DNA from: Bacteroidia bacterium
Lineage (GTDB): Bacteria > Bacteroidota > Bacteroidia > 2-12-FULL-35-15
Length of the DNA: 64,000 nt
Assembly (NCBI GenBank): GCA_016786925.1
Contig: JAEUTU010000026.1
Location: 18,044-82,043, forward strand
Reading direction: 5' to 3'
Position numbers and translations under genes: made by a program. The notes beneath the pieces are model-generated. The model made no database searches, was not told where the DNA came from, and was given only the letters and a program-made list of their open reading frames with translations. Positions within the stretch are counted from its first letter, which is position 1. Each line of letters begins with the position of its first letter. This document shows positions 1 through 64,000 of this stretch, one piece after another.

Positions 1-66
1 AATTGTTAGAAATTACAAGGCGGAAGCTGAAGGTATCAGCATCGACAAGATCATTTCCGATTTATT

Positions 67-450
67 ATGATATCCGATACCCGGTATACCATCAGCCTTA
101 TTGATTCCCAAATCGTCAAGGTCGAAGTGCATGAAGATGCAGAGATCGATCTTCGTGAAGCAATTGATATGCGAAAGAAAGCTGTACAGCTGGTAGGCGA
201 TAAAAAATTTGCTATCCTATTTGATGCCAATCATCGTGGAAACATTACTCCTGAAGCACGCGAACAATTTGCTTGTAAAGAGTATACCGATGTTAGAATA
301 GGTGCAGCAATAGTCACCAACTCACTAGCCAATAAGATCATTGGTAATTTTTTTATAAAATTTAATAAACCGGCAACACCTACAAAGATCTTCTCTGACG
401 AAAGCTCTGCTGTTAATTGGCTAAGGGAACAATTACAACGTTCTGTCTGA
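67..450 (+). CDS. Hypothetical small protein, STAS/SpoIIAA-like fold suspected; paralog of next gene
   Basis: 127 aa ORF. Tandem paralog of 518..904, sharing the C-terminal motif NFFIK..P..PT.(I/F)FS.E..A..WL. No TM segment or signal peptide. Confidence 0.45.
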   Translation: MISDTRYTISLIDSQIVKVEVHEDAEIDLREAIDMRKKAVQLVGDKKFAILFDANHRGNITPEAREQFACKEYTDVRIGAAIVTNSLANKIIGNFFIKFNKPATPTKIFSDESSAVNWLREQLQRSV

Positions 451-517
451 CATTGTTTCTTATTGCAGCATATTTTTTATATGTATAATTCATTATGTTT
501 GCAAAAGAATATAAACT

Positions 518-904
518 ATGAGCGTTGTAAAAACTCCTGGCGCAACCATTCATTTTAGGGATGATCAAATCATTCATATCCATTATGATGATATGTTTCT
601 CACTTATGATGATAGTGTAAGAATATTCAAGTTCACCCGTGAACATGCTCCATGGGAGGTCGCGCCACTTTATCTGACAGGCGGTTCTTTTAGTAATCAG
701 GATGCAGAATCAAAAAAATTCAATGGCAGTGATGTTGTAATGAAACATTGCTCTGCTGTTGCTTTTCTGTCTCAAACTCTCGGACATCAGATGCTAGCCA
801 ATTTTTTCATTAAGATCATTCGTCCTTCTTCGCCTACACAATTCTTTTCGCAAGAACAAGAGGCTATTGAATGGTTGAAGCAATTCCCGGTAGTGCCTAA
901 ATAA
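518..904 (+). CDS. Hypothetical small protein, tandem paralog of 67..450
   Basis: 128 aa ORF with the same C-terminal motif as the upstream gene (ANFFIKIIRPSSPTQFFSQEQEAIEWL). Followed by an intrinsic terminator. Confidence 0.45.
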   Translation: MSVVKTPGATIHFRDDQIIHIHYDDMFLTYDDSVRIFKFTREHAPWEVAPLYLTGGSFSNQDAESKKFNGSDVVMKHCSAVAFLSQTLGHQMLANFFIKIIRPSSPTQFFSQEQEAIEWLKQFPVVPK

Positions 905-936
905 AAAAAGCCCCCGATTTTTATCGGGGGCTTTTT
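904..936. terminator. Bidirectional rho-independent terminator
   Basis: aaaaaagcccccgatttttatcgggggcttttt: A-tract, 8-bp GC stem, loop, T-tract. Lies between convergent genes. Confidence 0.7.
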
Positions 937-951
937 ATTGTTTTATAATTC

Positions 952-2340
952 TTACATATGAATTACTTCACCGTATGCAGCAGCAGCTGCTTCCATTACA
1001 GCTTCACTCATCGTAGGGTGAGGGTGAACCGTTTTGATCAATTCATGACCAGTCGTTTCTAATTTTCTGATCGCTACGATCTCTGCTATCATTTCAGTAA
1101 CGTTTGCACCGATCATATGAGCACCTAATAATTCGCCATATTTCGCATCAAAGATCAATTTCACAAATCCATCTTTTGCACCCGCTGCACTTGCCTTCCC
1201 GCTGGCAGAGAATGGGAATTTACCGATCTTTAATTCGTATCCGGCTTCTTTCGCTTTTGCTTCAGTCATACCAACTGATGCGATCTCCGGTTGGCAATAG
1301 GTACAGCCCGGAATGTTGTTATAATCCAATGGCTCCGGATGGTGCCCTGCAATTTTCTCCACACAAATAATTCCTTCTGCTGAAGCAACGTGTGCCAATG
1401 CTTGTCCGCCTACACAGTCGCCAATAGCGTAATATCCCGGAATGTTTGTTTGATAATATGGATTCGTCAATATTTTTCCTTTGTCGGTTGCAATACCGGT
1501 TTCTTCTAAACCAATATTTTCAATGTTTGCCTGAATACCTACAGCAGAAAGTACGATCTCGGCATCAACGATCTTTTCACCCGTTTTAGTTTTGATCTTC
1601 ACTTTGCAATCTGCTCCTTTGGTATCAACACTTTCTACACTTGATTCAACCATCACATCAATACCGATCTTTTTGAATGAACGCTCCAATTGTTTTGATA
1701 CTTCTGTATCTTCTACAGGAACAATTCCCGGCATGAATTCTACCAATGTTACTTTGGTTCCCATAGTTGCATAGAAATAAGCAAACTCACTTCCAATAGC
1801 ACCGGAACCAACAACTACCATTGATTTAGGAAGTTTAGGTAGTGTCAATGCTTCACGGTAACCAATGATTTTTTCCCCATCTTGTGGTAAGTTTGGTAAC
1901 TGGCGTGAACGTGCGCCTGTGGCGATGATGATATTTTTAGCTTCTACTGTACTTACTTTTCCATCTGCAGCAGTCACTTCTACCTTTTTACCCGGCTTCA
2001 CTTTTCCTGTTCCATTAATGATGTCGATCTTGTTCTTTTTCATTAAGAACTGAACGCCTTTGCTCATTCCATCTGCTACGTCACGACTACGTTTTACAAC
2101 TGCTCCAAAATCAGCTTCTCCACCTTTTACAGTAATTCCATAATCGGAAGCATGATTTAAATATTCAAATACTTGTGCGCTCTTTAATAAGGCTTTTGTT
2201 GGAATACAGCCCCAATTCAAGCAAATACCACCAAGGTTTTCACGCTCAATAACTGCTGTTTTTAAACCCAATTGTGAAGCTCTGATTGCAGCAACATATC
2301 CACCAGGACCGCTACCTAAAACTACTAGATCGTAACTCAT
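952..2340 (-). CDS. lpdA: Dihydrolipoyl dehydrogenase (E3 component)
   Basis: N-terminal FAD motif VVLGSGPGGYVAAIRASQLG. Redox-active disulfide GGICLNWGCIPTK. C-terminal dimerisation/His-Pro-Glu region HPHPTMSE. Length 462 aa. Confidence 0.9.
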   Translation of the reverse strand: MSYDLVVLGSGPGGYVAAIRASQLGLKTAVIERENLGGICLNWGCIPTKALLKSAQVFEYLNHASDYGITVKGGEADFGAVVKRSRDVADGMSKGVQFLMKKNKIDIINGTGKVKPGKKVEVTAADGKVSTVEAKNIIIATGARSRQLPNLPQDGEKIIGYREALTLPKLPKSMVVVGSGAIGSEFAYFYATMGTKVTLVEFMPGIVPVEDTEVSKQLERSFKKIGIDVMVESSVESVDTKGADCKVKIKTKTGEKIVDAEIVLSAVGIQANIENIGLEETGIATDKGKILTNPYYQTNIPGYYAIGDCVGGQALAHVASAEGIICVEKIAGHHPEPLDYNNIPGCTYCQPEIASVGMTEAKAKEAGYELKIGKFPFSASGKASAAGAKDGFVKLIFDAKYGELLGAHMIGANVTEMIAEIVAIRKLETTGHELIKTVHPHPTMSEAVMEAAAAAYGEVIHM

Positions 2341-2492
2341 TTTTTGAAATTATAAATTGTGATTAGATTAATACTTATTTATGCAATGCGAATGTAACAA
2401 AAATATTTCTTTTTAATAGTCTCCAAGCCCGATTTTACAATTCTTTATGTTCTGTTTGTTTAGATTCGTAAATTCGCAGCAAACAAAATCCT

Positions 2493-4238
2493 ATGAAGTA
2501 TATTATCTCCTACGAAAAACCTCATAATCATTATATTGATATTGAATTCATTACTTCTGTGTCAGCTGAACAAACACTTGTTCAGTTGCCTGCATGGCGA
2601 CCGGGAAGGTATGAACTGGGGAATTTTGCGAAAAATGTTCAGAAATGGGCTGCATTCGATGAAAAAGGCAATGCATTGAATTTTAAAAAGAAGACGAAAG
2701 ATCAGTGGGAAGTGCAAACCAAAAATATAAAGCAGTTACATATTAAGTATAATTATTATGCTGCTGAAATAAATGCCGGTTCTACGTTTTTAGATGCTAC
2801 TCAATTGTATATGAATCCGGTCAACTGCTGTGTGTATGTTCCCGGTCGTATCAATGAAGCTTGTGAAATGAGTATTCTTGTTCCGGGGGGCTATTCCCTG
2901 GCAATGGGAGCTCGATGGAGAAAAATGGAAAATGGCTACCATGTTACATTTGAAAACTTTCATGAATTGGCCGACTCACCTTTTATAGCTTCAGGTACCT
3001 TACAGCATAATCAGTTTGTATGTGAAGGTGTTGAATTCAATTTGTGGTTTCAGGGAGAATGTAAACCTGATTGGTCAAAGCTTAATACTGATTTCATTAA
3101 ATTTTGTAATCATCAATTAGAGATGATGAAGAGTTTTCCTGTAAAAGCCTATCACTTTCTTTTCCAAATTCTTCCTTATAGAACATATCATGGTGTAGAA
3201 CATGTTACTTCAACGGTAATTGCTCTTGGGCCCGGATATGGATTAATGAAAGGAGCTTTGTATGAAGATCTTTTGGGGGTGAGTTCTCATGAATTGTTTC
3301 ATGTGTGGAATGTGAAAACCATCCGTCCAATTGAAATGTTTCCATATGATTACACAAAAGAGAACTATTCGAAATTAGGCTATGTATGCGAAGGTTTAAC
3401 AACCTACTATGGTGATTATTTATTGTTCCGTTCGGGAGTATTTAATGAACAGCAGTATTTTCAAACCTTTGATGAACGCTTGCAAAAACATTTCGATAAT
3501 TTCGGACGCTTTAATCTTTCAGTTGCTGATTCCTCTTTTGATACATGGCTGGATGGCTATGCTCCCGGTATCCCAAATAGAAAGACCAATATTTATGATG
3601 AAGGAAATTTATTGGCCTTTGTCACCGATATGTTCATTCGAAAAAACTCAAAAAACGAATATTGTCTGGATGATGTGATGCGTCATTTGTATCAAGAGTT
3701 TGCTCTAAAAGGGAATGGATATTCGGAGGAAGATTATAAAGGCTGTGTGGAACATTATGCCAATACTTCTTATGATGCGATCTTCGAGAATTATATTCAT
3801 GGTGTTAAAAATTATGAATCCTTATTACAAGAAGCCATGGATTATGTAGGCTGTGAATTATCACTTCTTCCTTCTACTAAATTTCAGGAGTCATCTTTAG
3901 GCTTTAAAGTGTTGGACATGGCAGGAGTGTTGAAGGTAAGTGCCGTTTATCCCGATTCAGTATCAGATAGAGCTGGTTTGTCATTAAACGATGAGCTACT
4001 GGCTATAAATCATATTCAGCTAAAAGCAGATGGTAGTGGAACCGGATTTTCGGAATGGTGCAGTTATTTTTCGAAAGAAGTCATCGAACTTACGGTTTCA
4101 ACAATGGGCATCATTAAAAAGATCCAACTAACAGCAGATACGAATAAGTATTATAAAATAGCTCAAATTAAAAAGAAAACAGGCGCTTCTGATGAACAAA
4201 AGCGTAATTTTGAAAGCTGGAGCAAGAACAAATTTTAA
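2493..4238 (+). CDS. M61 family glycyl aminopeptidase-like metallopeptidase with C-terminal PDZ-like domain
   Basis: HExxH zinc motif (SSHELFHVWNV). Size of 581 aa and the C-terminal region are consistent with the PDZ found in M61 peptidases. Confidence 0.6.
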   Translation: MKYIISYEKPHNHYIDIEFITSVSAEQTLVQLPAWRPGRYELGNFAKNVQKWAAFDEKGNALNFKKKTKDQWEVQTKNIKQLHIKYNYYAAEINAGSTFLDATQLYMNPVNCCVYVPGRINEACEMSILVPGGYSLAMGARWRKMENGYHVTFENFHELADSPFIASGTLQHNQFVCEGVEFNLWFQGECKPDWSKLNTDFIKFCNHQLEMMKSFPVKAYHFLFQILPYRTYHGVEHVTSTVIALGPGYGLMKGALYEDLLGVSSHELFHVWNVKTIRPIEMFPYDYTKENYSKLGYVCEGLTTYYGDYLLFRSGVFNEQQYFQTFDERLQKHFDNFGRFNLSVADSSFDTWLDGYAPGIPNRKTNIYDEGNLLAFVTDMFIRKNSKNEYCLDDVMRHLYQEFALKGNGYSEEDYKGCVEHYANTSYDAIFENYIHGVKNYESLLQEAMDYVGCELSLLPSTKFQESSLGFKVLDMAGVLKVSAVYPDSVSDRAGLSLNDELLAINHIQLKADGSGTGFSEWCSYFSKEVIELTVSTMGIIKKIQLTADTNKYYKIAQIKKKTGASDEQKRNFESWSKNKF

Positions 4239-4243
4239 ATTTT

Positions 4244-4684
4244 ATGGAAAACGAAACTATCAATACTAGTAATGAGAAACCAAAGCGTCCTCAACTTTTA
4301 AGTATTCTTTGTGTACTAACATTCATTTCAAGTGGATTGGGCATAATTACATCTATTTTAACGCCTATCATGTCTGATAAATTAGTTGAGTTTATAGTGA
4401 GTATGCCTTCCTATGAACAAAATCTGACGCAGGAAGGTCTGATCATTTTAAAAGCAGGTTGGGGGTATTACTTGATCTCACTGGCTCTGATTTCCGGTTC
4501 GCTCACTGGAGCTATATATATGTGGAAGCTAAAAAAGATCGGTTTCCATTTCTATACAATTGCCAATATTCTACTTTTTTGTCTCCCTAGCCTTATGTTG
4601 GGTTTAAATTTCGACTTGATCGGCTTAGTAATGCCGGGTGTTTTCATAGGTCTTTATGCCTTGAATTTGAAATACATGGAATAG
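4244..4684 (+). CDS. Hypothetical 4-TM membrane protein (paralog A)
   Basis: 146 aa with hydrophobic helices. N-terminal KRPQLLSILCVLTFISSGLGIITSIL is shared with the downstream paralog. Confidence 0.5.
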   Translation: MENETINTSNEKPKRPQLLSILCVLTFISSGLGIITSILTPIMSDKLVEFIVSMPSYEQNLTQEGLIILKAGWGYYLISLALISGSLTGAIYMWKLKKIGFHFYTIANILLFCLPSLMLGLNFDLIGLVMPGVFIGLYALNLKYME

Positions 4685-4812
4685 TTTGAGCTAACATTAT
4701 TAACAGGTAAATTGTTTTGCTTGTTAATAAGTTATGTGGTAGGGTGTTTTATCATCTTGTTTTTTTTACTTAATTAGCTAAACAAAACACTTTAACCCTT
4801 AAATTTAAAACT

Positions 4813-5268
4813 ATGGAACAAGAAAACACAGGAGCTGGTGCACCAGCAAAAAGACCAACATTCTTAACAGTATTATGTATTTTATCATTCGTAGCTGCAG
4901 GTATAGGAGTAATTGCTTCTATCTTAGGTTACGTTGGTATGCAAGCTGCTGAGAACATGGGAATGAGCTTAACAGAAGGTATGGAAGGTATGGAGTCTAT
5001 GCCAGGAATGGAAGAGGCTATTAGCATGATGAAACATGCAAAAACATTGTTAATTGTTGGGATCATTGTTACTTTGATCGCTCTTTACGGTGTTATCCAA
5101 ATGTGGAAACAGAAAAAAATGGGCTTTTATATCTATACAGGAGCTCAAGTAATTGGTATCATTGTACCGGTAGTTATTGCAGGAATGGCTGCATTCTCTA
5201 CTTTTGGTGTAATTCTTTCAGTTGCATTCATCGTAATGTACGGATTGAACCTAAAACACATGTCTTAG
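4813..5268 (+). CDS. Hypothetical 4-TM membrane protein (paralog B) with Met-rich insert
   Basis: 151 aa. KRPTFLTVLCILSFVAAGIGVIASIL matches paralog A. Extra Met-rich loop MGMSLTEGMEGMESMPGMEEAISMM. Terminator downstream. Confidence 0.5.
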   Translation: MEQENTGAGAPAKRPTFLTVLCILSFVAAGIGVIASILGYVGMQAAENMGMSLTEGMEGMESMPGMEEAISMMKHAKTLLIVGIIVTLIALYGVIQMWKQKKMGFYIYTGAQVIGIIVPVVIAGMAAFSTFGVILSVAFIVMYGLNLKHMS

Positions 5269-5283
5269 TCGTTTTACACTTAC

Positions 5284-5320
5284 AAAAAAGCCCTTCTGTC
5301 ATTTACAGAAGGGCTTTTTT
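5284..5320. terminator. Bidirectional rho-independent terminator
   Basis: aaaaaagcccttctgtcatttacagaagggctttttt between convergent genes. Confidence 0.7.
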
Positions 5321-5341
5321 ATTGGTATCACTTTATGCTTA

Positions 5342-5719
5342 TTATTTCATAGCAATAACGCTGATCTCTACATTTACATTCAATGGTAATTTAGAAACCT
5401 GAACGGTTTCTCTGGCCGGGAAATCAGAAGTAAAATAAGAACCATACACTTCATTTACCTGAGCAAAATTGTTCATGTCGGTCAAAAAGATCGTTGTTTT
5501 GCATACATTTGAAAAATCCATCCCTGCATCTGTTAAAATTGCTTTTAGGTTATGCATTACCTGATGCGTCTCGTCTTTAATATTCCCTAATACCATTTCT
5601 CCATTTTCAGCTTTTTTAGCTACTTGTCCGCTAACAAATAGTGTATTGCCAAATAACACAGCATGGCTGTATGGACCGATCGGTGCCGGTGCATTTTTTG
5701 ATGTGATCACTTTTTTCAT
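5342..5719 (-). CDS. ridA: RidA/YjgF family reactive-intermediate deaminase
   Basis: MKKVITSKNAPAPIGPYSHAV...VSGQ signature of the YjgF/RidA family. The internal ATG at 5719 is chosen over the upstream ATG at 5752. Confidence 0.8.
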   Translation of the reverse strand: MKKVITSKNAPAPIGPYSHAVLFGNTLFVSGQVAKKAENGEMVLGNIKDETHQVMHNLKAILTDAGMDFSNVCKTTIFLTDMNNFAQVNEVYGSYFTSDFPARETVQVSKLPLNVNVEISVIAMK

Positions 5720-5802
5720 ATGGTTCGTTTTTTTTATGTTTTTAATTTTCAATGATATTTATCAATTCTCATATCTGATATCTCATGTCTAACATCTAGT
5801 CT

Positions 5803-8346
5803 CTAGTAAGCATAATCATACCAGTCTTTTCTTCTGCTCAATTTCAGGTCGCGCAAAACAGATGATTTTACATTAATATCGATCGAAAAACTCTGACGGA
5901 ATCCGAATGGAACCCAATTGAAATGCATTTCCCAGCAATGCAGATCGCGATACACATTGATAGATGTCAGAGTCATTTCTTTTCTTGTAAAATCATACCC
6001 GGATGTAACACTTACTTTCCATTTTTTAGTAATACTCAAGTCGCCATTAAATGTGAGCGACTGCGTATATTGGTCATTCAAGACATAAACAATAGATGAT
6101 CCCACCAATTCCTGTTTCACCACTTTGGCATATTGTACATTGTAATATACATTTAAACTCCATGGTATGCTATAATCGACATAGGCATTCGGATTTTTGT
6201 TGATATAATCCAACTCATCCGGTGTTGCCAGTTTACTTGTTTTGTTTTGATTGTTATTCTCTTTGCTTCTTAGGCTCGTGCTTACCGATAAATTCGCATT
6301 GGTCAATCGGCCGATCCGTCCATTGTTCCACTCAAACCGTTCTATTCGTGTTCCGGTAGAATCGATCTGGTATGGATCAAAAATAGCAATGGTATTGATA
6401 TCAAAAAGGCGGAATAATTTTGTTCTTGCATTCAAGTTGATCGTACTCCATTGATAATTTTTGGCAGCCATATTATAACTGAAAGCGACACCTAAATTAT
6501 CCAATAAGGATGTTTTGCGATATACACTTCCGGAATCCGTTTGTATCTTTTTCTTTGCTTCCAATGTATTGTTCAATGTAAAACCGATCAAGCCGGATCT
6601 TCCTGCTCCCGGTGAGCCATATACTCCGTTTTGAAAAATGGAGTATTGCTGGTAATTACCCAAATTATCGCTTTGTACACTTTGGTAATAACCATACTGA
6701 TTTTCAGAGAAATCGGGACGGTAACTGGCAGTAATGGTTGGAGTGGCTACATGGCGGATCTGTTTTAAACGTTTGGTCTTAAAATAATAATCACCATAGA
6801 TTCGAGTGGTCAAACCTGCACTTGCATTGAAATCGTTCGCCACCTGAGCTCCCGTTAAAGTATCCGTAAAAATAGCATTCACATTCGGATCGTATCTCTT
6901 ACGGATGGTTTGAAAATAAACCGTACTGGAAGTGTTGATCGTTGGAGTGAGTGTAAAATATTTTAAAATGTTTAATGATGTACTGATCGGGACATTTAAA
7001 CGGGCACCATTCCGCATCTTACCAAGTGTCTGGTTGGTGAATAACAATGAATCGTAAGTGTTGATGTCGTTTCTGGCATTAGCAGTTGCGCTGATACCGA
7101 TCTTATCATACCATCTTGGTTTTACACTGTTCTTATTTTTAAACGGATAGATCCTGTTCATGGTCAATGCTAATTCCGGCAAACTGATGTCCATCTTTTT
7201 GGTGATGGTGTTCTGACTATGACGTGCATTAGCTGAGAAATTGAAAGGTGTTCCTGTAAATGATTTGGAATACGAAACATTTGATTGAAAGGTATTGGAT
7301 AGATAATCGCCTGTTACGCCACCATTGTATTTGTTAAAAGAGCTGCTTCCTGCATTCACATTCGCGGAAAAGCGACTAGAAGGATGTGCTTTCATATCCT
7401 GCTGATGATTCCAGCGGATAAAAAAATCGTTCCTGGTAATGGAATTGGGTAATTCTCTGTCGCCTTCAATGATCCTTGAATAGCTTAAATTCAAGTTTCC
7501 ATTGTACTTATACCGTTTTTTATAATTGGTGTTTGTCTTTGCTCCAAAACTTCCATTGGCATAAATACTTCCTAATAGAGCAAGATCGAAATATTCATTC
7601 TTTCCAAAATAAAAACCGCCATCTCTTAAAAAGAATCCGAGATTGTTCGACTCACCATATGTTGGAATAATAATACCCGATGCTCTTCCTTTTTTGTTGG
7701 GGAAGTATCCGAAAGGGATGGCCAATGGAGTGGGTATGTCGGCAATGTAAAGCATGGCAGGGCCTGTAACGATCTTGTCATCAGGGATCACTTTGATCTT
7801 TTTAGCGCCAATATAAAAATGAGGGTGATCCAGATCGCAGGTGGTGTATTTCCCGTGTCCTACATAATACGTATTGTTCGTATCCTTTTTAATGTCTCTA
7901 CCATGAATATAGCCTTCACCTTGTTGAGTGATCACATCTTTGATCTTTCCTTTTTTAGTATTGAAGTTATAGGTGATCTCCCCGGCATCATACTTCCCAT
8001 CTTTATTTGAAAAAACAGGTGTTTGCGTCATCTTTCCTGCACTATCTTTTGTGCCCGATGCATGCACTAAATTGTTCTTGAAGTCAATTTCAATATAGCC
8101 GGCATTCATCTTCATGTCTTCATACAAAACCTCGGCATTATTAAAAAGGTATGCTTTTTGATTTACCATGTCTATAAGCATGGAATCAGTTGCAGTATAT
8201 TTTACTTTTTCATTTAAAAAGGAGCTTCCCGACTTTTTAATGGTATCGGCAGGAGAGGATAAAGCAGAAAATGCGAATCCATTACTTGTTGCACTTATTA
8301 ACAAGCAAAGGAGGATAAAAAAAGATCTACTGAAAATTAAACGCAA
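5803..8346 (-). CDS. LPS-assembly LptD/OstA-like outer membrane protein
   Basis: 847 aa with a signal peptide. The N-terminal OstA-like segment is DSMLIDMVNQKAYLFNNAEVLYEDMKMNAGYIEIDF. The long, Tyr/Asn/Ser-rich rest is typical of Bacteroidota LptD. Confidence 0.6.
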   Translation of the reverse strand: MRLIFSRSFFILLCLLISATSNGFAFSALSSPADTIKKSGSSFLNEKVKYTATDSMLIDMVNQKAYLFNNAEVLYEDMKMNAGYIEIDFKNNLVHASGTKDSAGKMTQTPVFSNKDGKYDAGEITYNFNTKKGKIKDVITQQGEGYIHGRDIKKDTNNTYYVGHGKYTTCDLDHPHFYIGAKKIKVIPDDKIVTGPAMLYIADIPTPLAIPFGYFPNKKGRASGIIIPTYGESNNLGFFLRDGGFYFGKNEYFDLALLGSIYANGSFGAKTNTNYKKRYKYNGNLNLSYSRIIEGDRELPNSITRNDFFIRWNHQQDMKAHPSSRFSANVNAGSSSFNKYNGGVTGDYLSNTFQSNVSYSKSFTGTPFNFSANARHSQNTITKKMDISLPELALTMNRIYPFKNKNSVKPRWYDKIGISATANARNDINTYDSLLFTNQTLGKMRNGARLNVPISTSLNILKYFTLTPTINTSSTVYFQTIRKRYDPNVNAIFTDTLTGAQVANDFNASAGLTTRIYGDYYFKTKRLKQIRHVATPTITASYRPDFSENQYGYYQSVQSDNLGNYQQYSIFQNGVYGSPGAGRSGLIGFTLNNTLEAKKKIQTDSGSVYRKTSLLDNLGVAFSYNMAAKNYQWSTINLNARTKLFRLFDINTIAIFDPYQIDSTGTRIERFEWNNGRIGRLTNANLSVSTSLRSKENNNQNKTSKLATPDELDYINKNPNAYVDYSIPWSLNVYYNVQYAKVVKQELVGSSIVYVLNDQYTQSLTFNGDLSITKKWKVSVTSGYDFTRKEMTLTSINVYRDLHCWEMHFNWVPFGFRQSFSIDINVKSSVLRDLKLSRRKDWYDYAY

Positions 8347-8440
8347 TTTTTACTGCTAATTTTGTGTTATATACCAATTTCAGGGCTCAAAACTATAAAA
8401 AAATAACAGTTTTTGCCCCATTTATTTAGTTGTTTACAAG

Positions 8441-9736
8441 ATGAGATACATCATTTACATAAGTATATTTCTTGCTGCTGTTTTTTTAACGAGCTCATTT
8501 ATACCAAAATTCAAGCCAATATTTGGAGTTAAGACCGTTGTGATCGATGCCGGACATGGCGGAAAGGATCCCGGCTGTCATGGTGCTAAGTACAAAGAAA
8601 AGGATGTAGCCTTAGCTGTCTCTTTGAAATTAGGAGCATATATCGAGGAAAATTTCAAGGATGTAAAAGTTGTTTATACCCGTAAAACGGATGTTTTTCT
8701 TGAACTACAACAACGTGCCGAGATCGCTAATAAGGCTAAAGCGGATCTTTTTATTTGTATCCACTGTAATTCAGCTTGTTACAGAGATAAAAAATTAAAG
8801 AAAGATGTTTGTAAAGATGAAGTAGCCGGTGCAGAGACATATGTAATGGGTATTAAGAATGAGCAAGGCAAGCTGGATGTTGCCAAACGTGAGAACTCTG
8901 CCATTTTATTGGAAGATAACTATGTTCAAAAATACGATGGTTTCGATCCGAATTCCGATGAATCATACATCATCATGAGTATGTTTACTGACACCTATTT
9001 GAATCAGAGTTTGAGTTTTGCTCAAAAGGTTCAAAAGCAATATAAGACCAAGGCTGGGAGGGTAGATAAAGGAGTGAAGCGTGCCAGTTTATGGGTGCTT
9101 TGGAGAACGTATATGCCAAGTGTATTAACGGAGATAGGCTTTTTGACCAATCCGGAAGAAGAGCAGTTTTTGGGATCGGCTAAAGGACAAGATTATATTG
9201 CTTCCAGTTTATTCAGAGCCTTCAGAGAGTACAAAGATGAAGTGGAAGGGACAGTAAAAAAATACGATGATAACTTCGAAAAGCAGGAAAGTTATAAGTT
9301 AAGTAAAGAAGATTCATTGGAAGTAGCCGAATTAAGAAAGGCGCTTAAACCATCTGTAAAAGAGGGGGATACAGAAGATTCGACCCTTGTAAAAGAAGAA
9401 AAAACAATCGACAAGAAGGAAGAGGATAAAAAAGAGATCAAAAAAGAAGAAAAGAAAGAGGTAGTAGATAAGAAAGAATCCGATGTGAAAGCCGCTCCAA
9501 TTGTTTATAAGGTTCAAATCGCTTCTTCCGATAAAAAGATCCCGCTTGATTCCGACAAGTTCAAAGGCGTTGAAAAGCCAGGTGAATACCAGGATAAAGG
9601 TATCTACAAATATACGGCTGGTGAATACAGCAAACAGGAAGATGCTGTTCGTTTACAAGCTCTTTTAAGAAAACAAGGTTTTAAAGATGCATTTGTGATC
9701 GCAATGCAGGATGGGAAACGCATTCCTCTCAAGTAA
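8441..9736 (+). CDS. N-acetylmuramoyl-L-alanine amidase (Amidase_3) with C-terminal SPOR domain
   Basis: VVIDAGHGGKDPG catalytic start of Amidase_3. KE-rich linker. The C-terminal YKVQIASS...EDAVRLQALLRKQGFKDAFVIA matches the SPOR fold. Confidence 0.85.
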   Translation: MRYIIYISIFLAAVFLTSSFIPKFKPIFGVKTVVIDAGHGGKDPGCHGAKYKEKDVALAVSLKLGAYIEENFKDVKVVYTRKTDVFLELQQRAEIANKAKADLFICIHCNSACYRDKKLKKDVCKDEVAGAETYVMGIKNEQGKLDVAKRENSAILLEDNYVQKYDGFDPNSDESYIIMSMFTDTYLNQSLSFAQKVQKQYKTKAGRVDKGVKRASLWVLWRTYMPSVLTEIGFLTNPEEEQFLGSAKGQDYIASSLFRAFREYKDEVEGTVKKYDDNFEKQESYKLSKEDSLEVAELRKALKPSVKEGDTEDSTLVKEEKTIDKKEEDKKEIKKEEKKEVVDKKESDVKAAPIVYKVQIASSDKKIPLDSDKFKGVEKPGEYQDKGIYKYTAGEYSKQEDAVRLQALLRKQGFKDAFVIAMQDGKRIPLK

Positions 9737-9801
9737 TTCAAAATAATGTTCTCCCACAATATATTTGCATGGAAATCGTTTCCATGACGGATATTTTTAT
9801 T

Positions 9802-9809
9802 TAGCTTTG
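9802..9809 (+). promoter_or_regulatory. Candidate Bacteroidota -7 box TAnnTTTG (tagctttg) just upstream of the start codon
   Basis: Exact match to the TAnnTTTG consensus 6 nt before the ATG at 9815, which implies a very short leader or leaderless mRNA. Confidence 0.3.
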
Positions 9810-9814
9810 TGTGG

Positions 9815-10879
9815 ATGAATTTTAAGAAAAGCATACTTGTTTATTTTTCCTTGATCATGATCATGCCTGCTACCGCACAGGTAGGAGGAAACAATACATT
9901 CGAGTTTCTTAATTTGCCGATCTCTGCCCGTTTAACGGCTTTAGGAGGAAATAACATCTCCACACGTGATAACGATCTGAATGTTGCCATTGCTAATCCT
10001 TCCTTGCTGACCGATTCAATGGATAATAACGTATCCTTAAGTTATATCAACTACTTTGCGGATGTAAATTATGGCTATGCGGCTTACGCCAAAAAATTCA
10101 AAAAACTGGGCATGTTCAGTGCCGGTATTCAATATCTGGATTATGGTAAATTCACCCGTGCCGATGATATCGGAAATACCGATGGAACATTTGGAGCAAA
10201 TGAAATGTGTTTTAGCTTATCCTATGCGCGTTCTGTTTTAGATACCAACTTGACAATCGGTGCATCCATCAAAACGATCTACTCTCAATTAGAATCCTAT
10301 ACTTCCTGGGGCTCTGCTCTGGATATTGGTGCCACCTATGTGCGACCAAAACATGGATTTGCTGCAGCAGTCGTTATCAAAAATATTGGTCGCCAATGGA
10401 AAACATACTCCGGCTCAAAGGAAGCATTGCCGTTCGAAGTACAGATCGGTTTTTCTAAAAAGCCGAAACATGTTCCTTTCCGTTTTTCTGTAGTATATGA
10501 GAATCTTGAAAAATGGGATCTTACCTATGTTGATCCATCGGTGTCAACTGTCGATCCTTTAACAGGAGAAGCGATCACTCCGAATAAATACAAAGTGTTT
10601 GGCGATAAATTGATGCGTCACATTGTAATAGGTGGTGAGTTTATTATCACGAAGAACTTCTTCTTACGTGCAGGTTATAATTATCAACGCAGAAAAGAAT
10701 TAAAGATCCCTGAAAAAAGAGGCATGACCGGTTTTTCATTTGGTTTCGGATTCCGCATTTATAAGTTTCACTTTAGCTACGGAAGAGCCGTTTACCATTT
10801 AGCTGGTGCTACCAATAATTTTTCATTAAGCTTCGATATCAATAGCTTTTACAAAAAAACTACAAAAGCTGGTTTGTAG
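9815..10879 (+). CDS. Outer-membrane beta-barrel protein, PorQ-like (type IX secretion associated)
   Basis: Signal peptide, then NTFEFLNLPISARLTALGG, as I recall for the PorQ/PorV FadL-like family. About 350 aa, beta-rich with aromatic residues. ATG at 9815 preferred over the GTG at 9809. Confidence 0.5.
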   Translation: MNFKKSILVYFSLIMIMPATAQVGGNNTFEFLNLPISARLTALGGNNISTRDNDLNVAIANPSLLTDSMDNNVSLSYINYFADVNYGYAAYAKKFKKLGMFSAGIQYLDYGKFTRADDIGNTDGTFGANEMCFSLSYARSVLDTNLTIGASIKTIYSQLESYTSWGSALDIGATYVRPKHGFAAAVVIKNIGRQWKTYSGSKEALPFEVQIGFSKKPKHVPFRFSVVYENLEKWDLTYVDPSVSTVDPLTGEAITPNKYKVFGDKLMRHIVIGGEFIITKNFFLRAGYNYQRRKELKIPEKRGMTGFSFGFGFRIYKFHFSYGRAVYHLAGATNNFSLSFDINSFYKKTTKAGL

Positions 10880-10927
10880 CAAATAACATTGGCTGAGTAG
10901 TTTTTATATATTAATATATAAATACTT

Positions 10928-12205
10928 ATGCAAGCCAATATCAATAAAACAAATCTAAAACGTATAGTTATCATTGGAGGTGGTTTCGGTGGACTGAAAC
11001 TTGCCCGCGAATTATCATCTTCCAATTTTCAAGTCGTACTCATCGACAAGAACAATTACCATCAGTTTCAACCTTTGTTCTATCAGGTTGCTACTGCCGG
11101 ACTCGAGCCAAGTGCTATCTCTTTCCCTTTTCGAAAAGTATTTCAAAATGCTTCGAATGTGCATGTGCGTGTGGCTGAAGTCAGCCGTATCGATGCTGCT
11201 GCTAACCGCATTCAAACCAGCATTGGTGAGATCGAATACGATTACCTGATACTTGCTATTGGAGCGGATACGAATTTCTTTGGTAACCAGAATATGATGA
11301 AGTATGCCATGCCGATGAAATCGGTAAGTGAAGCTTTGAGCATTCGAAATACCATTTTAGAGAATTATGAAAAAGCATTAGTTACAACTGATGAGCAGGA
11401 GAAACAAGCCTTGATGAACATTGTTATTGTGGGTGGCGGACCAACAGGAGTGGAAGTAGCGGGTACCTTGGCTGAAATGAAAAAAACAGTGTTACCGAAA
11501 GATTATCCGGAGCTCGACTTTAGTTTGATGCAAGTGCACTTGCTGGAAGGTTCCGGCAGAGTATTGGCAAGCATGTCGGAGATCGCATCGGAAAAAGCAA
11601 AACAATATTTGATCGATTTGGGAGTAGATGTTTCACTGAATGCACGTGTAACCGATTATGATGGAAACACCGTAACACTTACCGATAGTCCTGCCATACA
11701 CACCCGCACATTGGTTTGGGCTGCAGGAGTTACCGGAAATAAAATTGAAGGGCTAACTCCCGAAGTGATCAGCAGAGGAAACAGAATACTTGTTGATAAA
11801 ACCAATAAAGTAAACGGTTATTCCAACATCTTTGCAATTGGTGATATTGCATTTATGAAAGATGAAGCTTATCCGAATGGTCATCCTCAGGTAGCGCAGG
11901 TTGCGATCCAGCAAGGGGAATTGCTGGCCAAGAATTTAAAAGCGTTAAGTGTAGGAAAAACGATGAAGGAGTTCAAATACAAAGACCTGGGCTCTATGGC
12001 AACTGTGGGACGAAACAAGGCAGTGGTGGATCTTCCGAAGATCAAGTTTCAAGGCTTCTTTGCATGGATGGTATGGATGTTCATTCACTTAATGTCGATC
12101 GTTGGAATAAAAAATCGTTTGCTCATTTTCATTAATTGGGCATGGAATTATATCACTTACGATCAATCACTTCGGTTGATCATTAAATCTAAAACAAAAC
12201 AATGA
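10928..12205 (+). CDS. ndh: Type II NADH:quinone oxidoreductase (NDH-2)
   Basis: Two Rossmann motifs (IVIIGGGFGGL and IVIVGGGPTGVEVAG). C-terminal membrane-anchoring amphipathic region. 425 aa. Confidence 0.85.
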   Translation: MQANINKTNLKRIVIIGGGFGGLKLARELSSSNFQVVLIDKNNYHQFQPLFYQVATAGLEPSAISFPFRKVFQNASNVHVRVAEVSRIDAAANRIQTSIGEIEYDYLILAIGADTNFFGNQNMMKYAMPMKSVSEALSIRNTILENYEKALVTTDEQEKQALMNIVIVGGGPTGVEVAGTLAEMKKTVLPKDYPELDFSLMQVHLLEGSGRVLASMSEIASEKAKQYLIDLGVDVSLNARVTDYDGNTVTLTDSPAIHTRTLVWAAGVTGNKIEGLTPEVISRGNRILVDKTNKVNGYSNIFAIGDIAFMKDEAYPNGHPQVAQVAIQQGELLAKNLKALSVGKTMKEFKYKDLGSMATVGRNKAVVDLPKIKFQGFFAWMVWMFIHLMSIVGIKNRLLIFINWAWNYITYDQSLRLIIKSKTKQ

Positions 12206-12738
12206 TAGAACAACATTTTTTGGACAACACTATTGGTGTATTTAAGAATTACAGAGCTTTGGCAGAGAAGTCTTTTGCGCAGCTGAATACAGATAAAGAA
12301 TTTCATTATGTTCCCGATGGGGAGTCGAACAGTGTGGCAGTGATCATCAAACACATGAGTGGGAATATGATCTCACGCTGGACCGATTTTTTGACCACCG
12401 ATGGAGAAAAGCCAAACCGTAACCGTGATGCAGAGTTTGTTTCCGCGAATGAAACAAAAGAAGACTTGATCAAGAGTTGGAATGCCGGCTGGTTGGTTTT
12501 TATGAATACATTGGAATCATTAAAGCCGGAGGATCTTATGAAAACGGTTACTATTCGTGGAGAAGGCTTGACGGTGATGCAGGCCTTGAACAGACAAACA
12601 GCTCATTATGCCTACCATGTAGGACAGATCGTGTTTTTAGCGAAGCACATCCGTTCCATCAACTGGCAATCGCTTTCTATTCCAAAGAATCGATCGAATG
12701 AGCATTTAAAAGGTTCTTATTTGGATAATCTGAAATAA
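12202..12738 (+). CDS. DinB/DUF1572 family protein
   Basis: 178 aa with conserved His residues in a four-helix-bundle pattern (HMSGN...H..H). ATGA overlap with ndh indicates translational coupling. Confidence 0.5.
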   Translation: MIEQHFLDNTIGVFKNYRALAEKSFAQLNTDKEFHYVPDGESNSVAVIIKHMSGNMISRWTDFLTTDGEKPNRNRDAEFVSANETKEDLIKSWNAGWLVFMNTLESLKPEDLMKTVTIRGEGLTVMQALNRQTAHYAYHVGQIVFLAKHIRSINWQSLSIPKNRSNEHLKGSYLDNLK

Positions 12739-12764
12739 GAAAGAACATTCCCTATCTTTGTACT

Positions 12765-13379
12765 ATGATAACACTACTGATCATCGCGATTACCGTTTTT
12801 ATTTCGATCACCTCTATGGAGAATCATACATTGAAGAATAAACTCATGTTCAATGCTTATATGATCCATAATAGAAAAGAGTGGTGGCGTTTCTTTTCAA
12901 GTGGTTTGATCCATGCCGACTGGATGCACCTTGGTTTCAATATGTTCTCGTTTTATATGTTCGGTCGTCAGGTGGAAACAGCTTATGGATATATTTTTGG
13001 AACACAAGGTTTTCTCTTCTTTTTGCTTTTATATATTGGTGGATTGGTGATGTCTTCTTTGTATTCTTATGAAAAGAACAAGCAGAACATTTATTACAAT
13101 GCATTAGGAGCTTCGGGAGCGGTATCAGCTGTTGTATTTGCTTATATCATTATTGCTCCAACGGCAGGATTGTATTTCTTTTTCATTCCTGTTCCTATTC
13201 CGGCTTATTTATTCGGTTTGATCTTTTTAGGTGTTGAGTATTATTTAGGAAAAAGAGGAAATAGCAATATCGGTCATGATGCCCATTTTTGGGGAGCAGT
13301 GTACGGAGCCTTGCTCACGATCGTATTGAAACCCTCTTTATTTATGGATTTTATTGATCAGATCTTGGGGCGTGTTTAA
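12765..13379 (+). CDS. Rhomboid family intramembrane serine protease
   Basis: 6-TM protein. GASGAVSAVV catalytic Ser motif and a downstream His in a TM helix (HDAHFWGAVYG). Confidence 0.8.
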   Translation: MITLLIIAITVFISITSMENHTLKNKLMFNAYMIHNRKEWWRFFSSGLIHADWMHLGFNMFSFYMFGRQVETAYGYIFGTQGFLFFLLLYIGGLVMSSLYSYEKNKQNIYYNALGASGAVSAVVFAYIIIAPTAGLYFFFIPVPIPAYLFGLIFLGVEYYLGKRGNSNIGHDAHFWGAVYGALLTIVLKPSLFMDFIDQILGRV

Positions 13380-13385
13380 ACAAAA

Positions 13386-13880
13386 ATGGAAGCAATGAAC
13401 AAAGCAATATTTTTAGACAGAGACGGTGTTATTAATTTCGAACGTGGATACACGCATCGTTTGGAAGATTTCAAGATCCTGCCCGATCTGATGGACGTAT
13501 TGACCTTGTTTCAAAAGAATGGTTATCACCTGATCATTGTTTCGAATCAAAGTGGTATTGCTAAAGGTTTATACACACAAGCTGATGTAGAAGTATTACA
13601 TGCTTACTTGTTGGAAGAATTTAAGAAGAATAATATAAAGATATCTGAAGTGTATTACTGTGTGCATCACCCCGATGTGAGCAAATGTATCTGTCGTAAA
13701 CCGGATTCTCTGTTTGTTGAAAAAGGATTGGCACGATTTAATATCGATCCGAAGCGATCTTATTTTATTGGAGACAAAGAACGTGATACCGAAGCCGCTG
13801 AAAAAGCAGGTGTGAAAGGGATCTTGATAGAAGCGAATATTTCATTGAAAACGATTTTGAACCAAATTAAATTCGACTAA
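13386..13880 (+). CDS. gmhB: D,D-heptose 1,7-bisphosphate phosphatase / HAD-IIIA hydrolase
   Basis: IFLDRDGVIN HAD motif I. SNQSGIAKG motif II. GDKERD motif III. 164 aa. Confidence 0.8.
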   Translation: MEAMNKAIFLDRDGVINFERGYTHRLEDFKILPDLMDVLTLFQKNGYHLIIVSNQSGIAKGLYTQADVEVLHAYLLEEFKKNNIKISEVYYCVHHPDVSKCICRKPDSLFVEKGLARFNIDPKRSYFIGDKERDTEAAEKAGVKGILIEANISLKTILNQIKFD

Positions 13881-14729
13881 ATGCCGGGATTCATCAATCA
13901 TAATGGAAATTTTATGCCGGCCGATCAGCCGGTGTTGAACGTTAATAACCGCGGATTCCGTTATGGTGATGCCTTGTTTGAAACCATCCGTTATTCTTGC
14001 GGAAAGCCATTGTTCTTGAAAGAACATTTGCAACGTTTGCTGAATGGCATGCGAGTATTGAAAATGAAACAACATCCTTTGTTCTCTGTTACTTTTTTTG
14101 AGAATATAATTAAAGAGTTATCGGAGAAAAATAATATTGGATCGGATGGAAGAGTTAGATTAACCGTGTACAGAAATGATGGCGGTTTTTATGCACCATC
14201 TGATGATAATGTATCCTATCTGATGGAAATGTATCCTGTTCAGGAAAAGGGATATGTGTTGAATTCTACCGGATTAACGGTTGATCTATTCACCGAGTTC
14301 AGAAAAACACCCAATTCATTGGCTTCCATAAAATCGGCCAACAGTGCTATTTATGTGTTAGCAGGTGTTTATAAAAATCAGCAGCAATTGGATGAATGTA
14401 TCTTGAGTAATGATAAATCTCATATTATTGAAGCCATAAGTTCCAATATCTTTGCAGTGAAAAATGGAGTGTTGTACACACCTCCGGTGACCGATGGTTG
14501 TGTAGATGGTGTGATGCGCAAAAAGATCATTGAAGTAGCACAGCAGAACAGAGTAGCGGTGTATGAGATCTCGATCATGCAGAATGTGTTACTGGGTGCT
14601 GATGAGTTGTTTTTAACCAATACGATCAAAGGTATTCAGTGGGTGGCGGCATTCAAGCAAAAACGGTATACCAATAATACTTCTGAAAAGCTGATCGCTA
14701 AATTGAATGAATTGGTTGTTAGTTGCTAG
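13881..14729 (+). CDS. pabC: Aminodeoxychorismate lyase / class IV aminotransferase
   Basis: PLP fold-type IV signatures (RGFRYGDALFETIR; ...ELFLTNT.KGI). 282 aa. Start abuts the gmhB stop. Confidence 0.7.
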   Translation: MPGFINHNGNFMPADQPVLNVNNRGFRYGDALFETIRYSCGKPLFLKEHLQRLLNGMRVLKMKQHPLFSVTFFENIIKELSEKNNIGSDGRVRLTVYRNDGGFYAPSDDNVSYLMEMYPVQEKGYVLNSTGLTVDLFTEFRKTPNSLASIKSANSAIYVLAGVYKNQQQLDECILSNDKSHIIEAISSNIFAVKNGVLYTPPVTDGCVDGVMRKKIIEVAQQNRVAVYEISIMQNVLLGADELFLTNTIKGIQWVAAFKQKRYTNNTSEKLIAKLNELVVSC

Positions 14730-14773
14730 AATGATGCCTATTCGCATAGGTAGTTTTAAAATAAATTAAATTT

Positions 14774-15424
14774 ATGGAAGATCTTAGATTATATATCAAT
14801 ACCCTTCGTCACGATTTTTCTAAACAAACATTGGACGAATCGCAAGTAGATAAAAGTCCTTTTTTGCAATTCGAAAAATGGTTTAAAGAAGCAGTAGATG
14901 CACACGTGAATGAGCCGAATGCGATGACAGTAGCAACAGCTTCTAAGAGTGGAAAACCTGCTGCACGTATCTTGTTGTTGCGTAACTTCAATGAGAATGG
15001 TTTTGTATTCTACACCAATTATACCAGCAGAAAAGGGGAGGAGATCGATGAGAATCCGAATTGTGCCTTATTGTTTTTCTGGCCTGAATTAGAACGTCAG
15101 GTGAGGATAGAAGGAAAGTTGATCAAGCAATCATCAGCAGAATCTGATCTGTATTTTAATACCCGTCCACGTACCAGTAAGCTGGGAGCATGGACATCTC
15201 CTCAAAGTAAAGTAGTGAAGAATCGTGAAGAGTTGGATGAGTTGTATGAACAAATGTCACAACGTTTTCCTTCAGAAGATGTTCCCCGTCCACCACATTG
15301 GGGCGGCTATGTTTTACAGCCTGATAGCATTGAATTTTGGCAAGGTCGTCCAAGTCGTATGCACGACAGAATCCTTTACACACTTCTAAAAGGTAATTGG
15401 AAAATAGAACGTTTGGCTCCCTGA
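14774..15424 (+). CDS. pdxH: Pyridoxamine 5'-phosphate oxidase
   Basis: Typical PdxH length of 216 aa. FMN-binding stretch LLLRNFNENGFVFYTNYTSRKG. C-terminal IEFWQGRPSRMHDR motif. Confidence 0.85.
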   Translation: MEDLRLYINTLRHDFSKQTLDESQVDKSPFLQFEKWFKEAVDAHVNEPNAMTVATASKSGKPAARILLLRNFNENGFVFYTNYTSRKGEEIDENPNCALLFFWPELERQVRIEGKLIKQSSAESDLYFNTRPRTSKLGAWTSPQSKVVKNREELDELYEQMSQRFPSEDVPRPPHWGGYVLQPDSIEFWQGRPSRMHDRILYTLLKGNWKIERLAP

Positions 15425-15435
15425 GTTAGTTGTTG

Positions 15436-15534
15436 AATTATAGAGTTGTTGATTTGTTGAGTTTTGTAAATTCTACAATTCTACAATTCTCCAACTCTCC
15501 AACTCTCCAACTCAACAATTCTCCAATCCCCCTT
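15436..15534. repeat. Simple-sequence/low-complexity tandem repeats (tctacaattc x2, tccaactc x3)
   Basis: Visible short tandem units in the intergenic region downstream of the M42 peptidase gene. Confidence 0.7.
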
Positions 15535-16461
15535 CTACAAGTCTTTCATCAACACTTTGTAAAGGTCGATCATGCCTTGAATGTCTTTTTTATGCACCTT
15601 TTCATCTGGCGTATGAACATTCTGTTCTGCCGCACCTACAAAGCACCAATCCCAGGCAAATTCACCCATTTGTAATTCTTTTCCATCACTTCCTCCGCTA
15701 CCTTCTACTTCTAACTGATGGGCTACTTTATGTTTTTTTGCAATGGCTCTGATCTTGTTCACATAACTTCTGCGTGGGATTAAACTATCACGTAAGGAAA
15801 TAACCGGACCTAAACCGGGATGAACACCATCGGAGATCCAGGATATATCGGAGATAAGTGCTTGACGAACTTTGTATTTTTCTTGTAAGAATTTTTGAAT
15901 GTAAGAAACGCTTCCACCGCCATGTTCTTCCCAACAACTAAAAACGATCACCCCATCTTTTAATGTCTCCGCTACTTGTAAAGCATTGTAAACACCCAAG
16001 CGGTTGTCCATGTAACAGCATTGAACATACTCTTTATCTTCTCTCCAGTTAGGTTTGAATGTTAATTCTGTTCCTCTTTCAAAATCGCGTTTTCCGGTAT
16101 ATTCCAGTTTTGTTTCTTTAGTCTTTTTATCAACTGCTAATTTTAGTTTTACTTCCGCTTTTCCTTTTTCATCTTCACCTACTAATTCAAAACCATCGAT
16201 GGTTCTTGGTCCGCCAATTTTCACTAATTGTTTTCCGTAGCGGACAGTAAATCCAATACTATCAATGTGTGCAAAAATAGCAGTGCGTGGTTTCCCAAAT
16301 ACCAATACGATACAATCCTGAAAGCCATCACCTGAGTAAATTTTCGGTTTTACTTTCCATGACTTTTTGTTTTTATCAATATAATTCAATAAGAATTTGG
16401 TCATTGCCACTTCGTTTCCTGATGGAGCATGAATGGCACACATTTCTTTTAATAGTTTCAT
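15535..16461 (-). CDS. M42 family aminopeptidase (FrvX/YsdC-like)
   Basis: N-terminal LLKEMCAIHAPSGNEV signature. About 308 aa. Conserved metal-binding His/Asp/Glu pattern. Confidence 0.7.
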   Translation of the reverse strand: MKLLKEMCAIHAPSGNEVAMTKFLLNYIDKNKKSWKVKPKIYSGDGFQDCIVLVFGKPRTAIFAHIDSIGFTVRYGKQLVKIGGPRTIDGFELVGEDEKGKAEVKLKLAVDKKTKETKLEYTGKRDFERGTELTFKPNWREDKEYVQCCYMDNRLGVYNALQVAETLKDGVIVFSCWEEHGGGSVSYIQKFLQEKYKVRQALISDISWISDGVHPGLGPVISLRDSLIPRRSYVNKIRAIAKKHKVAHQLEVEGSGGSDGKELQMGEFAWDWCFVGAAEQNVHTPDEKVHKKDIQGMIDLYKVLMKDL

Positions 16462-16465
16462 GTTT

Positions 16466-16583
16466 ATTATTGTTTAGTCTTTCGTTGTTAGTTGGTTGTT
16501 TCTCTTAGCAACCTTACTTTTTATTCCCTAGTACTCCAATCCTAATTCCTCAATCCCAAATCCCAAATCCTCAATCCCAATTC
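16466..16583. repeat. Simple-sequence repeats (aatccc/aattcc units) upstream of the M42 peptidase gene
   Basis: ctccaatcctaattcctcaatcccaaatcccaaatcctcaatcccaattcctaaatc, related in composition to the repeat on the other side of the gene. Confidence 0.7.
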
Positions 16584-17198
16584 CTAAATCTCTTTCAAGA
16601 ATTTAATCTCAAGATTACTGATTTTGCTGAACATATCATACACTTTTGTTGAATTACTTTTGCGTACTGAGAATGTTAATACACAGCTTAGTTCAAAATT
16701 CTGAGAGAGGATATGAAGTCCTTCATCTTTGATGATCTTCATAACATCATTCATTTGTAAATAGTCAAATGATACTTCATACACTTCATCTACTGTTTTT
16801 TCAATGATCTTCGCATTCGCAATAGCATCAGCAGCAGCCAATTTGTAGGCATTGATCAGTCCACTCACACCTAATAATGTACCACCGAAATAGCGGACAA
16901 CAACGATCAAGATATTGGTGAGATCTTTTGATTGGATCTGTCCAAGGATCGGTTTTCCTGCTGTGTTTGATGGTTCGCCATCATCATTGGCACGGAATGC
17001 TTGTTTGCTTGCTCCCAAACGAAAAGCATAACAATGATGTCTTGCGCTGGGATGTAGTTTTCGGAGTTCTGCCAAATGTGTCTTTACAGCCTCTTCATTG
17101 GCAACAGGAAAGGCATAAGCCAAAAACTTACTGCCTTTGTCTTTAAACAATCCTTCGGATGCTTTCTCGATCGTTAAATAGGTATCCTCAAAAAGCAT
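16584..17198 (-). CDS. yigZ: IMPACT/YigZ family protein
   Basis: UPF0029 signature VVVRYFGGTLLGVSGLINAY. 204 aa. Confidence 0.75.
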   Translation of the reverse strand: MLFEDTYLTIEKASEGLFKDKGSKFLAYAFPVANEEAVKTHLAELRKLHPSARHHCYAFRLGASKQAFRANDDGEPSNTAGKPILGQIQSKDLTNILIVVVRYFGGTLLGVSGLINAYKLAAADAIANAKIIEKTVDEVYEVSFDYLQMNDVMKIIKDEGLHILSQNFELSCVLTFSVRKSNSTKVYDMFSKISNLEIKFLKEI

Positions 17199-17199
17199 A

Positions 17200-18252
17200 T
17201 TAGCTGTTACGATAGCGGAGTAAAATGTTTGTGTCTATTGACTCTTTTGACTCAGGTTTTAAAAGCATTTCAGGTGCATTGATGCCACTGTGAATGTGTT
17301 CTTGCGAAATGAATACCCGTGCTTCATTCCAGCAGTTATCACTGATAAAACTGTTCAATACATTGTAGCCACCTTCAACAATCAGCGATTGAATATTGCG
17401 TTTGTATAATTCCTGCATGATCTGCGGGATCATCTTTTCATCAAAATTGATCTTTACAAAATCCAGGTTCGTTTCTGAAGGCATTTCTATATCGGTAAAA
17501 ACAATGGTTGGAACCGTTTTATCTAATAGGAAATAGTCTTTCGGTATGGATAATTTTTTGTCGGTCACAATGCGGACCGGATTTTTCCCTTCTACTTTTC
17601 TAACGGTTAATTGAGGGTTATCCAACAAGGCGGTATTTTTTCCCACCATGATCGCTTGTTCCTGACTTCTCCAGGTATGCACCAGTTTTTGTGCAGCTTC
17701 ATTGCTGATCTGAAGTGGGGGAGTCGTGTTATCTGTTCGTGCTTTATCAATAAAGCCATCGGCTGTTTGAGCCCATTTTAAAATAATGTAGGGGCGTTTC
17801 TTTTCTTGAAAAGTAAAAAAGCGTTTGTTCAATTCTTTGCATTCATCTTCCAATACTCCCACTTTTACATCCACTCCTGCTTTGGTCAATTTTTCAATTC
17901 CTCTGCCACACACTTGTGCAAAGCTATCAATGGTGCCGATCACCACATAAGGTATTTTGTGTTCAATGATCAAGTCGGCACAAGGAGGTGTTTTTCCGAA
18001 ATGAGAACAAGGTTCTAAATTCACATACAAGGTTGCTTTTTTCAACAAACTTTTGTCTTTAACCGAATGAATGGCATTCACTTCAGCATGCGCTTGTCCG
18101 TATTGTTGGTGATACCCTTCGCCAATGATCTCGTTGTTGTAAACGATCACACTCCCAACCATAGGATTAGGGGCCACATTTCCAAAGCCTTTTGCTGCCA
18201 ATTCAAGGCAACGTTTCATGTATTTTTCTTGTTCAGTCATATAGTGCTGCAA
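17200..18252 (-). CDS. ribD: Bifunctional riboflavin biosynthesis deaminase/reductase RibD
   Basis: CMP/dCMP deaminase zinc motif HAEVNAI...CEPCSHFGKTPPC. C-terminal RibD reductase domain. 350 aa. Confidence 0.85.
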   Translation of the reverse strand: MQHYMTEQEKYMKRCLELAAKGFGNVAPNPMVGSVIVYNNEIIGEGYHQQYGQAHAEVNAIHSVKDKSLLKKATLYVNLEPCSHFGKTPPCADLIIEHKIPYVVIGTIDSFAQVCGRGIEKLTKAGVDVKVGVLEDECKELNKRFFTFQEKKRPYIILKWAQTADGFIDKARTDNTTPPLQISNEAAQKLVHTWRSQEQAIMVGKNTALLDNPQLTVRKVEGKNPVRIVTDKKLSIPKDYFLLDKTVPTIVFTDIEMPSETNLDFVKINFDEKMIPQIMQELYKRNIQSLIVEGGYNVLNSFISDNCWNEARVFISQEHIHSGINAPEMLLKPESKESIDTNILLRYRNS

Positions 18253-18278
18253 ATGTAACTATTCTTAACTTTGTGCCC

Positions 18279-19142
18279 ATGCAAATTGCTTCAAATAAAA
18301 TAAAGGATGTGATCCGCTTTTTTAAGCAGGAGTTGGAAGGGATCTATGAAGATTCTGAAATTGATGCCTTTGTAGCTATTTGTTTTGAAGAATTGCTGAA
18401 TTTAAAACATTCCGATCTTTTGTTGAATGCTGATAAAACAATGAGTGAGTCGGAACTCTTGAAATTTAATTTCGCTATTAAAGATCTCAAAAAGCAAAAG
18501 CCTTTGCAATACATTTTAGGTGTTGCCGATTTTTACGGTTTGAAGTTTAAGGTCAATGGATCGGTATTGATACCTCGTCCGGAAACAGAAGAGTTGGTTG
18601 ACTTGATCGTTAAAGAGCATAAAGGAAAAACAGTACGTATCCTTGATATCGGAACAGGTTCGGGTTGTATTCCTATCAGTCTGAAAAAGAATTTATCACA
18701 GTCCACAGTCGATGCGATTGATATTTCGGAAGAAACACTTCTGGTAGCGAAAGAAAATGCAAAAATGAATGATGTAGATGTGCATTTTAGTCGAGAAGAT
18801 ATTTTGCATCCTGATGCAGCATTTAAAAACTTACGCTACGATGTGATCGTGAGCAATCCCCCTTACATCAAAGAATCGGAAAAAGAGGCGATGCACAAGA
18901 ATGTGTTGGAACATGAACCGCACTTAGCATTATTTGTGTATGATACCGATGCGTTATTATTCTATAAAGTAATAGCAGATCATGCTTTAACAATGTTAAA
19001 TCCGGGTGGGCAGATCTACTTTGAGATCAATGCCGAACATGGCCTGGAAACCAAACAAATGCTTGAAAATAAAGGCTTTAAAAATGTAGTGTTGATAAAG
19101 GATATGAGTAATAAAAATCGTATCTTGCGAGGTAGTATTTAG
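18279..19142 (+). CDS. prmC: Release factor glutamine N5-methyltransferase
   Basis: VSNPPYI catalytic motif, DIGTGSGCI SAM motif I. ATG at 18279 chosen to avoid a long overlap with the divergent ribD. Confidence 0.8.
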   Translation: MQIASNKIKDVIRFFKQELEGIYEDSEIDAFVAICFEELLNLKHSDLLLNADKTMSESELLKFNFAIKDLKKQKPLQYILGVADFYGLKFKVNGSVLIPRPETEELVDLIVKEHKGKTVRILDIGTGSGCIPISLKKNLSQSTVDAIDISEETLLVAKENAKMNDVDVHFSREDILHPDAAFKNLRYDVIVSNPPYIKESEKEAMHKNVLEHEPHLALFVYDTDALLFYKVIADHALTMLNPGGQIYFEINAEHGLETKQMLENKGFKNVVLIKDMSNKNRILRGSI

Positions 19143-19154
19143 ACCTATATTTTA

Positions 19155-21985
<2,831 letters not shown>

Positions 21986-21989
21986 TAGA

Positions 21990-22559
21990 ATGAGCACTTT
22001 CAAAAATATAAAACTCGCCATTGCCAACCGTGCACTTAAGCAGGAGATGGCTATGTACAAGCGGGAATTAAAACCCAATAAATTTAGTTTTAATCAGACC
22101 CGAACGGTGGGTATTCTTTTCGATGCCTCCAATTCGGAAGATTTTGAATTGGTAAAAAGATATGTGGTGTATATGCGTGAGCATAATAAAAAAGTGAAAG
22201 TACTTGGCTTTTTTAGTGTGAAGAATATTCCTGAATTAACTTATTCCAAGCTGGAATATGATTTTTTCTCCTTAAAAGAATTGAATTGGTATGGCAAACC
22301 AACCACACATATCATTGATAATTTTATAAATGAAGATTTTGATCTCTTGATCGATCTGAATATCCATGATCATTTTGCCCTGAAATATATTTCTGCGCTT
22401 TCAAAAGCGAAGTTTAAAGTAGGAAAATACAAAGAGTCGGATGAAGCGATCTACGACATGATGATCGACTCAGATAATACACAAAAATTAAAGTATTTCT
22501 TAAGACAGGTGGATACTTACATTACGATGTTGAATAAACCTGAAGTGAATTTGAATTAA
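21990..22559 (+). CDS. Hypothetical protein
   Basis: 189 aa ORF in operon position after ligA. No recognisable motif. Confidence 0.4.
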   Translation: MSTFKNIKLAIANRALKQEMAMYKRELKPNKFSFNQTRTVGILFDASNSEDFELVKRYVVYMREHNKKVKVLGFFSVKNIPELTYSKLEYDFFSLKELNWYGKPTTHIIDNFINEDFDLLIDLNIHDHFALKYISALSKAKFKVGKYKESDEAIYDMMIDSDNTQKLKYFLRQVDTYITMLNKPEVNLN

Positions 22560-22571
22560 AAAGCGACAGCT

Positions 22572-23756
22572 ATGAACTATATTTTATTTGATGATGAATT
22601 CCGCAACAATTTGTTGCCATTAACATTTACCCGTCCGGTAGCGGATATCAGGATCGGGATATTGACCATTCGCGAAAAGTGGGAGAAGATGCTGGATTCA
22701 AAAACGTCTTCTAAAACTCAGGACTATCTGAGTAAGAAATATCCTACCGAATATACCATTGATGCAGATAATGTATGGATCAACGGTTCATTCTGTCCGA
22801 ATGAAAAATTGATCGAAGAGATCAGGTCACTTAAGCCCAATGAAGCATTGATGGATTCTACCATTGTGGTAGCGGCCAATACGGGTGACGTAAAAAACTT
22901 TGAACCAAGTAACTGGGGAAGCTTCACTAAATATGAAACCCATGCTAAGCCTATGTGGATAGAGCATCCATGGGATATCTTTTCTAAGAATGGCGATGCA
23001 ATAAAAGCTGATTTCGATTTGATCACAAAGGGCAGAAAATCACTGGCATTGAGCAAAACCAATCAGGTGATAGGCGTTGAGAATATTTTTGTGGAAGAAG
23101 GCGCTAAAGTGGAATGTGCGATTTTAAATGCAAGTACGGGACCGATCTATATCGGTAAAGATGCAGAGATCATGGAAGGATCGATCGTGCGTGGTCCATT
23201 TGCTTTGTGTGAACATTCTGCTTTGAAATTAGGTGCTAAGATCTACGGTCCTACTACTATCGGACCGCATAGTAAAGTAGGAGGAGAGGTCAATAATTCT
23301 GTGATCATCGGCTATTCTAACAAAGCACATGATGGTTTTTTAGGCAACTCGGTATTAGGTGAATGGTGTAATCTGGGAGCCGACAGTAATAATTCGAACC
23401 TAAAGAATAACTATGCTGAAGTAAAACTGTGGAATTACAACAAAGAACGTTTTGTGGGAACAGGCTTGACCTTTTGTGGTTTGATCATGGGCGATCATAG
23501 CAAATGTGGGATCAATACCATGTTCAATACAGGAACAGTGGTTGGAGTAAATGCTAATATTTTCGGATCGGGCTTCCCGCGTAATTTTGTTCCTTCCTTC
23601 TCCTGGGGTGGAGCTGCAGGCTTTACTACCTATAAGCTAAAAGATGCCTTTGAGGTGGCCTCAAAAGTATTTGAACGTAGAGGGATGGTATTCAATGAAA
23701 CGGAGCAGGAAATACTGACCCATGTATTTGAATTGACGGAGAAATACAGGAAATAA
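22572..23756 (+). CDS. Left-handed beta-helix (hexapeptide repeat) sugar nucleotidyl/acyl-transferase, GlmU-like
   Basis: C-terminal hexapeptide repeats ([LIV]G..xx[IV]) after an N-terminal nucleotidyltransferase-like region. 394 aa. Confidence 0.55.
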   Translation: MNYILFDDEFRNNLLPLTFTRPVADIRIGILTIREKWEKMLDSKTSSKTQDYLSKKYPTEYTIDADNVWINGSFCPNEKLIEEIRSLKPNEALMDSTIVVAANTGDVKNFEPSNWGSFTKYETHAKPMWIEHPWDIFSKNGDAIKADFDLITKGRKSLALSKTNQVIGVENIFVEEGAKVECAILNASTGPIYIGKDAEIMEGSIVRGPFALCEHSALKLGAKIYGPTTIGPHSKVGGEVNNSVIIGYSNKAHDGFLGNSVLGEWCNLGADSNNSNLKNNYAEVKLWNYNKERFVGTGLTFCGLIMGDHSKCGINTMFNTGTVVGVNANIFGSGFPRNFVPSFSWGGAAGFTTYKLKDAFEVASKVFERRGMVFNETEQEILTHVFELTEKYRK

Positions 23757-23815
23757 TTTCTTCTATTTCATATCAACAAAAACCTTAAATTTGTGTTTCA
23801 ATAAATAAAGAGACT

Positions 23816-24799
23816 ATGAGAACAATCGAATTTCGTGAAGCACTTCGTGAAGCAATGAACGAAGAGATGCGCAGAGATGAAAAAATATTTTTGATGGGTG
23901 AGGAAGTGGCAGAGTACAATGGTGCTTACAAAGTAAGTAAAGGGATGCTTGCCGAGTTTGGTGAAAAGCGTGTGATCGATACACCCATTGCAGAGCTTGG
24001 TTTTGCCGGTATTGCTGTTGGAGCTGCCATGAATGGCTTACGTCCGATCGTGGAGTTCATGACCTTTAACTTTTCATTAGTAGCGATCGATCAGGTGATC
24101 AACTCGGCTGCTAAAATGATGAGTATGAGTGGTGGTCAGTTCTCTGTACCTATTGTATTCCGTGGCCCTACTGCTTCTGCAGGTATGTTGAGCTCTCAGC
24201 ACTCTCAAGCTTTTGAGAACTGGTATGCCAACTGTCCGGGATTAAAAGTAGTAGTTCCGTCTAATCCATACGATGCAAAAGGTTTATTAAAGTCAGCTAT
24301 CCGCGATAACGATCCTGTTATTTTTATGGAAAGTGAGCAAATGTATGGCGACAAAGGAGAAGTTCCTGAAGGAGAATACATCATTCCAATTGGAGTGGCG
24401 GATATTAAAAAAGAAGGAAAAGATGTGACCATCGTTTCTTTTGGTAAGATCATGAAACAAGCTTTGGCTGCTGCTGCTGAATTAGAAAAAGAAGGTATCA
24501 GTGCCGAAGTGATCGATCTTCGTTCAGTGCGTCCGATCGATTATGGAACGGTGATCAATTCTGTGAAGAAAACCAACCGTTTGGTGATCGTTGAGGAGGC
24601 TTGGCCTTTAGCTTCTATCTCATCTGAGTTAGCATTCAAAGTTCAGAAAGAAGCATTTGATTATTTAGATGCACCTGTATTGCGTGTTACATCTGCGGAT
24701 GTGCCATTGCCGTATGCTCCAACTTTGATCGAAGCATCATTGCCGAATGCTGCCCGTGTGGTAAAAGCAGTAAAAGAAGTAATGTACGTGAATAAATAA
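23816..24799 (+). CDS. pdhB: Pyruvate/2-oxoacid dehydrogenase E1 component beta subunit
   Basis: Transketolase-like pyrimidine-binding region (GEEVAEYNGAYKVSKGM...DTPIAE), 327 aa typical of E1-beta. Confidence 0.85.
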   Translation: MRTIEFREALREAMNEEMRRDEKIFLMGEEVAEYNGAYKVSKGMLAEFGEKRVIDTPIAELGFAGIAVGAAMNGLRPIVEFMTFNFSLVAIDQVINSAAKMMSMSGGQFSVPIVFRGPTASAGMLSSQHSQAFENWYANCPGLKVVVPSNPYDAKGLLKSAIRDNDPVIFMESEQMYGDKGEVPEGEYIIPIGVADIKKEGKDVTIVSFGKIMKQALAAAAELEKEGISAEVIDLRSVRPIDYGTVINSVKKTNRLVIVEEAWPLASISSELAFKVQKEAFDYLDAPVLRVTSADVPLPYAPTLIEASLPNAARVVKAVKEVMYVNK

Positions 24800-24814
24800 G
24801 AAGTATTATAAAGT

Positions 24815-24853
24815 AAAACACCCCTTCCGAAAATTTCGGAAGGGGCGTTTTTT
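24815..24853. terminator. Bidirectional rho-independent terminator
   Basis: aaaacaccccttccgaaaatttcggaaggggcgtttttt between convergent genes. Confidence 0.7.
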
Positions 24854-24870
24854 ATTGTTGGGGGTGATAA

Positions 24871-25263
24871 TTAATTTTTGGTGATCTGACCTTCTAAGGC
24901 ATCGATCAACAGGTCTTTCTGACGTAATTCCGATCTCAATTGTTCAATTTCTTGTCGCAAAGCTTTTAATTCAAGCGTATATTTTGCTTCTTCTTTGCTC
25001 CATAAGTTCACGTTATAATAAGGCTCTTTATCGAAATTGTACCCATCAAAATTCTCACGGAAAAAGCTGTAAAGTGGAATACGTAATTCTTTAGATATTA
25101 ACTCTAATGTTCTTATTTCTAGTGTATTATGTTCTAAAGCGTAATCGAGATCTGACTCGGAAATATTCAAATAGGATGCCAGGTCGGCATACGTGAATTT
25201 TTTCATTTCCAGCACTTGAAGTATCTTTTCTTTCAGGTTCATTACTTCAATTTTAGTGTCCAT
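24871..25263 (-). CDS. XRE-family helix-turn-helix protein with C-terminal coiled coil
   Basis: KKFTYADLASYLNISESDLDYAL HTH. C-terminal heptad region LRQEIEQLRSELRQKDLLI. Confidence 0.55.
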   Translation of the reverse strand: MDTKIEVMNLKEKILQVLEMKKFTYADLASYLNISESDLDYALEHNTLEIRTLELISKELRIPLYSFFRENFDGYNFDKEPYYNVNLWSKEEAKYTLELKALRQEIEQLRSELRQKDLLIDALEGQITKN

Positions 25264-25313
25264 AAGCGTATTACTAATTTTGGTTGGTTCTACGAGATCT
25301 TTTGAAAAAGGTT

Positions 25314-25880
25314 CTATTTAATTTCGGGCGTAAAGCTCTTCTCAAAATCTTCCCATTTGGTATCCTTGTATTTTCCGCTTCCAAAGAACTTCATCACAGG
25401 CTCAAATTGTGCCGGCTGATAATAACCAACCACCACTTGGATGCGTTGCACCTGTTCATTTAAAAATACAATAGAAGGATAGGACAGTTTGCCATCTAAA
25501 ATAGAAACAGCAAAATCGTGAACGGGACGTGGGGTGCCGGGAGCATTCTGGTTCTTGAACACATATCCATTGAAGGCAACGCTGTCAAATGTTTCGGCAT
25601 CGAATTTTACAGGATAAAAGTTCTCATTCAGATATTTGGCAATGATCTCATTGCCGAAGGTGTTTTTGCTCATCATTTTGCATGGACCGCACCATTGGGT
25701 GTAAACATCTACCATGATCGGTTTTGGTGTCTTTTTTTGAAGCTCTACCGCTTCGCTGAAGGTGTACCATTTCACCGGTCCGTGATCATCACCGGCAATA
25801 AACGAATTGCTTGAAATAAAACTTTGTGCAACAACCACGATCGTGGCAATTCCTAATGCAATAAATACTTTTTTGATCAT
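25314..25880 (-). CDS. Secreted thioredoxin-fold protein (CxxC)
   Basis: Signal peptide and WCGPCK active site. 188 aa. Confidence 0.7.
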   Translation of the reverse strand: MIKKVFIALGIATIVVVAQSFISSNSFIAGDDHGPVKWYTFSEAVELQKKTPKPIMVDVYTQWCGPCKMMSKNTFGNEIIAKYLNENFYPVKFDAETFDSVAFNGYVFKNQNAPGTPRPVHDFAVSILDGKLSYPSIVFLNEQVQRIQVVVGYYQPAQFEPVMKFFGSGKYKDTKWEDFEKSFTPEIK

Positions 25881-25969
25881 GCTGTAAAATTATAAAGTAA
25901 AGGTATGAATTAAAACAAAAAGGTCAAACATTGTACCATGTTTGACCTTTTTGAAAATTGTAGGATCGA

Positions 25970-27688
25970 TTAACGTACCCCGTGCATCATCTTCAATAAT
26001 AGCTTACTCAAGAAGAATAAGATCACAGATGAGATACCGGCCATTACTACGAATAACATAAAGAAAGAATACAAGCTGTTGATGGTGTATCCTGCAAAAG
26101 ATTTTTCCTTGATCATGGATCCTTTAAAGATGTTCTCAACGATAGACGCTTTCACTGTAGGGTCTTTTACTTTCTCAAAAGAAATAAGGTCGATACTAAT
26201 GTATTTAGTACCGTTGATATCCTCTGCTTTATCCAATTTGGTTGTCAATTCAACACCTTTTTCGGTTTGTTGAGATTCAACAGCAGCAACAGTGATCATT
26301 GTTTCAGGATAATAAGAACTTAATGTTCCTGCAAATTTGTTGGCAGAAGCAGTAGATAAGAACCAAACACCCATCAATAAGGAAGCAAATTTAACAGGAG
26401 CTAATTTGTTAACCATGGATAGACCAATAGGTGATAAGCAAAGCTCACCGAAGGTATGGATCAAGTACAAGCTTAATAACCAAACCATGCTCACTTTCGT
26501 AGATGGCTCAATTCCTTTTACTCCATAAGCAATCACCAAATAACCTAATGCCAATAAGAATAAACCAATGGATTGTTTGTAAGGAGAAGCAGGTTCTGCA
26601 TTTCTCTTACTTAAGAATCCCCATAATGCAACGAAAATAGAAGCAAAGATAACGATCGCTACTGCGTTCACCGATTGGAAATAACTAGCAGGAATAACTG
26701 TTCCGAATAAACTTCTGTCGGTTTGCTCTTCCGCAAAGAACGTTAAAGCAGCACCTGCTTGTTCGAAAGCTGCCCAGAAGAAAATTACGAAGAAGGCAAC
26801 GATATAGATTACCCAGATACGTTGTTTCTCGATCTTTGTTAAACTCTTATCAGAGATAATGAATCCCGGAGCAGCAATAGACAATGAGAAGATAAAGGAA
26901 CCGATCACACCTTGATCTAAGAAGAAGAACAAAGTAAATAATCCGATCTCAATTCCAACCCAAGTTAAAATTTGAGTCATTGTAAACTCTGATTTTGCTT
27001 CCGCAACAGTATCAATATCTGCAGCCGGTTTGTTAGAACCCGGTTTTGCTCCGATCGCTTGACCATCAGGTGTTACAATGTATTTGTCTTTTAATGTGAT
27101 GAACAGGATCAAACTCAAGATCATACCGATACAAGCAGCTAAGAAGCCCCATTTGAAATCAGCAGGATTACCTGTATCACCTAAAAATCCACACACCAAT
27201 GGAGAGAAGAATGCTCCTAAGTTGATACCCATATAGAAAATAGTGAAAGCAGAGTCGATACGCTTATCACCTTTTGGATACAACTGACCAACCATGGTAG
27301 AGATATTTGGTTTGAAGAAACCGTTACCAAGGATCAAAGAGGTTAATCCAACCATCATTAAGATACGGGCAAGATCAATATTCTCGAAAAAGGAACCACT
27401 CATGAACATAAAGAACTGTCCGATCGCCATCATGATACCACCAATGATGATTGATTTGCGGTTACCCCAATATCTGTCAGCCATATAACCACCGATCAAT
27501 GGTGTTAAATATACCAAACCTGTATAACTACCGTAAATATCACTCGCAAAGGCTTTGTCATACATTAAAGCTTTAGCTAAGAATAAAACGAAAATAGCAC
27601 GCATCCCGTAGTAGCTGAATCGCTCCCACATTTCTGTTACAAAAAGTACATAAAGCCCTTTCGGGTGACCTTGTTTTACTTCTGACAT
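25970..27688 (-). CDS. POT/PTR2 family di-/tripeptide:proton symporter
   Basis: N-terminal ERFSYYGMRAIFVLFL PTR2 signature. About 14 TM segments. 572 aa. Confidence 0.85.
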   Translation of the reverse strand: MSEVKQGHPKGLYVLFVTEMWERFSYYGMRAIFVLFLAKALMYDKAFASDIYGSYTGLVYLTPLIGGYMADRYWGNRKSIIIGGIMMAIGQFFMFMSGSFFENIDLARILMMVGLTSLILGNGFFKPNISTMVGQLYPKGDKRIDSAFTIFYMGINLGAFFSPLVCGFLGDTGNPADFKWGFLAACIGMILSLILFITLKDKYIVTPDGQAIGAKPGSNKPAADIDTVAEAKSEFTMTQILTWVGIEIGLFTLFFFLDQGVIGSFIFSLSIAAPGFIISDKSLTKIEKQRIWVIYIVAFFVIFFWAAFEQAGAALTFFAEEQTDRSLFGTVIPASYFQSVNAVAIVIFASIFVALWGFLSKRNAEPASPYKQSIGLFLLALGYLVIAYGVKGIEPSTKVSMVWLLSLYLIHTFGELCLSPIGLSMVNKLAPVKFASLLMGVWFLSTASANKFAGTLSSYYPETMITVAAVESQQTEKGVELTTKLDKAEDINGTKYISIDLISFEKVKDPTVKASIVENIFKGSMIKEKSFAGYTINSLYSFFMLFVVMAGISSVILFFLSKLLLKMMHGVR

Positions 27689-27744
27689 ATAGTATTCTTT
27701 TAGTTAATAATTTAGATTAGAGTTGGCGAATATAGGGATTAATG

Positions 27745-27935
27745 TATAAAGTATCAAGTAGGATAATAAAGTATTGGGTATCAAGTATTAAGTATTAAGA
27801 ATTGTGTTGAAATGAGTTCTTTTTTCTTGTATAATTCTGCATATCAGTTAATTATGCTTCTTTGGTAAGTTTTTCTCCTACTGACGCTATTTAAATTCTA
27901 CTTAATACTTGATACATAATACTTTATACTTCCAC
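27745..27935. promoter_or_regulatory. Intergenic inverted-repeat region with three copies of the TATCAAGTA motif, upstream of the POT transporter
   Basis: gtatcaagtag (27757), ggtatcaagtattaag (27778) and the inverted copy tacttgatac (about 27908), plus gtataaagta termini. Confidence 0.4.
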
Positions 27936-30112
27936 TACAGATTATTCAATATAAAATCCGTCATTTTGGTATATAAGTGCAAACGGGTAGTGGCACCTAA
28001 GATGCTATGATTCTTATCCGGGTAAATGAACAGGTCGAATTGTTTGTTCTCTTTTACCAGCGCATTGATCATCTCCATGGTGTTTTGATAATGTACATTA
28101 TCATCACCGCTACCGTGGATCAATAAATATTTACCTTTTAATTTGCTAACATGGTTGATCGGTGAATTATCGTCATACCCACTCGCATTTTCCTGTGGTA
28201 ATCCCATAAAGCGCTCGGTGTACACATTGTCATAATATCTCCAGTTAGTAACCGGAGCAACAGCAATGGCTGTTTTGAAATAATCGGCTCCCTTGGTGAT
28301 ACACAATGAACTCAAATAACCACCAAAGCTCCAACCGAATGTTCCTATTCTTGTTTTGTCAACATACGGTAATGTGCCTAAATATTTAGCTGTTTCTATC
28401 TGGTCGGTCACCTCTAGTTTACCCAATTGTTTGTAGGTGGAATGCTTAAACTCTTTTCCTCTGTATTGTGTTCCTCTGTTATCTACACACATCACAATGT
28501 AGCCTTTTTGTGCCAGCATCTGGTGCCAGAAATAATCTCTGTCGAATGCATTCGCCACCATGTTACGTCCCGGTCCACCATAAAACACTAAAAACACAGG
28601 ATATTTCTTTGTAGTATCAAAATTTTGTGGTTTGATCATCCAGGCATTCAATTCAATTCCTTCTGTGGTTTTGAACATGAACAATTCCTTTTTGCTCAAG
28701 CTGAATTCCTGCATTTTATTTTTTAGAGATTCATTGCTTTCCAGGCTGCGGATCAATTTTCCTTTGGCATCATAAATAGCAGTTACATTTGGTGAGTTCG
28801 CATCTGAAAATACATCAATGTAATATTTCATGCCTTTGCTGAAATCAGGAGCATGATTACCTTTTTGTTGCGATACTTTGTTCTTTGTTTTTCCGTCAAA
28901 CGAAACGGAATAAATGTCTTTCTCGGTAGCTGTTGTTTCTGAAGCCAGGTAAAAGATCGTTTTTGTTTTTTCATCAATCCCTTTCAATTGAACAACATCC
29001 CAGTTGCCTTTGGTGATCGGGTTGACCAATTTGCCATCCATGGAATACAGATACAAATGGTTGAATCCACTCGTTTCATTCTGAATGATGAATCCTTTTT
29101 TATCAGGTGTGAAATACACATAATCACCCTGACCTTCATGAATATCAATATAAGTTGTACTGTTTTCAGTATAAACCACTTTTGAATTTCCACTTGTAGC
29201 ATCGTTCAATAATAATTCCAATTTGTTTTGATAGCGGTTCATTCTTACAATGGAAAGCTGATTCGGATCCAATGTCCATTTGATGCGTGGAATGTACTGG
29301 TTGGTCTCTTTGCCAATATCCATCAATTGTGTGCTATTGCTTGCCAGATCATACACATGAATACTTACGATCGAATTGTCTTCTCCTGCTTTCGGGTATT
29401 TAAAGCGGTATTGGGTTGGATACAATTGGTTATTGTATTCATCGAATGAGAACTCTTTAACCTTACTCTCATCAAATTTGTAATAGGCAATTTTTTTGCT
29501 ATCCGGACTCCAGAAATAAGCCACTGAAAAAGCAAATTCTTCCTCGTGTACCCAGTCGGTAGCACCATTGATGATGTTGTTTTGTTTGCCATCAAAAGTG
29601 ATCTGTGTTTCTTTTCCGCTAGAAAGATCTTTGATGTAAATATTGTTGCCACGCACAAAACTCACTTTTGAGCCATCGGGTGAGAAACCTGCATACATCT
29701 GTTTTTCGCCAGCGCTAACAGGTGTTACACTTTTTGTTTTGCGGTCGTACACAAAATAATATTCACGGGTTGAATGACGGTACACCTGTTCCGATTGTGT
29801 TGAGATCAGCATTTTGCTTTCATCAGCACTAAAGGAATAGGTATTGATATCGATCGTTTTTCCATCGTATTTCAGATCCGCTTCACAAACGATCATTTCG
29901 GGTTTGGATACTTTGGCATATTCATATTGAAAAACGGTGTCTCTAGCCAAAGTAGAGTAGTGCAACCCATCGTTCATGGATACCAAGCCAAATACACCTC
30001 TGGAGCGGAAAGTTCCTTTGGTCCAGATGTCTTCTAGTGTGATGTCTTTTTTCTGAGCACTGATGTTATTAACCATCAATATTGAAAAACCTATGATAAA
30101 TAGTCGTTTCAT
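27935..30112 (-). CDS. S9B family dipeptidyl-peptidase IV
   Basis: Signal peptide, beta-propeller-length N-terminal region. Catalytic GWSFGGY, Asp and His in the C-terminal alpha/beta hydrolase fold. 725 aa. Confidence 0.85.
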   Translation of the reverse strand: MKRLFIIGFSILMVNNISAQKKDITLEDIWTKGTFRSRGVFGLVSMNDGLHYSTLARDTVFQYEYAKVSKPEMIVCEADLKYDGKTIDINTYSFSADESKMLISTQSEQVYRHSTREYYFVYDRKTKSVTPVSAGEKQMYAGFSPDGSKVSFVRGNNIYIKDLSSGKETQITFDGKQNNIINGATDWVHEEEFAFSVAYFWSPDSKKIAYYKFDESKVKEFSFDEYNNQLYPTQYRFKYPKAGEDNSIVSIHVYDLASNSTQLMDIGKETNQYIPRIKWTLDPNQLSIVRMNRYQNKLELLLNDATSGNSKVVYTENSTTYIDIHEGQGDYVYFTPDKKGFIIQNETSGFNHLYLYSMDGKLVNPITKGNWDVVQLKGIDEKTKTIFYLASETTATEKDIYSVSFDGKTKNKVSQQKGNHAPDFSKGMKYYIDVFSDANSPNVTAIYDAKGKLIRSLESNESLKNKMQEFSLSKKELFMFKTTEGIELNAWMIKPQNFDTTKKYPVFLVFYGGPGRNMVANAFDRDYFWHQMLAQKGYIVMCVDNRGTQYRGKEFKHSTYKQLGKLEVTDQIETAKYLGTLPYVDKTRIGTFGWSFGGYLSSLCITKGADYFKTAIAVAPVTNWRYYDNVYTERFMGLPQENASGYDDNSPINHVSKLKGKYLLIHGSGDDNVHYQNTMEMINALVKENKQFDLFIYPDKNHSILGATTRLHLYTKMTDFILNNL

Positions 30113-30219
30113 TTCTTTATTATTTGTATAATTTTGAGAGGAACGAAAATAGCAAAATAGATCGATTGTTTTGCTTAAAAAGTGATGAGCGGTATATTCT
30201 TATTATTAATTCAAAGAGC

Positions 30220-31623
30220 ATGTCATATAAAAAAATAACACCTCAGATCGTTGAACAGCTAAAAAGCATTGTTGGAGCATCTAACGTCCTGTTGGATACT
30301 GAAAGTTTGGCCAATTACGGACATGATGAAACAGAACAATTGGTGTTTTTGCCGGAGGTGGTGGTGAAGCCGGCAACAGCAGAGGAGATCTCTTCCATAT
30401 TAAAATTAGCGAATGCCGAACTTATTCCTGTTACTCCACGTGGTGCAGGGACAGGTTTAGCCGGTGGAGCATTGCCTATCAATGCAGGGATCAGTTTGAG
30501 TATGGAACGCTTTAATAAGATACTGGATATTGATAAACGTAATTTACAAGCAACAGTGCAGCCGGGGGTGATCAATGAGGTATTTCAGAATGCAGTAAAA
30601 GAAGAAAATTTATTTTATCCGCCTGATCCTGCCAGCAAAGGAAGTTGCTTTCTGGGTGGTAACATTGCACATGGAAGCGGTGGTCCGAAATGCGTGAAAT
30701 ATGGAACGACCAAAGATTATATTTTGAATTTAGAAGTGGTATTGCCAACAGGTGAGATCATTATGACAGGAGCGAATACCTTAAAAAATTCAACCGGATA
30801 TAATTTAACGCAACTGATGGTAGGTAGCGAAGGAACGTTGGGAGTGGTGACCAAGATCGTAGTGAGATTATTGCCATTGCCGAAATACGATCTGTTGATG
30901 CTTGTTCCGTTCCGTGACCTGGATGAAGCATGTGCTGCAGTGAGTGAAGTGTTCCGTGCCGGCTTTACACCAAGCGCTTTGGAATTGATGGAGCGCGATG
31001 CCTTGGATTGGGTGAGCAAACATGTAGAGAGCAGTGTCGTGAAATTGGAAGATGATATTCAAGCACATCTATTGATCGAAGTGGATGGAAATGATCAGGA
31101 GGTGTTGATGAAGGAGATGGAGCAGATCGCAGAGTTGATGAGTAAATACAATATTTCAGAAGTATTGTTTGCAGATAGCGCAGCACAAAAAAATGAATTA
31201 TGGAAATTGCGCAGAAAGATCAATGAAGCCGTGAAAATGAATGCCATCAGTAAGGAGCAGGATACAGTAGTGCCCAGAGCGGAGTTGCCTAAGCTGGTAA
31301 AAGGAGTGAAAGAGGTAGGAAGCCGTTATCAGTTTAAGAGTGTGTGTTACGGACATGCAGGCGATGGTAATTTGCACATCCGTTTGATAAAAGGAGATTT
31401 AACAGATGAACAATGGGAAGGTGATTATATCAAAAAAGCCATTGCAGAGATATTTACCATTTGTAAGAATTTAGGTGGCACCATCAGTGGTGAGCATGGT
31501 ATTGGTTTGATCCAGCAGGAGTACCTTGGAATTGTTTTCTCCGATAAAGCAATTGATATTCAACGCACGATCAAAAAAGCGTTTGATCCGAATAATATTT
31601 TAAATCCCGGAAAAATATTCTAG
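30220..31623 (+). CDS. FAD-linked oxidase (GlcD/D-lactate dehydrogenase family)
   Basis: FAD_binding_4 region (PEVVVKPATAEEISSILKLANAELIPVTPRGAGTGLAGGA). C-terminal FAD-oxidase_C. ATG at 30220 chosen; the 5' extension from 30124 was rejected. Confidence 0.8.
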   Translation: MSYKKITPQIVEQLKSIVGASNVLLDTESLANYGHDETEQLVFLPEVVVKPATAEEISSILKLANAELIPVTPRGAGTGLAGGALPINAGISLSMERFNKILDIDKRNLQATVQPGVINEVFQNAVKEENLFYPPDPASKGSCFLGGNIAHGSGGPKCVKYGTTKDYILNLEVVLPTGEIIMTGANTLKNSTGYNLTQLMVGSEGTLGVVTKIVVRLLPLPKYDLLMLVPFRDLDEACAAVSEVFRAGFTPSALELMERDALDWVSKHVESSVVKLEDDIQAHLLIEVDGNDQEVLMKEMEQIAELMSKYNISEVLFADSAAQKNELWKLRRKINEAVKMNAISKEQDTVVPRAELPKLVKGVKEVGSRYQFKSVCYGHAGDGNLHIRLIKGDLTDEQWEGDYIKKAIAEIFTICKNLGGTISGEHGIGLIQQEYLGIVFSDKAIDIQRTIKKAFDPNNILNPGKIF

Positions 31624-31703
31624 GTTTCTAATCACGAACACAGATACGAATAAGGCGAATTACGAATCGAGACGTTTTATGCTTGTTTTTTAATAGAAGA
31701 AAA

Positions 31704-32264
31704 CTATTGTTTGATGAATTTTTGCTTAAATATAATATTCCCTTTTTCAGAAACGACAGATAATAAATATATTTGGGTAGATAGTGAACTAATATCTAGT
31801 TCTATATAGTTTTCAAAACTAGCCTTTGATATAATCTTTTTGCCAGTGATGTCATATAGATTTATTGTTGAATTTATTGGGATGTTTTCTAATTTAAGAA
31901 TCGAATTTTTAAAATTGTAATTTATATTGTTTATTGAATAATTATTCATTGATGTTGGGCAGTCAATACAACAAAAAACGATAGAGTCGCTACAGCAATT
32001 TCCGGTACCCATATCATGGATAGTAACTGAGACTAGCTGACCAGAACATATACCCCCAATGCTATCAGTTCCGTCTCCTATAGGGATACCTGGTGACCAG
32101 TTGAAAAAAAAAGGTCCACAACCACCAACAATATTTTCTACACTAGCACTTCCATCACAGCAGGTAGGGCAGCTTGGCATTGTTGTTTGTAATGTGAATG
32201 TATAGCATTGAGCTGAAAATTTAAAAGGAAATAAAAATAAAAACAGAATAAATTTAGCTTTCAT
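31704..32264 (-). CDS. Small Cys-rich secreted protein with T9SS C-terminal sorting domain
   Basis: Signal peptide and a Cys-rich N-terminal 100 aa (CPTCCDG...CCSDSIVFCCIDC). The C-terminal 80 aa resembles the Por secretion CTD (LYDITGKKI...LDISSL..QIYLLSV). Confidence 0.55.
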   Translation of the reverse strand: MKAKFILFLFLFPFKFSAQCYTFTLQTTMPSCPTCCDGSASVENIVGGCGPFFFNWSPGIPIGDGTDSIGGICSGQLVSVTIHDMGTGNCCSDSIVFCCIDCPTSMNNYSINNINYNFKNSILKLENIPINSTINLYDITGKKIISKASFENYIELDISSLSTQIYLLSVVSEKGNIIFKQKFIKQ

Positions 32265-32375
32265 AACATAAATATACTTTATCCTTTTTGGAAAAGCAAT
32301 TTATTCGTAATTCGTTTGATTCGTTTTATTTTCGTAATTCGATATAGGCACTACGTAGTATTCGTACTTCGTAGT

Positions 32376-33626
32376 CTACTCAATATTCTTCATATTCAGC
32401 TTCCTCAACTTAGGAGCTATTTTAGCAGTGGCAGCAACAATCAGAATGGTCATGATGCCACCAAATACTACTGATGCTTTTAAGCCCATCGCACGGGCTG
32501 CTACACCCGATTCGAATGCACCGATCTCGTTCGAGGAGCCAATAAAAATACTGTTTACAGAAGATACCCGCCCACGCATATGATCAGGCGTTGCCAGTTG
32601 CAGAATACTATGACGGATCACCACGCTCACATTATCGAATGCTCCGGTAAGGAATAAAAAGAAAAGTGACAGGTAATAATTTTCACTGATCCCAAACAGA
32701 ATCGTAGCTACACCAAATGCTGCTATGGATAAGAATAAGTTTCTGCCTGCATGTTGGGTAGGTGGTTTGTAGGCAATGATGATCGCCATGACCACGGCAC
32801 CCAATGCCGGAGCAGCTCTCAAGAATCCCAACTCGATCGCGCCTACATGTAAAATCTTGTCGGCAAAAGCAGGAAGCATCGCTACCGCTCCTCCAAACAA
32901 TACAGCAAACAGGTCGAGCGACAAAGCACCGAGGATCAATTGATTCTTAAATACAAATTTGATCCCTGCACTCAAACTTTCAAACAGCGTTTCTGTTTTT
33001 TCTTTTTTAGGAAGTGGTTTCGATTTAATAAATAAGAATGAAAAGATCGCAATGGCAATTAAAGCAATGTTCACTTTATAGGCAGCCGTAAAACTCACCG
33101 CACAAATAAATCCTGCCATAGCCGGACCAACAATGGAGGCTACATGCCATACTGTGCTGTTCCAGGTAGCTGCATTGGTGTACAGGTCGCGTGTAACCAA
33201 TTGCGACATGAACGAAGGAAATGCTGCTGAGATAAATCCTCTAACGATACCAATGAATCCGATCACCAAAAAGATAGGCAGCGTGCCATGATCTTTAATG
33301 ATCGTGTTTGTTTCTAATGAGAAATACAGTAATGCTAAAGTGGATACAGTTAGAAAGGATGTGGCTGTAATGATGATCTTTTTTCTGTCTACCGTATCGG
33401 CTACATGGCCTGAAAATAAGGAGACAGTGATAAAAGGGATGGCTTCCGCCAATCCAATTAATCCAAGATCCAGCTCATTTCCTGTGATCTGATACACTTG
33501 CCATCCAACAATAACACTCTGCATTTGAATAGCCAGTGTTAAAAAGAAACGGGTATTCAAGAAGAATAAAAACTCTTTTATTCTTAATACAGCATACGGA
33601 TCGTGTTGGGATGTTTTCTTTGTCAT
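32376..33626 (-). CDS. MFS transporter
   Basis: 12-TM protein, 416 aa, with an MFS-like D-R/K motif between TM2 and TM3 (GHVADTVDRKK). Confidence 0.7.
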   Translation of the reverse strand: MTKKTSQHDPYAVLRIKEFLFFLNTRFFLTLAIQMQSVIVGWQVYQITGNELDLGLIGLAEAIPFITVSLFSGHVADTVDRKKIIITATSFLTVSTLALLYFSLETNTIIKDHGTLPIFLVIGFIGIVRGFISAAFPSFMSQLVTRDLYTNAATWNSTVWHVASIVGPAMAGFICAVSFTAAYKVNIALIAIAIFSFLFIKSKPLPKKEKTETLFESLSAGIKFVFKNQLILGALSLDLFAVLFGGAVAMLPAFADKILHVGAIELGFLRAAPALGAVVMAIIIAYKPPTQHAGRNLFLSIAAFGVATILFGISENYYLSLFFLFLTGAFDNVSVVIRHSILQLATPDHMRGRVSSVNSIFIGSSNEIGAFESGVAARAMGLKASVVFGGIMTILIVAATAKIAPKLRKLNMKNIE

Positions 33627-33657
33627 AGATCGACTGTAAATTTACATTTTAAATTCT

Positions 33658-33665
33658 TATCTTTG
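33658..33665 (+). promoter_or_regulatory. Candidate -7 box TAnnTTTG (tatctttg) 4 nt before the Crp/Fnr start codon
   Basis: Exact consensus match in a 43-bp divergent intergenic region. Confidence 0.3.
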
Positions 33666-33669
33666 GAGT

Positions 33670-34296
33670 ATGATAACAGACAGCGCTAAGATCAGTATTC
33701 CGAACATCGATAATGAGATGAAACAACAGTTAATGGACAACGGTACCATTAAGAATTTCAAAGCAGGAGATGTTATTTTGCAGGAGAACAGTTATATCAA
33801 GACACTTCCTATTGTATTACAGGGAAGTCTGAAAGTAATGCGTGAGGAAGAAGACGGAAAAGAGATCCTGTTATACTATATCAAAGCGGGTGAGACCTGT
33901 GTGATGTCGTTCCTTGGTGGTATCAGCAATGATAAAAGTAAAGTGAAAGCTGTTGTGGAGGAAGATTCAGAGATCTTGTTGATCCCGATTCATAATGCGC
34001 AGGACTGGGTGTCGAAATATCCTTCCTGGTGCGATTTTATATTCAAATTATATCACAAACGTTTCGAAGAGCTTTTGTCGGTGGTGAATGCCATGGCTTT
34101 TCAAAAGATCGATCAGCGTATTGTGGAATTACTTAATAAAAAATATCAGCTTACCGGTAATAAAGAGATCAGTGTTACGCATCAGCAGCTGGCCGATGAG
34201 TTAGGCACTGCCCGTGAGGTGGTTTCCCGCCTTTTAAAACAACTTGAAAGAGAAAAAAAGATCAGTCTTTCCCGCAATAAGATCACTATTTTATAG
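33670..34296 (+). CDS. Crp/Fnr family transcriptional regulator
   Basis: N-terminal cNMP-binding beta-roll. C-terminal HTH (THQQLADELGTAREVVSRLLKQLE). 208 aa. Confidence 0.8.
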   Translation: MITDSAKISIPNIDNEMKQQLMDNGTIKNFKAGDVILQENSYIKTLPIVLQGSLKVMREEEDGKEILLYYIKAGETCVMSFLGGISNDKSKVKAVVEEDSEILLIPIHNAQDWVSKYPSWCDFIFKLYHKRFEELLSVVNAMAFQKIDQRIVELLNKKYQLTGNKEISVTHQQLADELGTAREVVSRLLKQLEREKKISLSRNKITIL

Positions 34297-34388
34297 CTAT
34301 GTGATATATATCACTGACCTGTGTTTGTAAAGCGTTGTAATTTTGTGTCGTAAATAAATTAGTATTCACAACCAAAACCAACGAAACA

Positions 34389-34595
34389 ATGAAAAAAAAC
34401 ATGGGAAACATCGACAGGATCATCAGAGTACTGATCGCTCTTGTTGTAATTGCACTTTATTTTGCAAATGTAATTTCAGGAACTGTAGCAATCGTATTGC
34501 TTGCTTTATCAGGTATCTTTATCCTGACCAGCCTTATCAGCTTCTGTCCTTTGTACACGATATTCGGAATAAATACATGTAAGAAAAAAGACTAA
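34389..34595 (+). CDS. DUF2892 (YgaP C-terminal-like) small membrane protein
   Basis: 68 aa, two TM helices, IDRIIRVLIALV...FCPLY motif characteristic of DUF2892. Confidence 0.7.
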   Translation: MKKNMGNIDRIIRVLIALVVIALYFANVISGTVAIVLLALSGIFILTSLISFCPLYTIFGINTCKKKD

Positions 34596-34675
34596 TTCCG
34601 GATAAAGAAAGCTCCATTCAGTTGGGCTGGGGAAGAGGAGCTTTATTTTTTGTAATCAATTAAAACTATATAAAA

Positions 34676-34957
34676 ATGAAATTAGATGAATTAATTAAAT
34701 CGAACAAAGCTACGATCGTAGATGTTCGTACACGTGAAGAATTTAGAGGTGGTAATGTAGCAGGATCGATCAACATTCCTTTGAATGAGATCCCGCAACG
34801 TATGGATGAATTGAAAGCCATCGAACAACCGATCGTATTGTGCTGTTTATCGGGTGGAAGAAGCGGCCAGGCAACCATGTATTTGATGCAACAAGGTTTC
34901 AAAGATGTGCACAATGGTGGTTCATGGTTAGATGTAAATTATTATAAAAACAACTAA
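34676..34957 (+). CDS. Single-domain rhodanese (sulfurtransferase)
   Basis: Active-site loop CCLSGGRSGQA with catalytic Cys. 93 aa. Confidence 0.85.
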   Translation: MKLDELIKSNKATIVDVRTREEFRGGNVAGSINIPLNEIPQRMDELKAIEQPIVLCCLSGGRSGQATMYLMQQGFKDVHNGGSWLDVNYYKNN

Positions 34958-34967
34958 GAAAACAGAT

Positions 34968-35279
34968 ATGTTAGACGGAATTAAAAAACTATTCGGGATG
35001 GGTCCTAAAGTGGACTTGGGCGAATTAATAAAAAATGGTGCTATTATCCTGGATGTGCGTAGCAAAGGTGAATATGCAGGCGGACATGTAAAAGGTTCGA
35101 TCAATATTCCACTGGATCAATTGGGTAGCAACCTTGCTAAATTGAAAAAAGATAAAGTGATCATCACGTGTTGCGCTTCCGGTATGAGAAGCGGTGCAGC
35201 CAAAGGTCAGCTGAAAAGCAAAGGCTACGAGGTACACAATGGTGGCAGCTGGATGAGTGTTAACCGTTACGTAAAATAA
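34968..35279 (+). CDS. Single-domain rhodanese (sulfurtransferase)
   Basis: Active-site loop CCASGMRSGAA. 103 aa. Paralog of the upstream gene. Confidence 0.85.
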   Translation: MLDGIKKLFGMGPKVDLGELIKNGAIILDVRSKGEYAGGHVKGSINIPLDQLGSNLAKLKKDKVIITCCASGMRSGAAKGQLKSKGYEVHNGGSWMSVNRYVK

Positions 35280-35280
35280 A

Positions 35281-35529
35281 ATGTCGTTCTTCTCTTTCCT
35301 TTCCGGATGGAATGTTGTCCGCATACTTCGTTTGTTCATAGGGCTGGCTGCTTTGGCAGCCGCCTATTATGAGCACGATAAGTTAATGGGCTTGCTGGGA
35401 GCGGTATTCACTGCTCAGGCAGTTTTTAATGTGGGATGTTGCGGCATGTCGGCTTGTTCGACAGATGCCTACAGGAAACCCGGAATGGAAGAAAAAGAAA
35501 TAGAATTTGAAACAATAAAAAAAGATTAA
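35281..35529 (+). CDS. DUF2892-like small membrane protein with Cys cluster
   Basis: 82 aa, [17 protein letters not shown]...GCCGMSAC. Topology similar to 34389..34595. Confidence 0.5.
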
Positions 35530-35534
35530 AAACC

Positions 35535-35831
35535 ATGGCAACATTTAATGAAATTATAAATTCGGATAAACCCGTGTTGGTTGATTTTTCAGCCGAGTGG
35601 TGCGGTCCTTGCAAAATGATGGCGCCTATCTTGAAAGACTTGGCAGGCCAGGTGGGTGATAATGCCAGCATCTTAAAAGTAGATGTGGATAAGAATCCAA
35701 AAGCAGCAAGTGCTTATCACATACAAGGTGTACCAACCTTGATCCTATTTAAAAATGGTGAAGTGAAATGGCGCCAATCAGGCGTTGTTCCTGCCGAAAA
35801 ACTAAAACAAATCATAGACTTACATTCATAA
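35535..35831 (+). CDS. trxA: Thioredoxin
   Basis: WCGPCK active site, 98 aa. Confidence 0.9.
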
Positions 35832-36586
35832 TGAAAAAGAACAAATTTAAAATAGCGGGAATTTTATTCCTTGTGTTGACAGCAGCTTTTACTTCTTGTA
35901 AACAAGGTGCTAACCAGAATGGTGTGGGTGGAACGATCTCAGCCGATGAGTTCGAGAAAAAGTTAGCTGCCACTGAAAATGCACAGATAGCGGACGTTCG
36001 TACTCCCGGAGAATATTCCGAAGGACATATTAAAAATGCATTGAACATCAATTGGAATGGCGATTCGTTTGAAGCCGACATCCAAAAGATGGATAAGAAT
36101 AAACCTGTATTTGTGTATTGTTTATCAGGCGGAAGAAGCTCCAGTGCTGTAAGCAAAATGGTAGCCTTAGGTTTTAAAGAGATCTATGAATTAGACGGTG
36201 GAATGCGTGCCTGGTACAATGGCAATAAGCCGGTAGATACTGGGAATGCAGCTCCTGCAGCTCCAGGTCAGGAAAAGCCACAAGGAATGAGCTTGACGGA
36301 ATATGAGAAAATATTAAGTACCGATAAATTGGTATTGGTTGATTTTAATGCGGTATGGTGTGCACCCTGCAAACAAATGTCGCCTTGGTTGGATGAAATT
36401 GCAGCTGACATGAAAGATAAAGTGGTAGTGTTAAAATTGGACGTGGAAGAGAACAAGCAGATCGCAGATATGTTGCAGGTTGAAAATTTACCAACCCTAT
36501 TGCTTTATAAAAATGGTAAGGTAGTTTGGAACGGTGAAGGCTTAACATTGAAAGACGTGATCGTGGATGCGATCAATAAAAACTAA
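35831..36586 (+). CDS. Lipoprotein with N-terminal rhodanese domain fused to C-terminal thioredoxin domain
   Basis: Lipobox LTAAFTSCKQ. Rhodanese loop YCLSGGRSSSAV. Thioredoxin WCAPCKQM. ATG at 35831 chosen. Confidence 0.75.
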   Translation: MKKNKFKIAGILFLVLTAAFTSCKQGANQNGVGGTISADEFEKKLAATENAQIADVRTPGEYSEGHIKNALNINWNGDSFEADIQKMDKNKPVFVYCLSGGRSSSAVSKMVALGFKEIYELDGGMRAWYNGNKPVDTGNAAPAAPGQEKPQGMSLTEYEKILSTDKLVLVDFNAVWCAPCKQMSPWLDEIAADMKDKVVVLKLDVEENKQIADMLQVENLPTLLLYKNGKVVWNGEGLTLKDVIVDAINKN

Positions 36587-36590
36587 GGAT

Positions 36591-37031
36591 ATGGCAAACG
36601 AACATTATTACGATATCGATCTTGTATGGAGATCGGATCGCATGGGAGAAGTGAGTTCTCCTGTATTGAATGAAAAAATTGAAGTGGTAACTCCTCCTGA
36701 ATTTCCGAAAGGAATTGCAGGGAAATGGTCGCCCGAACACTTTTTCACTGCAGCTGTTTCCAGCTGTTTTATGACCACCTTCTTAGCGGTTGCCGAAAAT
36801 TCTAAATTGGAATTTGTAAGTCTGGAAGTAAAAGCAAAAGGAAAATTAGAAATGGTGGAAGGCAAATACATGATGAGTGAAGTAGAGCTGAAACCTGAGT
36901 TGGTGATTGCCAAACAAGATGATCAGGAAAGAGCATTACGTATTTTAAATAAATCGGAAGTGGCTTGTTTGATCTCTAATTCCATCAAATCGAAGATCGT
37001 ATTTGTTCCTGAAATTTTAATAAAAAATTAA
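36591..37031 (+). CDS. OsmC/Ohr family peroxiredoxin-like protein
   Basis: Two conserved Cys in the OsmC arrangement (SSCFMTT ... EVACLIS). About 146 aa. Confidence 0.65.
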   Translation: MANEHYYDIDLVWRSDRMGEVSSPVLNEKIEVVTPPEFPKGIAGKWSPEHFFTAAVSSCFMTTFLAVAENSKLEFVSLEVKAKGKLEMVEGKYMMSEVELKPELVIAKQDDQERALRILNKSEVACLISNSIKSKIVFVPEILIKN

Positions 37032-37044
37032 TATTGTTCCTGAT

Positions 37045-38649
37045 ATGAACCGTTTTCTTTTTATCCTTTTCTTTTTAATTAATATGCTGGCATTTGGCCA
37101 ACAAGCTCAGACCTTTTCTGTAGAAATTGAAGAGGATACTATTCCTGGTATGCAAGGCCTACAATCATTTGTTGTTGGTCAGGCGCAAGGAAAATGGCTG
37201 TTTATTGGTGGACGGAAAGATGGTTTGCATCAGCGACAACCCTTCTCTTCATTTCTTGCTTCAGGAAATAATACAAACATATATGTGATAGATCCTGTTA
37301 GTAAGCAATTTTGGTTAGCTTCATTAAACACGCTTCCACAGGGAATTCAAGAGCAATTGCAATCAACGAATATTAATTTCAAACAGGTAAACGATCTTTT
37401 ATACATTATAGGAGGATATGGTTACAGTACCACTGCTGCTGATCATATTACATATCCGAATATTACAATTGTAAATGTAAGTTCAACTATTAATGCAATC
37501 ATTGCAAGCAGTTCTATTACCAGCTTTTTTAGACAAATTACTGATCAACGAATGGCTATTACCGGTGGTCAGTTGGAGAATATTGATAGTGTTTTTTATT
37601 TGGTGGGTGGTCATCGATTCGATGGACGATACAATCCAAATAATAATCCAACATTTACCCAAACTTATTCAGATGAAATAAGAAAATTTAAGATAAGTGA
37701 TAATGGAACTACGTTCTCTATCTATGACTATATTGCAATTAATGATCCTGCAAATTTACACAGGAGGGATTATAACTTAGTTCCACAGATATTTCCAACC
37801 GGAGATTTTGGTTTTACTGCCTTTACAGGTGTTTTTCAACCTGTTCAGGATCTTCCTTGGCTCAATACGGTTGACATTAAATCGAATGCGTATGCTGTTA
37901 ATAATACTTTTAGCCAATACCTGAGTCAATATCACAGTGCAAAAATGCCGTTATGGGATTCAACTAATAATGAAATGCATTCTATCTTTTTCGGAGGAAT
38001 GAGTCGATATACATTGGATACTTCTACTAATACCTTAATAGATGATGTAAATGTACCATTTGTTAAGACGATTAGTCGTGTTACCCGTGAAAGTAATGGT
38101 AATATGATGGAGTACAAATTGCCTATTGAGATGCCCGCTCTTTTAGGCTCCGGTGCAGAGTTTATAAACATTTCTTCAGATGCTTATTTGAAAGAGGGGA
38201 TTATAAGTTTAAATAGATTACCTATGGCAAGAACATTAGTTGGTTACATTTATGGTGGAATAGAAAGTACACTGCCGAATATTTTTTTCATTAACAACGG
38301 AACTCAAAGCGTAGCTAGTTCAAGATTATTTAAGGTGTATATTAATAAGAGTCCCTTAACATCAACAGCTAAGCCGCAAAAGCTTGATAATGATATGTTC
38401 TCTGTTTTTACTTATCCCAATCCTGCTGACCATGTGATAACGATCAATGTTAAATCTCAAATCACAGGTGATTTAAAAATAATATTACAAAATGAAAAGG
38501 GTGAAATGGTAAGTACAATTGTTGAAACAAAAATAAAACACGGTAACCATGAATATATCTGGAACAGAACTAGAGAAAAAAGTGGAGTTTATTTTGTTGT
38601 CAGTCAAATAGGTAATGTCATCAAAACAAGTAAAGTCATTCTTAAGTAA
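37045..38649 (+). CDS. Secreted beta-propeller-like protein with T9SS C-terminal sorting domain
   Basis: Signal peptide. Repeated GG(R/Y) motifs suggest Kelch-like blades. The C-terminal 85 aa matches the Por CTD (FSVFTYPNPADHVITIN...GVYFVVSQ). Confidence 0.55.
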   Translation: MNRFLFILFFLINMLAFGQQAQTFSVEIEEDTIPGMQGLQSFVVGQAQGKWLFIGGRKDGLHQRQPFSSFLASGNNTNIYVIDPVSKQFWLASLNTLPQGIQEQLQSTNINFKQVNDLLYIIGGYGYSTTAADHITYPNITIVNVSSTINAIIASSSITSFFRQITDQRMAITGGQLENIDSVFYLVGGHRFDGRYNPNNNPTFTQTYSDEIRKFKISDNGTTFSIYDYIAINDPANLHRRDYNLVPQIFPTGDFGFTAFTGVFQPVQDLPWLNTVDIKSNAYAVNNTFSQYLSQYHSAKMPLWDSTNNEMHSIFFGGMSRYTLDTSTNTLIDDVNVPFVKTISRVTRESNGNMMEYKLPIEMPALLGSGAEFINISSDAYLKEGIISLNRLPMARTLVGYIYGGIESTLPNIFFINNGTQSVASSRLFKVYINKSPLTSTAKPQKLDNDMFSVFTYPNPADHVITINVKSQITGDLKIILQNEKGEMVSTIVETKIKHGNHEYIWNRTREKSGVYFVVSQIGNVIKTSKVILK

Positions 38650-38734
38650 ACTTTTCGTTGGTTGGAAAGGGGGATTGAATTTTTATTCGTCCCCTTTTTT
38701 TGTGTTTAGCTGCATTATTGATTACCTTTGTTAT

Positions 38735-39145
38735 ATGAAGTTGATTCTGGCTTTATTCTTCTCTTTACAGATCATCACAAACAATGCGTTTGTGGAGGAT
38801 ATCGCCCGTATTCCCTCTTTAATTCACCATTACGAACATCATCAGCACGAAGAAACTCCGGGAATTTCTTTCCTTGACTTTATTGCCATGCATTATACTA
38901 CTAATGCAGTTGCTGATACCGATGCAGTTGCTGATACCGATGCCGATCACCATTCATTGCCTTTGAAACATGCCAATGATGCCGGACATGTGCATTTAAT
39001 TCCTGCTTTTACAATTCCTGAGTCTCAATCAGGACTTTCTGTTGTTTACACAGAAGTAGAACATTTTACGTATTACCCTGAATTCATTCCAAACCACAAT
39101 TTGGATGCGATCTTTCAGCCGCCTAAGACTTCTATCTTATCTTAA
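38735..39145 (+). CDS. His-rich small secreted protein upstream of the metal efflux pump (putative metal-binding)
   Basis: Signal peptide, HHYEHHQHEE cluster and a tandem AVADTD repeat. Internal ATG chosen. Confidence 0.5.
   Translation: MKLILALFFSLQIITNNAFVEDIARIPSLIHHYEHHQHEETPGISFLDFIAMHYTTNAVADTDAVADTDADHHSLPLKHANDAGHVHLIPAFTIPESQSGLSVVYTEVEHFTYYPEFIPNHNLDAIFQPPKTSILS
38906..38941 (+). repeat. Perfect 18-bp tandem repeat x2 (gcagttgctgataccgat) inside the CDS
   Basis: Direct reading of the sequence. Encodes AVADTD-AVADTD. Confidence 0.9.
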
Positions 39146-39201
39146 TTTAGGCGTTTTCGACTATTTTCAATAGTCATTTGTTTCATTAATATTTCATTTT
39201 T

Positions 39202-42200
39202 ATGTTAAATAAGATCATAGAATTTTCTGTGAAGAATAAACTTATAATAGGTTTATTCATCATCGCATTGATCGCTTATGGTAGCTATCAGTTTACCAAA
39301 TTACCGATCGATGCCGTACCCGATATTACTAATAATCAGGTGCAAGTAATTACCGTTGCTCCTTCTTTGGGTGCAACCGACATTGAACGTTTGATCACAT
39401 TCCCGATCGAATTAGCCAATAGCAATATCTCCGGTTTGCACGAGATCAGAAGTTTTTCACGCTTCGGACTTTCCATCGTAACCATCGTTTTTGATGATGA
39501 TATTGATGTGTATTGGGCACGACAACAAGTGGCGGAACGATTGCAACAAGTGCAAGATGAGTTGCCAAAAGGTGTAGCGAACGTGTCATTGGGTCCCGTA
39601 ACTACCGGACTTGGCGAGATCTATCAATATTCTGTTCGTGCAAAAGAAGGCTACGAGCATAAGTACGATGCCATGGAACTCCGCACCATTCAGGATTGGG
39701 TAGTTAGACGACAATTGTTAGGAGTAAAAGGTGTTGCGGATGTGAGTAGTTTCGGAGGGAAGTTAAAACAATATGAGATCGCGGTAGAGCCGGCAAAGTT
39801 AAAAGCATATAACATCACCATTAACGATGTGTTTGCTGCACTTGAGAGTAATAACCAGAACACCGGTGGCGCCTACATCGAAAAAGGTCCAACCGTGCTG
39901 TATATCCGTAGCGAAGGGTTGGTAGGCAGTGTGGACGATATCAAGTCGGTCTTCATTAAAAATACTTCTAATGGAACACCGCTGTTAATCCGTGATGTGG
40001 CCGATGTACGTTATGGATACGCTACCCGTTATGGCGCTATGTGTTATAACGATAAAGGAGAAGTGGCAGGCGCTGTGGTGATGATGCTAAAAGGGGAGAA
40101 CAGCAGCGAAGTGATCAAAAATGTAAAAGAACGTGTGGCGAAGATCCAGAAAACATTACCCGAAGGTGTAGTGCTGGAGCCCTTTTTGGATCGTACCAAA
40201 ATGGTAAACAATGCTATTGGTACGGTGGAGACCAATTTGATTGAAGGTGCTTTGATCGTATTGTTTGTATTGGTTCTGTTTTTAGGTAACATCAGAGCAG
40301 GTTTACTCGTGGCATCGGTCATTCCTTTAGCCATGTTATTTGCCATCATCCTCATGAATTTGTTTGGCGTGAGTGGTAACCTGATGAGTTTAGGTGCGCT
40401 GGACTTTGGTTTGATCATTGACGGAGCGGTTATTATTGTCGAAGCCTTGTTGCATACCATTCAACACAATAAAAAACTAACGGCAGGCTCCGTGATGAGT
40501 TCTTCCGAAATGGATTCGCAAGTGAAACATTCAGCAGGTAAAATGATGAACAGTGCGGTCTTCGGACAGATCATCATTCTGGTTGTGTATCTGCCGATCT
40601 TTTTTCTGGAAGGGATCGAAGGAAAGATGTTCAAGCCCATGGTTCAAACCGTTGTGTTTGCCTTGTTAGGTGCATTTGTTTTATCATTGACCTATGTGCC
40701 GATGATGAGTGCTTTGATCATCAGCAAAAAGATCAGCCACAAGAAAACTTTTTCGGATAGAATGATCGAGTGGATAGAGCGTAAATATCAAAAAGCCTTA
40801 GAAAAAGTATTAGCATTTCCGAAAGTGGTGATCACGACTGCATTATCGCTTTTTGCGATTGCATTATTGGTGCTTTCGAATATGGGTGGTGAATTTATCC
40901 CTGCTTTGGAAGAAGGCGATTTTGCGGTGGAAACACGTGTGCTTACCGGTAGTAATCTAACAACCACCATTGAAAGCACACAACGTGCTGCCAAAATTTT
41001 AAAGGAACGTTTTCCGGAAGTAGAGCAGGTGGTAACAAAGATCGGAAGCGGAGAGATCCCAACCGATCCTATGCCGATGGAAGCTGCCGATATGATGGTG
41101 ATATTAAAAGATAAAAAAGAATGGACCTCTGCGAAGAACTTTCCGGAGTTGTCCGAAAAAATGAGTGCAGCCGTTTCAGAAGTTCCCGGTATCACTACCA
41201 GTTTCCAGTTCCCGGTGCAAATGCGATTCAATGAATTGATGACCGGTGCTAAGCAGGATGTGGTGTGTAAGATATTTGGTGAGAACATGGATACATTGGC
41301 GCGTTATGCTCAGCAGTTAGGCGAAATGGTAGCTACTGTGGAAGGTGCAAAAAATATTTATGTAGAGCCGGTTTCCGGAATGCCACAGGTGATCATTGAA
41401 TACAACCGTGCTGCCATTGCTCAATACGGATTGAATATCATTGATATCAATCGTGTGGTGAATACCGGATTAGCAGGCCAAACCACCGGAGCTGTTTATG
41501 AAGGAGAAAAGAAATTCGACATGGTGGTTCGTTTGGATGGTGAGCAAAGAAAGAATATGGATGATATTAAGAACTTACTCATCCCAACGGCTCAAGGAAC
41601 TCAGATCCCATTGTATCAATTGGCCAATGTAGAGTTAAAAGAAGGTCCAAATCAGATACAACGCGAAGATGCCAAACGCAGGATCATTGTTGGATTTAAT
41701 GTGAAAGATCGTGATGTACAGTCGATCGTAACAGAGCTGCAAAGCAAAGTAGAAAAAGGAATTAAATTCCCTGCAGGTTATTATGTAACTTATGGCGGTG
41801 CATTCGAAAATTTGAATGCTGCCAAAGCCCGCTTGAGTATTACGGTTCCTATTTCATTGTTATTGATCTTCTTGTTGTTGTATTTCTCTTTTAATTCGAT
41901 CAAGCAAGGTTTGTTGATCTACTCTGCCATTCCACTTTCAGCGGTGGGAGGGATCTTTGCCTTGGCATTGCGTGATATGCCTTTCAGCATCTCTGCAGGA
42001 GTGGGCTTCATTGCCTTGTTCGGTGTAGCCGTGTTGAATGGTATCGTATTGATCGCTGAATTCAACCGCTTAAAAGAAGAAGGCTGGAGCGATACACGTA
42101 AGATCGTTTTAATGGGTACCAAGATCCGTTTACGTCCTGTACTCATGACCGCCTTTGTGGCATCCTTAGGCTTTTTGCCGATGGCGATCAGTAACGGTGC

Positions 42201-43563
42201 CGGTGCTGAAGTACAGCGTCCTTTGGCAACAGTGGTGATCGGTGGACTCTTGATCGCAACATTTTTAACTTTATTTGTTTTGCCTACACTCTACATCCTG
42301 TTTGAAAAAGGCTTCGATAAAAAAAGCAAAAAGATCCAACCTGTTTCAGCTATCGTATTGGTAATTGCTGCATGGTCGTTCACTGCATCAACAGCCCATG
42401 CACAACAACCTATTGCTTTAAAAGCAGCTATCGATTCGGCTTATAACAACAACTTATTGCTGAAATCGGATAAGTTGAATGTAGATGCCTATGCTAAATT
42501 GAAACACTCTGCATGGGATCTTCCGCAAACAGAAGTAATAGGAGAGTATGGTCAGGTAAACAGTGCATACACGGATACCAAGTTTGGAATAGCGCAAAGC
42601 TTTAAATTCCCTACGGTGTATCTCAAACAGAAAAGTGTGCTGACGAATGAATGGAAAAATGCGGAGTTGAACTTAGAAGCCAGAAAAGCAGAGTTGAAAA
42701 AAGAAGTGAGTACCACCTATTATGAATTACTTTACACCATGCGTTTAAAAAAGGTGTTGACCGAAACCGACAGCATCTATTCCTTGTTCCTTAAAAATGC
42801 AGAGTTAAAATTCGCAAAAGGAGAAAGCAATATCCTTGAGCGCAACATGGCCGAAGCAGAGCGCGGACAGATCCGCATACAGTTGCAACAGATCGAGATG
42901 GAGTACAATAAACTGCTGAGCGACATGGCTTTGCTCTTGAATACCAAAGTGATCTATGTGCCGGATACAAATGCAGAAGAGTTAAATGCGACTTTGGTTG
43001 CCGATTCATCGTCTATCGCACAGCATCCATTCATCAAACAATTGGAATTGCAAAATGCCATCAGTCGCTCGAAGTTAAAATTGGAAAAAGCGAAGATGCT
43101 TCCCGATCTTTTTGCCGGCTACAATAACATGAGCATCACCGGAGTTGGTGCCGATAATGTGTATTACAGTTCCTCTGCACGTTTTCAGTCTGTTCAGGCT
43201 GGTGTTGGTATTCCATTGTTCTTTGGTGCTCAACGCTCCCGCATCAGTGCCATGAAGATCGATCAGCAGATCTCAGAAAATAATAAGCAGGCGGGAGAAA
43301 TGATGTTTCAGACAAAATATAGAAAAGCAGTGCAGGAGTACAATGCCAATTTGAAAATTGTGGAGTATTATAAAACCACTGCCAATAAAAATGCAGATGA
43401 AACGCTTGTTGCTGCTAACCTGCAATATATGAATGGTAACATCAATTACCTGGAATGGGTTATGCTCAGCAACCAGGTGGTGGCTACCAAAGCAGAATAT
43501 CTGAATGCATTGAGAAAATTGAACAACAGCATAGTTGAAATAAATTACATCACTAATAAGTAA
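39202..43563 (+). CDS. CusA/CzcA-family heavy-metal RND pump fused in-frame to a TolC-like outer membrane factor (OMF)
   Basis: The first roughly 1040 aa are RND permease, with 12 TM segments and two large periplasmic loops. A linker and hydrophobic segment follow (VSAIVLVIAAWSFTASTAHA). The last roughly 390 aa form an OMF/TolC-like domain with coiled-coil repeats. Confidence 0.8.
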   Translation: MLNKIIEFSVKNKLIIGLFIIALIAYGSYQFTKLPIDAVPDITNNQVQVITVAPSLGATDIERLITFPIELANSNISGLHEIRSFSRFGLSIVTIVFDDDIDVYWARQQVAERLQQVQDELPKGVANVSLGPVTTGLGEIYQYSVRAKEGYEHKYDAMELRTIQDWVVRRQLLGVKGVADVSSFGGKLKQYEIAVEPAKLKAYNITINDVFAALESNNQNTGGAYIEKGPTVLYIRSEGLVGSVDDIKSVFIKNTSNGTPLLIRDVADVRYGYATRYGAMCYNDKGEVAGAVVMMLKGENSSEVIKNVKERVAKIQKTLPEGVVLEPFLDRTKMVNNAIGTVETNLIEGALIVLFVLVLFLGNIRAGLLVASVIPLAMLFAIILMNLFGVSGNLMSLGALDFGLIIDGAVIIVEALLHTIQHNKKLTAGSVMSSSEMDSQVKHSAGKMMNSAVFGQIIILVVYLPIFFLEGIEGKMFKPMVQTVVFALLGAFVLSLTYVPMMSALIISKKISHKKTFSDRMIEWIERKYQKALEKVLAFPKVVITTALSLFAIALLVLSNMGGEFIPALEEGDFAVETRVLTGSNLTTTIESTQRAAKILKERFPEVEQVVTKIGSGEIPTDPMPMEAADMMVILKDKKEWTSAKNFPELSEKMSAAVSEVPGITTSFQFPVQMRFNELMTGAKQDVVCKIFGENMDTLARYAQQLGEMVATVEGAKNIYVEPVSGMPQVIIEYNRAAIAQYGLNIIDINRVVNTGLAGQTTGAVYEGEKKFDMVVRLDGEQRKNMDDIKNLLIPTAQGTQIPLYQLANVELKEGPNQIQREDAKRRIIVGFNVKDRDVQSIVTELQSKVEKGIKFPAGYYVTYGGAFENLNAAKARLSITVPISLLLIFLLLYFSFNSIKQGLLIYSAIPLSAVGGIFALALRDMPFSISAGVGFIALFGVAVLNGIVLIAEFNRLKEEGWSDTRKIVLMGTKIRLRPVLMTAFVASLGFLPMAISNGAGAEVQRPLATVVIGGLLIATFLTLFVLPTLYILFEKGFDKKSKKIQPVSAIVLVIAAWSFTASTAHAQQPIALKAAIDSAYNNNLLLKSDKLNVDAYAKLKHSAWDLPQTEVIGEYGQVNSAYTDTKFGIAQSFKFPTVYLKQKSVLTNEWKNAELNLEARKAELKKEVSTTYYELLYTMRLKKVLTETDSIYSLFLKNAELKFAKGESNILERNMAEAERGQIRIQLQQIEMEYNKLLSDMALLLNTKVIYVPDTNAEELNATLVADSSSIAQHPFIKQLELQNAISRSKLKLEKAKMLPDLFAGYNNMSITGVGADNVYYSSSARFQSVQAGVGIPLFFGAQRSRISAMKIDQQISENNKQAGEMMFQTKYRKAVQEYNANLKIVEYYKTTANKNADETLVAANLQYMNGNINYLEWVMLSNQVVATKAEYLNALRKLNNSIVEINYITNK

Positions 43564-43569
43564 ACGGTC

Positions 43570-44700
43570 ATGAAAAAATATATAGGAATTTTAGTTTCTG
43601 CAACATTATTAATGTCATGTGGAAACGATACACCAACAGAATCAGCTACAGCTGAACAACCTTTAGAAAGCATCATTCAGTTGACAGATGCGCAATTGAA
43701 AAATTCAAAGATCGCTACAGGCAAATTGGAGAAACGCGCCATCTCTTCAGTATTTAAAGTAAATGGCAGTATCGATGTGCCACCGCAAAACATGGTATCC
43801 ATCAGTGTGCCACTGGGCGGCTTTCTTCGATCCACTAAGTTGTTGCCGGGTATGCATATTTCCAAAGGAGAAGTGATCGCTACCATGGAAGATCAGCAAT
43901 ACATTCAATTGCAGCAGGAGTATTTAACAACACTTTCGGCATTGAAATATTCCGAAGCGGAATATCAACGTCAGAAAGAATTGAATGCCAGCAAAGCATC
44001 CAGCGATAAAGTGTTTCAACAGGCCGAGGCCGATTATAAAGCACAAAAGATCAGTTTACGTTCTCTGTCCGAAAAATTACAATTGATAGGAATTGATCCT
44101 ACTAAATTGGATGAGTCGAATCTTTCCAGAAGCATTTCCATCAAATCGCCTATCGATGGTTATGTGTCGGATGTGTTTGTGAATGTGGGTAAATATGTAA
44201 ATCCATCCGATGTGTTATTTGAGTTGGTGAATCCGGAAGACATTCATTTGGGATTGACCGTGTTTGAAAAGGATCTTTCCAAATTGTATATCGGACAAAA
44301 AGTATTGGCCTATACGAACAATGATCCCGGTAAAAAATATCTGTGTGAGATCATTTTAATTGGTAAGAACCTTTCTGCCGAACGAAGTGTGGAAGTGCAT
44401 TGCCATTTCGATCAATATGATAAATCATTGATCCCGGGCATGTTCATGAATGCCGATGTTGAAGTAAAGAGTCTGGAAGCCATTGCATTGCCCGATGATG
44501 CCATTGTTAATTATGGCAATACGCATTACATCTTCAAGAAAAAGGAAAACACCGTTTTTGAAATGATGGAAGTGCAAATTGGTAATTCTGAATCGGGTTA
44601 CACCGAAGTGCTATTGCCAGAAAAAGACAGGCAATCAGAGTATGTGGTAAAGGATGCGTATACCATTTTAATGAAGAGTAAAAATACGGAAGAAGAATAA
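43570..44700 (+). CDS. RND efflux periplasmic adaptor (CzcB/CusB, HlyD family) lipoprotein
   Basis: Lipobox LLMSCGN. Coiled-coil hairpin and beta-barrel regions. 376 aa. Confidence 0.8.
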   Translation: MKKYIGILVSATLLMSCGNDTPTESATAEQPLESIIQLTDAQLKNSKIATGKLEKRAISSVFKVNGSIDVPPQNMVSISVPLGGFLRSTKLLPGMHISKGEVIATMEDQQYIQLQQEYLTTLSALKYSEAEYQRQKELNASKASSDKVFQQAEADYKAQKISLRSLSEKLQLIGIDPTKLDESNLSRSISIKSPIDGYVSDVFVNVGKYVNPSDVLFELVNPEDIHLGLTVFEKDLSKLYIGQKVLAYTNNDPGKKYLCEIILIGKNLSAERSVEVHCHFDQYDKSLIPGMFMNADVEVKSLEAIALPDDAIVNYGNTHYIFKKKENTVFEMMEVQIGNSESGYTEVLLPEKDRQSEYVVKDAYTILMKSKNTEEE

Positions 44701-44731
44701 TTTCTATATTTGTGCTATAAAACTATTCCTT

Positions 44732-45193
44732 ATGAAAAAATTAGTCTTCTTATCTTGCTTATTGCTTGGAACATATTCCTATGCACAAAAGGTAAATTCC
44801 GATAATTTGCCTGAACCGGTAAAAACTGCTTTTAAAGCAAAATTTGCAGATGTTAAAAAGGCAAAATGGGAAATGGACTATGAAAATTACGAAGCAGAGT
44901 TCAAATACAATAAGAATGAAATGTCGGCTAAGTTTGATAAAACAGGAAAATGGCTGGAGACGGAATACATGATCCTTCCATCGGATCTGCCTCAAGCGGT
45001 AAAAGAGTATATGAATTCCAACTTTGCAGGTTTTGAAATTAAGGAAGCCGAAAAAGTGGAGACAGCTGATAAAGGCATTTTGTATGAATTAGATATCAAA
45101 AAGGGAGAAGCAAAGTACGAGATCTCCATCTCCGAAACCGGCAAATTGATCAGCCGTACAGATGCGAACTCTGACGAGAAAGCTAAATACTAA
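44732..45193 (+). CDS. PepSY-like (DUF2874) secreted protein
   Basis: Signal peptide. Duplicated LP..VK...KAKFA / LPQAVKEYMNSNFAG segments typical of this family. Confidence 0.55.
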   Translation: MKKLVFLSCLLLGTYSYAQKVNSDNLPEPVKTAFKAKFADVKKAKWEMDYENYEAEFKYNKNEMSAKFDKTGKWLETEYMILPSDLPQAVKEYMNSNFAGFEIKEAEKVETADKGILYELDIKKGEAKYEISISETGKLISRTDANSDEKAKY

Positions 45194-45206
45194 AATAGTA
45201 TCCAAT

Positions 45207-45241
45207 AAAAAAAGCCCCGGTCTATCGATCGGGGCTTTTTT
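45207..45241. terminator. Bidirectional rho-independent terminator
   Basis: aaaaaaagccccggtctatcgatcggggctttttt between convergent genes. Confidence 0.7.
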
Positions 45242-45258
45242 AATAATATATCTTAAGC

Positions 45259-45678
45259 TTAGAAACGCTCTAATTTTGAAAAGAAGAAATCTCCTTCAAT
45301 TTGTGCATTCTCATCGCTATCAGAACCATGAACTGCATTGGCTGCAATTGACTTCGCATAGATCTTACGGATCGTTCCTTCGTCAGCTTTCGTTGGGTCA
45401 GTTGCTCCGATCAAAGTACGGAAATCAGCTACTGCATTGTTCTTTTCCAAGATAGCAGCAACGATCGGACCGCTGCTCATATACGTTACTAACTCACCAT
45501 AGAACGGACGCTCTTTGTGTACTTCATAGAATTTACCTGCTGCCTCAGCCGATAACTTAGTATATTTCATTGCTACAATGCGGAAACCTGCATCGTTAAT
45601 CATTTTTAAAATTCCTCCAATGTAGTTGTTTTCAACTGCATCAGGTTTGATCATTGTAAATGTTCTGTTAGTTGCCAT
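45259..45678 (-). CDS. ndk: Nucleoside diphosphate kinase
   Basis: [10 protein letters not shown] start. Catalytic NAVHGSDS. 139 aa. Confidence 0.95.
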
Positions 45679-45832
45679 TTCTGTTTTATTTATTGTGTTA
45701 TTGAATTTCTATTGATCTGATTCGGGCGCGAAATTAGAAAAAATATCTATACAAAATATGTTAACAGGGCTTAATTCGATAATTTTCGCCTTATTATTTA
45801 TCGTAAATTTGTAAGCATTAAAAATTGAATAC

Positions 45833-46849
45833 GTGAACGCAAAACAAGTAAAAGAGGTAAAAAGTTTATTAGCTAAACCAAAACATATAGTTATCGTTAC
45901 CCATTGGTCGCCCGATGGCGATGCCATGGGCTCTTCCCTTGGATTATACAATTACCTGATCCAGAAAGATCATAAAGTAACCGTGATCACTCCAAACGAT
46001 TATCCGGCTTTCCTTTCCTGGATGCCGGGCGATAAAAAAGTGATCGATTTTTCAAAGAAAGCGGCTACTGCTAAAAAGCTGGTTGCGCAAGCGGAGCTTA
46101 TCTTTTGTCTCGACTTTAATTCATTAAAACGTATTGATAAACTGGGTGATGAAGTGGCTAAAAGCAAAGCCATCAAATTCATTATCGATCATCACTTGCA
46201 GCCCGAAGATTTTGCAAAATACATGTTGCACAATGTGGGCGCTTGCTCCACCTGCGAACTGATCTATGAGTTCATTTCATTGATGGGCGACAAAAAACTT
46301 TTGAATAAGGACATTGCGAATTGTTTGTACACGGGCATCATGACCGATACCGGCTCTTTCCGTTTTCCTTCTACCACTACCAAAACACATGCGATCATTG
46401 CCGACCTCATGAAAGCAGGAGCAGAGAACTCCGAGATCCACAACCGCATCTACGATGGTAATACCGTTGATAAGATCAAGCTATTGGGCTATTGCCTAGG
46501 CGAGAAGCTTACTGTGATGAAAGAGCTCAATACCGCTTATTTCAGCTTAACAGATAAAGAACTTAAGAAATTCAATTATAAAAAAGGCGATACCGAAGGT
46601 GTGGTGAATTATGCACTATCCATTGAAGGGATCAAGTTTGCAGCCTTCTTTGTAGAACGCGATGGCATCATCAAAACATCCTTCCGTTCCAAAGGAAGCT
46701 TTAATGTGAATCTGTTTGCCCGTGCTCATTTTGAAGGTGGCGGCCATGCCAATGCTGCCGGTGGAATGAGTCCATTGAGCATGAAGGATACACTCAAAAA
46801 ATTTGTGTCCATCGTTCCAACCTATAAAAAAGAACTGACAAAAAAATAG
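45833..46849 (+). CDS. nrnA: DHH-family oligoribonuclease / pAp phosphatase NrnA
   Basis: DHH motif (FIIDHH). C-terminal DHHA1 with the GGGH motif (FEGGGHANAAGG). 338 aa. Confidence 0.8.
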   Translation: MNAKQVKEVKSLLAKPKHIVIVTHWSPDGDAMGSSLGLYNYLIQKDHKVTVITPNDYPAFLSWMPGDKKVIDFSKKAATAKKLVAQAELIFCLDFNSLKRIDKLGDEVAKSKAIKFIIDHHLQPEDFAKYMLHNVGACSTCELIYEFISLMGDKKLLNKDIANCLYTGIMTDTGSFRFPSTTTKTHAIIADLMKAGAENSEIHNRIYDGNTVDKIKLLGYCLGEKLTVMKELNTAYFSLTDKELKKFNYKKGDTEGVVNYALSIEGIKFAAFFVERDGIIKTSFRSKGSFNVNLFARAHFEGGGHANAAGGMSPLSMKDTLKKFVSIVPTYKKELTKK

Positions 46850-46852
46850 ATC

Positions 46853-47395
46853 ATGCTGAGTTTAAATAAATACATTGTTTTACTGGTTGGTTCTTCCTTG
46901 CTGTTGGGTGCATCCTGCGGAAATGATAGCAGCAAAGCTACCCAGCAAACAAATATTCAAAGCAAAGAGTTTCAGGACAAACTCATTGAAGCCAATAAAA
47001 TGTATGTGAAGCGCGAAAGCGATGAGATCGATCAGTACGTGAAACACCGTGGCTGGAACATGATCACCACCGGAACCGGATTACGTTACATGATCGTGAC
47101 ACAAGGTAAAGGTGAGCTGGCAAAGCCCGAGCAATTGGCCAAAGTAAATTACAAAGTAAGTTTACTGGATGGCACTGTTTGTTATACCTCCGAAAAGAAC
47201 GGACCGAAAGAATTCATGGTAGGGAAGGACAATGTAGAAAGCGGCCTGCACGAAGGCATTCAATACATGCATGTAGGCGATAAAGCCATTTTGATATTGC
47301 CATCTCATTTGGCACATGGACTTTTAGGCGATGATAACAAGATCCCGGCTAAATCATCGGTGATGTATGAATTAGAATTATTGTCATTGCGATAA
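46853..47395 (+). CDS. FKBP-type peptidyl-prolyl isomerase lipoprotein (GldI-like size)
   Basis: Lipobox LLLGASCGN. FKBP core at the C-terminus (YELELLSL). Confidence 0.7.
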   Translation: MLSLNKYIVLLVGSSLLLGASCGNDSSKATQQTNIQSKEFQDKLIEANKMYVKRESDEIDQYVKHRGWNMITTGTGLRYMIVTQGKGELAKPEQLAKVNYKVSLLDGTVCYTSEKNGPKEFMVGKDNVESGLHEGIQYMHVGDKAILILPSHLAHGLLGDDNKIPAKSSVMYELELLSLR

Positions 47396-47396
47396 G

Positions 47397-48299
47397 ATGA
47401 AGCGTATTTCCCTTGTACTTTCTTTTTTACTCCTGCTGGGTTTCAGTTCCTGTTTCAGAGATTCCGACTTTGAAGGATATACCAAGACCGATACCGGCCT
47501 GCATTATAAATTATTGATGATAGGCGAGGGGAAACGTAAACCTACTTTTGGCGAGTTACTTCAACTGAATATCACTTACAAAACCATGTCCGATTCGGTG
47601 TTTCTGGATTCTTATTCCATCAATGAAACAGGCATGGTTATTTTGCCATTCAATCATTCTTCCTTCAAAGGCAGTTTTGAAGAAGGTTTGCTGAACATGT
47701 GCGAGGGCGACAGCGTTTCCTTTATTGTGGATGCCAAACCCTTGTTTAAGGAGTTTTTTAAAGCCGAATTGCCTTACTTTTTGAAGGAAGGCGACAAAGT
47801 AAAAATGGAAGTGAAGCTGAATCGTATCCTGGATCAAAAACAATATGAGCAGGAAATTGTTCGGTATAAAGAACTGTTGGAAGACCGTGATATTGAGGAA
47901 CAACGGATCCTGCAGGTGTATCTGGATACCATACAGGGAACATTTACCCCGCTGGAAAACGGCATGTATTATCAGCCGGTACAACAGGGTGCAGGCGATC
48001 TGGTAGAAAGTGGCGATCTGGTAAGGGTACATTTTAAGGGCAGTTTCCTGAACGGACGCACCTTTGAGTCCACTTATGAGCGTAACCAGCCCATGGAATT
48101 TACATTCGGGGAACAGGGGCAGGTGATCAAAGGATTGGAAGCTGCAATAAGTTTATTAAATGAGGGTGCACAAGCAAAATTTATCATACCTTCGCACCTT
48201 GCTTACGGAGAAAATGGATCATCCACGGGTGTCATTCCTCCTTATACAACTTTAGTGTACGAAATTGAATTACTTAAATTAACAAAACATAATAATTGA
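47397..48299 (+). CDS. FKBP-type PPIase lipoprotein, two FKBP-like domains
   Basis: Lipobox GFSSCF. The C-terminal domain carries the FKBP signature (IKGLEAAISLLNEGAQAKFIIPSHLAYG). Confidence 0.7.
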   Translation: MKRISLVLSFLLLLGFSSCFRDSDFEGYTKTDTGLHYKLLMIGEGKRKPTFGELLQLNITYKTMSDSVFLDSYSINETGMVILPFNHSSFKGSFEEGLLNMCEGDSVSFIVDAKPLFKEFFKAELPYFLKEGDKVKMEVKLNRILDQKQYEQEIVRYKELLEDRDIEEQRILQVYLDTIQGTFTPLENGMYYQPVQQGAGDLVESGDLVRVHFKGSFLNGRTFESTYERNQPMEFTFGEQGQVIKGLEAAISLLNEGAQAKFIIPSHLAYGENGSSTGVIPPYTTLVYEIELLKLTKHNN

Positions 48300-49255
48300 A
48301 AATGAAGATCTCTAAAAAACTAGTATTTGCATCAGTAGGTGCTGCTTTAATGTTTAGTGCATGCGACAATTCACCATACCCTGGTTACGAAATGTCAGAA
48401 TCAGGTTTGTATTCTCAGTTCTACAATCACGATGAAGCCGGAGTTACTCCAAAAGAAGGTGATGTAGTAAAATTGATCATGTCGTACCGTAACTCAAAAG
48501 ATTCGATCCTATTCGATTCTAAAAAAATGGGTCGTTCTGAAGATGGAACCATCGAGTTCCCTTTAACTAAATCTACATTTAAAGCAAGTTTTGAAGAGGC
48601 ATTAGGAACAATGGCAGTAGGTGATAGCGCTAGCTTCAAGATCAGCGCTGACTCTGTTTACTTAAAAACATTCATGGTGCAGGAATTACCTGCCTACATC
48701 GAAAAAGGAAGTATGTTGACTTTCGAAGCGAAGTTGGTAAAGATCACCAGCAAAGAAGAAGCAATGAAAGAACAACAAAAACGTCAGGAAGAACAAAAAG
48801 TGATGATGGAATTGGCGAAGAACGAAGAAGGAAAGATCCTGGCAAAATATTTAGAGGATAACAAGATCACTGCTAAGCCAACAGCTAGCGGATTGATCTA
48901 TGTGGAAACGAAGAAAGGAAGCGGTTCAAAACCAACAGCCGGATCAATGGTGAAAGTAAACTATGTAGGGATGTTATTGGATGGAACCATCTTCGATACA
49001 AGTTTAGAAGACAGAGCAAAAGAAGCAGGATTGTATGACGAAAGAAGACCATACGAACCATTTGAATTTGCTTTAGGTACAGGTCAGGTGATCCCGGGTT
49101 GGGACGAAGGTATTGCATTAATGACACCGGGTTCAAAAGGTAAATTGATCATTCCTTCTGAATTAGCGTATGGTGCTCAAGGTGGCGGACCGATCCCTCC
49201 ATTCTCTTCATTAGTGTTTGAAGTAGAATTGATCAGCTTTTCAGCTGCTAAATAA
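48296..49255 (+). CDS. FKBP-type PPIase lipoprotein
   Basis: Lipobox MFSACDN. C-terminal FKBP domain (VIPGWDEGIALMTPGSKGKLIIPSELAYG). Confidence 0.7.
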   Translation: MKMKISKKLVFASVGAALMFSACDNSPYPGYEMSESGLYSQFYNHDEAGVTPKEGDVVKLIMSYRNSKDSILFDSKKMGRSEDGTIEFPLTKSTFKASFEEALGTMAVGDSASFKISADSVYLKTFMVQELPAYIEKGSMLTFEAKLVKITSKEEAMKEQQKRQEEQKVMMELAKNEEGKILAKYLEDNKITAKPTASGLIYVETKKGSGSKPTAGSMVKVNYVGMLLDGTIFDTSLEDRAKEAGLYDERRPYEPFEFALGTGQVIPGWDEGIALMTPGSKGKLIIPSELAYGAQGGGPIPPFSSLVFEVELISFSAAK

Positions 49256-49329
49256 TTTGGATTAAAAATTGATAATATCGGGGGCTGACTAAAATAGTCA
49301 GCCCTTTTTAAAACCTTAAAGATCATATC

Positions 49330-50532
49330 ATGAAGAAAGTATCCATTCTTTTCCTTGCCTTATTCAGCATCACGGCTGTGGCTCAGGAGAAAGTAAAAAA
49401 AGACGAGAATACAGTAAAAACAGTTAAAGTAAAAAAGCCGAAGACAATGAAAACAGCATCAGGTTTGGAATATACCATCACCGAAAAAGGAAATGGTAAA
49501 CGTCCACAAATTGGAGATAAAGTAAAAGTACACTACACCGGAAAATTATTGAATGACACCGTATTCGATAGCTCTGTAAAAAGAGGACAACCATTTGAAT
49601 TCAAATTAGGTGCCGGACAAGTGATCAAAGGATGGGATGAAGCATTTCAATTGTTGGATGTAGGCGATAAAGCTACTATCAAATTACCAGCTGATATTGC
49701 TTATGGTAACAGAGCAATGGGTTCTATTCCTCCAAATTCTACTTTGATATTTGATGTGGAATTGATCGACTTTAAAGAAGGTGTTCGTCCTTGGGATGGA
49801 AAAGGGAAAGATACTATCACTACTGCAAGTGGTTTGAAATACATCATCATCAAAGAGAACAAAGCAGGTGAGCAAGTAAAAGCAGGCGCACAGGCAACAG
49901 TTCATTACAGCGGTTATTTCAAAGATGGAAAGATGTTCGATTCTTCTGTGGAGCGCGGACAACCATTCAAAGTAAAAGTGGGTAAAGGACAAGTGATCAA
50001 AGGATGGGACGAAGGATTGGCTTTATTGCGTAAAGGTGAAAAAGCAAAATTATTCATTCCTTATCAATTAGGATATGGCGAGCAAGGTTATGGACCAATA
50101 CCTGCAAAAGCAGAATTGATCTTTGATGTGGAGATAGTAGATGTGCAGGAAGCAATGGTGCCTGTATTGTACGATGTATCTAAATTAGAAGCAAAGAAAA
50201 CAGCGTCCGGCTTAACATACTATGAAGTAAAAAGAAGCGGAAGCACCGTGAAGGCCGAAGCAGGTAAAACAGTGAAAGTACATTACTCCGGTTATTTGGC
50301 CGATGGAAAAATGTTCGATTCTTCCATTGAAAGAGGAGAGCCGATTGAGTTTCCATTAGGACAAGGCATGGTGATCCCGGGATGGGAGGAAGGTATTGCC
50401 TTAATGAATGTAGGTGATAAATTACGTTTGGTGATCCCGTATTACTTAGCGTATGGCGAACAAGGAAGAGAACCGATCATTCCTGCAAAAGCCGACCTTA
50501 CATTTGATGTAGAGTTAGTGGATGTAAAATAA
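49330..50532 (+). CDS. Secreted protein with three tandem FKBP-type PPIase domains
   Basis: Three internally similar repeats, each with V(K/T)VHY(T/S)G.L.DG..FDSS..RG.P.EF.LG.G.VI.GW.E. Confidence 0.8.
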   Translation: MKKVSILFLALFSITAVAQEKVKKDENTVKTVKVKKPKTMKTASGLEYTITEKGNGKRPQIGDKVKVHYTGKLLNDTVFDSSVKRGQPFEFKLGAGQVIKGWDEAFQLLDVGDKATIKLPADIAYGNRAMGSIPPNSTLIFDVELIDFKEGVRPWDGKGKDTITTASGLKYIIIKENKAGEQVKAGAQATVHYSGYFKDGKMFDSSVERGQPFKVKVGKGQVIKGWDEGLALLRKGEKAKLFIPYQLGYGEQGYGPIPAKAELIFDVEIVDVQEAMVPVLYDVSKLEAKKTASGLTYYEVKRSGSTVKAEAGKTVKVHYSGYLADGKMFDSSIERGEPIEFPLGQGMVIPGWEEGIALMNVGDKLRLVIPYYLAYGEQGREPIIPAKADLTFDVELVDVK

Positions 50533-50545
50533 GATTGATTATTAC

Positions 50546-50585
50546 ATAAAAAAAGCCTGAGCATTTGCTCAGGCTTTTTTGTTTT
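50546..50585. terminator. Rho-independent terminator; copy 1 of a perfect 40-bp repeat
   Basis: ataaaaaaagcctgagcatttgctcaggcttttttgtttt, identical to 52509..52548. Confidence 0.7.
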
Positions 50586-50618
50586 ATTAGAAACGCTATA
50601 ATCAACAGTTTAATGAAC

Positions 50619-51611
50619 CTAATCTTGATTGTTAAACTCTTGTATTAATTCCTTTAAAGCCTCTACGTCTAAATATGAAATAGTATCAATTCTTCCTTCT
50701 GGAGTAAACGTGATTTTTTTTCCCGGTGTTAATATGATTTTTTCTTCTTTATTTATAGTTTCAACTTCTAATTCTCCCTCTATTAAGAAAATTTCAGTGT
50801 AATTTTTGTCTGTGATATTTATCTTAAGCGTGGTTCCTCTAACACAGGCACAAGCTGCAGGTGTTCTTATATCTAATTTACATTTTCGTTTAATTGCTTC
50901 AAATAGGACTTGATCGTTTTTAACGATTGCCCATAATGCCCCTTTTATAAGTTTACTATAATCTAATCCTTCATTATTGGGAGTAAATGTTGTGTTTTCA
51001 TTTAGCTTGATTTTGTTTCCATTGTCATTTGAAAGCATTATTTCGGTACCTTTTCCTGTGGATAAAGTATCCTTTTTATTTAATGTGATATTCTCTATTT
51101 CCGAACAGTTGTAATATGTCTTCCCTACCCCATCTTTATAAATTGTTAATCCATTGTTTTTTATCTTACAATTAATAATTCTGTAAGAATTTGCAATTAG
51201 TTCTTTTTTATTGTTTGTAGGCAATCCTTTTAACTGTTGTTTTGTGTTTTGATGGTTAATTGCATTGATTGAATCTTGTGCATTTTGTCGGATCTTTTTG
51301 CGTGATTTATCTATTGCAGCTTGTTTGGCTTCTTCTTTAGCAACCCATTGATCAATTTGGTCGTTCAATTGAAATAATAGACCAAAAACTAATTGCTGTT
51401 CTTGATTGTTGTTGATCAATGGTGTTGTTGCTGATTGTCCCTGTGATTTGTTGTTATAGGGACAGTCAAGTGCGTGTTGGCCATTCATCTGTTTACAAGA
51501 AACACATTGAGCTCCGCTAACCGGTGGAACAGATTGTGAAAACACGTTTGTCTGGTTTGTAAAAGACAAACAGATCAATAGAAATGTTCTTAAAATGATT
51601 TTTTTGTACAT
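50619..51611 (-). CDS. Secreted FecR-domain-like protein
   Basis: Signal peptide starting at MYKKIIL. The C-terminal CVRGTTLKI...IFLIEGELEV resembles the FecR beta-sandwich motif (VRGT.F). Gln/Asn-rich linker. Confidence 0.45.
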   Translation of the reverse strand: MYKKIILRTFLLICLSFTNQTNVFSQSVPPVSGAQCVSCKQMNGQHALDCPYNNKSQGQSATTPLINNNQEQQLVFGLLFQLNDQIDQWVAKEEAKQAAIDKSRKKIRQNAQDSINAINHQNTKQQLKGLPTNNKKELIANSYRIINCKIKNNGLTIYKDGVGKTYYNCSEIENITLNKKDTLSTGKGTEIMLSNDNGNKIKLNENTTFTPNNEGLDYSKLIKGALWAIVKNDQVLFEAIKRKCKLDIRTPAACACVRGTTLKINITDKNYTEIFLIEGELEVETINKEEKIILTPGKKITFTPEGRIDTISYLDVEALKELIQEFNNQD

Positions 51612-51619
51612 ATAATTTG

Positions 51620-52429
51620 CTAATTGAGATTTATCTTCCATTCATTGATTTTATCTTCCGATTCTGCTTTGTCCTCTGCATTTGGTTCAACCATTAAATA
51701 ACGTTTCATATTATAAATGGCCATTTGATAGTTTTCTGTTAGTGCATAAATCAAAGCCAAATTGTAATAAATTGGCGGATAGGATACTAGGTTGATATTG
51801 ATCGCTTCTTCATAAAGCGCTATTACTTTGTAATATTGTTTTTGGTCAAAAAATACATTTGCTTGTACCATTAATTCTCTTTGTTTTTCAATGTCACTAG
51901 CATTTTTAGTGGCTGTTTTTATTTTAAGACCAAAATCAAGAAGTAAACTGTCAAGCATTTTCGATTTGGCTGCTTTTTCTTTTTCTTTTAAAGAATTTTC
52001 TCTTAGAATAACAACATTGTCAGCAAATTTTTTGATGTTTTCGCCTTCTTGAAAAGTGGGTTCAGTGAAAAATAAATTTCCTAAAACTACACTTATGGGG
52101 TAGTTATCTACAAACTTGTCTAGCAGTGAGGTCTTATAAGTAATAGCTTTTGATTTTTCTCCTTCAGAAAGTATCTTAACTTTTCCGCCAATACTAACCT
52201 TATACTTAGTAGGTTTTGCAATGATGATCAACGTGTCTGCTTTTATTTCTACTTTTTCTATTTGAATTAAATAATTAAATGTAGTCGCATTAATTTTCTC
52301 ATCAACTCTTATCTTATTGCTTAATATTAATTCTGTTAATTCAGATTTGGCTCTTGTGTAGGTCCCGATTTGGCCAAAAAAATTGGAATGATATAGAAAA
52401 ATGAATACGATCAATAATATTCTATTCAT
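51620..52429 (-). CDS. Secreted hypothetical protein with C-terminal TPR-like helices
   Basis: Signal peptide. The C-terminal YYKVIALYEEA...YYNLALIYALTENYQMAIYNMKRYL resembles a TPR pair. Confidence 0.4.
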   Translation of the reverse strand: MNRILLIVFIFLYHSNFFGQIGTYTRAKSELTELILSNKIRVDEKINATTFNYLIQIEKVEIKADTLIIIAKPTKYKVSIGGKVKILSEGEKSKAITYKTSLLDKFVDNYPISVVLGNLFFTEPTFQEGENIKKFADNVVILRENSLKEKEKAAKSKMLDSLLLDFGLKIKTATKNASDIEKQRELMVQANVFFDQKQYYKVIALYEEAININLVSYPPIYYNLALIYALTENYQMAIYNMKRYLMVEPNAEDKAESEDKINEWKINLN

Positions 52430-52508
52430 GTTCAGGAATTTAGCGTTTATGTCTTTTAGTAATACAAATGTACACCAGGTCAGATTTGATAAAAATGAGG
52501 AAAGTCAT

Positions 52509-52548
52509 ATAAAAAAAGCCTGAGCATTTGCTCAGGCTTTTTTGTTTT
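52509..52548. terminator. Rho-independent terminator; copy 2 of the perfect 40-bp repeat
   Basis: Identical to 50546..50585. Contains the TGA stop of the DUF3820 gene. Confidence 0.7.
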
Positions 52549-52756
52549 TTAGAGGTTTTAAGAGATCTTCCAAGCCATTGAGTTTGATCACATACATGGT
52601 TTCCAGTAGCACACCCAATTTACCTTCCGGAAAACCTTTTCGATTGAACCATTCCAAATATGAAACAGGCAAATTACAAAGCACAGTGCCCTGATACCTC
52701 CCAAAAGGCATTTTCATTTCTACAAGAGAGAGTAGGAGTTCGGGGTTAAGGGTCAT
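52532..52756 (-). CDS. DUF3820-like small protein
   Basis: MPFGRYQGTVLCNLPVSYLEWFNRKGFPEGKLGVLLETMYVIKLNGLE matches my memory of the DUF3820 family consensus. Confidence 0.55.
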   Translation of the reverse strand: MTLNPELLLSLVEMKMPFGRYQGTVLCNLPVSYLEWFNRKGFPEGKLGVLLETMYVIKLNGLEDLLKPLKNKKA

Positions 52757-52763
52757 TCTGTTA

Positions 52764-53108
52764 TTATTTTATTTCTAATAGTCCATATTCTTCTAGCGCA
52801 TCGCTCCAGATGTTGTCTTTATTTAGTCGAATTAATTCTAATACAATTTTAGTGATTTTCTCTTGGTTTAAATTGTCTTCTCCAATTTCGTGAATGAATT
52901 TTTTTGATAATTGTTCGTCTAAGCATTTCGCATTGTTGGTAATATTGCAACACCCATAACCATCAAATGAAATTCTACATAAATAAATACGTCTATCTGC
53001 GGTACAATTGAAATCCATATATACCGAACTATCCAAACAGCCTAGATAGAAGTCAGCCTTTCTGCTTTCTGGCATCGTGGTTTTAAAGAAATCAAAGTTC
53101 GGTTTCAT
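52764..53108 (-). CDS. Hypothetical Cys-containing cytoplasmic protein
   Basis: 114 aa ORF with good coding periodicity in the island. No motif recognised. Confidence 0.35.
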   Translation of the reverse strand: MKPNFDFFKTTMPESRKADFYLGCLDSSVYMDFNCTADRRIYLCRISFDGYGCCNITNNAKCLDEQLSKKFIHEIGEDNLNQEKITKIVLELIRLNKDNIWSDALEEYGLLEIK

Positions 53109-53128
53109 GTATATTATGTTTTATAAAT

Positions 53129-54535
53129 CTATTGACCGTACTTAGTTTTTACGCTATTTGAAAATGACCCCGAGATATTATTGTTTTTGTAGTTTACTTG
53201 AACTTCATATGTTTTGTCTTTCTTAAAATCATCAGAATATATAATGAATGAATTTAGTCCTTTTTTTGCTTTTGTTTCTGAAGTAGCGACAATTCTTTCA
53301 TTGTCAGGGTCTTGGATATAAATTTCAACATCCGCTTTTTCTATAAAATAAACAATTACTTCAATCTCGTTTTTGCTTTTGCTGCTTATGTCTCTAATAT
53401 TATTTTTATTGGTTATGTATGTACGTTCTTGTTTTTTCCCTTTTTCAATTCCTTTTATTTTGCTGTAAGTTATTACTCCTTGCACATTTCCAAATTCCAT
53501 GAATGGCATTGGGAAGAAAGGTAAAATGTAATATCTGTAGGGATCGTTATTTGCTTGAACGATTTTCTGATAAGAATAACCATTGATAGTATCATATGTA
53601 ACTCCTTGCAAAAACAAGCTTTTTTCATTCTTAGTTTCAATGAGCTTTAATTCGGTTTTGTAGTCCTTAAAAGGTACAAATAGTTGATTGCCTACATAAT
53701 AACCGCTGTCAGTAATAGAAATTAGCAGTTCTTCTGGTTTTTCGTAAGAGCCGCTTAGATAGTTGTATCCTTCAACTTCTAATTTTAACGTGCTTTTTTC
53801 ATTGACAATTGTATCACTTACGTACTTAATATTTTTGAATTGTTTGTCCTCATATTCGGCCATATTGGTAGTGTCATTGTACCATTTTCTACGATAAAAT
53901 AGCTGAATTTCATCTCCTTTTTCTATGTCAAACTTTGTTGAAGCAGTGTAGCTATTTTGTAGCCCTTTTGTTATGTCGTTATAATTATTACCCATTAATT
54001 GTTTGGTGTAAAACTCTCCGTTGCTCGAAACTGCAATCGTTTGAATATCCGGAATAATTACAAGGTAGATTTCAGTATTTTCCTTGTGATAATATTTTCT
54101 TGGAGTTTTGTTAGATGGTATTAAACTATCTCTCGGGTAACTGCTTCGTGTATCAAGGAATTCGAGTGAAATTTGAGTTTCTTTCCCAAAGATCGTCCCA
54201 GTCTGTTCTTTATTATTTTTATAGTTTATTTTATGAATAATATTTTTATTCTTGTCAAGCAAGCAATATATATCTTTTGAAAAGGATTCGTAGAATGTTT
54301 TCGTCTCCTTTTTATCTGAATAGTCTTTGAAATCTTCTGTTTGAAATTTTCTGTATTTTATTTTGTCAATTATTGTGTCTTGCAAGTCAGTTCTTGTTTG
54401 CAAGCCAATAAATTCATTCTTATTGTCGAAATACGTGGTTCTGTAATAAAGCTTAGAATTGGCAAGTTCCTTTCTGGATTGTCCAAAAGAGAAAACGACA
54501 ACTAAAAGTAAAATTGTTGTGAATATATGTTTCAT
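53129..54535 (-). CDS. Secreted hypothetical protein
   Basis: 468 aa, signal peptide, Tyr/Asn/Lys-rich. Probably beta-rich. Confidence 0.4.
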   Translation of the reverse strand: MKHIFTTILLLVVVFSFGQSRKELANSKLYYRTTYFDNKNEFIGLQTRTDLQDTIIDKIKYRKFQTEDFKDYSDKKETKTFYESFSKDIYCLLDKNKNIIHKINYKNNKEQTGTIFGKETQISLEFLDTRSSYPRDSLIPSNKTPRKYYHKENTEIYLVIIPDIQTIAVSSNGEFYTKQLMGNNYNDITKGLQNSYTASTKFDIEKGDEIQLFYRRKWYNDTTNMAEYEDKQFKNIKYVSDTIVNEKSTLKLEVEGYNYLSGSYEKPEELLISITDSGYYVGNQLFVPFKDYKTELKLIETKNEKSLFLQGVTYDTINGYSYQKIVQANNDPYRYYILPFFPMPFMEFGNVQGVITYSKIKGIEKGKKQERTYITNKNNIRDISSKSKNEIEVIVYFIEKADVEIYIQDPDNERIVATSETKAKKGLNSFIIYSDDFKKDKTYEVQVNYKNNNISGSFSNSVKTKYGQ

Positions 54536-54591
54536 GCTTAATGTTTTCTGGAATTTTCGACACTTAATACTATCTCTTTCTTTAGTTACTC

Positions 54592-55524
54592 TTACTTCAA
54601 TCCTTTATTTAAGAATTCAATAAATTCCTGTGTATTGTTTGTATAACCTATTTCTGAAAGAACTTTTCCGCTTTCATTGATAATACAGAAATAGGGTTGA
54701 TAATTGGTTTTAAACTGCTCTGTTTGAAGTTTGATGAATTTTGCACCTACTGTTGATCCTGTAGCAATGTCTTCGGTTTTATCGTCAGTATAGGCAATGA
54801 AATAATTAAACTTCTCAGCTATTATGGATTTTACTTGATTGTCTATCAATACCCGGTCTTCTATTTTTCTGGCATTTACACATGCATAACCTGAAAAATA
54901 AAGGAGAACCTTTTTGCCATTTCCTTTTCCTGTTTTTATAGCACTTTCAAGGTCAGTGAGTTTAGTGAATTCTAATTTTTCGGGTAGAGTAGAGGCTGTG
55001 TTGTCTTTCGATAATGAGTAAAGAGCGAATGCCTGTTTGTATGTTATGTTTTGAAAATCATTTGATTGAATGAATTTTTTAAAAGGCTCTAATTCTGATG
55101 GAGGCAGACCTGCTTGAAGTAGCAGTTCTTTGTCCTTTTCAAATACTTCTATGCTTACAATTTTGTTCTCCAGCGTTTTAGAAGCAATGATTGCATTGCG
55201 CAATTTTGAATAATTCTCTGATTGTTTGAAGGAATTAAAGCTTTTTAGAATTGTATGGTAGGTTATTAGTTTCTCTTCAGTTGCATGCTGCATCAAAATA
55301 CTTGCAATCATTGGACCGGAAAGCAACTCACTATCAATAGAATCCAAATTGCCGCAACTTTTAAGAATATCGAAATCATTATTTATGGAGTCATTGGGTT
55401 CAGTAACAGCATGACTAACAAAATAAGGAATCTTATCCAGCACTTGTTTGCAGTCTTTTTGAGCCTGACTAAAGAGCGGTGCAGAGAATAATAGGATGAA
55501 TAATATGAGTTTTATCTTTTTCAA
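54592..55524 (-). CDS. Secreted protein with C-terminal thioredoxin-like fold domain (non-canonical active site)
   Basis: Signal peptide. The C-terminal KVLLYFSGYACVNARK...YFCIINESGKVL resembles a TlpA/DsbD-like thioredoxin fold with CVNA in place of CxxC. Confidence 0.4.
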   Translation of the reverse strand: MKKIKLILFILLFSAPLFSQAQKDCKQVLDKIPYFVSHAVTEPNDSINNDFDILKSCGNLDSIDSELLSGPMIASILMQHATEEKLITYHTILKSFNSFKQSENYSKLRNAIIASKTLENKIVSIEVFEKDKELLLQAGLPPSELEPFKKFIQSNDFQNITYKQAFALYSLSKDNTASTLPEKLEFTKLTDLESAIKTGKGNGKKVLLYFSGYACVNARKIEDRVLIDNQVKSIIAEKFNYFIAYTDDKTEDIATGSTVGAKFIKLQTEQFKTNYQPYFCIINESGKVLSEIGYTNNTQEFIEFLNKGLK

Positions 55525-55584
55525 TAATGTGTTGTTTGTTTTTGTTTAACGTTTTGCACCAGTACGCTGTTAGTGGCTGTTTTT

Positions 55585-56337
55585 TTATGCATTGAATTTT
55601 TCTCCAGTCGCAGTCTGAATTGTTGGAATTGCAAATATTAATAAACTTAATGCAATACAGTCTAGCTGTTCCCGTGTAATTAAAAGCATCCCCCCTTTGT
55701 CGAATGTGATTTCTTCATCAAATGTTTTTAAAACTAATCCTTCGCCTTCTCCAAGAGGTCCAGGTTTCATTACTTCATATCCTGCCGTTGATGCAAGTCC
55801 CATTCTTTTATAGCGTATAACTCGATCTGCTTTCGCAATGCCTTTGTGATGCTCCAGTCCATTTCTAATATCGAAATAGCTTTGGATCGACTCTTTGTAG
55901 ATTTGATGTTTGGGTTTATCTAACAGAAGTTTCAATTTGCTAGGAATGTTCAAAGAACGGTCTGTGGAGACATTCAACAGATGCTCTTCAAATTTATTTT
56001 GTAGAAGTGCATTAACTTCTTCCAAAGTCGTTTGAGGTGGAATCGTAATTTTTTCAGCCTTCAATCGCAAAATCGCAATTAGGTTGTCCATATAATCTTG
56101 AAAGGAGCCGATTATAGATTTAAAACATTTGTTAATTTCTCTTTGTTTCAAAAAGTCTACTGGAGGTACTCCAATTTCTGAGATAGTAAATCCTTGTTTT
56201 AGAATATATTTTCTGTTATTATAATTAGGCTGTGAGATTGCGTCATATGTGATTTGCAAAGCAGTCAAATCGCTTCCAATTTGTCCGCGTAGTTTGGACT
56301 CATATATGCTTAAGTCTATGTCGATTTTTGCTTCCAT
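55585..56337 (-). CDS. Uncharacterised cytoplasmic protein with HEPN-like RN-x3-H motif (gene 2 of pair)
   Basis: 250 aa with no signal peptide or TM segment. Contains FDIRNGLEHHKG. Separated by only 21 nt from the upstream gene. Confidence 0.4.
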   Translation of the reverse strand: MEAKIDIDLSIYESKLRGQIGSDLTALQITYDAISQPNYNNRKYILKQGFTISEIGVPPVDFLKQREINKCFKSIIGSFQDYMDNLIAILRLKAEKITIPPQTTLEEVNALLQNKFEEHLLNVSTDRSLNIPSKLKLLLDKPKHQIYKESIQSYFDIRNGLEHHKGIAKADRVIRYKRMGLASTAGYEVMKPGPLGEGEGLVLKTFDEEITFDKGGMLLITREQLDCIALSLLIFAIPTIQTATGEKFNA

Positions 56338-56358
56338 TCGAACGCCTGAAATATTGTT

Positions 56359-57060
56359 TTAAGTTGTACTGTTTATAGAATGGACAGAAGTTATAAAAGT
56401 GTATTTGTTTATTAATTCAGGAACTGCAATTATCGTTTCTATTTCATTTGTCTTCACCTTTTCAATTATTCTTGCGTGAATTTTTTCTACAAATGTTCCG
56501 AAACCAAATATGTTTACAAAAGTTGTGTCATCTGTTCTGTGAAAGTCTTTTCCTAAAATATCTCCATTCCATAAAGTTGTAGGCAGTTTAACAACTTCAT
56601 TTTCATTGTCTGGGTCGGGATACACAGTAAATTTACAACGTTGAAGGTCATTTAATCGTTCATTGTCTGGAATGTTTAATAAATTAAAGTCATGAGTGAA
56701 TGCGTTTCTTAATGCAATCAAGGCATTTAATTTTCTTATGTCATTCTCAATAAAATCAAATCCGAATGTTTCTATTGCGAATTTTATTTTATTGTATTTA
56801 GGTGATATTTCTTGGCCTGGATTTTTAAAACAACTACCAATTTGATCAAGTACCGTAAAATAACCGATGGCTCCCAACCAATGACCAGCAAATCCGCATT
56901 CAGCATCGGGATTGTATTTTCCTGTTAGTTTGTCTCGCTTAGTGAAAAGCCGGCTTTCTCTTAACCCAGCATTGATGGTAGAATATCGTTGAGAACCTTG
57001 ATAATCAAAAGTCTCGCAGGTAAGATATTGAAATATATAATTTGTTTCTTCTTCTGTCAT
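56359..57060 (-). CDS. Uncharacterised cytoplasmic protein with HEPN-like RN-x3-H motif (gene 1 of pair)
   Basis: 233 aa with no signal peptide. Contains ALIALRNAFTHDFNLL, resembling the Rx4-6H motif of HEPN/Abi nucleases. Confidence 0.4.
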   Translation of the reverse strand: MTEEETNYIFQYLTCETFDYQGSQRYSTINAGLRESRLFTKRDKLTGKYNPDAECGFAGHWLGAIGYFTVLDQIGSCFKNPGQEISPKYNKIKFAIETFGFDFIENDIRKLNALIALRNAFTHDFNLLNIPDNERLNDLQRCKFTVYPDPDNENEVVKLPTTLWNGDILGKDFHRTDDTTFVNIFGFGTFVEKIHARIIEKVKTNEIETIIAVPELINKYTFITSVHSINSTT

Positions 57061-57181
57061 AAAATTGCCACTAACTAATGTATAAGACTGATAAAATCAT
57101 CCTTATCCTGCTAATAGGTTTGCAAAAGATGTATTAATTCAAATATAGCAAAATCAAATAAATAAAAATTAGGAGAGATAC

Positions 57182-57228
57182 AAAAACAAAAAAGCCTTCC
57201 ATTTGGAAGGCTTTTGCGGTCCGGACGG
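57182..57228. repeat. 47-bp perfect direct repeat, copy A (terminator hairpin plus 12 nt identical to the tRNA-Asp 3' end)
   Basis: aaaaacaaaaaagccttccatttggaaggcttttgcggtccggacgg, identical to 59021..59067. Confidence 0.9.
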
Positions 57229-57380
57229 TTTTCTTTTGTATGGCATATATCCTTGCTTGAAAAATTTGTCATTACCTTAAAAAAAACAGGAAGATCTCCG
57301 GCTTTTTAATTTTTTATAAATGAAAATAATGTTTGTTATTGTAAACAAAATTATTATATTTGTATATTATAATAAACATT

Positions 57381-57704
57381 ATGGAACAAAGAAAAGCTAT
57401 ATTATTACCTTCCTTGAATAAAGTTCTTAAAGAATTGGGGGAGAATATTAAACTGGCCAGGCTGAGAAGAAAGCTCAGTGCAGCGCAGGTGGCTGAAAGA
57501 GCAAGGATAAGTAGAGCAACGCTTTGGCATGTAGAAAAAGGTTCTCCCAGTGTTGCAATGGGTATATACGCACAAGTATTGTTTGTACTGGGGTTAGATA
57601 AAGATCTGTTGAAAGTAGCTGCTGACGATACCCTGGGAAGAAAGTTGCAGGATGCTGAATTAATGATCAAAGAGCGGGCTCCTAAAAAGAAAAAAGATGA
57701 GTGA
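57381..57704 (+). CDS. hipB: HipB-like XRE-family HTH antitoxin
   Basis: HTH (LSAAQVAERARISRATLWHVEKG). 8-nt overlap with the downstream hipA. ATG at 57381 preferred over the TTG at 57360. Confidence 0.7.
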   Translation: MEQRKAILLPSLNKVLKELGENIKLARLRRKLSAAQVAERARISRATLWHVEKGSPSVAMGIYAQVLFVLGLDKDLLKVAADDTLGRKLQDAELMIKERAPKKKKDE

Positions 57705-58962
57705 AAAAAAAGAGATATTGGTTTATGCGCATTGGGAGGCATTTAAAACGCCTGTTTTAATGGGCTTGCTTTCTGCTATCCCGGCAAAAGGTAAAGAAGT
57801 GTTTTCTTTTGAATATTCAAAAGAGTGGTTACGATCAGATTTTACGTATATGATAGATCCTGATCTGCAACTGTACTCTGGGCGCTATTTCCCGACTGAG
57901 GAAAAATTAAACTTTGGTGCATTTTTAGACTCCTGTCCGGATAGATGGGGAAGAGTGTTAATGGATCGCAGGGAAGCTGCAATGGCGCGGAAAGAAGGAC
58001 GTAAAATGAAACACTTGCTGGAGTCGGATTATTTATTGGGCGTGTTTGATGGTCATAGAATGGGAGCACTCCGGTTCAAAACAAATGAAAATGGAGCATT
58101 CCTGAATGACGATAAAAGCATGGCGGCTCCTCCTTTCACTTCACTTAGGGAGTTAGAACAGGCGAGTCTCAAATTTGAAGAGGACGATGCCGGTGATGAG
58201 GACTATTTAAAATGGATCAATTTATTGATCGCTCCGGGCTCTTCACTGGGAGGAGCAAGGCCAAAAGCAAGTGTGATAGACCCGCATGGGAGTTTATGGA
58301 TCGCAAAATTTCCAAGTATAAAAGATGAAAAAAATATAGGAGCATGGGAAATGGTAGTAAATACAATGGCAAGAAAGGCCGGATTAAATGTTGCTCAAGG
58401 TGATGTTTATCAATTTAAAAGTAAATATCATACCTATCTTACTAAACGATTTGACAGAACAAATAAGGGAGAGCGAATTCATTTTGCATCGGCAATGACT
58501 TTGTTGGGATATGTGGACGGTGCAGGACATGACGAGGGAGTTAGTTATTTAGAATTGGTAGAATTTATTATGAAATATGGGGCACAGGTAGATGCCGATC
58601 TGGAAGAATTATGGCGCAGGATTGTATTTCATATTTGTGTAAAAAACACAGATGATCATTTACGAAATCATGGTTTTTTATTAACGGATAAAGGTTGGAG
58701 ATTGTCGCCCGCATACGATATTAATCCCAATGAATATGGAACTGGATTGAGTTTGAATATTTCTGAAAAGGATAATGCTCTTGACATTGAACTGGCTTTA
58801 AGTGTTGCCGCATTTTTTAGACTAGACGCAAAGAAGTCGAAGCAGATCGTTGATGAAATAAAAAGTGTTGTAAATAATTGGAGAGAATATGCTAAAACCT
58901 TTGGGATTGGAAAATCTGAACAGGATAGAATGAGTAATGCTTTTTCTTTGACTGATGATTAA
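57697..58962 (+). CDS. hipA: HipA-family serine/threonine kinase toxin
   Basis: 421 aa with N-terminal HipA_N-like and C-terminal HipA_C kinase core (motifs ...ICVKNTDDHLRNHGFLL...). Confidence 0.8.
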   Translation: MSEKKEILVYAHWEAFKTPVLMGLLSAIPAKGKEVFSFEYSKEWLRSDFTYMIDPDLQLYSGRYFPTEEKLNFGAFLDSCPDRWGRVLMDRREAAMARKEGRKMKHLLESDYLLGVFDGHRMGALRFKTNENGAFLNDDKSMAAPPFTSLRELEQASLKFEEDDAGDEDYLKWINLLIAPGSSLGGARPKASVIDPHGSLWIAKFPSIKDEKNIGAWEMVVNTMARKAGLNVAQGDVYQFKSKYHTYLTKRFDRTNKGERIHFASAMTLLGYVDGAGHDEGVSYLELVEFIMKYGAQVDADLEELWRRIVFHICVKNTDDHLRNHGFLLTDKGWRLSPAYDINPNEYGTGLSLNISEKDNALDIELALSVAAFFRLDAKKSKQIVDEIKSVVNNWREYAKTFGIGKSEQDRMSNAFSLTDD

Positions 58963-59020
58963 GAAAAAGGTATTTGCATTATTTTGAGAAGATAGGAGTG
59001 GAGAAAAAAATTACTTTCTT

Positions 59021-59067
59021 AAAAACAAAAAAGCCTTCCATTTGGAAGGCTTTTGCGGTCCGGACGG
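59021..59067. repeat. 47-bp perfect direct repeat, copy B (overlaps the tRNA-Asp 3' end)
   Basis: Identical to 57182..57228. Confidence 0.9.
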
Positions 59068-59129
59068 GACTCGAACCCGCGACCTCTGCCGTGACAGGGC
59101 AGCATTCTAACCAGCTGAACTACCGGACC
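59056..59129 (-). tRNA. tRNA-Asp (anticodon GTC)
   Basis: The reverse complement GGTCCGGTAGTTCAGCTGGTTAGAATGCTGCCCTGTCACGGCAGAGGTCGCGGGTTCGAGTCCCGTCCGGACCG folds as a cloverleaf. The anticodon loop CTGTCAC gives GTC. GTTCGAGTC T-loop. Followed by a terminator hairpin. Confidence 0.9.
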
Positions 59130-59270
59130 TAATTCTGTTAGAATTGGATTGCAAAAGTAGGGTTATTTTTGAATTCAGCAAAAAAATAATGAAAAAAATG
59201 TGTTATTTATTTGTTTTGCTTGAAAATCAGTCCTTTATTTTGCCTTATTTTTACAAAAAAATTAAATCTC

Positions 59271-60011
59271 ATGAATTTTGCTTTTACCGTTATCGGTCTT
59301 GTACTCGGTGGTTTGGGTACCCTCATCTGCCTCGTTTTTACTATTATCGCCCTTAGTGGCGGAAAAACTAAGAATGCTGCTTCCTGGGGAATCGGCTTTG
59401 CCGTATCCATCTCCTTGCTCATTTTCTCTATCGTTAGCCTGGTCAACAGCATTTCCGATAAAGTAAAAAACGGTGTGGAATGGTTGGAACAGCATGAAAA
59501 CAAATCCTTTGACGATATGAATGTGGACTATCAGGCACAGGACAGAGCCAACATGATCGATACCCTGAAAGCCTATACCAATGAAATGTATGCCGATAAA
59601 GTGCCTGCTGATTTTTATTCCTCTGCTAAAGTGGAGATCGATTCCAATGGCATCATGGTGGTTCCTTTCTTGTATCCGTATTCCTTAAGAATAAACACTT
59701 ACACCAGCCTGGCAGACATTGTGGTGGATGCCAAAGACAGTGTGTTTGTACAAAATGTATCGCAATTCTCCTTCGATCAAAACTTTGTGATCGCCCGCAT
59801 CGACAATGCGCAATCCAAAGATCTGTTGAAAAAAGGTCATGCCGAAATTGAATATCTGTTGTTTGATATGCGCACCGGCAATTATGAAAATGCCAATAAC
59901 ATGGAAATGCTCATGGACTTTGCCAACCGTATTGGTTTTGTTGGTCCAAAAGACTTAAGATACATTTCAGAAGATTATACCGGCTGGTTTGATTATGAGC
60001 AATATGATTAA
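59271..60011 (+). CDS. Hypothetical protein with N-terminal TM helices
   Basis: Two N-terminal TM helices followed by a soluble domain. ATG at 59271 chosen. Confidence 0.45.
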   Translation: MNFAFTVIGLVLGGLGTLICLVFTIIALSGGKTKNAASWGIGFAVSISLLIFSIVSLVNSISDKVKNGVEWLEQHENKSFDDMNVDYQAQDRANMIDTLKAYTNEMYADKVPADFYSSAKVEIDSNGIMVVPFLYPYSLRINTYTSLADIVVDAKDSVFVQNVSQFSFDQNFVIARIDNAQSKDLLKKGHAEIEYLLFDMRTGNYENANNMEMLMDFANRIGFVGPKDLRYISEDYTGWFDYEQYD

Positions 60012-60795
60012 ACAGCTGTTTAAGAATACTTTTCATTCTTCTCAAAGTCATATCTCTCATTCCGGGAAACCCGATTACAAAGCCATGGCCATTCTGGTGG
60101 TGGTGGCACTTTCGCTTTCCCTTATCAAATACCTGGGTGATTTTAAGTTTGCGGTTACTTTCCTAACACAAATAGGTTTGAATGATACTGCCTTAAAGCT
60201 GGAAGACTGGTGTACCATTCATCCCAATTCAGGTTTTAATCGTTTGTTCTGGTGGGTGTCTAACGTGATCGTGTTTTATCTCATCCCACCTTTTATTCTT
60301 ATCAAATTTGTTTTTAAGGATGCGTTTTCATCCTATGGTCTGAGTTTAAAAGGGGCTTTCAAGGATTATAAATTGTATCTCATCATGCTGTTGGTGATGA
60401 TCCCTTTGGTGCTTTATTTCTCGCGCACACAAAGCTTTCAGCAGCGTTATCCTTTTTATGATCTTCAGGAAGGGGAACCGATGTTCCCGAATTTTATTCT
60501 CTGGGAGCTCATCTATTTTGTACAGTTTTTTGCGCTGGAATTTTTCTTTCGTGGCTTTATGATCCACGGCACCAAACAGGTGTTTGGTTTTTATTCGGTA
60601 TTCGTAATGACCATTCCGTATTGTATGATCCATTTCGGAAAACCTTTTCCGGAAACCATTGCAGCCATCATTGCGGGTGTGGTGCTGGGTGTGTTGAGTT
60701 TAAAAAGCAGAAGTATCTGGATGGGTGTTGCTATTCATTACAGCGTGGCCATCACCATGGATCTTTGTTCACTCTATCAAAAAGGAATTCTCTGA
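59989..60795 (+). CDS. CPBP-family (CAAX protease/Abi) intramembrane metalloprotease
   Basis: Motif 1 ALEFFFRGFMIHG (EExxxR). Later FxxxH (IHFGKP) and HxxxN-like (HYSVAIT) motifs. Multi-TM. Confidence 0.65.
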   Translation: MIMSNMIKQLFKNTFHSSQSHISHSGKPDYKAMAILVVVALSLSLIKYLGDFKFAVTFLTQIGLNDTALKLEDWCTIHPNSGFNRLFWWVSNVIVFYLIPPFILIKFVFKDAFSSYGLSLKGAFKDYKLYLIMLLVMIPLVLYFSRTQSFQQRYPFYDLQEGEPMFPNFILWELIYFVQFFALEFFFRGFMIHGTKQVFGFYSVFVMTIPYCMIHFGKPFPETIAAIIAGVVLGVLSLKSRSIWMGVAIHYSVAITMDLCSLYQKGIL

Positions 60796-62271
60796 TCATT
60801 CCATTTCGGCAATGGCAACGAGGATCTTTTCCAGTTTTCGTTTCATCTCGGTAGGACTGCACTCATAATTGTTGGCGAGAACAGAGAAGGCTAATTGTTC
60901 ACCTTTTTTATTCTTTACATAACCGCAATAACCTCTGGCTCCGGTAATGTAACCACTTTTGGCTCTTAAATTATTTTCGGCAACAGTGCCTTCGCACAAT
61001 CCACCCAATGATCCTGATTTTCCTGCCACCGGCAATGAATTGTAAAAGGCAGTAAATGTTTTTTCTTTGGCAATGGCGCGGAGGATCTGCGCTTGTGTTT
61101 TGGTAGTGATCACATTGGCGCGTGATAAACCACAACCATCATTCATGGAAAATCCGCTGATGTCAACGCCTTTGGCTTTCCAAAAGTTCTTCACGATCTC
61201 AATGCCATCCGTTCCTTTTCCTGTTCCTTTTTTATGATACGCCATGTATTTCAATAAATGCTCGGCATACAGATTGTCGCTTTTCAAATTGGTGTAATAC
61301 ACAATTTTATCGAGCGTAGGCGAGTAGTGCGTATGCAACACTTTTCTATTCGCAAGCGCATACTCGCTCTTGTCTTTTAACTGTTTAACGGTACTTGGTT
61401 TTTCGCTGATGTTGATGCCACTTTTTTTCAAGGCATCGTGCAAAGCTTGTGCGCAGAAGAGGGAAGGATCGGGCAAGGAGCCTTCCACTTCATAGTTTGT
61501 TTTGTTGGCAGGAATGGTGCCTTCGGCAAATCGTACATTGGAATAAGGCGATCCATAGATCACAGCATTGTCGCCTTTGCCACCGGCTGTTACATAATTG
61601 TTGAAGATCAAACCTTTTACTTCCGGAACGATCTTATTCACCGTAGTGATGCTTCCTTCGGCTCCTGAATTATAATAAACAGTGTATTTGTTATCGTTAT
61701 AACTCAAACCATTGGCACCCGCTCCGAAATAATTGCCCATGTCGCCCCAGATCCATTGTCCCGGCACCATGTTGTCCTCAAAGATACTGGCATCGGCAAT
61801 CACAGCACCATCAATTTGTTTGATGCCTTTTTGTTGGAGGATGACAGCCCATTTTTCTACGGTTGTTAAACTGTCTTTTTTATCCTTGAAATACCCGGAG
61901 CCCAAGCTGGGATCGCCACCACCCACAATGTACAGATTGCCTTTGATGATGCCTTTGATGGAATCGAAAGTGCCATCGTAGGAAAGTTTGGTGCTGAATT
62001 TAAAGTTAGCACCCAGCATTTCCAAGGCTGCACCTGTGGTTACAATTTTCATGGTGCTGGCAGGTACCACACTTACCTGACTATTATATTCTGCTATTAT
62101 CGAATCTTTGGAATTGATCACACATACGCTCCACACAGCATGTTTCAGGGTAGGATCATTCTTGAGCGTGTTGATCTCCTGCTTTAGTTTGCTTTGTGCA
62201 AACAAAGCATTTGTTCCAGCGCTCATGAACAGCGATAGAATCAGCAAAAAGATATGTGACTGTTTTTTCAA
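60796..62271 (-). CDS. dacB: D-alanyl-D-alanine carboxypeptidase/endopeptidase (PBP4, peptidase S13)
   Basis: SxxK (ASTMKIVT), SDN (KSDNLYAE) and KSG (RAKSGYITG) motifs. Signal peptide. 491 aa. Confidence 0.8.
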   Translation of the reverse strand: MKKQSHIFLLILSLFMSAGTNALFAQSKLKQEINTLKNDPTLKHAVWSVCVINSKDSIIAEYNSQVSVVPASTMKIVTTGAALEMLGANFKFSTKLSYDGTFDSIKGIIKGNLYIVGGGDPSLGSGYFKDKKDSLTTVEKWAVILQQKGIKQIDGAVIADASIFEDNMVPGQWIWGDMGNYFGAGANGLSYNDNKYTVYYNSGAEGSITTVNKIVPEVKGLIFNNYVTAGGKGDNAVIYGSPYSNVRFAEGTIPANKTNYEVEGSLPDPSLFCAQALHDALKKSGINISEKPSTVKQLKDKSEYALANRKVLHTHYSPTLDKIVYYTNLKSDNLYAEHLLKYMAYHKKGTGKGTDGIEIVKNFWKAKGVDISGFSMNDGCGLSRANVITTKTQAQILRAIAKEKTFTAFYNSLPVAGKSGSLGGLCEGTVAENNLRAKSGYITGARGYCGYVKNKKGEQLAFSVLANNYECSPTEMKRKLEKILVAIAEME

Positions 62272-62272
62272 A

Positions 62273-62704
62273 TTATGATTTTACGATCTCTATTACCGCC
62301 ATGGTCAAACGACTGATGCAAACTAGTTTTCCTTTTTCATCTGTGATCTCAATCGACCATACATGTGTTTTCTTCCCGATGTGGATCGGTTTGGCTTCTG
62401 CAAAAACAAAGCCACTGCTGGCAGGACGAAGATGATTCGCGTTGATGTCCAATCCTACACAGGCAAATTTAGAAGTATCCACAATTAAATTGGACCCAAT
62501 ACTTCCCAGGGATTCTGCTAGGGCAACGGATGCGCCACCATGCAATATTTTCATAGGTTGTACCGTGCGGTGATCCACCGGCATTTTTCCTTTGATACTA
62601 TTATCGGTCAATTCGGTGATCTCGATGCCAATGGCTTCGCACATGTTCTCTTTCAACATCCAGGCAAGATCAGGTAAGCTGTATGGTCTGAACCAAATAC
62701 TCAT
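62273..62704 (-). CDS. Hotdog-fold (PaaI/DHNA-CoA) thioesterase
   Basis: 143 aa, central HGGASVALAESLGS motif typical of PaaI-type thioesterases. Confidence 0.7.
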   Translation of the reverse strand: MSIWFRPYSLPDLAWMLKENMCEAIGIEITELTDNSIKGKMPVDHRTVQPMKILHGGASVALAESLGSIGSNLIVDTSKFACVGLDINANHLRPASSGFVFAEAKPIHIGKKTHVWSIEITDEKGKLVCISRLTMAVIEIVKS

Positions 62705-62819
62705 AAGTTTTAATTTTTTATAAAGTTAAGAATAAAATAGCTTATGGAATTCTTTTCTGCTTTGCATCTGTCATTTGTAATATTTCAAAAACATTGTCGT
62801 TTATCTCAAAAAACTCACC

Positions 62820-63719
62820 ATGAAAACATCATCAAAAATTTATCTCACACTGGTTACAATTCTTGCCTTAGCTGCTTGTAACGGTAAACTAAAAGACGAA
62901 AACTTTGCAGCTGATGCCGCGCCTCCTCCTGTAATGGATCAAGTTTCATTCACCCCTCCGGATGTGCTGGAGAAAGAAGTTTTAGCAAATGCAAAAATGG
63001 AATTAACAGATGCTGTAGGCGAAGGGCAAAGCGGAGTAACAACTAAAATACAAGTGAAGATCCCTTCCAAGATCCGCAAAACTGCTGATCTCAATATTAC
63101 GGTGGATGATTACAAGAAAGCACGCACCGAAATTGAAAAGATCATTAAGTCGGCCAATTCCTACATCGGCAATGAGAACGAGCAACGTAATACCTACAGT
63201 ATTTCCAATGATATGGTGATCCGTGTGGTGAACAAAGATTTTGAATCCATGGTAGATAAGCTCTTGAGCGTTGCCAAAGATGTGAATTCCAAGAGTGTTT
63301 CAGCCGAAGATGTAACAGCACAGTTTGTGGATCTGCAAAGCCGTTTACGTTCTAAAAAGGAGATCGAGAAAAGATATTTAGACATCCTTCAAAAAGCCAA
63401 CAAGGTGTCTGATATTTTGGAGATAGAGCAAAAGATTGGAGAGATCCGCGAAGAGATTGAAGCCAAAGAAGGAGAGTTAAAATATTTAGCCGATCAGGTG
63501 GATTACAGCACCATCAATTTAACCTTTCATGAAGATTTTGAATACACACCTTCCGACAAACCGGGCTTTTGGGGTAGAGTAGGCACAGCTTTCGGAACCG
63601 GCTGGAATGGTTTTTTAAGCTTCCTGGTTGGAATGGTGTATGCTTGGCCTTTGTGGTTGATGTTAGGAACCGGTACCTTCTTCCTGGTGAGATTTATCAA
63701 AAGGAAACTAAAGAAATAA
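62820..63719 (+). CDS. DUF4349-like lipoprotein with C-terminal TM anchor
   Basis: Lipobox ALAACNG, central coiled coil (EIEKRYLDILQKANKVSDILEIEQKIGEIREEIEAKEGELKYL) and a C-terminal hydrophobic helix. Confidence 0.55.
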   Translation: MKTSSKIYLTLVTILALAACNGKLKDENFAADAAPPPVMDQVSFTPPDVLEKEVLANAKMELTDAVGEGQSGVTTKIQVKIPSKIRKTADLNITVDDYKKARTEIEKIIKSANSYIGNENEQRNTYSISNDMVIRVVNKDFESMVDKLLSVAKDVNSKSVSAEDVTAQFVDLQSRLRSKKEIEKRYLDILQKANKVSDILEIEQKIGEIREEIEAKEGELKYLADQVDYSTINLTFHEDFEYTPSDKPGFWGRVGTAFGTGWNGFLSFLVGMVYAWPLWLMLGTGTFFLVRFIKRKLKK

Positions 63720-63733
63720 AATAGCTTTAAATG

Positions 63734-63768
63734 AAAACGCTCCTTCTGAATTGGAAGGAGCGTTTTTT
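63734..63768. terminator. Bidirectional rho-independent terminator
   Basis: aaaacgctccttctgaattggaaggagcgtttttt between convergent genes. Confidence 0.7.
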
Positions 63769-64000
63769 ATGAGATGATATTACCGTCTTTCATCACGAGT
63801 TTGCGGTCGGCCATATTGGCCAGCTCCTCGTTATGTGTCACGATCACAAAGGTTTGTTTGAATTGATCACGGAGTGTGAAGAACAATTGATGTAATTCTT
63901 TTGCAGTGGCTGAATCAAGGTTTCCGGATGGCTCATCGGCAAAGATCACAGCCGGATCGTTGATCAACGCACGGGCAACAGCCACACGTTGTTGTTCACC
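63767..64000 (-). CDS. ABC transporter ATP-binding protein (LolD/MacB-like), C-terminal part; continues beyond window
   Basis: The rc reading ends ...[23 protein letters not shown]...[10 protein letters not shown] (Walker B, D-loop, H-loop). The ORF is open to the window edge. Confidence 0.8.

Follow-up and report, generated by a model that had tools for sequence, protein, structure and literature searches.

Genes for rhodaneses, thioredoxins and an OsmC-superfamily protein behind a Crp/Fnr-family regulator in a Bacteroidia genome: a probable local version of a reactive-sulfur regulon

The cluster described here lies in a window of 64,000 nucleotides (64 kb), which is the whole stretch of DNA that was analysed. 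Its genes and control elements are the following.

33670..34296, + strand: Crp/Fnr-family transcription factor, 208 aa (cNMP_binding 5.9e-12, HTH_Crp_2 4.9e-12)
34300..34315, + strand: predicted operator TGTGATATATATCACT, a palindrome with the family consensus TGT[AG]A[CT]-N4-[GA]TNAC
34338..34345, + strand: putative Bacteroidetes-type -7 promoter box TAATTTTG, read from the sequence, 22 nt past the operator
34389..34595, + strand: DUF2892 / YgaP-like two-helix membrane protein, 68 aa (PF11127 6.5e-24)
34604..34652, + strand: hairpin with stem AAAGCTCC/GGAGCTTT, then a T run (inverted repeat I5)
34676..34957, + strand: single-domain rhodanese A, 93 aa (PF00581 2.2e-14)
34968..35279, + strand: single-domain rhodanese B, 103 aa (PF00581 3.7e-16)
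35281..35529, + strand: CCG protein, a small two-helix membrane protein of an unnamed family, 82 aa
35535..35831, + strand: cytoplasmic thioredoxin, 98 aa, WCGPC (Pfam 2.4e-30)
35831..36586, + strand: rhodanese-thioredoxin lipoprotein, predicted periplasmic (Rhodanese 1.1e-23, Thioredoxin 4.4e-25)
36591..37031, + strand: OsmC-superfamily protein, 146 aa (PF02566 1.5e-15)
37045-38649, + strand: T9SS-sorted protein, the ninth co-oriented gene, beginning 13 nt past the OsmC gene

The eight co-oriented genes listed in the initial annotation were all found as open reading frames on the + strand at the coordinates given above. The tight spacing that it had described holds within 34676-37031, where the intervals are -1 to 10 nt, but not for the two gaps before this block, which measure 92 nt between the regulator and the DUF2892 gene and 80 nt between the DUF2892 gene and rhodanese A, the latter containing the hairpin and the T run. 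RND efflux genes adjoin the cluster at 39202-44700.

The three PF00581 proteins appear to be catalytic rhodaneses, in that each translation shows an active-site loop of six residues that opens with a cysteine (C-LSGGR-S in rhodanese A, C-ASGMR-S in rhodanese B and C-LSGGR-S in the lipoprotein). Rhodaneses A and B have no signal peptide, and the best NCBIfam likenesses, PspE and GlpE, reached 43 and 41 bits against a cut-off of 102. The thioredoxin at 35535-35831 scored 114.9 bits with TIGR01068, over the cut-off of 96.8, and the thioredoxin domain of the lipoprotein (WCAPC) scored 95.4 bits, slightly under it, with a Pfam score of 88.1 against 23.5. The longest reading frame of the lipoprotein begins at 35768; the likely true start is the ATG at 35831, which overlaps the thioredoxin stop codon by 1 nt and from which a lipoprotein-type signal and cysteine can be read. 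The same rhodanese-thioredoxin fusion is present in related loci L006, L052 and L060. For the OsmC-like gene, the longest reading frame begins at 36567 and the likely true start is the ATG at 36591. Its product scored 57.8 bits with PF02566 (cut-off 27.5) and has the two cysteines of the family (SSCF, VACL), and the OsmC, Ohr and SACOL1771 subfamily models all stayed under their cut-offs (in no particular order of models, 63.1 against 166.15, 36.9 against 88.85 and 33.6 against 85.8).

The protein at 34389-34595 passes PF11127 at 84.3 bits (gathering threshold 25.3) and carries the motif SFCPLY, which is conserved in the family alignment. Two DUF2892 proteins had been proposed for the cluster; one was found. 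The second candidate, the "CCGMSAC" protein at 35281-35529, reached 22.3 bits, under the same threshold, and was rejected as a DUF2892 copy. Across the CCG family, PF11127 gave only weak matches, in 9 of 12 members (best 7.9e-5), and hhalign aligned the two families over 33 columns, covering the first helix only, with a probability of 14.7%. The CCG profile matched 1116 representative clusters, all of about 80 aa. The protein itself has W[NH]xxRxxRL close to its N-terminus and the family motif GCCGxSxC where helix 2 ends. Judged by these sequence features, the protein represents a separate family of about 80 aa without a Pfam model.

The regulator is a member of the Crp/Fnr transcription factor superfamily, with a cNMP-binding-type beta-roll (PF00027, 45.8 bits, cut-off 27.5) and a Crp-type helix-turn-helix (PF13545, 46.1 bits, cut-off 27). 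A profile search of the PDB matched CRP, NtcA, Vfr and CooA; the closest solved structure was the uncharacterised 3DV8, and E. coli CRP was matched at ~1e-15. Every NCBIfam match was far under its cut-off, so the regulator fits no curated subfamily. An identity as CRP proper was rejected (NF008732, 61.4 bits against 266), and in the profile alignment Lys91 and Val92 pair with Arg82 and Ser83, which bind the cAMP phosphate in CRP. Redox or anaerobic control had been suggested from the regulator type. In the FNR sense this was not borne out: the protein lacks the N-terminal cysteine cluster of an FNR-type oxygen sensor, having no cysteine in residues 1-76, the FNR subfamily model scored 24.7 bits against a cut-off of 228, and the recognition helix is of the CRP-like form R-E-x-x-x-R, with R182, E183 and R187 kept in the family. 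A helix of this form suits TGTGA-type half-sites. The sole conserved cysteine is Cys77, which belongs to the beta-roll (the sensor domain) and its motif GE[ST]C[IV]MS; it is present in 86 of 87 regulator reading frames, the single exception being an unrelated paralogue. Known dedicated reactive-sulfur sensors, as classed in a review (PMC13467558), have the fold of one of three other superfamilies and mostly a pair of sensing cysteines. A CstR/CsoR, SqrR-BigR/ArsR or FisR type was rejected because the regulator has a Crp/Fnr fold and one conserved cysteine, but it may still function like these sensors despite the different fold.

The operator palindrome is conserved at the regulator stop codon and is seen again ahead of sulfur genes in related loci. 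A position weight matrix built from 62 operator sites and scanned over 1.07 Mb of related loci gave 115 matches, compared with 23 in shuffled sequence. Sixty-four of these lie at the regulator stop codon, and most of the other 42 intergenic matches precede a TauE, MBL-Rhod, YeeE, Rhod, OsmC, Trx or DUF2892 gene by 50-110 nt. A Crp/Fnr-type palindrome had been predicted for the interval 34297-34388, and TGTGATATATATCACT is found there, matching the TTGAT-N4-ATCAA form with two mismatches. At 15.1 bits it is the best match in the window (runner-up 11.7 bits) and the only operator in it, standing ahead of the DUF2892 gene, and it is conserved in the related loci L006 and L001. In 49 of 113 cases, TAnnTTTG begins 21 nt (42 sites) or 22 nt (7 sites) past the operator, and nnnnTTTG stands at this offset of 21-22 nt in most of the other cases listed. 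Because the end of the operator keeps this fixed distance from the -7 box, its centre would fall near -41; in the window this follows from a likely transcription start near 34349-34352. A class II activator site (-41.5) is one that lies about 41 bp upstream of the start and replaces the -35/-33 element; this geometry suggests that the regulator most likely turns transcription on, acting as an activator rather than a repressor.

For the comparative analysis we used 80 related loci from named Bacteroidota genomes and 5 from exact-protein look-ups. Sulfur families were counted as CstB-like persulfide dioxygenase-rhodanese, TauE, YeeE pair, single-domain rhodaneses, thioredoxin, OsmC, DUF2892, DUF6132 and CCG protein. 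The gene directly after the orthologous regulator belongs to one of them in 72 of 83 related loci, which supports the earlier description of a sulfur-trafficking cluster headed by a Crp/Fnr regulator. These families account for 280 of 380 genes among the five downstream positions and for 3 of 335 among the five upstream. About 10 of the 83 orthologues have unrelated neighbours, which counts against a sulfur regulon. OsmC belongs to the regulon at 24 loci and the CCG protein at 12; locus L008 has a DUF6132-rhodanese fusion. In several loci the dioxygenase-rhodanese, TauE or YeeE genes share one array with DUF2892, CCG protein, DUF6132, Trx and OsmC. The MBL-rhodanese protein occurs in 30 loci, 10 of which have DUF2892, CCG or DUF6132 in the same array, and a representative from L004 matches the S. 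aureus CstB-type structure 3R2U (2e-54) and 3TP9 (5.5e-73). The window version is different: a search of all 64 kb for MBL/PDO, TauE, YeeE and SQR found none, in agreement with the earlier remark that the cluster has no persulfide dioxygenase, and a cst or sqr-pdo sulfide-oxidation operon was rejected on this ground.

Methyltransferases (one of them TehB-like), SulP and RND efflux genes occur in some versions and leave room for roles in assimilation or metalloid stress. The regulator might answer sulfur limitation, or the availability of thiosulfate or sulfite, in a scavenging and assimilation regulon in which import by YeeE and SulP, and conversion by rhodanese plus thioredoxin or by dioxygenase-rhodanese, feed thiosulfate or sulfane sulfur to cysteine synthesis. 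The YeeE pairs, present in 29 loci, fit such a role, as does L029, where SulP stands directly behind the regulator with an operator. The structural matches also include a related PDO-rhodanese fusion, BpPRF, reportedly proposed to act in sulfur assimilation. Two published cases point the same way, namely the conversion of thiosulfate into cellular sulfane sulfur by PspE (PMC10215317) and the regulation of sulfate assimilation by the cyanobacterial CysR (PMC12016511). We nevertheless regard assimilation as unlikely. No importer can be recognised in the window version, TauE is considered to export sulfite, dioxygenases of the CstB type are a hallmark of detoxification operons (PMC13467558), and neither OsmC nor a periplasmic rhodanese-thioredoxin protein is an assimilation function.

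It is more doubtful still that the genes form a general unit against thiol, electrophile or metal(loid) stress (tellurite, selenite, chromate, heavy metals, peroxides), with rhodanese, thioredoxin and OsmC repairing thiols that are oxidised or carry metal, and soft metals being bound by the cysteine-rich membrane proteins. The prevailing partners, CstB-like dioxygenase, TauE and YeeE, are specific to sulfur, and no HMA, MerR or ArsR metal-binding domain accompanies the genes, even though SAM methyltransferases occur in the L012 and L053 arrays (that of L053 a weak TehB match), an OEP-HlyD-RND set in L061 has an operator 52 nt upstream, and the RND efflux genes that adjoin the cluster in the window also do so in L005 and L020. 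A weak NCBIfam likeness to the ChrE rhodanese and selenoprotein-linked families could be read in the same direction, but these matches are far under their cut-offs.

The initial annotation had treated the eight genes as one unit. This stands insofar as the gene families recur behind the regulator; the single operator and the hairpin leave one transcript unassured. Since only one operator is present, and a hairpin and T run precede rhodanese A, the six-gene block might be transcribed alone. On this reading, the regulator would control the DUF2892 gene only, the hairpin would terminate, and the six-gene operon would have its own promoter, so that the two units are merely adjacent. A TAnnnTTTG-like stretch immediately upstream of 34676 could supply that promoter, and the stem and T run of the 80-nt gap are conserved in L006, where the loop has diverged. 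The hairpin, however, folds no better than shuffled sequence (z = -0.3), so it is a tentative candidate for an attenuator or weak terminator separating the DUF2892 gene from the six-gene block. Elsewhere the DUF2892 gene lies within 40 nt of, or overlaps, the next regulon gene (20 of 25 loci), and Rhod, CCG, Trx and OsmC follow the regulator or have operators of their own in other species. Two independent units therefore seem improbable to us.

Gene content, the arrangement of regulator, operator and promoter, and the phylum-wide link to sulfur genes were observed, and we interpret the cluster as, probably, the local form of a reactive-sulfur homeostasis regulon that is built from modules, found widely in Bacteroidota and under a dedicated Crp/Fnr-family regulator. 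Its substrates would be sulfide, persulfide and polysulfide, and possibly thiosulfate or sulfite. As the regulator has its own binding site and accompanies sulfide/persulfide-detoxification genes throughout the phylum, it probably represents a type of reactive-sulfur regulator not yet described. The dedicated sensors of reactive sulfur listed in an August 2026 review all belong to the CsoR, ArsR or Fis superfamily (PMC13467558), and our literature search found no paper describing a Crp/Fnr-type reactive-sulfur sensor.

In the regulon that we favour, the regulator would bind 34300-34315, where the operator would stand in for the -33 element of a Bacteroidetes sigma-A promoter. The signal would probably be sensed through the invariant Cys77 of the effector domain, persulfidation being one possibility, or alternatively through a small sulfur anion bound in the pocket of that domain. 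Transcription would span the DUF2892 gene and probably read through the weak hairpin into the six-gene operon. Because the window version lacks a persulfide dioxygenase, we infer transfer of sulfane sulfur followed by reduction. The cytoplasmic rhodaneses would load sulfane sulfur onto their active-site cysteine and thioredoxin would reduce the resulting persulfide, with the fused lipoprotein carrying out the same two steps in the periplasm. Both small membrane proteins, in their predicted topology, would offer cysteines at the inner membrane face and partner the rhodaneses. In published work, thioredoxin is described as reducing persulfides (PMC4737208), rhodaneses as common partners in sqr-pdo operons (PMC9163753) and PspE as generating sulfane sulfur from thiosulfate (PMC10215317), all of which fit this scheme. 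With neither SQR nor persulfide dioxygenase in the window, a local source of sulfane sulfur is not evident, and this weighs against the proposed regulon.

Several known systems resemble parts of this arrangement. The GlpE and PspE proteins of E. coli are, like the window rhodaneses, of about 100 aa with a six-residue active-site loop and pair with thioredoxin, thioredoxin 1 being the sulfur acceptor of GlpE; in the window the rhodaneses are physically clustered with thioredoxin, and one copy is thioredoxin-fused and predicted to be lipid-anchored. E. coli CRP and FNR share the fold of the regulator, a 16-bp palindrome of the TGTGA-N6-TCACA type, the R-E-x-x-x-R helix and, at class II sites (-41.5), a fixed distance to the -7/-10 element. 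In contrast to CRP, the regulator has Lys at the position of the cAMP-binding Arg82, and unlike FNR it has no iron-sulfur cysteines; it would also be a local sulfur-gene regulator rather than a global one and would work with a Bacteroidetes sigma-A promoter type.

The cst operon of S. aureus (CstR; cstA, cstB, sqr, tauE) has, as do the related loci, a dedicated regulator beside multi-rhodanese sulfurtransferases, a CstB-type dioxygenase-rhodanese and TauE, and the gene repertoire of the regulon fits the list given in the review (PMC13467558). Missing from the window version are the dioxygenase, SQR and TauE; thioredoxins, OsmC and the small membrane proteins with cysteines are found there in addition. 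CstR, with its cysteine pair, is a repressor of the CsoR fold, whereas the regulator here has a Crp/Fnr fold and is a probable activator at about -41; its single candidate sensing cysteine, where CstR and SqrR have pairs, counts against the proposed role. In E. coli ygaVP, as in the window, a rhodanese is paired with a DUF2892 two-helix membrane domain, whose Pfam name derives from YgaP, under a local regulator, YgaV, which the review gives as a persulfide sensor (PMC13467558). YgaP is a rhodanese fused to DUF2892; in the window each part has a gene of its own, the rhodanese occurs three times, and the regulator is of Crp/Fnr type, in contrast to the ArsR-type YgaV.

A further parallel within the Crp family is CysR of Synechococcus elongatus PCC 7942, encoded near a periplasmic rhodanese gene. 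Like the window regulator it is tied to sulfur metabolism (PMC12016511), but it controls sulfate-uptake genes under sulfur limitation.

The eight open reading frames of the cluster are all present on the + strand between 33670 and 37031, and their domains are those named in the initial annotation, apart from the number of DUF2892 proteins.

Genes of the cluster (domain matches in brackets)
33670-34296, + strand: Crp/Fnr regulator (cNMP_binding and HTH_Crp_2)
34389-34595, + strand: DUF2892 / YgaP-like_TM protein (6.5e-24)
34676-34957, + strand: ~100-aa rhodanese A (2.2e-14)
34968-35279, + strand: ~100-aa rhodanese B (3.7e-16)
35281-35529, + strand: CCG protein, an 82-aa membrane protein with CCGMSAC (sub-threshold DUF2892 score)
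35535-35831, + strand: thioredoxin (exceeds the curated TIGR01068 cut-off)
35768/35831-36586, + strand: rhodanese-thioredoxin fusion (1.1e-23 for rhodanese, 4.4e-25 for thioredoxin)
36567/36591-37031, + strand: OsmC-superfamily protein (1.5e-15)

The tight spacing described earlier holds for the six genes from rhodanese A to OsmC (34676-37031; gaps of -1 to 10 nt) but not for the first two junctions, where 92 nt follow the regulator and 80 nt follow DUF2892. Translated from the ATG at 35831, the fusion protein begins with what looks like a lipoprotein signal. A six-residue loop headed by Cys is present in each of the three rhodanese domains (CLSGGR, CASGMR and CLSGGR), and both thioredoxin domains of the cluster retain CxxC. 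No Rfam family and no defence-system family matched at the locus. The absence of a persulfide dioxygenase, previously stated for the cluster, extends to the entire 64-kb window, in which TauE, YeeE and DUF6132 are likewise missing.

Of the two DUF2892 proteins claimed, one was recovered (34389-34595), whereas the CCG protein scored 22.3 bits against a Pfam threshold of 25.3. Its assignment as a second DUF2892 was rejected, with a profile-profile probability of 14.7% confined to the first helix, and homology to DUF6132 was not established either (1.6%). The CCG protein stands for a separate family of ~80-aa proteins that share the motif N-[VT]-G-C-C-G-x-S-x-C (GCCGxSxC), for which Pfam has no model; at E<=1e-3, a profile search of a large protein library returned 1116 representative clusters, each with proteins of about 80 aa. 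Among the nearest homologues (proteins P0121-P0278), the one source name returned was "hypothetical protein".

Homologues of the regulator number in the thousands, with identities of 57-94%. We collected 80 loci from named genomes spanning Bacteroidota, including Mucilaginibacter, Pedobacter, Chryseobacterium, Chitinophaga, Niabella, Fluviicola, Cyclobacteriaceae and Saprospiraceae (two of the 80 are Chlorobiales-type MAGs), plus five through exact-protein look-ups, and classed the ORFs around the regulator by means of profiles that took their seeds from the window and one Mucilaginibacter locus. T9SS sorting domains encoded near the cluster indicate that its source belongs to Bacteroidota. 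The closest locus, L006 from a freshwater Bacteroidia MAG, has a 94% identical regulator and identical gene order. In the comparative check of the neighbourhood suggested by the initial annotation, the gene directly 3' of the regulator, on the same strand, belonged to one of a few families in 72 of 83 loci. The same families account for 280 of 380 genes in the five downstream positions versus 3 of 335 in the five upstream positions.

Gene families found behind the regulator
Single-domain rhodanese: 46 loci
TauE: 37 loci
MBL-rhodanese fusion: 30 loci
DUF6132: 29 loci
DUF2892: 29 loci
YeeE/YedE halves: 29 and 28 loci
Thioredoxin: 26 loci
OsmC: 24 loci
CCG protein: 12 loci
Rhodanese-thioredoxin fusion: 3 loci

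The MBL-rhodanese of locus L004 matches the S. aureus CstB-type structure 3R2U (2e-54) and 3TP9 (5.5e-73), which identifies it as a persulfide dioxygenase-sulfurtransferase. In ten loci (L034, L038, L062 and L082, for example) this dioxygenase module and the small membrane proteins share one array, and we therefore regard the window genes and the classical sulfide-oxidation genes as one functional set. The cluster is most likely a reactive-sulfur homeostasis unit, which the regulator would turn on in response to rising levels of sulfide-derived species. A sulfur-assimilation regulon, which the presence of YeeE and SulP and the precedent of CysR would favor, appears unlikely by comparison. Occasional array members are SulP, a YeiH-type permease, LysE, DUF983, SAM methyltransferases and an RND efflux set. 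Loci with extra genes include L012, L013, L035, L048, L050 and L053, as well as L029 and L031, and among these genes are SAM-dependent methyltransferases, a YeiH/Cons_hypoth698 permease, a LysE translocator and, behind an operator of its own, a SulP-STAS permease. The methyltransferases were checked with Pfam in L012 and L053, and the L053 copy is a weak TehB match. Possible roles for these genes are sulfide methylation or sulfur-anion export. A general thiol or metalloid stress unit, to which the methyltransferases, the RND neighbours and OsmC might point, seems quite improbable.

About ten regulator orthologues, two of them from Chlorobiales-type MAGs, have unrelated neighbours such as peptidases, SDRs and a lactate permease, and their targets must lie elsewhere in their own genomes. 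Such orthologues (e.g., in L018, L045, L059, L068, L072, L075 and L078) keep Cys77 and the recognition helix.

A palindrome, TGT[AG]A[CT]-N4-[GA]T[CAT]AC, is common to the loci immediately 3' of the regulator gene. In most of them (among L007-L085; e.g., 7575-7590 in L021) its first base precedes the last base of the stop codon by 4 nt, and thus the half-site TGTAAC or TGTGAC incorporates the TAA or TGA of the regulator. The window and its closest relatives have the site shifted to 4-5 nt past the stop codon (stop codon and site together span 34294-34315 in the window). A PWM built from 62 stop-codon sites matched 115 times in 1.07 Mb of loci, compared with 23 times in shuffled sequence. Sixty-four matches lie at the regulator stop codon, and 42 others are intergenic, mostly 50-110 nt upstream of TauE, MBL-rhodanese, YeeE, rhodanese, OsmC, thioredoxin and DUF2892 genes; the OEP-HlyD-RND set of L061 is preceded by an operator at a distance of 52 nt. 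Spacing from the operator to the strict Bacteroidetes -7 box, TAnnTTTG, is rigid: the box begins exactly 21 nt downstream at 42 sites and 22 nt downstream at 7 sites, and nnnnTTTG occurs at equal offset in most of the remaining cases listed. If the -7 box occupies its usual place relative to the start site, the operator would be centered near -41. It sits where the -33 element belongs, and no TTG was seen there in the sequences inspected. This arrangement points to the geometry of a class II CRP/FNR-dependent promoter, and hence to probable activation.

The initial annotation had proposed a search for a Crp/Fnr-type site within 34297-34388, and one was indeed found at 34300-34315 (TGTGATATATATCACT), differing from the FNR consensus at two positions. 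No other site in the 64 kb scores as high with the PWM (15.1 bits versus 11.7 for the next). The site is conserved in L006 and L001, and is followed 22 nt later by a -7 box (TAATTTTG, 34338-34345), with the DUF2892 ATG at 34389. The recognition helix of the regulator keeps R182, E183 and R187, a type of pattern that reads TGTGA-type half-sites in established CRP-DNA structures. A second operator before rhodanese A was rejected, as only a half-site, TGTAAT, is present there; no other PWM match inside the cluster exceeds 3.4 bits. The "CRP-like motif" of a Chlorobaculum preprint (10.1101/172254) is a different one, and the genes concerned differ too.

The evidence that bears on transcription of the six-gene block from the regulated promoter points both ways. 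In most loci DUF2892 overlaps or abuts the next regulon gene, which argues for read-through, whereas the window and L006 have an 80-84 nt gap in which a T run accompanies a conserved stem (AAAGCTCC/GGAGCTTT), which argues against it. The hairpin at 34604-34652 is an uncertain candidate for an intrinsic terminator: its stem is conserved, but it folds with an energy no better than that of shuffled sequence. Two independent transcription units in the window seem rather unlikely.

The initial annotation had suggested redox or anaerobic control. FNR-like oxygen sensing was rejected, because the regulator has no FNR-type Cys cluster and its recognition helix and operator are of the CRP type. No curated subfamily fits the protein, and membership in cAMP-CRP was rejected on model score. 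Its only conserved cysteine, Cys77, lies in a strand motif, GE[ST]C[IV]MS, in 86 of 87 regulator ORFs, the lone exception being an unrelated paralogue. In a profile alignment with CRP, the Cys77 strand immediately precedes the cAMP-contacting IGELG strand, and Lys91 takes the place of CRP Arg82. The nearest solved structure is 3DV8, an uncharacterized Crp/Fnr protein from structural genomics (CRP matches at about 1e-15). 3DV8 also has a Cys at the aligned position (…MCLLS…), a hint that the feature may extend beyond Bacteroidota. Comparison by hhalign with CooA (GDMFC75MH77S, containing the haem ligands; sequence checked against 1FT9) aligned Cys77 with Phe74, which immediately precedes the haem ligand Cys75, and CooA-like haem sensing by the regulator would be a weak possibility.

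We infer both the signal and the chemistry of the system. Versions with the CstB-like enzyme, TauE and YeeE would oxidize persulfide to sulfite and thiosulfate, which would then be exported; the window version lacks the dioxygenase, and its chemistry is therefore presumed to be transfer and reduction. Cytoplasmic rhodaneses would accept sulfane sulfur, thioredoxin would reduce the resulting persulfide, and the lipoprotein fusion would perform the equivalent transfer and reduction in the periplasm. DUF2892 and the CCG protein, whose cysteines are predicted at the cytoplasmic end of helix 2, may serve as rhodanese partners, because YgaP of E. coli unites a rhodanese and DUF2892 in one protein, and the first gene past the regulator in locus L008 is a DUF6132-rhodanese fusion. 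The latter parallels YgaP and is a Rosetta-stone-type link between rhodanese and a second small Cys-motif membrane family (DUF6132, GCxSGxC). Reduction of persulfides by thioredoxin has been reported (PMC4737208), as have rhodaneses as partners in sqr-pdo operons (PMC9163753).

The gene repertoire resembles that of the S. aureus cst operon and of sqr-pdo clusters, the DUF2892-rhodanese pairing that of E. coli ygaVP, and the promoter logic CRP/FNR class II activation; what sets the system apart is the regulator class. Reactive sulfur species have come to be regarded as both a major redox signal and a major stress for bacteria, and Bacteroidota live in large numbers in sulfide-exposed habitats, soil and freshwater among them. 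CstR, SqrR/BigR and FisR, the known dedicated sensors, are found mainly in Firmicutes and Proteobacteria. Dedicated sensors are assigned to the CsoR, ArsR and Fis superfamilies (review, August 2026, PMC13467558). In the literature searched, which covered less than every journal, we found no paper on a Crp/Fnr-type reactive-sulfur sensor or on the present Bacteroidota regulon, and no description of the control of sulfide detoxification in Bacteroidota. It is conceivable, with the balance somewhat against it, that the regulator founds a fourth structural class of such sensors: a Crp/Fnr-fold class II activator that would read sulfide or persulfide through a single effector-pocket Cys and govern sulfide detoxification across Bacteroidota, with the DUF2892, DUF6132 and GCCGxSxC families and the rhodaneses forming a membrane-associated sulfane-sulfur relay. 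Cys persulfidation could serve as the read-out; a CooA-like haem-thiolate would be a less likely one. The locus offers a concrete candidate, with a regulator family, a defined operator, a rigid promoter architecture and one candidate sensing residue, and cultured strains carry the system. Those with the complete array are Pedobacter nutrimenti DSM 27372 (L034), Niabella pedocola JCM 31011 (L082), Pedobacter insulae DSM 18684 (L073) and Chryseobacterium species (L064, L074). It also gives a biological context to three tiny membrane protein families of unknown function, one of them without a Pfam model. Its main value lies in the phylum-wide regulator-operator-promoter system more than in the eight genes themselves.

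An EntS-like MFS transporter (32376-33626, - strand) is divergent from the regulator, with start codons 43 bp apart and no operator in this gap; a 416-aa divergent gene of equal size occupies the same place in L006 but not in other loci. On the other side, 13 nt past the OsmC stop codon and on the same strand, lies a gene for a 534-aa T9SS-sorted secreted protein (37045-38649) with no Pfam domain other than T9SS sorting, where G+C falls to 0.34 from about 0.39-0.45. In L006, OsmC is followed by a similarly sized gene, which was not seen in other loci. Further downstream, four co-oriented genes (38615-45193) encode a His/Asp-rich 176-aa ORF without a Pfam match, a 1453-aa protein that joins an RND pump (ACR_tran) to an OEP outer-membrane factor, a membrane-fusion protein and a PepSY-like protein. 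L005 and L020 likewise have RND efflux sets next to the regulon.

Follow-up and report, generated by a model that had tools for sequence, protein, structure and literature searches.

To our knowledge, RND pumps have always been described as three separately encoded subunits. In the closest described systems, CzcCBA of Cupriavidus metallidurans and CusCBA of E. coli, these are an HME-RND permease, a membrane-fusion adaptor and a TolC-fold channel. CzcA and TolC-family proteins are also encoded by separate neighbouring genes in B. thetaiotaomicron (BT2038-40 and BT4694-95; PMC10434189), a likeness drawn from the gene listing of that paper and not from sequence. Full-text literature searches returned no description of a natural fusion between an RND pump and an outer membrane factor (OMF), and a term search of a 2021 Chem Rev review found no mention of one in the parts of the review that it reached.

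The same three components are encoded in the window analyzed here, a stretch of 64,000 nucleotides from a Bacteroidia bacterium. However, the order is pump-channel-adaptor instead of C-B-A, a single reading frame covers pump and channel, and a small His-rich gene lies upstream. The features of the unit are as follows.

38735..39145, plus strand: small His-rich protein, 136 aa counted from the Met of MKLILALFF... (mechanical ORF start at 38615)
39202..43563, plus strand: whole fused gene czcA::omf, ATG start, 1453 codons plus stop
39202..42306, plus strand: RND permease part, CusA/CzcA type, aa 1-1035 (TIGR00914, ACR_tran, hydropathy, TM4 motif)
42307..42402, plus strand: predicted internal signal peptide, the 32-residue joint, aa 1036-1067 (motif statistics, hydropathy, alignment)
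42403..43563, plus strand: outer membrane factor part, aa 1068-1453, 386 aa plus stop (two OEP matches, AlphaFold2, Foldseek)
43570..44700, plus strand: periplasmic adaptor (MFP, CzcB-like), 376 aa (TIGR01730, HlyD_D23)

Translation of 39202..43563 gives a single unbroken frame of 1453 aa. This confirms the in-frame fusion of a CzcA-type RND pump and a TolC-type OMF that a preliminary description of this DNA had proposed, and both parts are recognized by family models (TIGR00914 and ACR_tran for the pump, OEP for the channel). Two antisense ORFs within the pump gene (40044..40460 and 40788..41288) were taken as mechanical ORFs.

The permease part matches the NCBIfam model TIGR00914 (CusA/CzcA) over aa 1-1045 with 1179.9 bits (cut-off 701.45) and Pfam ACR_tran (PF00873) over aa 5-1034 (E 3.7e-280). 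A simple Kyte-Doolittle scan, from which all transmembrane (TM) segments reported here are taken, shows the 12 TM segments and two large periplasmic loops that the RND family requires, with hydropathy peaks at aa ~14-32, 345-363, 367-385, 399-417, 451-469, 484-502, 542-560, 878-896, 904-922, 934-952, 979-997 and 1008-1026. Beyond these lies a 13th hydrophobic segment at aa ~1047-1065. The TM4 motif D401-F-G...D407-G-A...V-E414, read from the sequence, is present in LDFGLIIDGAVIIVEA; the proton-relay motif DFG...DGA...VE(N) is reportedly found in TM4 of divalent-cation HME pumps. The full-length match above the curated cut-off thus places the permease in the HME-RND family, CusA/CzcA type, as judged from its sequence, and we infer a heavy-metal (Czc-type) RND tripartite efflux system. 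A CDF transporter gene, which fits divalent metals, was seen inside the operon of one related locus with separate pump and channel genes (L085).

The outer membrane factor part was identified by both profile and fold. Pfam OEP (PF02321) matches two stretches reaching to aa 1452 (E 3.5e-29, 102.4 bits against a cut-off of 22), the better at aa 1271-1452. An AlphaFold2 model of this part (pLDDT 90.6, pTM 0.81) has TolC topology: the duplicated unit of the TolC protomer fold, with helices, a beta-hairpin and a long coiled-coil helix, is represented by strands 44-50/58-68 and 235-244/260-269 and by 69-residue helices 70-138 and 275-343. Foldseek comparison of the model with the PDB returned TOprJ1, SilC, TolC, CusC, CmeC and OprM (E 1e-16 to 1e-13, TM 0.74-0.82), with CusC and SilC at E ~2e-16. 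Because phmmer found no PDB sequence matching the OMF part, this part is tied to the solved OMFs by fold comparison only. In contrast to CusC, which is a lipoprotein, the channel has no lipobox Cys at +1. Assignment as a NodT-type lipoprotein OMF was rejected on this ground and by its TIGR01845 score (18.3 bits, cut-off 210). On the predicted model, the OMF part is a complete TolC-type protomer.

The adaptor begins 7 nt past the stop codon of the pump gene and is a separate gene, as had been stated. It scores 132.3 bits against TIGR01730 RND_mfp (cut-off 94.9), also matches HlyD_D23, carries a lipoprotein signal (...LLMS/C, the slash marking the cut here and below) and has a homolog in 81 of 84 loci. 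Upstream, the small His-rich protein carries the motif IPSLIHHYEHHQHEE after a hydrophobic N-terminal segment and found no match in Pfam or NCBIfam. By tblastn, 37 of the 84 fetched loci have a homolog immediately in front of the pump gene, and two operons with separate pump and channel genes (L085 and L087) have genes of 109-129 aa at the corresponding place. The small His-rich gene is, as far as locus comparison indicates, the conserved first gene of the unit.

The segment joining pump and channel was assigned from motif statistics and hydropathy. After LYILFEKG, which starts at aa 1030, comes the hydrophobic stretch VSAIVLVIAAWSFTASTAHA (aa 1048-1067), so that both strings quoted in the preliminary description, and its signal-peptide-like segment, are indeed present. 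The joint can be divided into an n-region (KGFDKKSKKIQP), an h-region (VSAIVLVIAAWSF) and a c-region (TASTAHA), and a signal peptidase I cut is predicted at A1067/Q1068, between nt 42402 and 42403; the part beyond AHA/Q measures 386 aa. Gln at +1 agrees with the Q-rule described for signal peptidase I substrates of Bacteroidetes (PMC5837995). N-terminal signal peptides encoded in the same window end in the same manner (...SYA/QK at 44732 and ...AVA/QE at 49330). As it follows 12 TM segments and has a net charge of +4 ahead of its hydrophobic core, on the cytoplasmic side, the former OMF signal peptide would form a 13th crossing, with the OMF part ending up in the periplasm, just as had been suggested.

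The cut site was compared in an alignment of 304 fused homologs, with OMF parts no more than 43-65% identical. All 304 have A, S or G at -1, 303 have A, S, V, T, G, L or I at -3, and 303 have Gln at +1, while the h-region positions near the cut site vary freely. Among 281 unique joints, the n-region is always positively charged (net +1 to +8), and the h- and c-regions together have a median length of 20 residues, which appears signal-peptide-like and not anchor-like. In stand-alone homologs of the OMF part (397-445 aa, 35-51% identity), the N-terminal signal peptide ends in A or S followed by Q at the same aligned position. These observations suggest that the joint is an intact, canonical signal peptide of the signal peptidase I type, which would export the downstream part and has been selected for cleavage.

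The fused form is not peculiar to this genome. The frame is continuous across the joint in 77 of the 80 best-matching genome loci examined and spans at least 1400 codons in 66 of the 80. The best 120 full-length protein matches, from Flavobacteriales, Chitinophagales, Sphingobacteriales and Cytophagales, are all 1447-1464 aa long and 68-96% identical; the nearest (P0121) is 96% identical, and an exact-sequence look-up of the fused protein found none identical. PF00873 and PF02321 occur together in more than 100 matches of the C-terminal part, and matches to the channel region come from at least 573 species-level genomes. For the C-terminal 454 aa, the highest identity in species-level genomes is only 68-69%. 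Long versions had been believed to exist in some Bacteroidota; they are common in this phylum and even predominate in this clade, as the length distribution of the best 120 homologs also bears out. A search of a 50%-identity representative library, the source of the stand-alone homologs compared above, found no 1450-aa protein among its best 150 matches, so that this search yields no fused-to-split ratio; the fused proteins are presumably represented there by other cluster members.

Interleaved with the fused operons are split ones with the same mature N-terminus. Loci L003/L004, L043 and L085-L087 share the pump-channel-adaptor order, the OMF subfamily (35-51% identity) and the position of the signal-peptide end, but have a stop codon and a new ATG between pump and channel, which lie 24-60 nt apart or have a small ORF inserted between them. 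Pump and channel of L003 share a frame, with one TAA between them. Since cut motif, position and gene order are shared, identical mature products are expected from fused and split operons. P0117, a candidate for an unfused relative in the ancestral state, was rejected; it adjoins a decayed, fragmented czcA into which a PDDEXK_3 ORF is inserted.

The fusion is thus quite probably a polyprotein precursor, which signal peptidase I would cut into an ordinary pump and an ordinary channel. The pump and channel genes would have merged into one frame, with the channel's own Sec signal peptide kept at the joint. During synthesis, the 12 pump TM segments would insert co-translationally, leaving the end of the chain in the cytoplasm. 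The Lys-rich linker would stay inside, and the short hydrophobic core would pass into the membrane again and initiate export of the channel domain (386 residues). Cleavage past A1065-H-A1067 would then give a mature channel protomer beginning at Gln1068, probably cyclized to pyroglutamate as in other exported proteins of Bacteroidota. The protomer would trimerize in the outer membrane, and the spent signal peptide would remain on the pump as a 13th, C-terminal helix. Pump trimer, adaptor lipoprotein (the product of the next gene) and channel trimer would finally form a normal tripartite pump. As an effect of the fusion, pump and channel would be co-produced obligatorily 1:1 from one translation start, presumably to selective advantage.

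In bacteria, signal peptidase I seldom cuts behind a 12-TM protein. The preliminary description had proposed that the segment is an uncleaved 13th TM helix attaching the channel covalently to the pump in a new assembly geometry. The chain is continuous and the topology places the OMF part in the periplasm, as such a permanent tether requires. However, an anchor has no need of the -3/-1/+1 motif that is strictly conserved in the 304 homologs, nor does the short hydrophobic core (h- and c-regions, median 20 residues) speak for one. In the OMF model, residues 2-4 past the predicted cut site are already in a strand of the equatorial domain, leaving nothing to cross the periplasm. Going by the structures of TolC and AcrAB-TolC, the equatorial domain of an assembled pump is at least ~100 Å away from the inner membrane. 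With the fold starting 1-2 residues past the site and no linker, an uncut chain could not span to the outer membrane or build the canonical pump. The split operons with the same mature N-terminus, and the identical site in stand-alone homologs, argue against a tether as well, and that 304 diverged sequences keep AxA/Q makes mere inheritance of the site an unlikely, though in part possible, explanation. Cleavage into two ordinary subunits is therefore far more likely than a tether, which we consider very improbable. Neither does the locus challenge 3:6:3 assembly, as had been supposed: a 1:1 fusion gives exactly the canonical 3:3 RND:OMF ratio.

Other readings concern the chain itself and the enzyme that would cut it. 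A missed stop or frameshift near 42.3 kb, which had been named as a possible refutation, could have merged two genes by assembly or sequencing error; the linker does contain an A7 run (42319-42325), and both shifted frames, read by eye in the DNA, stop within ~15 codons. Such an artefact would have to recur in the 77 of 80 independent genomes with the same fusion and in metagenome proteins (hundreds of them, 1447-1464 aa long) whose linker sequences differ. It is rejected by this comparative conservation, and we give it almost no weight. Processing might also go beyond or bypass signal peptidase I, with another protease, partial or regulated cleavage, or, in some homologs, separate translation of the channel from an internal start. 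A Met is kept in the n-region of 83 of the 281 joints, and an internal translation start might also be possible in these homologs. In the present protein, however, the linker has no Met and no plausible start precedes the hydrophobic core, so the channel can be produced through the fusion only. Moreover, it is precisely the residues defining signal peptidase I sites and the Q-rule that are conserved. Processing of this other kind thus appears unlikely. Full-text searches of the literature found no N-terminal sequence, western blot or proteomics on the processing of any member.

Polyproteins cut at internal signal peptides are known elsewhere. The FbcH cytochrome b/c1 precursor of Bradyrhizobium is one. 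The glycoprotein precursors of flaviviruses and bunyaviruses are others, cut by signal peptidase (PMC7601889, PMC7926653). In these, and by prediction in the fused protein, an n-h-c signal within the chain, downstream of a membrane-spanning part, exports the remainder and sets it free; here, in contrast, processing is predicted and the products would be bound for different membranes of one cell. The polytopic Rieske protein of Streptomyces uses an internal Tat signal peptide to export its C-terminal domain (PMC13186574). That signal is uncleaved and the domain stays attached, whereas the signal here is Sec-type with predicted cleavage.

Several broader readings of the cleaved precursor can be considered. 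It might be a two-membrane polyprotein, in which one product gives an inner-membrane pump and a cleaved channel released beside its partner pump, so that assembly is coupled in cis, both stoichiometrically and spatially, and natural internal signal-peptide processing is widespread; we regard this extension as speculative and rather doubtful. The retained 13th helix might have an AcrZ-like accessory role. Bacteroidota make little use of Shine-Dalgarno sequences, and the fusion may be an adaptation to weak internal translation initiation in this phylum.

In database annotation the fused proteins are called "CzcA" only, which makes the channel invisible in metal-resistance gene inventories, and Bacteroidota efflux systems are consequently scored as "lacking an OMF". 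Yet in a large clade of environmental Bacteroidota, pump and exit channel are encoded as a single precursor. If its internal signal peptide is cut, this would be a natural bacterial polyprotein with two products sent to different membranes, and a convenient system for following outer-membrane factors from the Sec machinery to their pump. Cleavage would also show how a phylum whose translation initiation is unusual can enforce a 1:1 stoichiometry.

The fused gene czcA::omf (window positions 39202..43563, + strand) is a single open reading frame with an ATG start, 1453 codons and no internal stops, as determined by ORF calling and translation. Its product matches Pfam ACR_tran at aa 5-1034 (E 3.7e-280) and OEP in two stretches reaching aa 1452 (E 3.5e-29), and aa 1-1045 score 1179.9 bits against the NCBIfam CusA/CzcA model TIGR00914 (cut-off 701). 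A Kyte-Doolittle scan identified the 12 expected RND transmembrane segments in the pump part, the final one at aa 1008-1026, and an additional hydrophobic segment beyond TM12 at approximately aa 1047-1065. The adaptor gene (43570..44700) lies 7 nt downstream, and its product carries a lipoprotein signal and matches TIGR01730 (132 bits). Thus, the in-frame fusion of an RND pump to an outer membrane factor (OMF), with a separate adaptor gene following, stands as the preliminary description had it, and the sequence strings cited there are found in the protein.

A species-level genome scan (one genome per species) returned at least 573 matching stretches. Among the best 80 of these, the frame is unbroken across the joint in 77 and at least 1400 codons long in 66; the taxa are Flavobacteriales, Chitinophagales, Sphingobacteriales, Cytophagales, Saprospiraceae and one MAG labelled Ignavibacteriaceae. 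The best 120 whole-protein matches are all 1447-1464 aa (identity 68-96%, coverage 100%). An artefact in which two genes were merged is ruled out by this uniform length and by the 77 continuous loci, and the fusion is almost certainly genuine. Searching with aa 1000-1453 gave more than 100 proteins with both PF00873 and PF02321, from Pedobacter, Ginsengibacter, Taibaiella, Sediminibacterium, Ferruginibacter, Flavobacteriales and others, confirming the earlier belief that long versions exist in some Bacteroidota. Cultured carriers include Flavobacterium silvisoli, F. myungsuense and Chitinophaga sp. RCC_12. In a 50%-identity representative library, the 150 top-ranked representatives matching the OMF part include no ~1450-aa protein, although there are hundreds of such proteins; the clusters of fused proteins are presumably represented by other members, and length statistics from this library would therefore understate the fusion. 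The MAG labelled 'uncultured Ignavibacteriaceae' (contig CAZEWJ010000025.1) carries a full 1452-codon fused gene with 50% identity to the query C-terminal region, which could reflect horizontal transfer outside Bacteroidota or else a binning or labelling error.

The channel part (aa 1068-1453) was modelled with AlphaFold2 from 119 aligned sequences (mean pLDDT 90.6, pTM 0.81). The model shows a duplicated TolC topology, each of the two units comprising short helices, a beta-hairpin, a 69-residue helix and a 36-residue helix. A search of PDB sequences found no solved relatives, and Foldseek against the PDB matched the model at full length to TOprJ1, SilC, TolC, CusC, CmeC and OprM (E 1e-16 to 1e-13, TM 0.74-0.82). 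As modelled, this region is a complete channel protomer. It lacks a +1 Cys and falls outside the NodT lipoprotein model, which indicates a TolC-like, non-lipidated OMF.

After TM12, the joint reads ...LYILFE1035 KGFDKKSKKIQP VSAIVLVIAAWSF TASTAHA1067 / Q1068QPIALKAAIDSAYNNN... (slash, predicted cut), and by its sequence it is a complete signal peptide with n-, h- and c-regions. We aligned 304 fused homologs (281 unique joints; OMF parts 43-65% identical to the query). Position -1 holds A/S/G in all 304, position -3 A/S/V/T/G/L/I in 303 and position +1 Gln in 303; h-region positions vary freely. Every joint has a positive n-region (net charge +1 to +8, median +4) and a best 10-residue hydropathy of at least 2.24. 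Joints are 26-36 residues long, and their uncharged h+c stretch (median 20 residues) has a typical signal-peptide length, which is on the short side for a stable anchor. A +1 Gln follows the Q-rule for Bacteroidetes signal peptidase I substrates; in P. gingivalis, more than 60% of these substrates carry this residue, which becomes cyclised to pyroglutamate (PMC5837995). N-terminal signal peptides elsewhere in the window end in the same way (...SYA/QK at 44732, ...AVA/QE at 49330). The Lys-rich linker of the joint (GAT AAA AAA AGC AAA AAG) contains an A7 homopolymer (42319..42325). Both shifted frames, read by eye, stop within ~15 codons, so slippage here would yield a pump without channel; the run probably reflects no more than the choice of Lys codons where the genome is AT-rich.

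In stand-alone OMFs (397-445 aa, 35-51% identical to the query OMF part), the alignment begins at residue 1-4 of that part, and the N-terminal signal peptides end (...PAQ/T, ...FSQ/S, ...HAQ/T, ...RAQ/S etc.) at a position exactly homologous to the joint site. CzcA and TolC genes are also separate in Bacteroides thetaiotaomicron (PMC10434189). Split operons at three loci (L085-L087) share the gene order of the window: small protein, CzcA (1046-1048 aa), OMF, sometimes a CDF transporter, and adaptor. Unlike them, the window has pump and channel in one frame. At loci L003 and L004, a single TAA and 24 nt lie between the two genes, which share a frame, and at L043 the gap is ~60 nt. Three further loci have a small unrelated ORF inserted exactly at the joint:

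L001, 5403..5780, PDDEXK_3 protein
L036, ~1300..1825, short ORF ending ...NPEKY*
L002, 1..80, short ORF ending ...NPEKY*

At L001, the czcA upstream of the insert is itself split into three fragments. Insertion at the joint appears to have recurred among relatives. Fused and split forms are interleaved by similarity, suggesting that interconversion is easy, as would be expected only where the two forms have identical mature products.

The TM4 motif of the pump, LDFGLIIDGAVIIVE, contains D401, D407 and E414 and is of a type that we take, following Nies 2003, to be divalent-cation Czc rather than CusA, a predicted specificity. Two split operons encode a CDF-family transporter (Cation_efflux + ZT_dimer) between channel and adaptor genes, which ties the operon family to divalent-metal export:

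L085, 6273..7259, CDF-family transporter
L086, 2529..3515, CDF-family transporter

The fused gene and its adaptor gene are flanked in the window by the following:

34676..37031, + strand, run of small genes upstream (by eye from translations)
38735..39145, + strand, small protein of 136 aa (mechanical ORF from 38615)
44732..45193, + strand, PepSY-like protein (PF11396, E 4e-14) with a Q-rule signal peptide, 3' of the adaptor gene

The 136-aa protein has an N-terminal hydrophobic segment, a His-rich motif (IPSLIHHYEHHQHEE) and a tandem AVADTD-AVADTD, and gave no Pfam or NCBIfam matches. Of the 84 loci retrieved, 37 encode a homolog immediately 5' of the pump gene. This suggests a conserved fourth component, as yet uncharacterised, that may be an accessory for binding or sensing metal. 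No PepSY-like homolog was found in these 84 loci, placing that gene outside the conserved unit. By eye, the upstream run resembles two rhodanese-like proteins, a thioredoxin (WCGPCK), an OsmC-like protein and a lipoprotein combining a rhodanese-like part with a thioredoxin-like one (WCAPCK); 33670..34296 may encode a Crp-like regulator. The window also encodes a T9SS-sorted protein, in keeping with a Bacteroidota origin.

The N- and C-termini of AcrB and CusA are both cytoplasmic. Given such termini, 12 transmembrane segments and a positive-inside linker, the internal signal peptide would insert N-in/C-out and export the OMF part, in agreement with the earlier proposal of a 13th transmembrane helix leading the channel to the periplasm. 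Signal peptidase I would then cut between A1067 and Q1068, where the -3/-1/+1 motif is conserved, yielding a pump of 1067 aa that ends in a 13th helix, and a channel protomer of 386 aa that would take the normal outer-membrane route. We consider it likely that the fused protein is such a precursor. The preliminary description proposed a permanent covalent tether challenging 3:6:3 assembly. The conserved cleavage motif argues against this, as does geometry. In TolC and AcrAB-TolC structures, the equatorial domain lies tens of Å below the outer membrane and, in the assembled pump, above the full pump head and adaptor tube, at a distance from the inner membrane well in excess of 100 Å. In the AlphaFold2 model, an equatorial-domain strand already includes residues 2-4 of the mature channel, leaving no spacer after the site, and the mature N-terminus would sit in that domain. 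Thus, an uncut chain could not reach the equatorial position. With pump and channel fused 1:1, 3 protomers of each are supplied, in line with the 3:6:3 picture. Ahead of the hydrophobic core, the query lacks a Met or any other plausible start, so its channel could be produced only via the fusion.

No description of a natural RND-OMF fusion was found in the open-access literature (earlier mention elsewhere is possible), nor did term searches of the first part of a 2021 comprehensive review (300,000 of 747,799 characters) turn one up. The architecture is certainly on display in domain databases, and the gene is widespread and many times sequenced already, under bland annotation. The Bradyrhizobium FbcH cytochrome b/c1 precursor is processed by signal peptidase at an internal signal peptide. 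Viral polyproteins are also cut in this way (PMC7601889, PMC7926653). Fused czcA::omf resembles both in its internal signal peptide, at which we infer the cut. Pump, channel and adaptor are standard members of their own families; what is unusual is the architecture and the processing that it implies. Bacteroidota make little use of Shine-Dalgarno sequences, and one possible advantage, which is speculative, would be obligatory co-production without a second translation start. The end product is most probably an ordinary tripartite pump.

What the first reader, a model, noticed from the sequence alone, without database searches (positions are those of the whole stretch)
50586..59055. AT-rich accessory island of about 8.5 kb anchored at tRNA-Asp
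From just after the FKBP array terminator to the tRNA-Asp 3' end, base composition drops visibly relative to the flanking housekeeping genes. All the island genes are on the minus strand except hipBA. The gene content is accessory: a FecR-like secreted protein, a TPR secreted protein, DUF3820, orphan secreted proteins, a thioredoxin-fold protein with a degenerate active site, the HEPN-like pair and hipBA. tRNA genes are classic island integration sites.
Basis: partly seen in the sequence, partly recalled or inferred. Interest (0 to 1): 0.6.

Follow-up and report, generated by a model that had tools for sequence, protein, structure and literature searches.

The report
Patchwork AT-rich variable region beside tRNA-Asp
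The AT-rich stretch is real, but it is a patchwork of at least four small gene modules with separate histories rather than one 8.5-kb island, and only the 1.8-kb hipBA toxin-antitoxin module (which is not AT-rich) carries the repeat signature of insertion at the tRNA gene.

Summary
The composition drop is real. GC is 0.333 over 50586-59055 against 0.391 elsewhere, and genes at 50.6-57.1 kb average 0.321 against 0.392 (p=4e-7). It ends near 57.3 kb, and hipBA has background GC. The source is an uncultured Bacteroidia MAG. No recombinase gene lies between 45.8 and 63.7 kb, and no repeat links the FKBP end to the tRNA end.

The only two long perfect direct repeats in the 64 kb sit here:
- A 47-nt pair (57182-57228 and 59021-59067) made of the last 13 nt of tRNA-Asp plus its terminator. 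It brackets hipBA alone.
- A 40-nt pair (50546-50585 and 52509-52548), the FKBP terminator. It brackets the FecR-like/TPR operon.

Relatives show four modules:
- FKBP-FecR-TPR is inherited together in congeners (82-84% nt), whose homology stops at 52509.
- The o250/o233 pair (55568-57068) recurs at 83% nt in another context.
- A 92%-identical relative keeps repeat-hipBA-repeat but has an unrelated gene in place of o233.
- hipBA at tRNA-Ser in another MAG has analogous repeats.

Verdict: a mosaic variable region plus an integrase-less, CIME-like hipBA islet. It is a new member of a known kind, of modest interest. No empty site or integrase was seen.

The parts
50546..50585 (+). Copy 1 of 40-nt repeat R: the intrinsic terminator hairpin after the FKBP array.
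   Evidence: Perfect 40/40 direct repeat with 52509-52548. Terminator scan, stem of 14 pairs. The hairpin is conserved at this position in congeners L097-L099.
50619..51641 (-). FecR-domain protein with a signal-peptide-like N-terminus (340 aa). GC 0.315.
   Evidence: PF04773, E=1.2e-7. Members at 90% identity or more sit next to the FKBP array in L097-L099.
51620..52429 (-). TPR protein (269 aa). It overlaps the FecR gene by 22 nt, which suggests an operon. GC 0.298.
   Evidence: TPR_1/TPR_2 hits. The pair is conserved in L097-L099.
52509..52548 (+). Copy 2 of repeat R. It is also the point where homology to congeners stops and where their contigs end.
   Evidence: L099 carries a different hairpin here, and L097, L098 and L099 end at window positions 52497-52517.
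52532..52756 (-).
   Evidence: PF12843, E=1.7e-31. NCBI name 'DUF3820 family protein'; singleton at 90% identity.
52764..53108 (-). Orphan 114-aa protein.
   Evidence: No hit in Pfam, NCBIfam, PHROGs or PADLOC. Singleton.
53129..54535 (-). Orphan 468-aa protein with a signal-peptide-like N-terminus. GC 0.307.
   Evidence: No family or PDB hit. Singleton. No relative in viral contigs.
54592..55524 (-). 310-aa protein with a signal-peptide-like N-terminus and a weak thioredoxin-like C-terminal domain. The motif is CxxA, not CxxC.
   Evidence: Thioredoxin_7 and Thioredoxin_2 at E about 1e-3, below cut-off. Weak DsbD/DsbH hits. Sequence read.
55585..56337 (-). o250: 250-aa protein of an uncharacterised family with invariant R158 and H163 (RNGLEH). 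Second gene of the o233-o250 module.
   Evidence: 134 homologues among representatives. Invariant columns. No Pfam, PADLOC or PDB hit. Travels with o233 in L100.
56359..57060 (-). o233: 233-aa protein with an invariant RNAFTH motif (R118, H123). First gene of the module 55568-57068.
   Evidence: 105 homologues. Invariant columns. HEPN_RiboL-PSP at E=0.024. AF2 pLDDT 94.7 with no PDB fold match. L100 is 83% nt identical over 55568-57068 only.
57063..57181 (-). Conserved 119-nt leader between the displaced tRNA fragment and the variable gene slot. It contains TATATTTG, which resembles a Bacteroidetes -7 element.
   Evidence: 82% identical in L085, where an unrelated 202-aa gene follows it. Homology stops at 57063. 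The promoter reading is inference from the published Bacteroides consensus TAnnTTTG (own knowledge).
57182..57228 (-). Left copy of the 47-nt repeat: a terminator hairpin (57190-57215) plus a displaced 13-nt tRNA-Asp 3' fragment (57216-57228).
   Evidence: 47/47 identical to 59021-59067. Decayed counterpart in L085.
57381..57704 (+). hipB-like HTH antitoxin (107 aa). Its stop overlaps the hipA start by 8 nt.
   Evidence: HTH_31, E=5.6e-10. couple_hipB hit. The 107-aa form is on record.
57697..58962 (+). hipA-family kinase toxin (421 aa). GC 0.389, which is background.
   Evidence: HipA_C, E=3.2e-52. Related to solved HipT/HipA_C chains at E about 1e-8. Thousands of homologues at 70-96% identity across Bacteroidota.
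59021..59067 (-). Right copy of the 47-nt repeat: the terminator (59029-59054) plus the last 13 nt of the intact tRNA-Asp.
59055..59129 (-). tRNA-Asp (GTC), intact. Its 3' end faces hipA.
   Evidence: ARAGORN. Rfam RF00005, 68.8 bits.

Best explanation
The span is a mosaic variable region, not a single integrated element. It lies between a conserved nrnA-FKBP gene block and tRNA-Asp in an uncultured Bacteroidia genome. It is built from at least four small modules with different histories.

Module 1 (50586-52508) is an AT-rich FecR-like/TPR operon. It is inherited together with the FKBP block in congeners. In this genome it is bracketed by two identical copies of the FKBP terminator.

Module 2 (52509-55567) holds four AT-rich genes: QSregVF_b/DUF3820, two orphans and a protein with a weak thioredoxin-like domain that lacks CxxC. 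None has a close relative on record.

Module 3 (55568-57068) is a two-gene unit, o233 and o250. Both proteins carry an invariant RNxxxH motif. The unit travels as a block and occupies a slot behind a conserved 119-nt leader. A 92%-identical relative has an unrelated gene in that slot.

Module 4 (57229-59020) is a hipBA toxin-antitoxin operon of ordinary GC. It is bracketed by a perfect 47-nt direct repeat made of the last 13 nt of tRNA-Asp plus its terminator.

Only module 4 shows the signature of insertion at the tRNA gene. It encodes no recombinase. It is best read as a non-autonomous or decayed integrative element that keeps attL and attR (CIME-like).

Inferred, not shown: it was inserted by a site-specific integrase supplied in trans or since lost, and it is retained because the toxin-antitoxin pair resists loss.

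Shown: the repeats, the module boundaries, the composition, and the recurrence of the modules elsewhere.

The low GC of modules 1-3 is read as typical accessory or secreted gene composition in this lineage's gene pool, not as the mark of one foreign block (inference).
For: Composition.

Repeats: the only two long perfect direct repeats in 64 kb are the 47-nt and 40-nt pairs.

No recombinase in 45.8-63.7 kb.

Module 1 is conserved with the FKBP block. L097, L098 and L099 are 82-84% nt identical over window 45765-52517. FecR and TPR are low-GC there too, 0.30 against 0.36-0.39.

Module 2 and 3 proteins are singletons at 90% identity, whereas FecR, TPR, HipB and HipA are not.

Module 3: L100 matches only 55568-57068, at 83% nt, next to a Gp49/HTH pair.

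Slot variation: L085 is 92% nt identical to window 57063-59057. It has repeat-hipBA-repeat and an unrelated 202-aa gene in place of o233.

Independent parallel: in L086, hipBA (81% nt) sits at tRNA-Ser(GCT). It is bracketed by 44-59-nt repeats (86-93%) made of the terminator plus the tRNA 3' end, and there is an extra 17-nt tRNA fragment.

hipA mobility: hipA is 70-96% identical across many Bacteroidota, whereas the best FKBP4 match in the species-representative genome scan is 74%. hipBA GC stays at 0.36-0.39 in hosts of 0.33-0.43.

CIME definition: PMC5704250. tDNA island signature: PMC4383910 abstract.
Against: - No empty site (tRNA-Asp without hipBA) and no excised circle was seen. The only close relative, L085, also carries the insertion.
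- No integrase was found, so trans-mobilisation is pure inference.
- Most of the identity block lies downstream of the tRNA (34 of 47 nt), unlike canonical tDNA islands.
- The second copy of terminator R is unexplained, because congener L099 has FecR-TPR but a different hairpin at that spot.
- The left boundary of the variable part rests on contig ends of three short assemblies.
- The source is a MAG contig.
- Relatives with long contigs are too distant: synteny is scrambled on both flanks.
- The GC-normalised dinucleotide signature does not mark the region as foreign.
Confidence: 0.6

Rival explanations
1. One reading: one 8.5-kb horizontally acquired island integrated at the 3' end of tRNA-Asp and since decayed. 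The integrase and far att site are lost, and hipBA is its stabilising module.
For: The region is contiguous, AT-rich, of accessory content and adjacent to the tRNA. Its genes are absent downstream of the FKBP array in family-level relatives.
Against: No tRNA fragment or other repeat lies near 50.6 kb. The displaced fragment sits at 57216-57228, inside the proposed island. FecR-TPR is co-inherited with the FKBP block in congeners. The o250/o233 module moves alone. hipBA composition differs from the rest.
Confidence: 0.1
2. The region is largely native. The low GC reflects weakly constrained secreted or orphan genes. The repeats arose by local processes such as gene conversion between terminators or Campbell-type homologous recombination of short circles. 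No dedicated mobile-element machinery is involved.
For: The dinucleotide signature is not an outlier. FecR-TPR is vertically inherited yet equally AT-rich in congeners. There are no mobility genes. The repeats are 100% identical here but 86% in L085, which is compatible with conversion.
Against: hipBA repeats that include a tRNA 3' end recur at a different tRNA in an unrelated MAG. hipA shows an HGT-like distribution. Modules are swapped exactly at gene boundaries between close relatives. Six consecutive proteins are singletons.
Confidence: 0.15
3. A cassette-exchange system uses intrinsic-terminator hairpins (with or without an adjoining tRNA end) as attachment sites. It moves roughly 2-kb cassettes such as hipBA and FecR-TPR by a recombinase encoded elsewhere.
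For: Both perfect repeat pairs contain a complete terminator hairpin and bracket units of similar size, 1839 and 1963 bp. The L086 repeat also spans a terminator. In L087, hipBA lies in an array of modules separated by a repeated 88-nt unit that follows terminator hairpins.
Against: In L087 the hairpins themselves differ between junctions, so the repeat is not the hairpin. FecR-TPR is not a recent insertion. There is no candidate recombinase. There are only three loci. In 1.5 Mb of fetched Bacteroidota DNA, the readable part of the truncated scan listing showed no other exact direct repeat containing a hairpin.
Confidence: 0.1
4. The direct repeats are artefacts of metagenome assembly, for example a loop in the graph formed by a circular element plus an empty chromosomal site.
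For: The source is a MAG. Independent assemblies break at 52.5 kb and at the tRNA end.
Against: L085, from another dataset, has the same repeat-hipBA-repeat with diverged copies, and L086 likewise. An assembler cannot invent a second repeat copy. The repeats are direct, including their asymmetric flanks and loop.
Confidence: 0.05

Closest known systems
tDNA-integrated genomic islands (Islander-type: an island bounded by a regenerated tRNA gene and its displaced 3' fragment, with a tyrosine integrase)
   Same: An intact tRNA-Asp is followed by an insert, and then by a displaced copy of the tRNA 3' end in direct orientation. The insert lies on the 3' side of the tRNA.
   Different: The bounded unit is only 1.8 kb and has no integrase. 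Only 13 nt of the 47-nt identity lie inside the tRNA, and the rest is the downstream terminator. The 8.5-kb span as a whole lacks the signature.
CIMEs (cis-mobilizable elements: decayed ICE/IME that lost integration and transfer genes but kept attL and attR; PMC5704250)
   Same: attL- and attR-like repeats are retained around cargo with no recombination or transfer genes. They sit at a tRNA 3' end, and L086 shows extra tRNA fragments that suggest accretion.
   Different: No partner ICE or IME is seen. The cargo is a single TA operon. Mobilisation is untested. CIMEs are described mainly in Firmicutes.
HipBA type II toxin-antitoxin modules
   Same: An HTH antitoxin gene overlaps a downstream HipA_C kinase gene. 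The kinase loop reads ...NTDDHLRNH..., a DxHxxN pattern.
   Different: It is distant from E. coli HipA (NCBIfam YjjJ-type hit at 38 bits; solved HipT/HipA_C chains at E about 1e-8). No Pfam family was matched at E<=0.01 in the N-terminal 180 residues. Activity is untested.
HEPN-domain RNases (Rx4-6H motif), e.g. Pfam HEPN_RiboL-PSP
   Same: o233 and o250 each have an invariant R-N-x-x-x-H in a helix. They sit as an adjacent pair in an accessory context beside TA modules.
   Different: The Pfam hit is below threshold (E=0.024, 15 bits against 28.4). There is no PADLOC hit. A confident model has no Foldseek match in the PDB. The two families are not demonstrably related to each other (hhalign probability 4%).
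Integron cassette arrays and CALINs
   Same: Small promoterless-looking modules are separated by hairpin-containing repeats, and TA cassettes are common cargo in such arrays (own knowledge).
   Different: No IntI is present. As read by eye, the hairpins are perfect-stem terminators with T-runs rather than attC sites with R''/R' boxes and bulged bases. The genes have their own leaders.

Membership tests
tDNA-integrated genomic island | An intact (regenerated) tRNA gene at one end. | tested here: met
   tRNA-Asp(GTC) at 59055-59129.
tDNA-integrated genomic island | A displaced tRNA 3' fragment in direct repeat at the other end of the island. | tested here: not met
   Not met for the 8.5-kb span: no copy lies near 50.6 kb even with 3 mismatches. 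Met only for the 1.8-kb hipBA unit, with the fragment at 57216-57228.
tDNA-integrated genomic island | An integrase gene inside the island. | tested here: not met
   Every listed ORF of 100 aa or more at 50.6-59.1 kb except one antisense ORF over hipB (57314-57742), plus the 74-aa QSregVF_b gene, was scanned with Pfam, NCBIfam, PHROGs and PADLOC. No recombinase was found. The flanks are also clean.
tDNA-integrated genomic island | Presence or absence polymorphism (an empty site) among close relatives. | tested here: inconclusive
   The only close relative covering the site (L085, 92% nt) also has hipBA. Other relatives are too distant or their contigs too short.
CIME (cis-mobilizable element) | Retains attL and attR. 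| tested here: met
   A 47/47-nt direct repeat flanks hipBA.
CIME (cis-mobilizable element) | Lacks integration and transfer genes. | tested here: met
   Only hipB and hipA lie between the repeats.
CIME (cis-mobilizable element) | Derives from, and can be mobilised by, a related ICE/IME integrase. | not testable with these tools
   The rest of the genome is not available and no integrase was seen.
HipBA type II toxin-antitoxin | A HipA_C kinase domain in the toxin. | tested here: met
   PF07804, E=3.2e-52, 177.7 bits against a cut-off of 30.5.
HipBA type II toxin-antitoxin | An upstream, overlapping HTH antitoxin gene. | tested here: met
   HTH_31, E=5.6e-10, with an 8-nt overlap at 57697-57704.
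HipBA type II toxin-antitoxin | Growth arrest by the toxin, neutralised by the antitoxin. | not testable with these tools
   This needs an experiment.
HEPN superfamily | A conserved Rx4-6H motif. | tested here: met
   o233 R118 and H123 are invariant in 61 sequences. o250 R158 and H163 are invariant in 43 sequences.
HEPN superfamily | Recognised HEPN fold or profile membership. | tested here: inconclusive
Integron cassette array | An IntI integrase and attC sites. | tested here: not met
   No integrase was found. The repeats are perfect-stem terminators with T-runs.

The most novel reading that the evidence does not exclude
hipBA, and perhaps other roughly 2-kb accessory modules in Bacteroidota, may belong to a class of recombinase-less cassettes. 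These would be inserted and exchanged at the junction of a gene's 3' end and its terminator (tRNA-Asp here, tRNA-Ser in L086, a repeated 88-nt unit in L087). They would leave 40-90-nt direct repeats and be driven by an unidentified recombinase acting in trans. That would be a cassette system distinct from integrons and from classical tDNA islands.
Probability: 0.12. Interest if true: 0.6.

Novelty: new member of a known kind. Interest (0 to 1): 0.3.

Why it matters
It shows how a plausible call of 'AT-rich island at a tRNA' can merge several unrelated events. The true tRNA-linked insertion here is a minimal toxin-antitoxin islet with no integrase, and the AT-rich part is a patchwork of swappable modules. 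If the repeat-bracketed hipBA cassettes at different tRNA genes prove mobile, they would be a compact example of trans-mobilised TA spread in environmental Bacteroidota. The o233/o250 pair is an uncharacterised, motif-bearing two-gene module that could be tested as a toxin or defence system.

Tried and rejected
- Exact look-up of window FKBP4 and HipA: nothing on record. The same was true for P0001.
- Genome-contig scan anchored on FKBP4: 80 loci. The upstream nrnA-FKBP synteny is conserved, but nothing to the right of 50.6 kb is found downstream in any of them and no tRNA-Asp is present. Relatives are too distant for an empty-site test.
- Right-flank anchor (m266): homologues at 51-52% sit after NUDIX/ECF-sigma genes.
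- Metagenome-contig scan with HipA: only 2 loci.
- Viral-contig scans with HipA, the o233 profile and o468: nothing.
- megablast of the whole span against plasmids and phages: no match.
- Search for degenerate extra att copies: none.
- PADLOC, PHROGs and NCBIfam scans: no defence, phage or mobility hits beyond HTH and HipA.
- Profile-profile comparison of the o233 and o250 families: probability 4%.
- PDB sequence searches for both families and for o468: nothing.
- Rfam scan: only the tRNA passes threshold. The sRNA and leader hits are terminator look-alikes below cut-off.
- Assembly-artefact idea: rejected because independent assemblies show diverged copies of the same repeats.
- Scan of 1.5 Mb of fetched loci for other exact direct repeats: the listing was truncated and dominated by a repetitive coding gene in L025. 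Beyond the L087 88-nt unit, the readable part showed no further terminator-containing pair.

Full report
**Observation**

The composition drop is real and statistically solid.
- GC over 50586-59055 is 0.333 against 0.391 for the rest of the window. This is the lowest value of any 8.47-kb window.
- The 1-kb bins from 51-57 kb are 0.31-0.35.
- The tetranucleotide distance to the window average is 0.26-0.29 here and 0.13-0.21 elsewhere.
- The seven genes between 50.6 and 57.1 kb average GC 0.321 and GC3 0.276. The 52 other ORFs average 0.392 (sd 0.026) and 0.386. Mann-Whitney p is 3.9e-7 for GC and 2.5e-6 for GC3.

Two qualifications apply.
- The dip ends near 57.3 kb. The 500-bp bins at 57.5-58.3 kb are 0.40-0.43 and hipA is 0.389. 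The tRNA-proximal part is therefore not AT-rich.
- The GC-normalised dinucleotide signature of the region (48.8) is within the range of other windows, which reach 53. The anomaly is essentially A+T content.

Other points check out.
- tRNA-Asp(GTC) lies at 59055-59129 on the minus strand, with its 3' end facing the region.
- The flanks are nrnA-like DHH/DHHA1 plus four FKBP genes on the left. On the right are an unknown membrane protein, an Rce1-like protease, Peptidase_S13, a thioesterase and DUF4349.
- The source is an NCBI MAG annotated 'Bacteroidia bacterium', on an 86-kb contig.

**Anatomy**

No integrase, transposase or other recombinase is encoded anywhere between 45.8 and 63.7 kb.

The only two long perfect direct repeats in the whole 64 kb both lie in this region.
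- The 47-nt pair is at 57182-57228 and 59021-59067. It consists of the last 13 nt of tRNA-Asp plus the 34 nt downstream, which include the terminator hairpin. It brackets exactly the hipBA operon, a unit of 1839 bp.
- The 40-nt pair is at 50546-50585 and 52509-52548. It is the FKBP-array terminator and brackets the FecR-like/TPR operon, a unit of 1963 bp.

No further copy of the tRNA 3' end exists, even with three mismatches. Nothing therefore ties the FKBP end of the span to the tRNA.

**Relatives**

Family-level genomes (FKBP4 at 67-74% aa) keep nrnA-FKBP1-4. Downstream they carry entirely different genes and no tRNA-Asp. Homologues of the right-flank pair (51-52% aa) sit behind NUDIX/ECF-sigma genes. 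Four closer sequences are informative.

1. L097, L098 and L099 are 82-84% nt identical to window 45765-52517.
   - They carry nrnA, the FKBP array, the same terminator hairpin, FecR and TPR.
   - All three contigs end at window positions 52497-52517.
   - L099 shows a different hairpin where the window has the second terminator copy.
   - FecR-TPR is therefore inherited with the FKBP block. It is as AT-rich there as here, 0.30 against 0.36-0.39. The second terminator copy marks the point where homology ends.

2. L085 is 92% nt identical to window 57063-59057.
   - It has the same repeat-hipBA-repeat arrangement, with repeat copies that have diverged (86%).
   - Its homology stops at 57063, three bases from the o233 start codon.
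   - Behind the shared 119-nt leader it carries an unrelated 202-aa gene.

3. L100 matches the window only over 55568-57068, at 83% nt. That is exactly o250 plus o233. Its context is different, next to a Gp49/HTH toxin-antitoxin pair.

4. L086 is a different MAG whose hipBA is 81% nt identical.
   - There hipBA lies at tRNA-Ser(GCT) in the same geometry.
   - It is bracketed by 44-59-nt repeats (86-93%) made of the terminator plus the tRNA 3' end.
   - It also has an extra 17-nt tRNA fragment.

The six proteins from QSregVF_b/DUF3820 to o233 are singletons at 90% identity. FecR, TPR, HipB and HipA are not.

HipA has thousands of homologues at 70-96% identity across Bacteroidota. The best match to the housekeeping FKBP4 in the species-representative genome scan is 74%. 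hipBA GC stays at 0.36-0.39 in hosts of 0.33-0.43. Both points indicate horizontal spread.

**Interpretation**

The span is a mosaic of at least four modules.
- Module 1 is FecR-TPR (50586-52508).
- Module 2 is a unique AT-rich block of four genes (52509-55567).
- Module 3 is the o250/o233 unit (55568-57068), sitting in a variable slot behind a conserved leader.
- Module 4 is hipBA (57229-59020).

Only hipBA carries the tDNA-insertion signature of a regenerated tRNA plus a displaced 3' fragment (PMC4383910 abstract). Because it has attL- and attR-like repeats but no recombination genes, it fits the definition of a cis-mobilizable, decayed element (PMC5704250).

Several steps are inferred, not shown. 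These are integration by an integrase in trans or since lost, retention through toxin-antitoxin addiction, and a promoter in the 119-nt leader (TATATTTG, like the Bacteroides TAnnTTTG element, from my own knowledge).

The hipBA insertion predates the split from L085. Even so, the window's repeats are 47/47 identical, which suggests homogenisation or re-integration.

**The o233/o250 pair**

- Both families have an invariant R-N-x-x-x-H motif.
- o233 gives a sub-threshold HEPN_RiboL-PSP hit, E=0.024.
- Its AlphaFold model is very confident, pLDDT 94.7.
- PADLOC is silent.
- The two families are not demonstrably related to each other.
- In L101 an o233 homologue pairs with a different protein that also has an RNxxxH motif.

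'HEPN-like' is therefore plausible but unproven.

**Unresolved points**

- Why the FKBP terminator is duplicated 40/40 at 52509.
- Why the hipBA identity block lies mostly outside the tRNA (34 of 47 nt here, about 40 of 44 in L086).
- Whether any element here is still mobile.
- In L087, hipBA lies in an array of modules separated by an 88-nt repeated unit that follows terminator hairpins. This keeps alive, at low probability, the idea of a wider cassette-exchange mechanism.
- The assembly-artefact explanation is unlikely, because independent assemblies show diverged versions of the same repeats.

**Verdict**

The feature is a mosaic variable region plus a minimal, integrase-less hipBA islet at tRNA-Asp. 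It is a new member of known kinds, of modest interest.

Noticed in passing
L087 3580-3668, 5068-5150, 7849-7937, 12697-12785 (also L088-L093): In a JGI Bacteroidota contig carrying a 79%-identical hipA, hipBA and neighbouring small modules are separated by copies of a roughly 88-nt unit. Two copies are 49/49 identical. Each copy lies just after a different terminator hairpin. The unit reads as a mini-ORF (VDFTDKISNQLLKDIE..LS.LKRYISSH*). It looks like accretion at a repeated attachment sequence.
   Followed up: partly
L085 2668-2704 versus 824-860; window 57190-57215 and 59029-59054: The right repeat copy in L085 has the terminator loop flipped (CCAAATGG) relative to its own left copy and to both window copies (CCATTTGG). 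It looks as if the hairpin had inverted.
   Followed up: no
window 55569-55577 and 57067-57075: A 9-nt inverted repeat (GTTAGTGGC / GCCACTAAC) sits exactly at the two ends of the o250-o233 module shared with L100. It may be chance, and it is not conserved in L100.
   Followed up: partly
window 57063-57181: A 119-nt leader is conserved with L085 (82%). It carries TATATTTG, which resembles a Bacteroidetes -7 element. It sits ahead of whichever gene fills the slot: o233 here, an unrelated 202-aa membrane-anchored protein in L085.
   Followed up: partly
window 45833-50532; L001-L080: The nrnA-like DHH/DHHA1 gene followed by tandem FKBP-type PPIase genes with signal-peptide-like N-termini (four in the closest relatives, the last with three FKBP domains) is syntenic across many Bacteroidota. 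Synteny always breaks right after the last FKBP gene.
   Followed up: partly
L101 10001-11444: A 68%-identical o233 homologue is paired not with o250 but with an unrelated 211-aa protein that also has an R-N-x-x-x-H motif (LRNNASHF). This suggests o233 works with interchangeable partners.
   Followed up: no
L086 9322-9338 and 7481-7494 / 9280-9293: Besides the outer repeats, the tRNA-Ser hipBA locus has an extra perfect 17-nt tRNA-Ser 3' fragment. It also has an inner 14-nt direct repeat hugging hipBA. Together these hint at more than one insertion event at that site.
   Followed up: no
window 57326-57382: The region just upstream of hipB is an extended AT-rich palindrome, and it matches L086 in both orientations. 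It is presumably the HipB operator.
   Followed up: no

Follow-up and report, generated by a model that had tools for sequence, protein, structure and literature searches.

A hipBA module between two copies of a tRNA-Asp 3′ end and its terminator

The DNA analyzed (hereafter the window) is a 64-kb stretch from a Bacteroidia bacterium. Close to its gene for tRNA-Asp(GTC) lies a two-gene hipBA module, predicted to encode a toxin-antitoxin (TA) pair. The region was compared with related uncultured Bacteroidota contigs, which are referred to by L numbers. Its features are the following:

57124–57181: tRNA-distal flank, designated cons60, with the core CAAATATAGnAAAATCAnnnAAATAnAAAA; in all related genomes it borders the terminator, irrespective of the cargo on its left side
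57182–57228: left repeat copy (attL-like), made up of a hairpin (57190–57215) and a 13-nt orphan tRNA-Asp 3′ end (57216–57228)
57229–57325: islet-internal left junction DNA, common to L015; it does not align with other hipBA islets
57326–57382, plus strand: hipBA promoter/operator with inverted repeats ATAATGTTTGTTATTGTAAACAAA and TTTGTATATTATAATAAACATTAT, kept in all hipBA modules compared
57381–57704, plus strand: putative hipB antitoxin gene, 107 aa from the ATG, helix-turn-helix (HTH_31, E 5.6e-10)
57697–58962, plus strand: putative hipA toxin kinase gene, 421 aa (HipA_C, E 3.2e-52, profile positions 1–213 of 213)
58963–59020: islet-internal spacer of 58 nt, running from the hipA stop codon to the right copy, also present in L015 and L034 and unlike cons60
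59021–59067: right repeat copy (attR-like), made up of the functional terminator hairpin (59029–59054) and the last 12–13 nt of the intact tRNA
59055–59129, minus strand: tRNA-Asp(GTC), the proposed integration target, as called by ARAGORN; 59056–59129 with Rfam RF00005 (68.8 bits)

An exact search located the 47-mer (AAAAACAAAAAAGCCTTCCATTTGGAAGGCTTTTGCGGTCCGGACGG) at these two positions only, in agreement with the original prediction. No further copy with up to three mismatches was detected in the window, and there were none in 100 shuffles. The right copy covers the last 13 (ARAGORN) or 12 (Rfam) nucleotides of tRNA-Asp and 34 nucleotides downstream of it. As had been predicted, the downstream part holds a terminator-like hairpin, whose tail reads TTGTTTTT on the tRNA strand; the left copy has an identical hairpin. 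Each consists of a perfect terminator stem with a T-tract after it. A search of the window for additional copies of the tRNA tail or the hairpin that would mark a larger island, with 2–3 mismatches allowed, found none.

The cons60 segment adjoins the left copy in the window, L015 and L030 and the single hairpin in the unoccupied sites of L037, L032 and L035 described below; comparison of the window with the L034 copy gave z = 6.0. It probably serves as promoter region of the minus-strand genes on its left. The left copy of L015 shows drift (GCGGTCTGGACG and a mismatch in the stem), which is to be expected of a non-functional copy.

The islet measures 1.84 kb (1792 bp of unique DNA and one repeat copy). 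ORF and Pfam analysis agreed with the prediction that hipB and hipA are the only genes between the copies. The two genes overlap by 8 nt, and their arrangement, a helix-turn-helix antitoxin followed by a HipA-family kinase in one operon, is that of a type II TA module. HipB matches the couple_hipB profile at E 3.9e-8, under the curated cut-off; L015 and L030 also have a called hipB gene of 107 aa. Since the proteins fall below NCBIfam HipA/HipB equivalog cut-offs, they are assigned, judging by sequence, to a putative divergent Bacteroidota subfamily. HipA homologues number in the thousands in Bacteroidota (closest, 96% identity) and also occur on plasmids of Hymenobacter and other hosts. Exact look-ups of the window HipA, a 233-aa neighbor and the S13 (D-Ala-D-Ala carboxypeptidase) ORF recorded no match.

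The operator block, with inverted repeat I21, is conserved in the alignment of the window, L015, L030 and L016 modules and is also present in L019. The left junction DNA aligns with that of L015 (z = 36) and with neither L030 (z = 0.1) nor L016 (z = −0.5). Only the hipBA segment from operator to stop codon is conserved between the window, L030 and L016 islets, so no element-specific arm sites are visible. The window and L030 islets share no junction DNA at either end (z = 0.1 and 0.9), a mismatch that does not prove independent insertions, as neutral DNA would be saturated at their coding identity of ~83%. We also considered whether the right end of the islet is a diverged cons60, which would make the repeat longer; this was ruled out (z = −1.7). 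The islet has no terminal inverted repeats (ends compared as inverted repeats, z = 0.0).

Search for a recombinase

No integrase, transposase or resolvase domain was detected in the Pfam-scanned ORFs of the window (most, not all, ORFs of at least 110 aa), and a motif screen found the tyrosine-recombinase motif pair in none of the 107 stop-to-stop frames of at least 90 aa. The claim that no integrase is present is thus borne out, across the 64 kb, for the full set of scanned ORFs. The islet, with hipB and hipA only, lacks the element-encoded integrase of a tRNA-targeted element, and it contains no remnants of integrase or transfer genes.

Two classes of mobile DNA were rejected. Transposons are marked by a transposase, terminal inverted repeats and a short target duplication of fixed length; the islet has neither of the first two, and its duplication is 47 bp long, which speaks against a DDE or other transposon. 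Integron cassettes lie in an array beside IntI and attI, and their attC hairpins are imperfect and differ between cassettes. Here, no integrase was found in the scanned window ORFs, and the hairpins are perfect terminator stems identical between copies.

Outside the islet, PADLOC and NCBIfam gave no defense-system assignment for the low-GC genes at 52.7–57.1 kb. HipA relatives in IMG/VR (48 loci, 52–57% identity) were also considered. Nineteen of these loci were screened and had no tRNA or integrase-like ORF within 10 kb, so they provide no integrase-bearing version of the islet. Metagenome contigs scanned for the 35-nt hairpin and tRNA-tail pattern gave no match, a HipA-based scan of such contigs gave two distant loci only, both without tRNAs, and viral contigs scanned for the window-type tRNA-Asp body yielded mostly phage tRNA arrays.

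Empty, occupied and tandem states of the site in related genomes

An empty site is found in four contigs from three assemblies (L037, L032 and L034/L035). It has the order cons60, one hairpin, intact tRNA-Asp, with hipBA absent at that position. Alignment demonstrated that, in the empty site, the DNA outside the left copy and the DNA outside the right copy meet across a single repeat copy, which runs straight into the left flank of the window islet. L037 is 92–99% identical to the window in this region at the nucleotide level. These sites support the predicted attL/attR architecture, and the locus thus combines direct repeats and an intact tRNA gene with an unoccupied counterpart, as expected of a tRNA-targeted element. 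With two copies of the 47-mer in the window and one in each empty site, the concern that it is a generic repeat with varying content between copies does not apply. The presence/absence polymorphism of the islet across the population is compatible with excision, without proving it.

In L034 the order is hipA 3′ end, repeat copy, a 4.2-kb islet, cons60, repeat copy and intact tRNA-Asp. The third repeat copy, after hipA, holds 22 nt of the tRNA tail. The 4.2-kb islet carries genes for a 168-aa ORF, SLAC1, HisKA and a response regulator; no integrase was found in it. This arrangement is tandem accretion, and it fits both the published accretion model (PMC5704250) and an island-growth model (bioRxiv 10.1101/2020.12.28.424599).

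In L030 and L031 hipBA lies directly beside tRNA-Asp. The left copy of L030 retains the resident hairpin, while the tRNA-proximal hairpin differs, and only GCGG of the tRNA tail is recognizable in that left copy. In other genomes a strain-specific hairpin allele is common to both copies (ATTT/ATTT in the window, AAAT/AAAT in L034), which requires a near-identical donor or duplication in situ. The identity of hipBA is close to that of flanking DNA: 93.1% for L015 compared with 94.7% for the L034 flank, and 83.2% for L030 compared with 84.9% for its flank.

A parallel at tRNA-Ser and integrases at the tRNA-Asp end

A hipBA module whose HipA is 87% identical lies downstream of tRNA-Ser(GCT) in L016. 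It is flanked by a 59-nt repeat (86% identity) consisting of a terminator, a spacer and 12 nt of the tRNA tail, and there is an extra 17-nt copy of the tail. Between two tRNA-Ser tail copies lies a near-empty unit of 168 bp. This unit suggests that such units can decay to almost nothing, which lends indirect support to derivation from an ICE or IME.

At the same tRNA-Asp tail, two IMG/VR loci (L044 and L050) encode, ~230 nt away, a 416-aa protein with Arm-DNA-bind_5, Phage_int_SAM_5 and Phage_integrase domains. L044 has a second element in tandem, recognizable by a 19-bp repeat (AAGCGGTCCGGACGGGACT) of which each copy has its own hairpin; L050 shares the L044 terminator. This tRNA-Asp end is thus also a site for integrase-bearing Bacteroidota elements, which have a 19-bp repeat and carry terminators of their own. 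The extension of the 47-bp repeat into the terminator, which the original prediction had called unusual, is accordingly less odd, as elements here normally supply a terminator (L030, L044, L050). The window stands out in that its supplied and resident terminators are identical.

Counted from the tRNA 3′ end, the repeats stop at 12, 13, 17 and 22 nt, which places their boundaries in the T-stem or T-loop. Williams is said to have described this part in 2002 as the usual crossover zone for tRNA-targeting integrases.

A second terminator repeat in the window

Another perfect repeat of a terminator hairpin (hairpin B) bounds a cassette of two genes, with no tRNA involved:

50546–50585: hairpin B copy 1, a perfect 40-nt direct repeat, just after an FKBP gene
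50619–51641, minus strand: FecR-like gene within the 1.9-kb cassette
51620–52429, minus strand: TPR gene within the 1.9-kb cassette
52509–52548: hairpin B copy 2, closing the 1.9-kb cassette and fused to the 3′ end of a QSregVF_b gene

L037 has a single hairpin-B copy at the same place. It does not provide a clean empty site for the cassette, since a different gene or genes occupy the slot, i.e. there was replacement. No ends are shared between the hipBA islet and the hairpin-B cassette. Hairpin B may belong to the same plasticity zone as the islet, and because this pair involves no tRNA, a recombinase-independent or terminator-directed mechanism is conceivable.

Origin of the islet

We consider it reasonably probable, at about 60%, that the hipBA pair is an integrase-less, CIME-like islet flanked by attL and attR in an integration hotspot at the tRNA-Asp(GTC) 3′ end, and that it either decayed down to its TA cargo or was moved in trans. 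Recombination between the chromosomal site (tRNA tail and terminator) and a matching sequence on incoming DNA would have produced the two 47-bp copies. The element-side copy would now complete the tRNA and provide its terminator, and the resident copy, displaced to the other end of the islet, would be left as a hairpin with an orphan tRNA tail of 13 nt. A tyrosine integrase of Bacteroidota type most likely carried out the recombination; it is absent from the islet, having been lost by decay or having acted in trans, and in either case the islet would be a CIME-type element. hipBA would persist because a TA pair resists deletion, a presumed stabilizing role. Identity over the full 47 bp would point to a donor from the same population or to later gene conversion.

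Several observations weigh against this reading. An integrase was detected neither in the islet nor in the scanned ORFs of the 64 kb nor in the second islet of L034, so that no recombinase can be named. Arm sites are not visible, and the L030 left copy keeps only GCGG. The hairpin alleles are shared within a genome, and a 40-bp terminator repeat pair exists without a tRNA. Finally, divergence of hipBA tracks that of the flanks, so that the insertion may instead be old, with later losses through the repeats.

The original prediction had offered, beside a decayed or minimal islet, capture of the TA pair by recombination between duplicated terminator copies. The two are not fully separable; the former is better supported by the T-stem/T-loop boundary, the tRNA-Ser parallel and the integrases at the same tRNA-Asp end. 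Host recombination with no site-specific recombinase appears unlikely. Either circular DNA sharing ~47 bp with the chromosome would have entered by a single Campbell-type crossover, or DNA taken up from a relative would have entered by homology-facilitated illegitimate recombination; RecA-dependent exchange, among strains and between the repeats, would account for spread and loss of the islet. Such a course is consistent with the strain-specific hairpin alleles in both copies of a genome, with the L034 islet, whose end next to the tRNA (cons60, hairpin and tRNA tail) looks just like a relative's native tRNA-downstream region, with the varying extent of duplicated tRNA (4, 12, 13, 17 and 22 nt), with the second repeat pair at a non-tRNA terminator, whose slot has other genes in L037, and with the failure to find a nearby integrase in the scanned ORFs. 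However, it leaves unexplained both the origin of the first duplication and the repeated T-stem/T-loop junctions in two different tRNAs, a signature of integrases that use this site. Moreover, a homology of 40–50 bp is short, and RecA-dependent integration is inefficient with tracts of this length.

Insertion directed by the terminator itself, in which staggered breaks or template switching at the hairpin duplicate the whole hairpin (40–59 bp) and the tRNA tail is included solely as its neighbor, is improbable. Perfect hairpin repeats (47 and 40 nt) do surround two-gene cassettes of 1.8–1.9 kb that lie within 8.5 kb of one another, repeat length varies, and there are no terminal inverted repeats or shared cassette ends. 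Only six comparable repeat pairs were present in the 1.53 Mb of sequence compared, three of them from this locus family. Yet L030 and L044 have copies with different hairpins, which pure target duplication could not produce, the L034 repeat extends 22 nt into the tRNA, well past the hairpin, and the hairpin-B cassette was merely replaced in L037, with no clean empty site. We know of no enzyme or precedent for target duplications of 40–59 bp. It is doubtful, to a similar degree, that the region downstream of tRNA-Asp is a platform that collects small integrase-less cassettes bounded by terminator hairpins and moved in trans or by a terminator-directed route. Its cargo would be hipBA, the two-component/SLAC1 islet and possibly the FecR/TPR cassette, and the tRNA tail may be optional. 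Were this true, terminator hairpins would be recombination sites, in an analogue of integron arrays with no linked integrase, and the hipBA-only islets behind two tRNAs would be a mobile unit and not debris.

A history in which hipBA is old and vertically inherited at the locus, the empty sites are deletions by repeat recombination, the perfect repeat reflects gene conversion and the islet is not now mobile is very unlikely. The parallel identities of hipBA and flanks (93.1/94.7% and 83.2/84.9%) and the drifted repeat copies of L015 agree with it. It still needs an original att-type insertion and is therefore a variant history with the same mechanism; the perfect left copy in the window, compared with GCGG only in L030, implies different ages or events, or conversion, and occupied and empty states are present in both lineages. 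Least probable, to the point of being hardly credible, is an assembly error, in which a short repeat in a metagenome of mixed strains led to a chimeric contig. The source does appear to be a MAG (a MAG encodes an identical copy of the neighboring 246-aa protein), the related contigs L015 and L002 end inside the repeat, and in L034 a further islet does separate hipBA from the tRNA. Against an artefact, which the original prediction had raised as a worry, the junctions recur in independent assemblies (L015, L034, L030/L031), four in all: L015 repeats the left junction, hipBA and the right copy, L034 has hipA with a repeat copy, and hipBA adjoins tRNA-Asp in L030/L031.

Relation to known systems

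The locus offers a clean natural example of empty, occupied and tandem states in uncultured Bacteroidota, in which a tRNA hotspot gathers integrase-free cargo (such as TA and defense genes) and incoming DNA is shown to bring both tRNA tail and terminator. If the two terminator-bounded cassettes share a trans-acting or terminator-directed mechanism, this would explain the spread of "orphan" gene pairs without mobility genes. As a putative TA pair, below the NCBIfam HipA/HipB cut-offs, the module resembles hipBA cargo of mobile elements in having an HTH antitoxin overlapping a HipA_C kinase behind a palindromic operator, with homologues on plasmids and in many genomic contexts.

In the work of Shoemaker and Salyers, mobilizable elements of Bacteroides of the NBU1/NBU2 type and CTn-type tyrosine integrases reportedly target tRNA 3′ ends with a common core of 13–14 bp. 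The duplicated tRNA part found here (12–13 nt) matches this core in size, and the L044/L050 integrases, with their 19-bp repeat, have the Bacteroidota Arm-DNA-bind_5, SAM_5 and Phage_integrase architecture. In contrast to the hipBA islet, which has no integrase, those elements encode their own integrase and mobilization genes. Their att identity stops near the tRNA end, whereas in the window it runs 34 bp further, through the terminator.

In the tycheposon model, tRNA-anchored islands grow by successive integrations that leave partial tRNA copies (Hackl et al., bioRxiv 10.1101/2020.12.28.424599). Similarly, strain variability here peaks beside the tRNA, units are set apart by partial tRNA copies, older units end up farther from the tRNA as newer ones come in (L034), and integrase-free cargo builds up. 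Unlike tycheposons, the locus has no recombinase/replication module of their type, belongs to another phylum, and its repeat includes the whole terminator.

There is also a likeness to CIMEs (cis-mobilizable elements), which keep attL and attR and lack integration and transfer genes (PMC5704250), as the hipBA islet does. Shared features are the att-type repeats with a tRNA 3′ end, the lack of integrase and transfer genes and the tandem element in L034. The differences are that the L034 tandem partner also has no integrase, that the cargo is only a TA pair and that the host belongs to Bacteroidota and not to Firmicutes; descent of the islet from an ICE or IME is putative. The islet is a real and fairly ordinary small insertion of the kind left by integrating elements, and it fits the picture of a decayed or cis-mobilizable element.

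The hipBA module and its flanking repeats

The 47-mer was found exactly twice in the window, at the predicted positions; no further copy was present there with up to three mismatches, and none appeared in shuffled sequence. The hipBA toxin-antitoxin module lies between the two copies:

57182–57228, left copy of the 47-mer
57381–57704, hipB (HTH_31)
57697–58962, hipA (HipA_C, E = 3.2e-52, full profile length)
59021–59067, right copy of the 47-mer
59055–59129, minus strand, tRNA-Asp(GTC), ARAGORN
59056–59129, minus strand, tRNA-Asp(GTC), Rfam

According to the two tRNA calls, the right copy comprises the final 12–13 nt of tRNA-Asp and 34 nt downstream, in agreement with the original prediction of a tRNA 3′ end plus terminator. 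Beyond the tRNA, the copy holds a hairpin that resembles a terminator: its stem has 11 bp and its loop 4 nt, and a T-rich tail follows on the tRNA strand. An identical hairpin in the left copy is the sole other strong terminator-like site nearby on that strand. The loop (57201–57204, 59040–59043) varies among strains (ATTT, AAAT and ATTC; loci L015, L032, L034, L035 and L002), AAAT being the reverse complement of ATTT, as though flipped. We estimate that zero changes are not improbable at ~3% divergence per lineage with tRNA and terminator under constraint, so the 47/47 identity requires no special cause. The perfect repeat points to an incoming copy that matched the resident terminator, through a donor of the same population or gene conversion.

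As had been claimed, hipB and hipA, which overlap by 8 nt, are the only genes between the copies. A palindromic block upstream of hipB is kept in every related module compared. Among the islets of the window, L030 (a relative) and L016 (GCA_018267825.1), conservation is limited to the operator-to-stop segment of hipBA, so that arm sites specific to an element cannot be made out.

Pfam scans covering the hipBA flanks and most other ORFs of at least 110 aa yielded housekeeping genes but no integrase, transposase or resolvase. All 107 stop-to-stop frames of at least 90 aa were also screened for recombinase motifs, with a negative result, so the predicted lack of an integrase holds within the ORFs scanned. 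The window derives from an uncultured Bacteroidota; its 246-aa neighbour protein matches one from a "Bacteroidia bacterium" MAG at 100% identity. GC content is 31–35% at ~50.6–57 kb versus ~40% elsewhere in the window. This stretch (50600–57180) carries minus-strand genes of 114, 468, 310, 250 and 233 aa, for which no Pfam, PADLOC or NCBIfam family or defence-system assignment was obtained.

Empty and occupied sites in relatives

Related loci were located through right-side core genes (S13 D-Ala-D-Ala carboxypeptidase, Rce1-like and the 246-aa gene) and the left-side FKBP gene. The single-copy empty site expected under an attL/attR-type architecture was found in four contigs of three assemblies (L037, L032, L034/L035), where an intact tRNA-Asp and one hairpin copy are followed directly by cons60, a conserved block of ~45–60 nt that in the window adjoins the left copy on its left side. 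In an alignment of ten sequences, the empty site reads as the DNA left of the left copy connected, through one repeat copy, to the DNA right of the right copy. L037, on the same contig as L001, has 92–95% nucleotide identity to the window across most of what they share, rising to 98.9% near the tRNA. By flank identity the loci form lineages A (window, L015, L034/L035, L037) and B (L030, L032, L033, L036), and occupied and empty states are both present within each.

In L015 (HipA 96% identical) both junctions are as in the window; drift is seen in the left copy (GCGGTCTGGACG plus a stem mismatch), as expected of an orphan copy. In L030/L031 (HipA 85% identical) hipBA is flanked on the left by cons60 and the resident hairpin, and on the right by a different hairpin, a spacer and the tRNA, which indicates that the tRNA-proximal terminator arrives with the inserted DNA.

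L034 is a tandem accretion with the newer unit beside the tRNA. From the hipBA side, its order is:

(1) 3′ end of the same hipA and a 58-nt spacer
(2) longer repeat copy, reaching 22 nt into the tRNA
(3) 4.2-kb islet with a 168-aa ORF, SLAC1, histidine kinase and response regulator, and no integrase
(4) cons60, a further repeat copy and the intact tRNA

The content left of cons60 is different in each genome compared:

Window: 233-aa ORF and others
L015: 202-aa ORF
L030: GmrSD and PLD
L032: 151-aa and 190-aa ORFs
L034: two-component system
L037: 389-aa ORF

On its minus strand the conserved block (57124–57181) has a TAnnTTTG-like motif and may therefore be a promoter that drives the variable cargo. 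In the closest relative, a ~12.8-kb insertion (L037 14116–21215 and L001 13072–18784) separates the tRNA-Asp promoter from the 246-aa gene at a point corresponding to window ~59200–59205. It is a transposon with defence cargo, located 5′ of this tRNA-Asp: it ends in inverted repeats (CCTAAAATCCGCARGTCTC), is bordered by what appears to be a 6-bp target duplication (GTGTTA), and encodes a DDE_Tnp_1 transposase together with genes that include GIY-YIG, HNH, AbiV, MazF-like and DUF4238.

Related modules and integrases at tRNA ends

In L016, hipBA (HipA 87% identical) lies directly downstream of tRNA-Ser(GCT), among housekeeping genes. A 59-nt repeat with 86% identity stands on either side of it; in this repeat, 10 nt of spacer separate a terminator hairpin from 12 nt of the tRNA-Ser tail. 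The tail recurs once more as an exact 17-nt copy (11322–11338), after hipA and ahead of the terminator, at a distance of 168 bp from the true end of the tRNA; the interval suggests a near-empty second unit, an integrated element decayed almost completely. The hipBA homologues of L017, L018, L019 and L020 do not adjoin tRNAs; tRNA ends are thus a recurrent but not the sole location for the module. The L020 homologue (HipA 79% identical) is within an array of five ~85-nt direct repeats (1996, 3581, 5068, 7850, 12698), each preceded by a hairpin and encoding a conserved 28-aa C-terminal-like peptide (VDFTDKISNQLLKDIE..LKRYISSH*). The repeats have no Rfam match and no tRNA is found within 13 kb; the array resembles the outcome of accretion where the target is the 3′ end of a protein-coding gene.

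A scan of IMG/VR with the tRNA-Asp tail revealed integrated elements, L044 and L050, with a 416-aa protein (Arm-DNA-bind_5, Phage_int_SAM_5, Phage_integrase) encoded ~230 nt from the same tail and a terminator hairpin in between. This order of integrase/cargo, hairpin and tRNA tail is that of the right end of the hipBA islet. L044 contains two integrase-bearing elements in tandem at tRNA-Asp(GTC), parted by a 19-bp partial tRNA repeat, AAGCGGTCCGGACGGGACT (features at 2449–3684, 3919–3937, 13014–14261 and 14488–14506). In L050, one strand carries tyrosine-recombinase-like ORFs of 409, 413 and 416 aa within 5 kb (2711–7669); two are neighbours, and the remaining one lies 1.2 kb off, beside the tRNA. 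The duplicated tRNA portions in the window, L016 and L034 (12–22 nt) terminate in the T-stem or T-loop, the typical crossover place of tRNA-targeting tyrosine integrases.

Alternative origins of the duplication

A second perfect direct repeat in the window, the 40-nt terminator hairpin B (ATAAAAAAAGCCTGAGCATTTGCTCAGGCTTTTTTGTTTT, 50546–50585 and 52509–52548), brackets a 1.9-kb cassette between an FKBP gene and the QSregVF_b gene:

50619–51641, minus strand, FecR-like gene
51620–52429, minus strand, TPR gene

The 3′ end of the QSregVF_b gene (52532–52756) is fused into the second hairpin B copy, which provides its stop codon. In L037 this slot is taken by another gene (PD40/Tricorn_N) with a single hairpin B, and the cassette therefore lacks a clean empty counterpart there. 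Four successive FKBP-type peptidyl-prolyl isomerase genes at 46853–50532 (180, 300, 319 and 400 aa, the last with three FKBP domains) explain the internal direct-repeat families of that stretch.

No tRNA is involved in this duplication, which leaves some probability to routes that dispense with a recombinase: homologous or homology-facilitated illegitimate recombination and, less likely, duplication directed by the terminator itself. The same holds for three further observations. In 1.53 Mb of sequence surveyed, only six repeat pairs are similar in size, identity and spacing, and three of these belong to this locus family, all three with strong hairpins. Strain-specific loop alleles are usually common to both copies of one genome (ATTT/ATTT in the window, AAAT/AAAT in L034). 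No recombinase can be named for the hipBA islet. Terminator-directed duplication, however, is at odds with the different hairpins of the L030 repeat copies and with L044, where a distinct hairpin stands before each of the 19-bp copies (L050 shares the L044 terminator).

Comparison with known elements

The observation is confirmed and the architecture proposed earlier supported. The most economical reading is that hipBA forms an islet without an integrase, flanked by attL and attR, at a hotspot for integration into tRNA-Asp. The islet could be the remainder of a larger element, in which case the TA pair would be the cargo likeliest to survive, the near-empty L016 unit exemplifying extreme decay; alternatively, it might have moved in trans. 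The case gains somewhat from the series of empty, occupied and tandem sites, from the recurrence of islets with hipBA alone at two tRNAs and from the second terminator duplication, which fits this reading less well. Integrase-less, att-flanked TA islets at tRNA hotspots are an already-known kind, of which the window holds a further example. On the reading preferred here, the islet would correspond to a cis-mobilizable element (CIME) as defined in PMC5704250, and the island around it would grow by successive insertions beside the tRNA, as in the tycheposon model (bioRxiv 10.1101/2020.12.28.424599).
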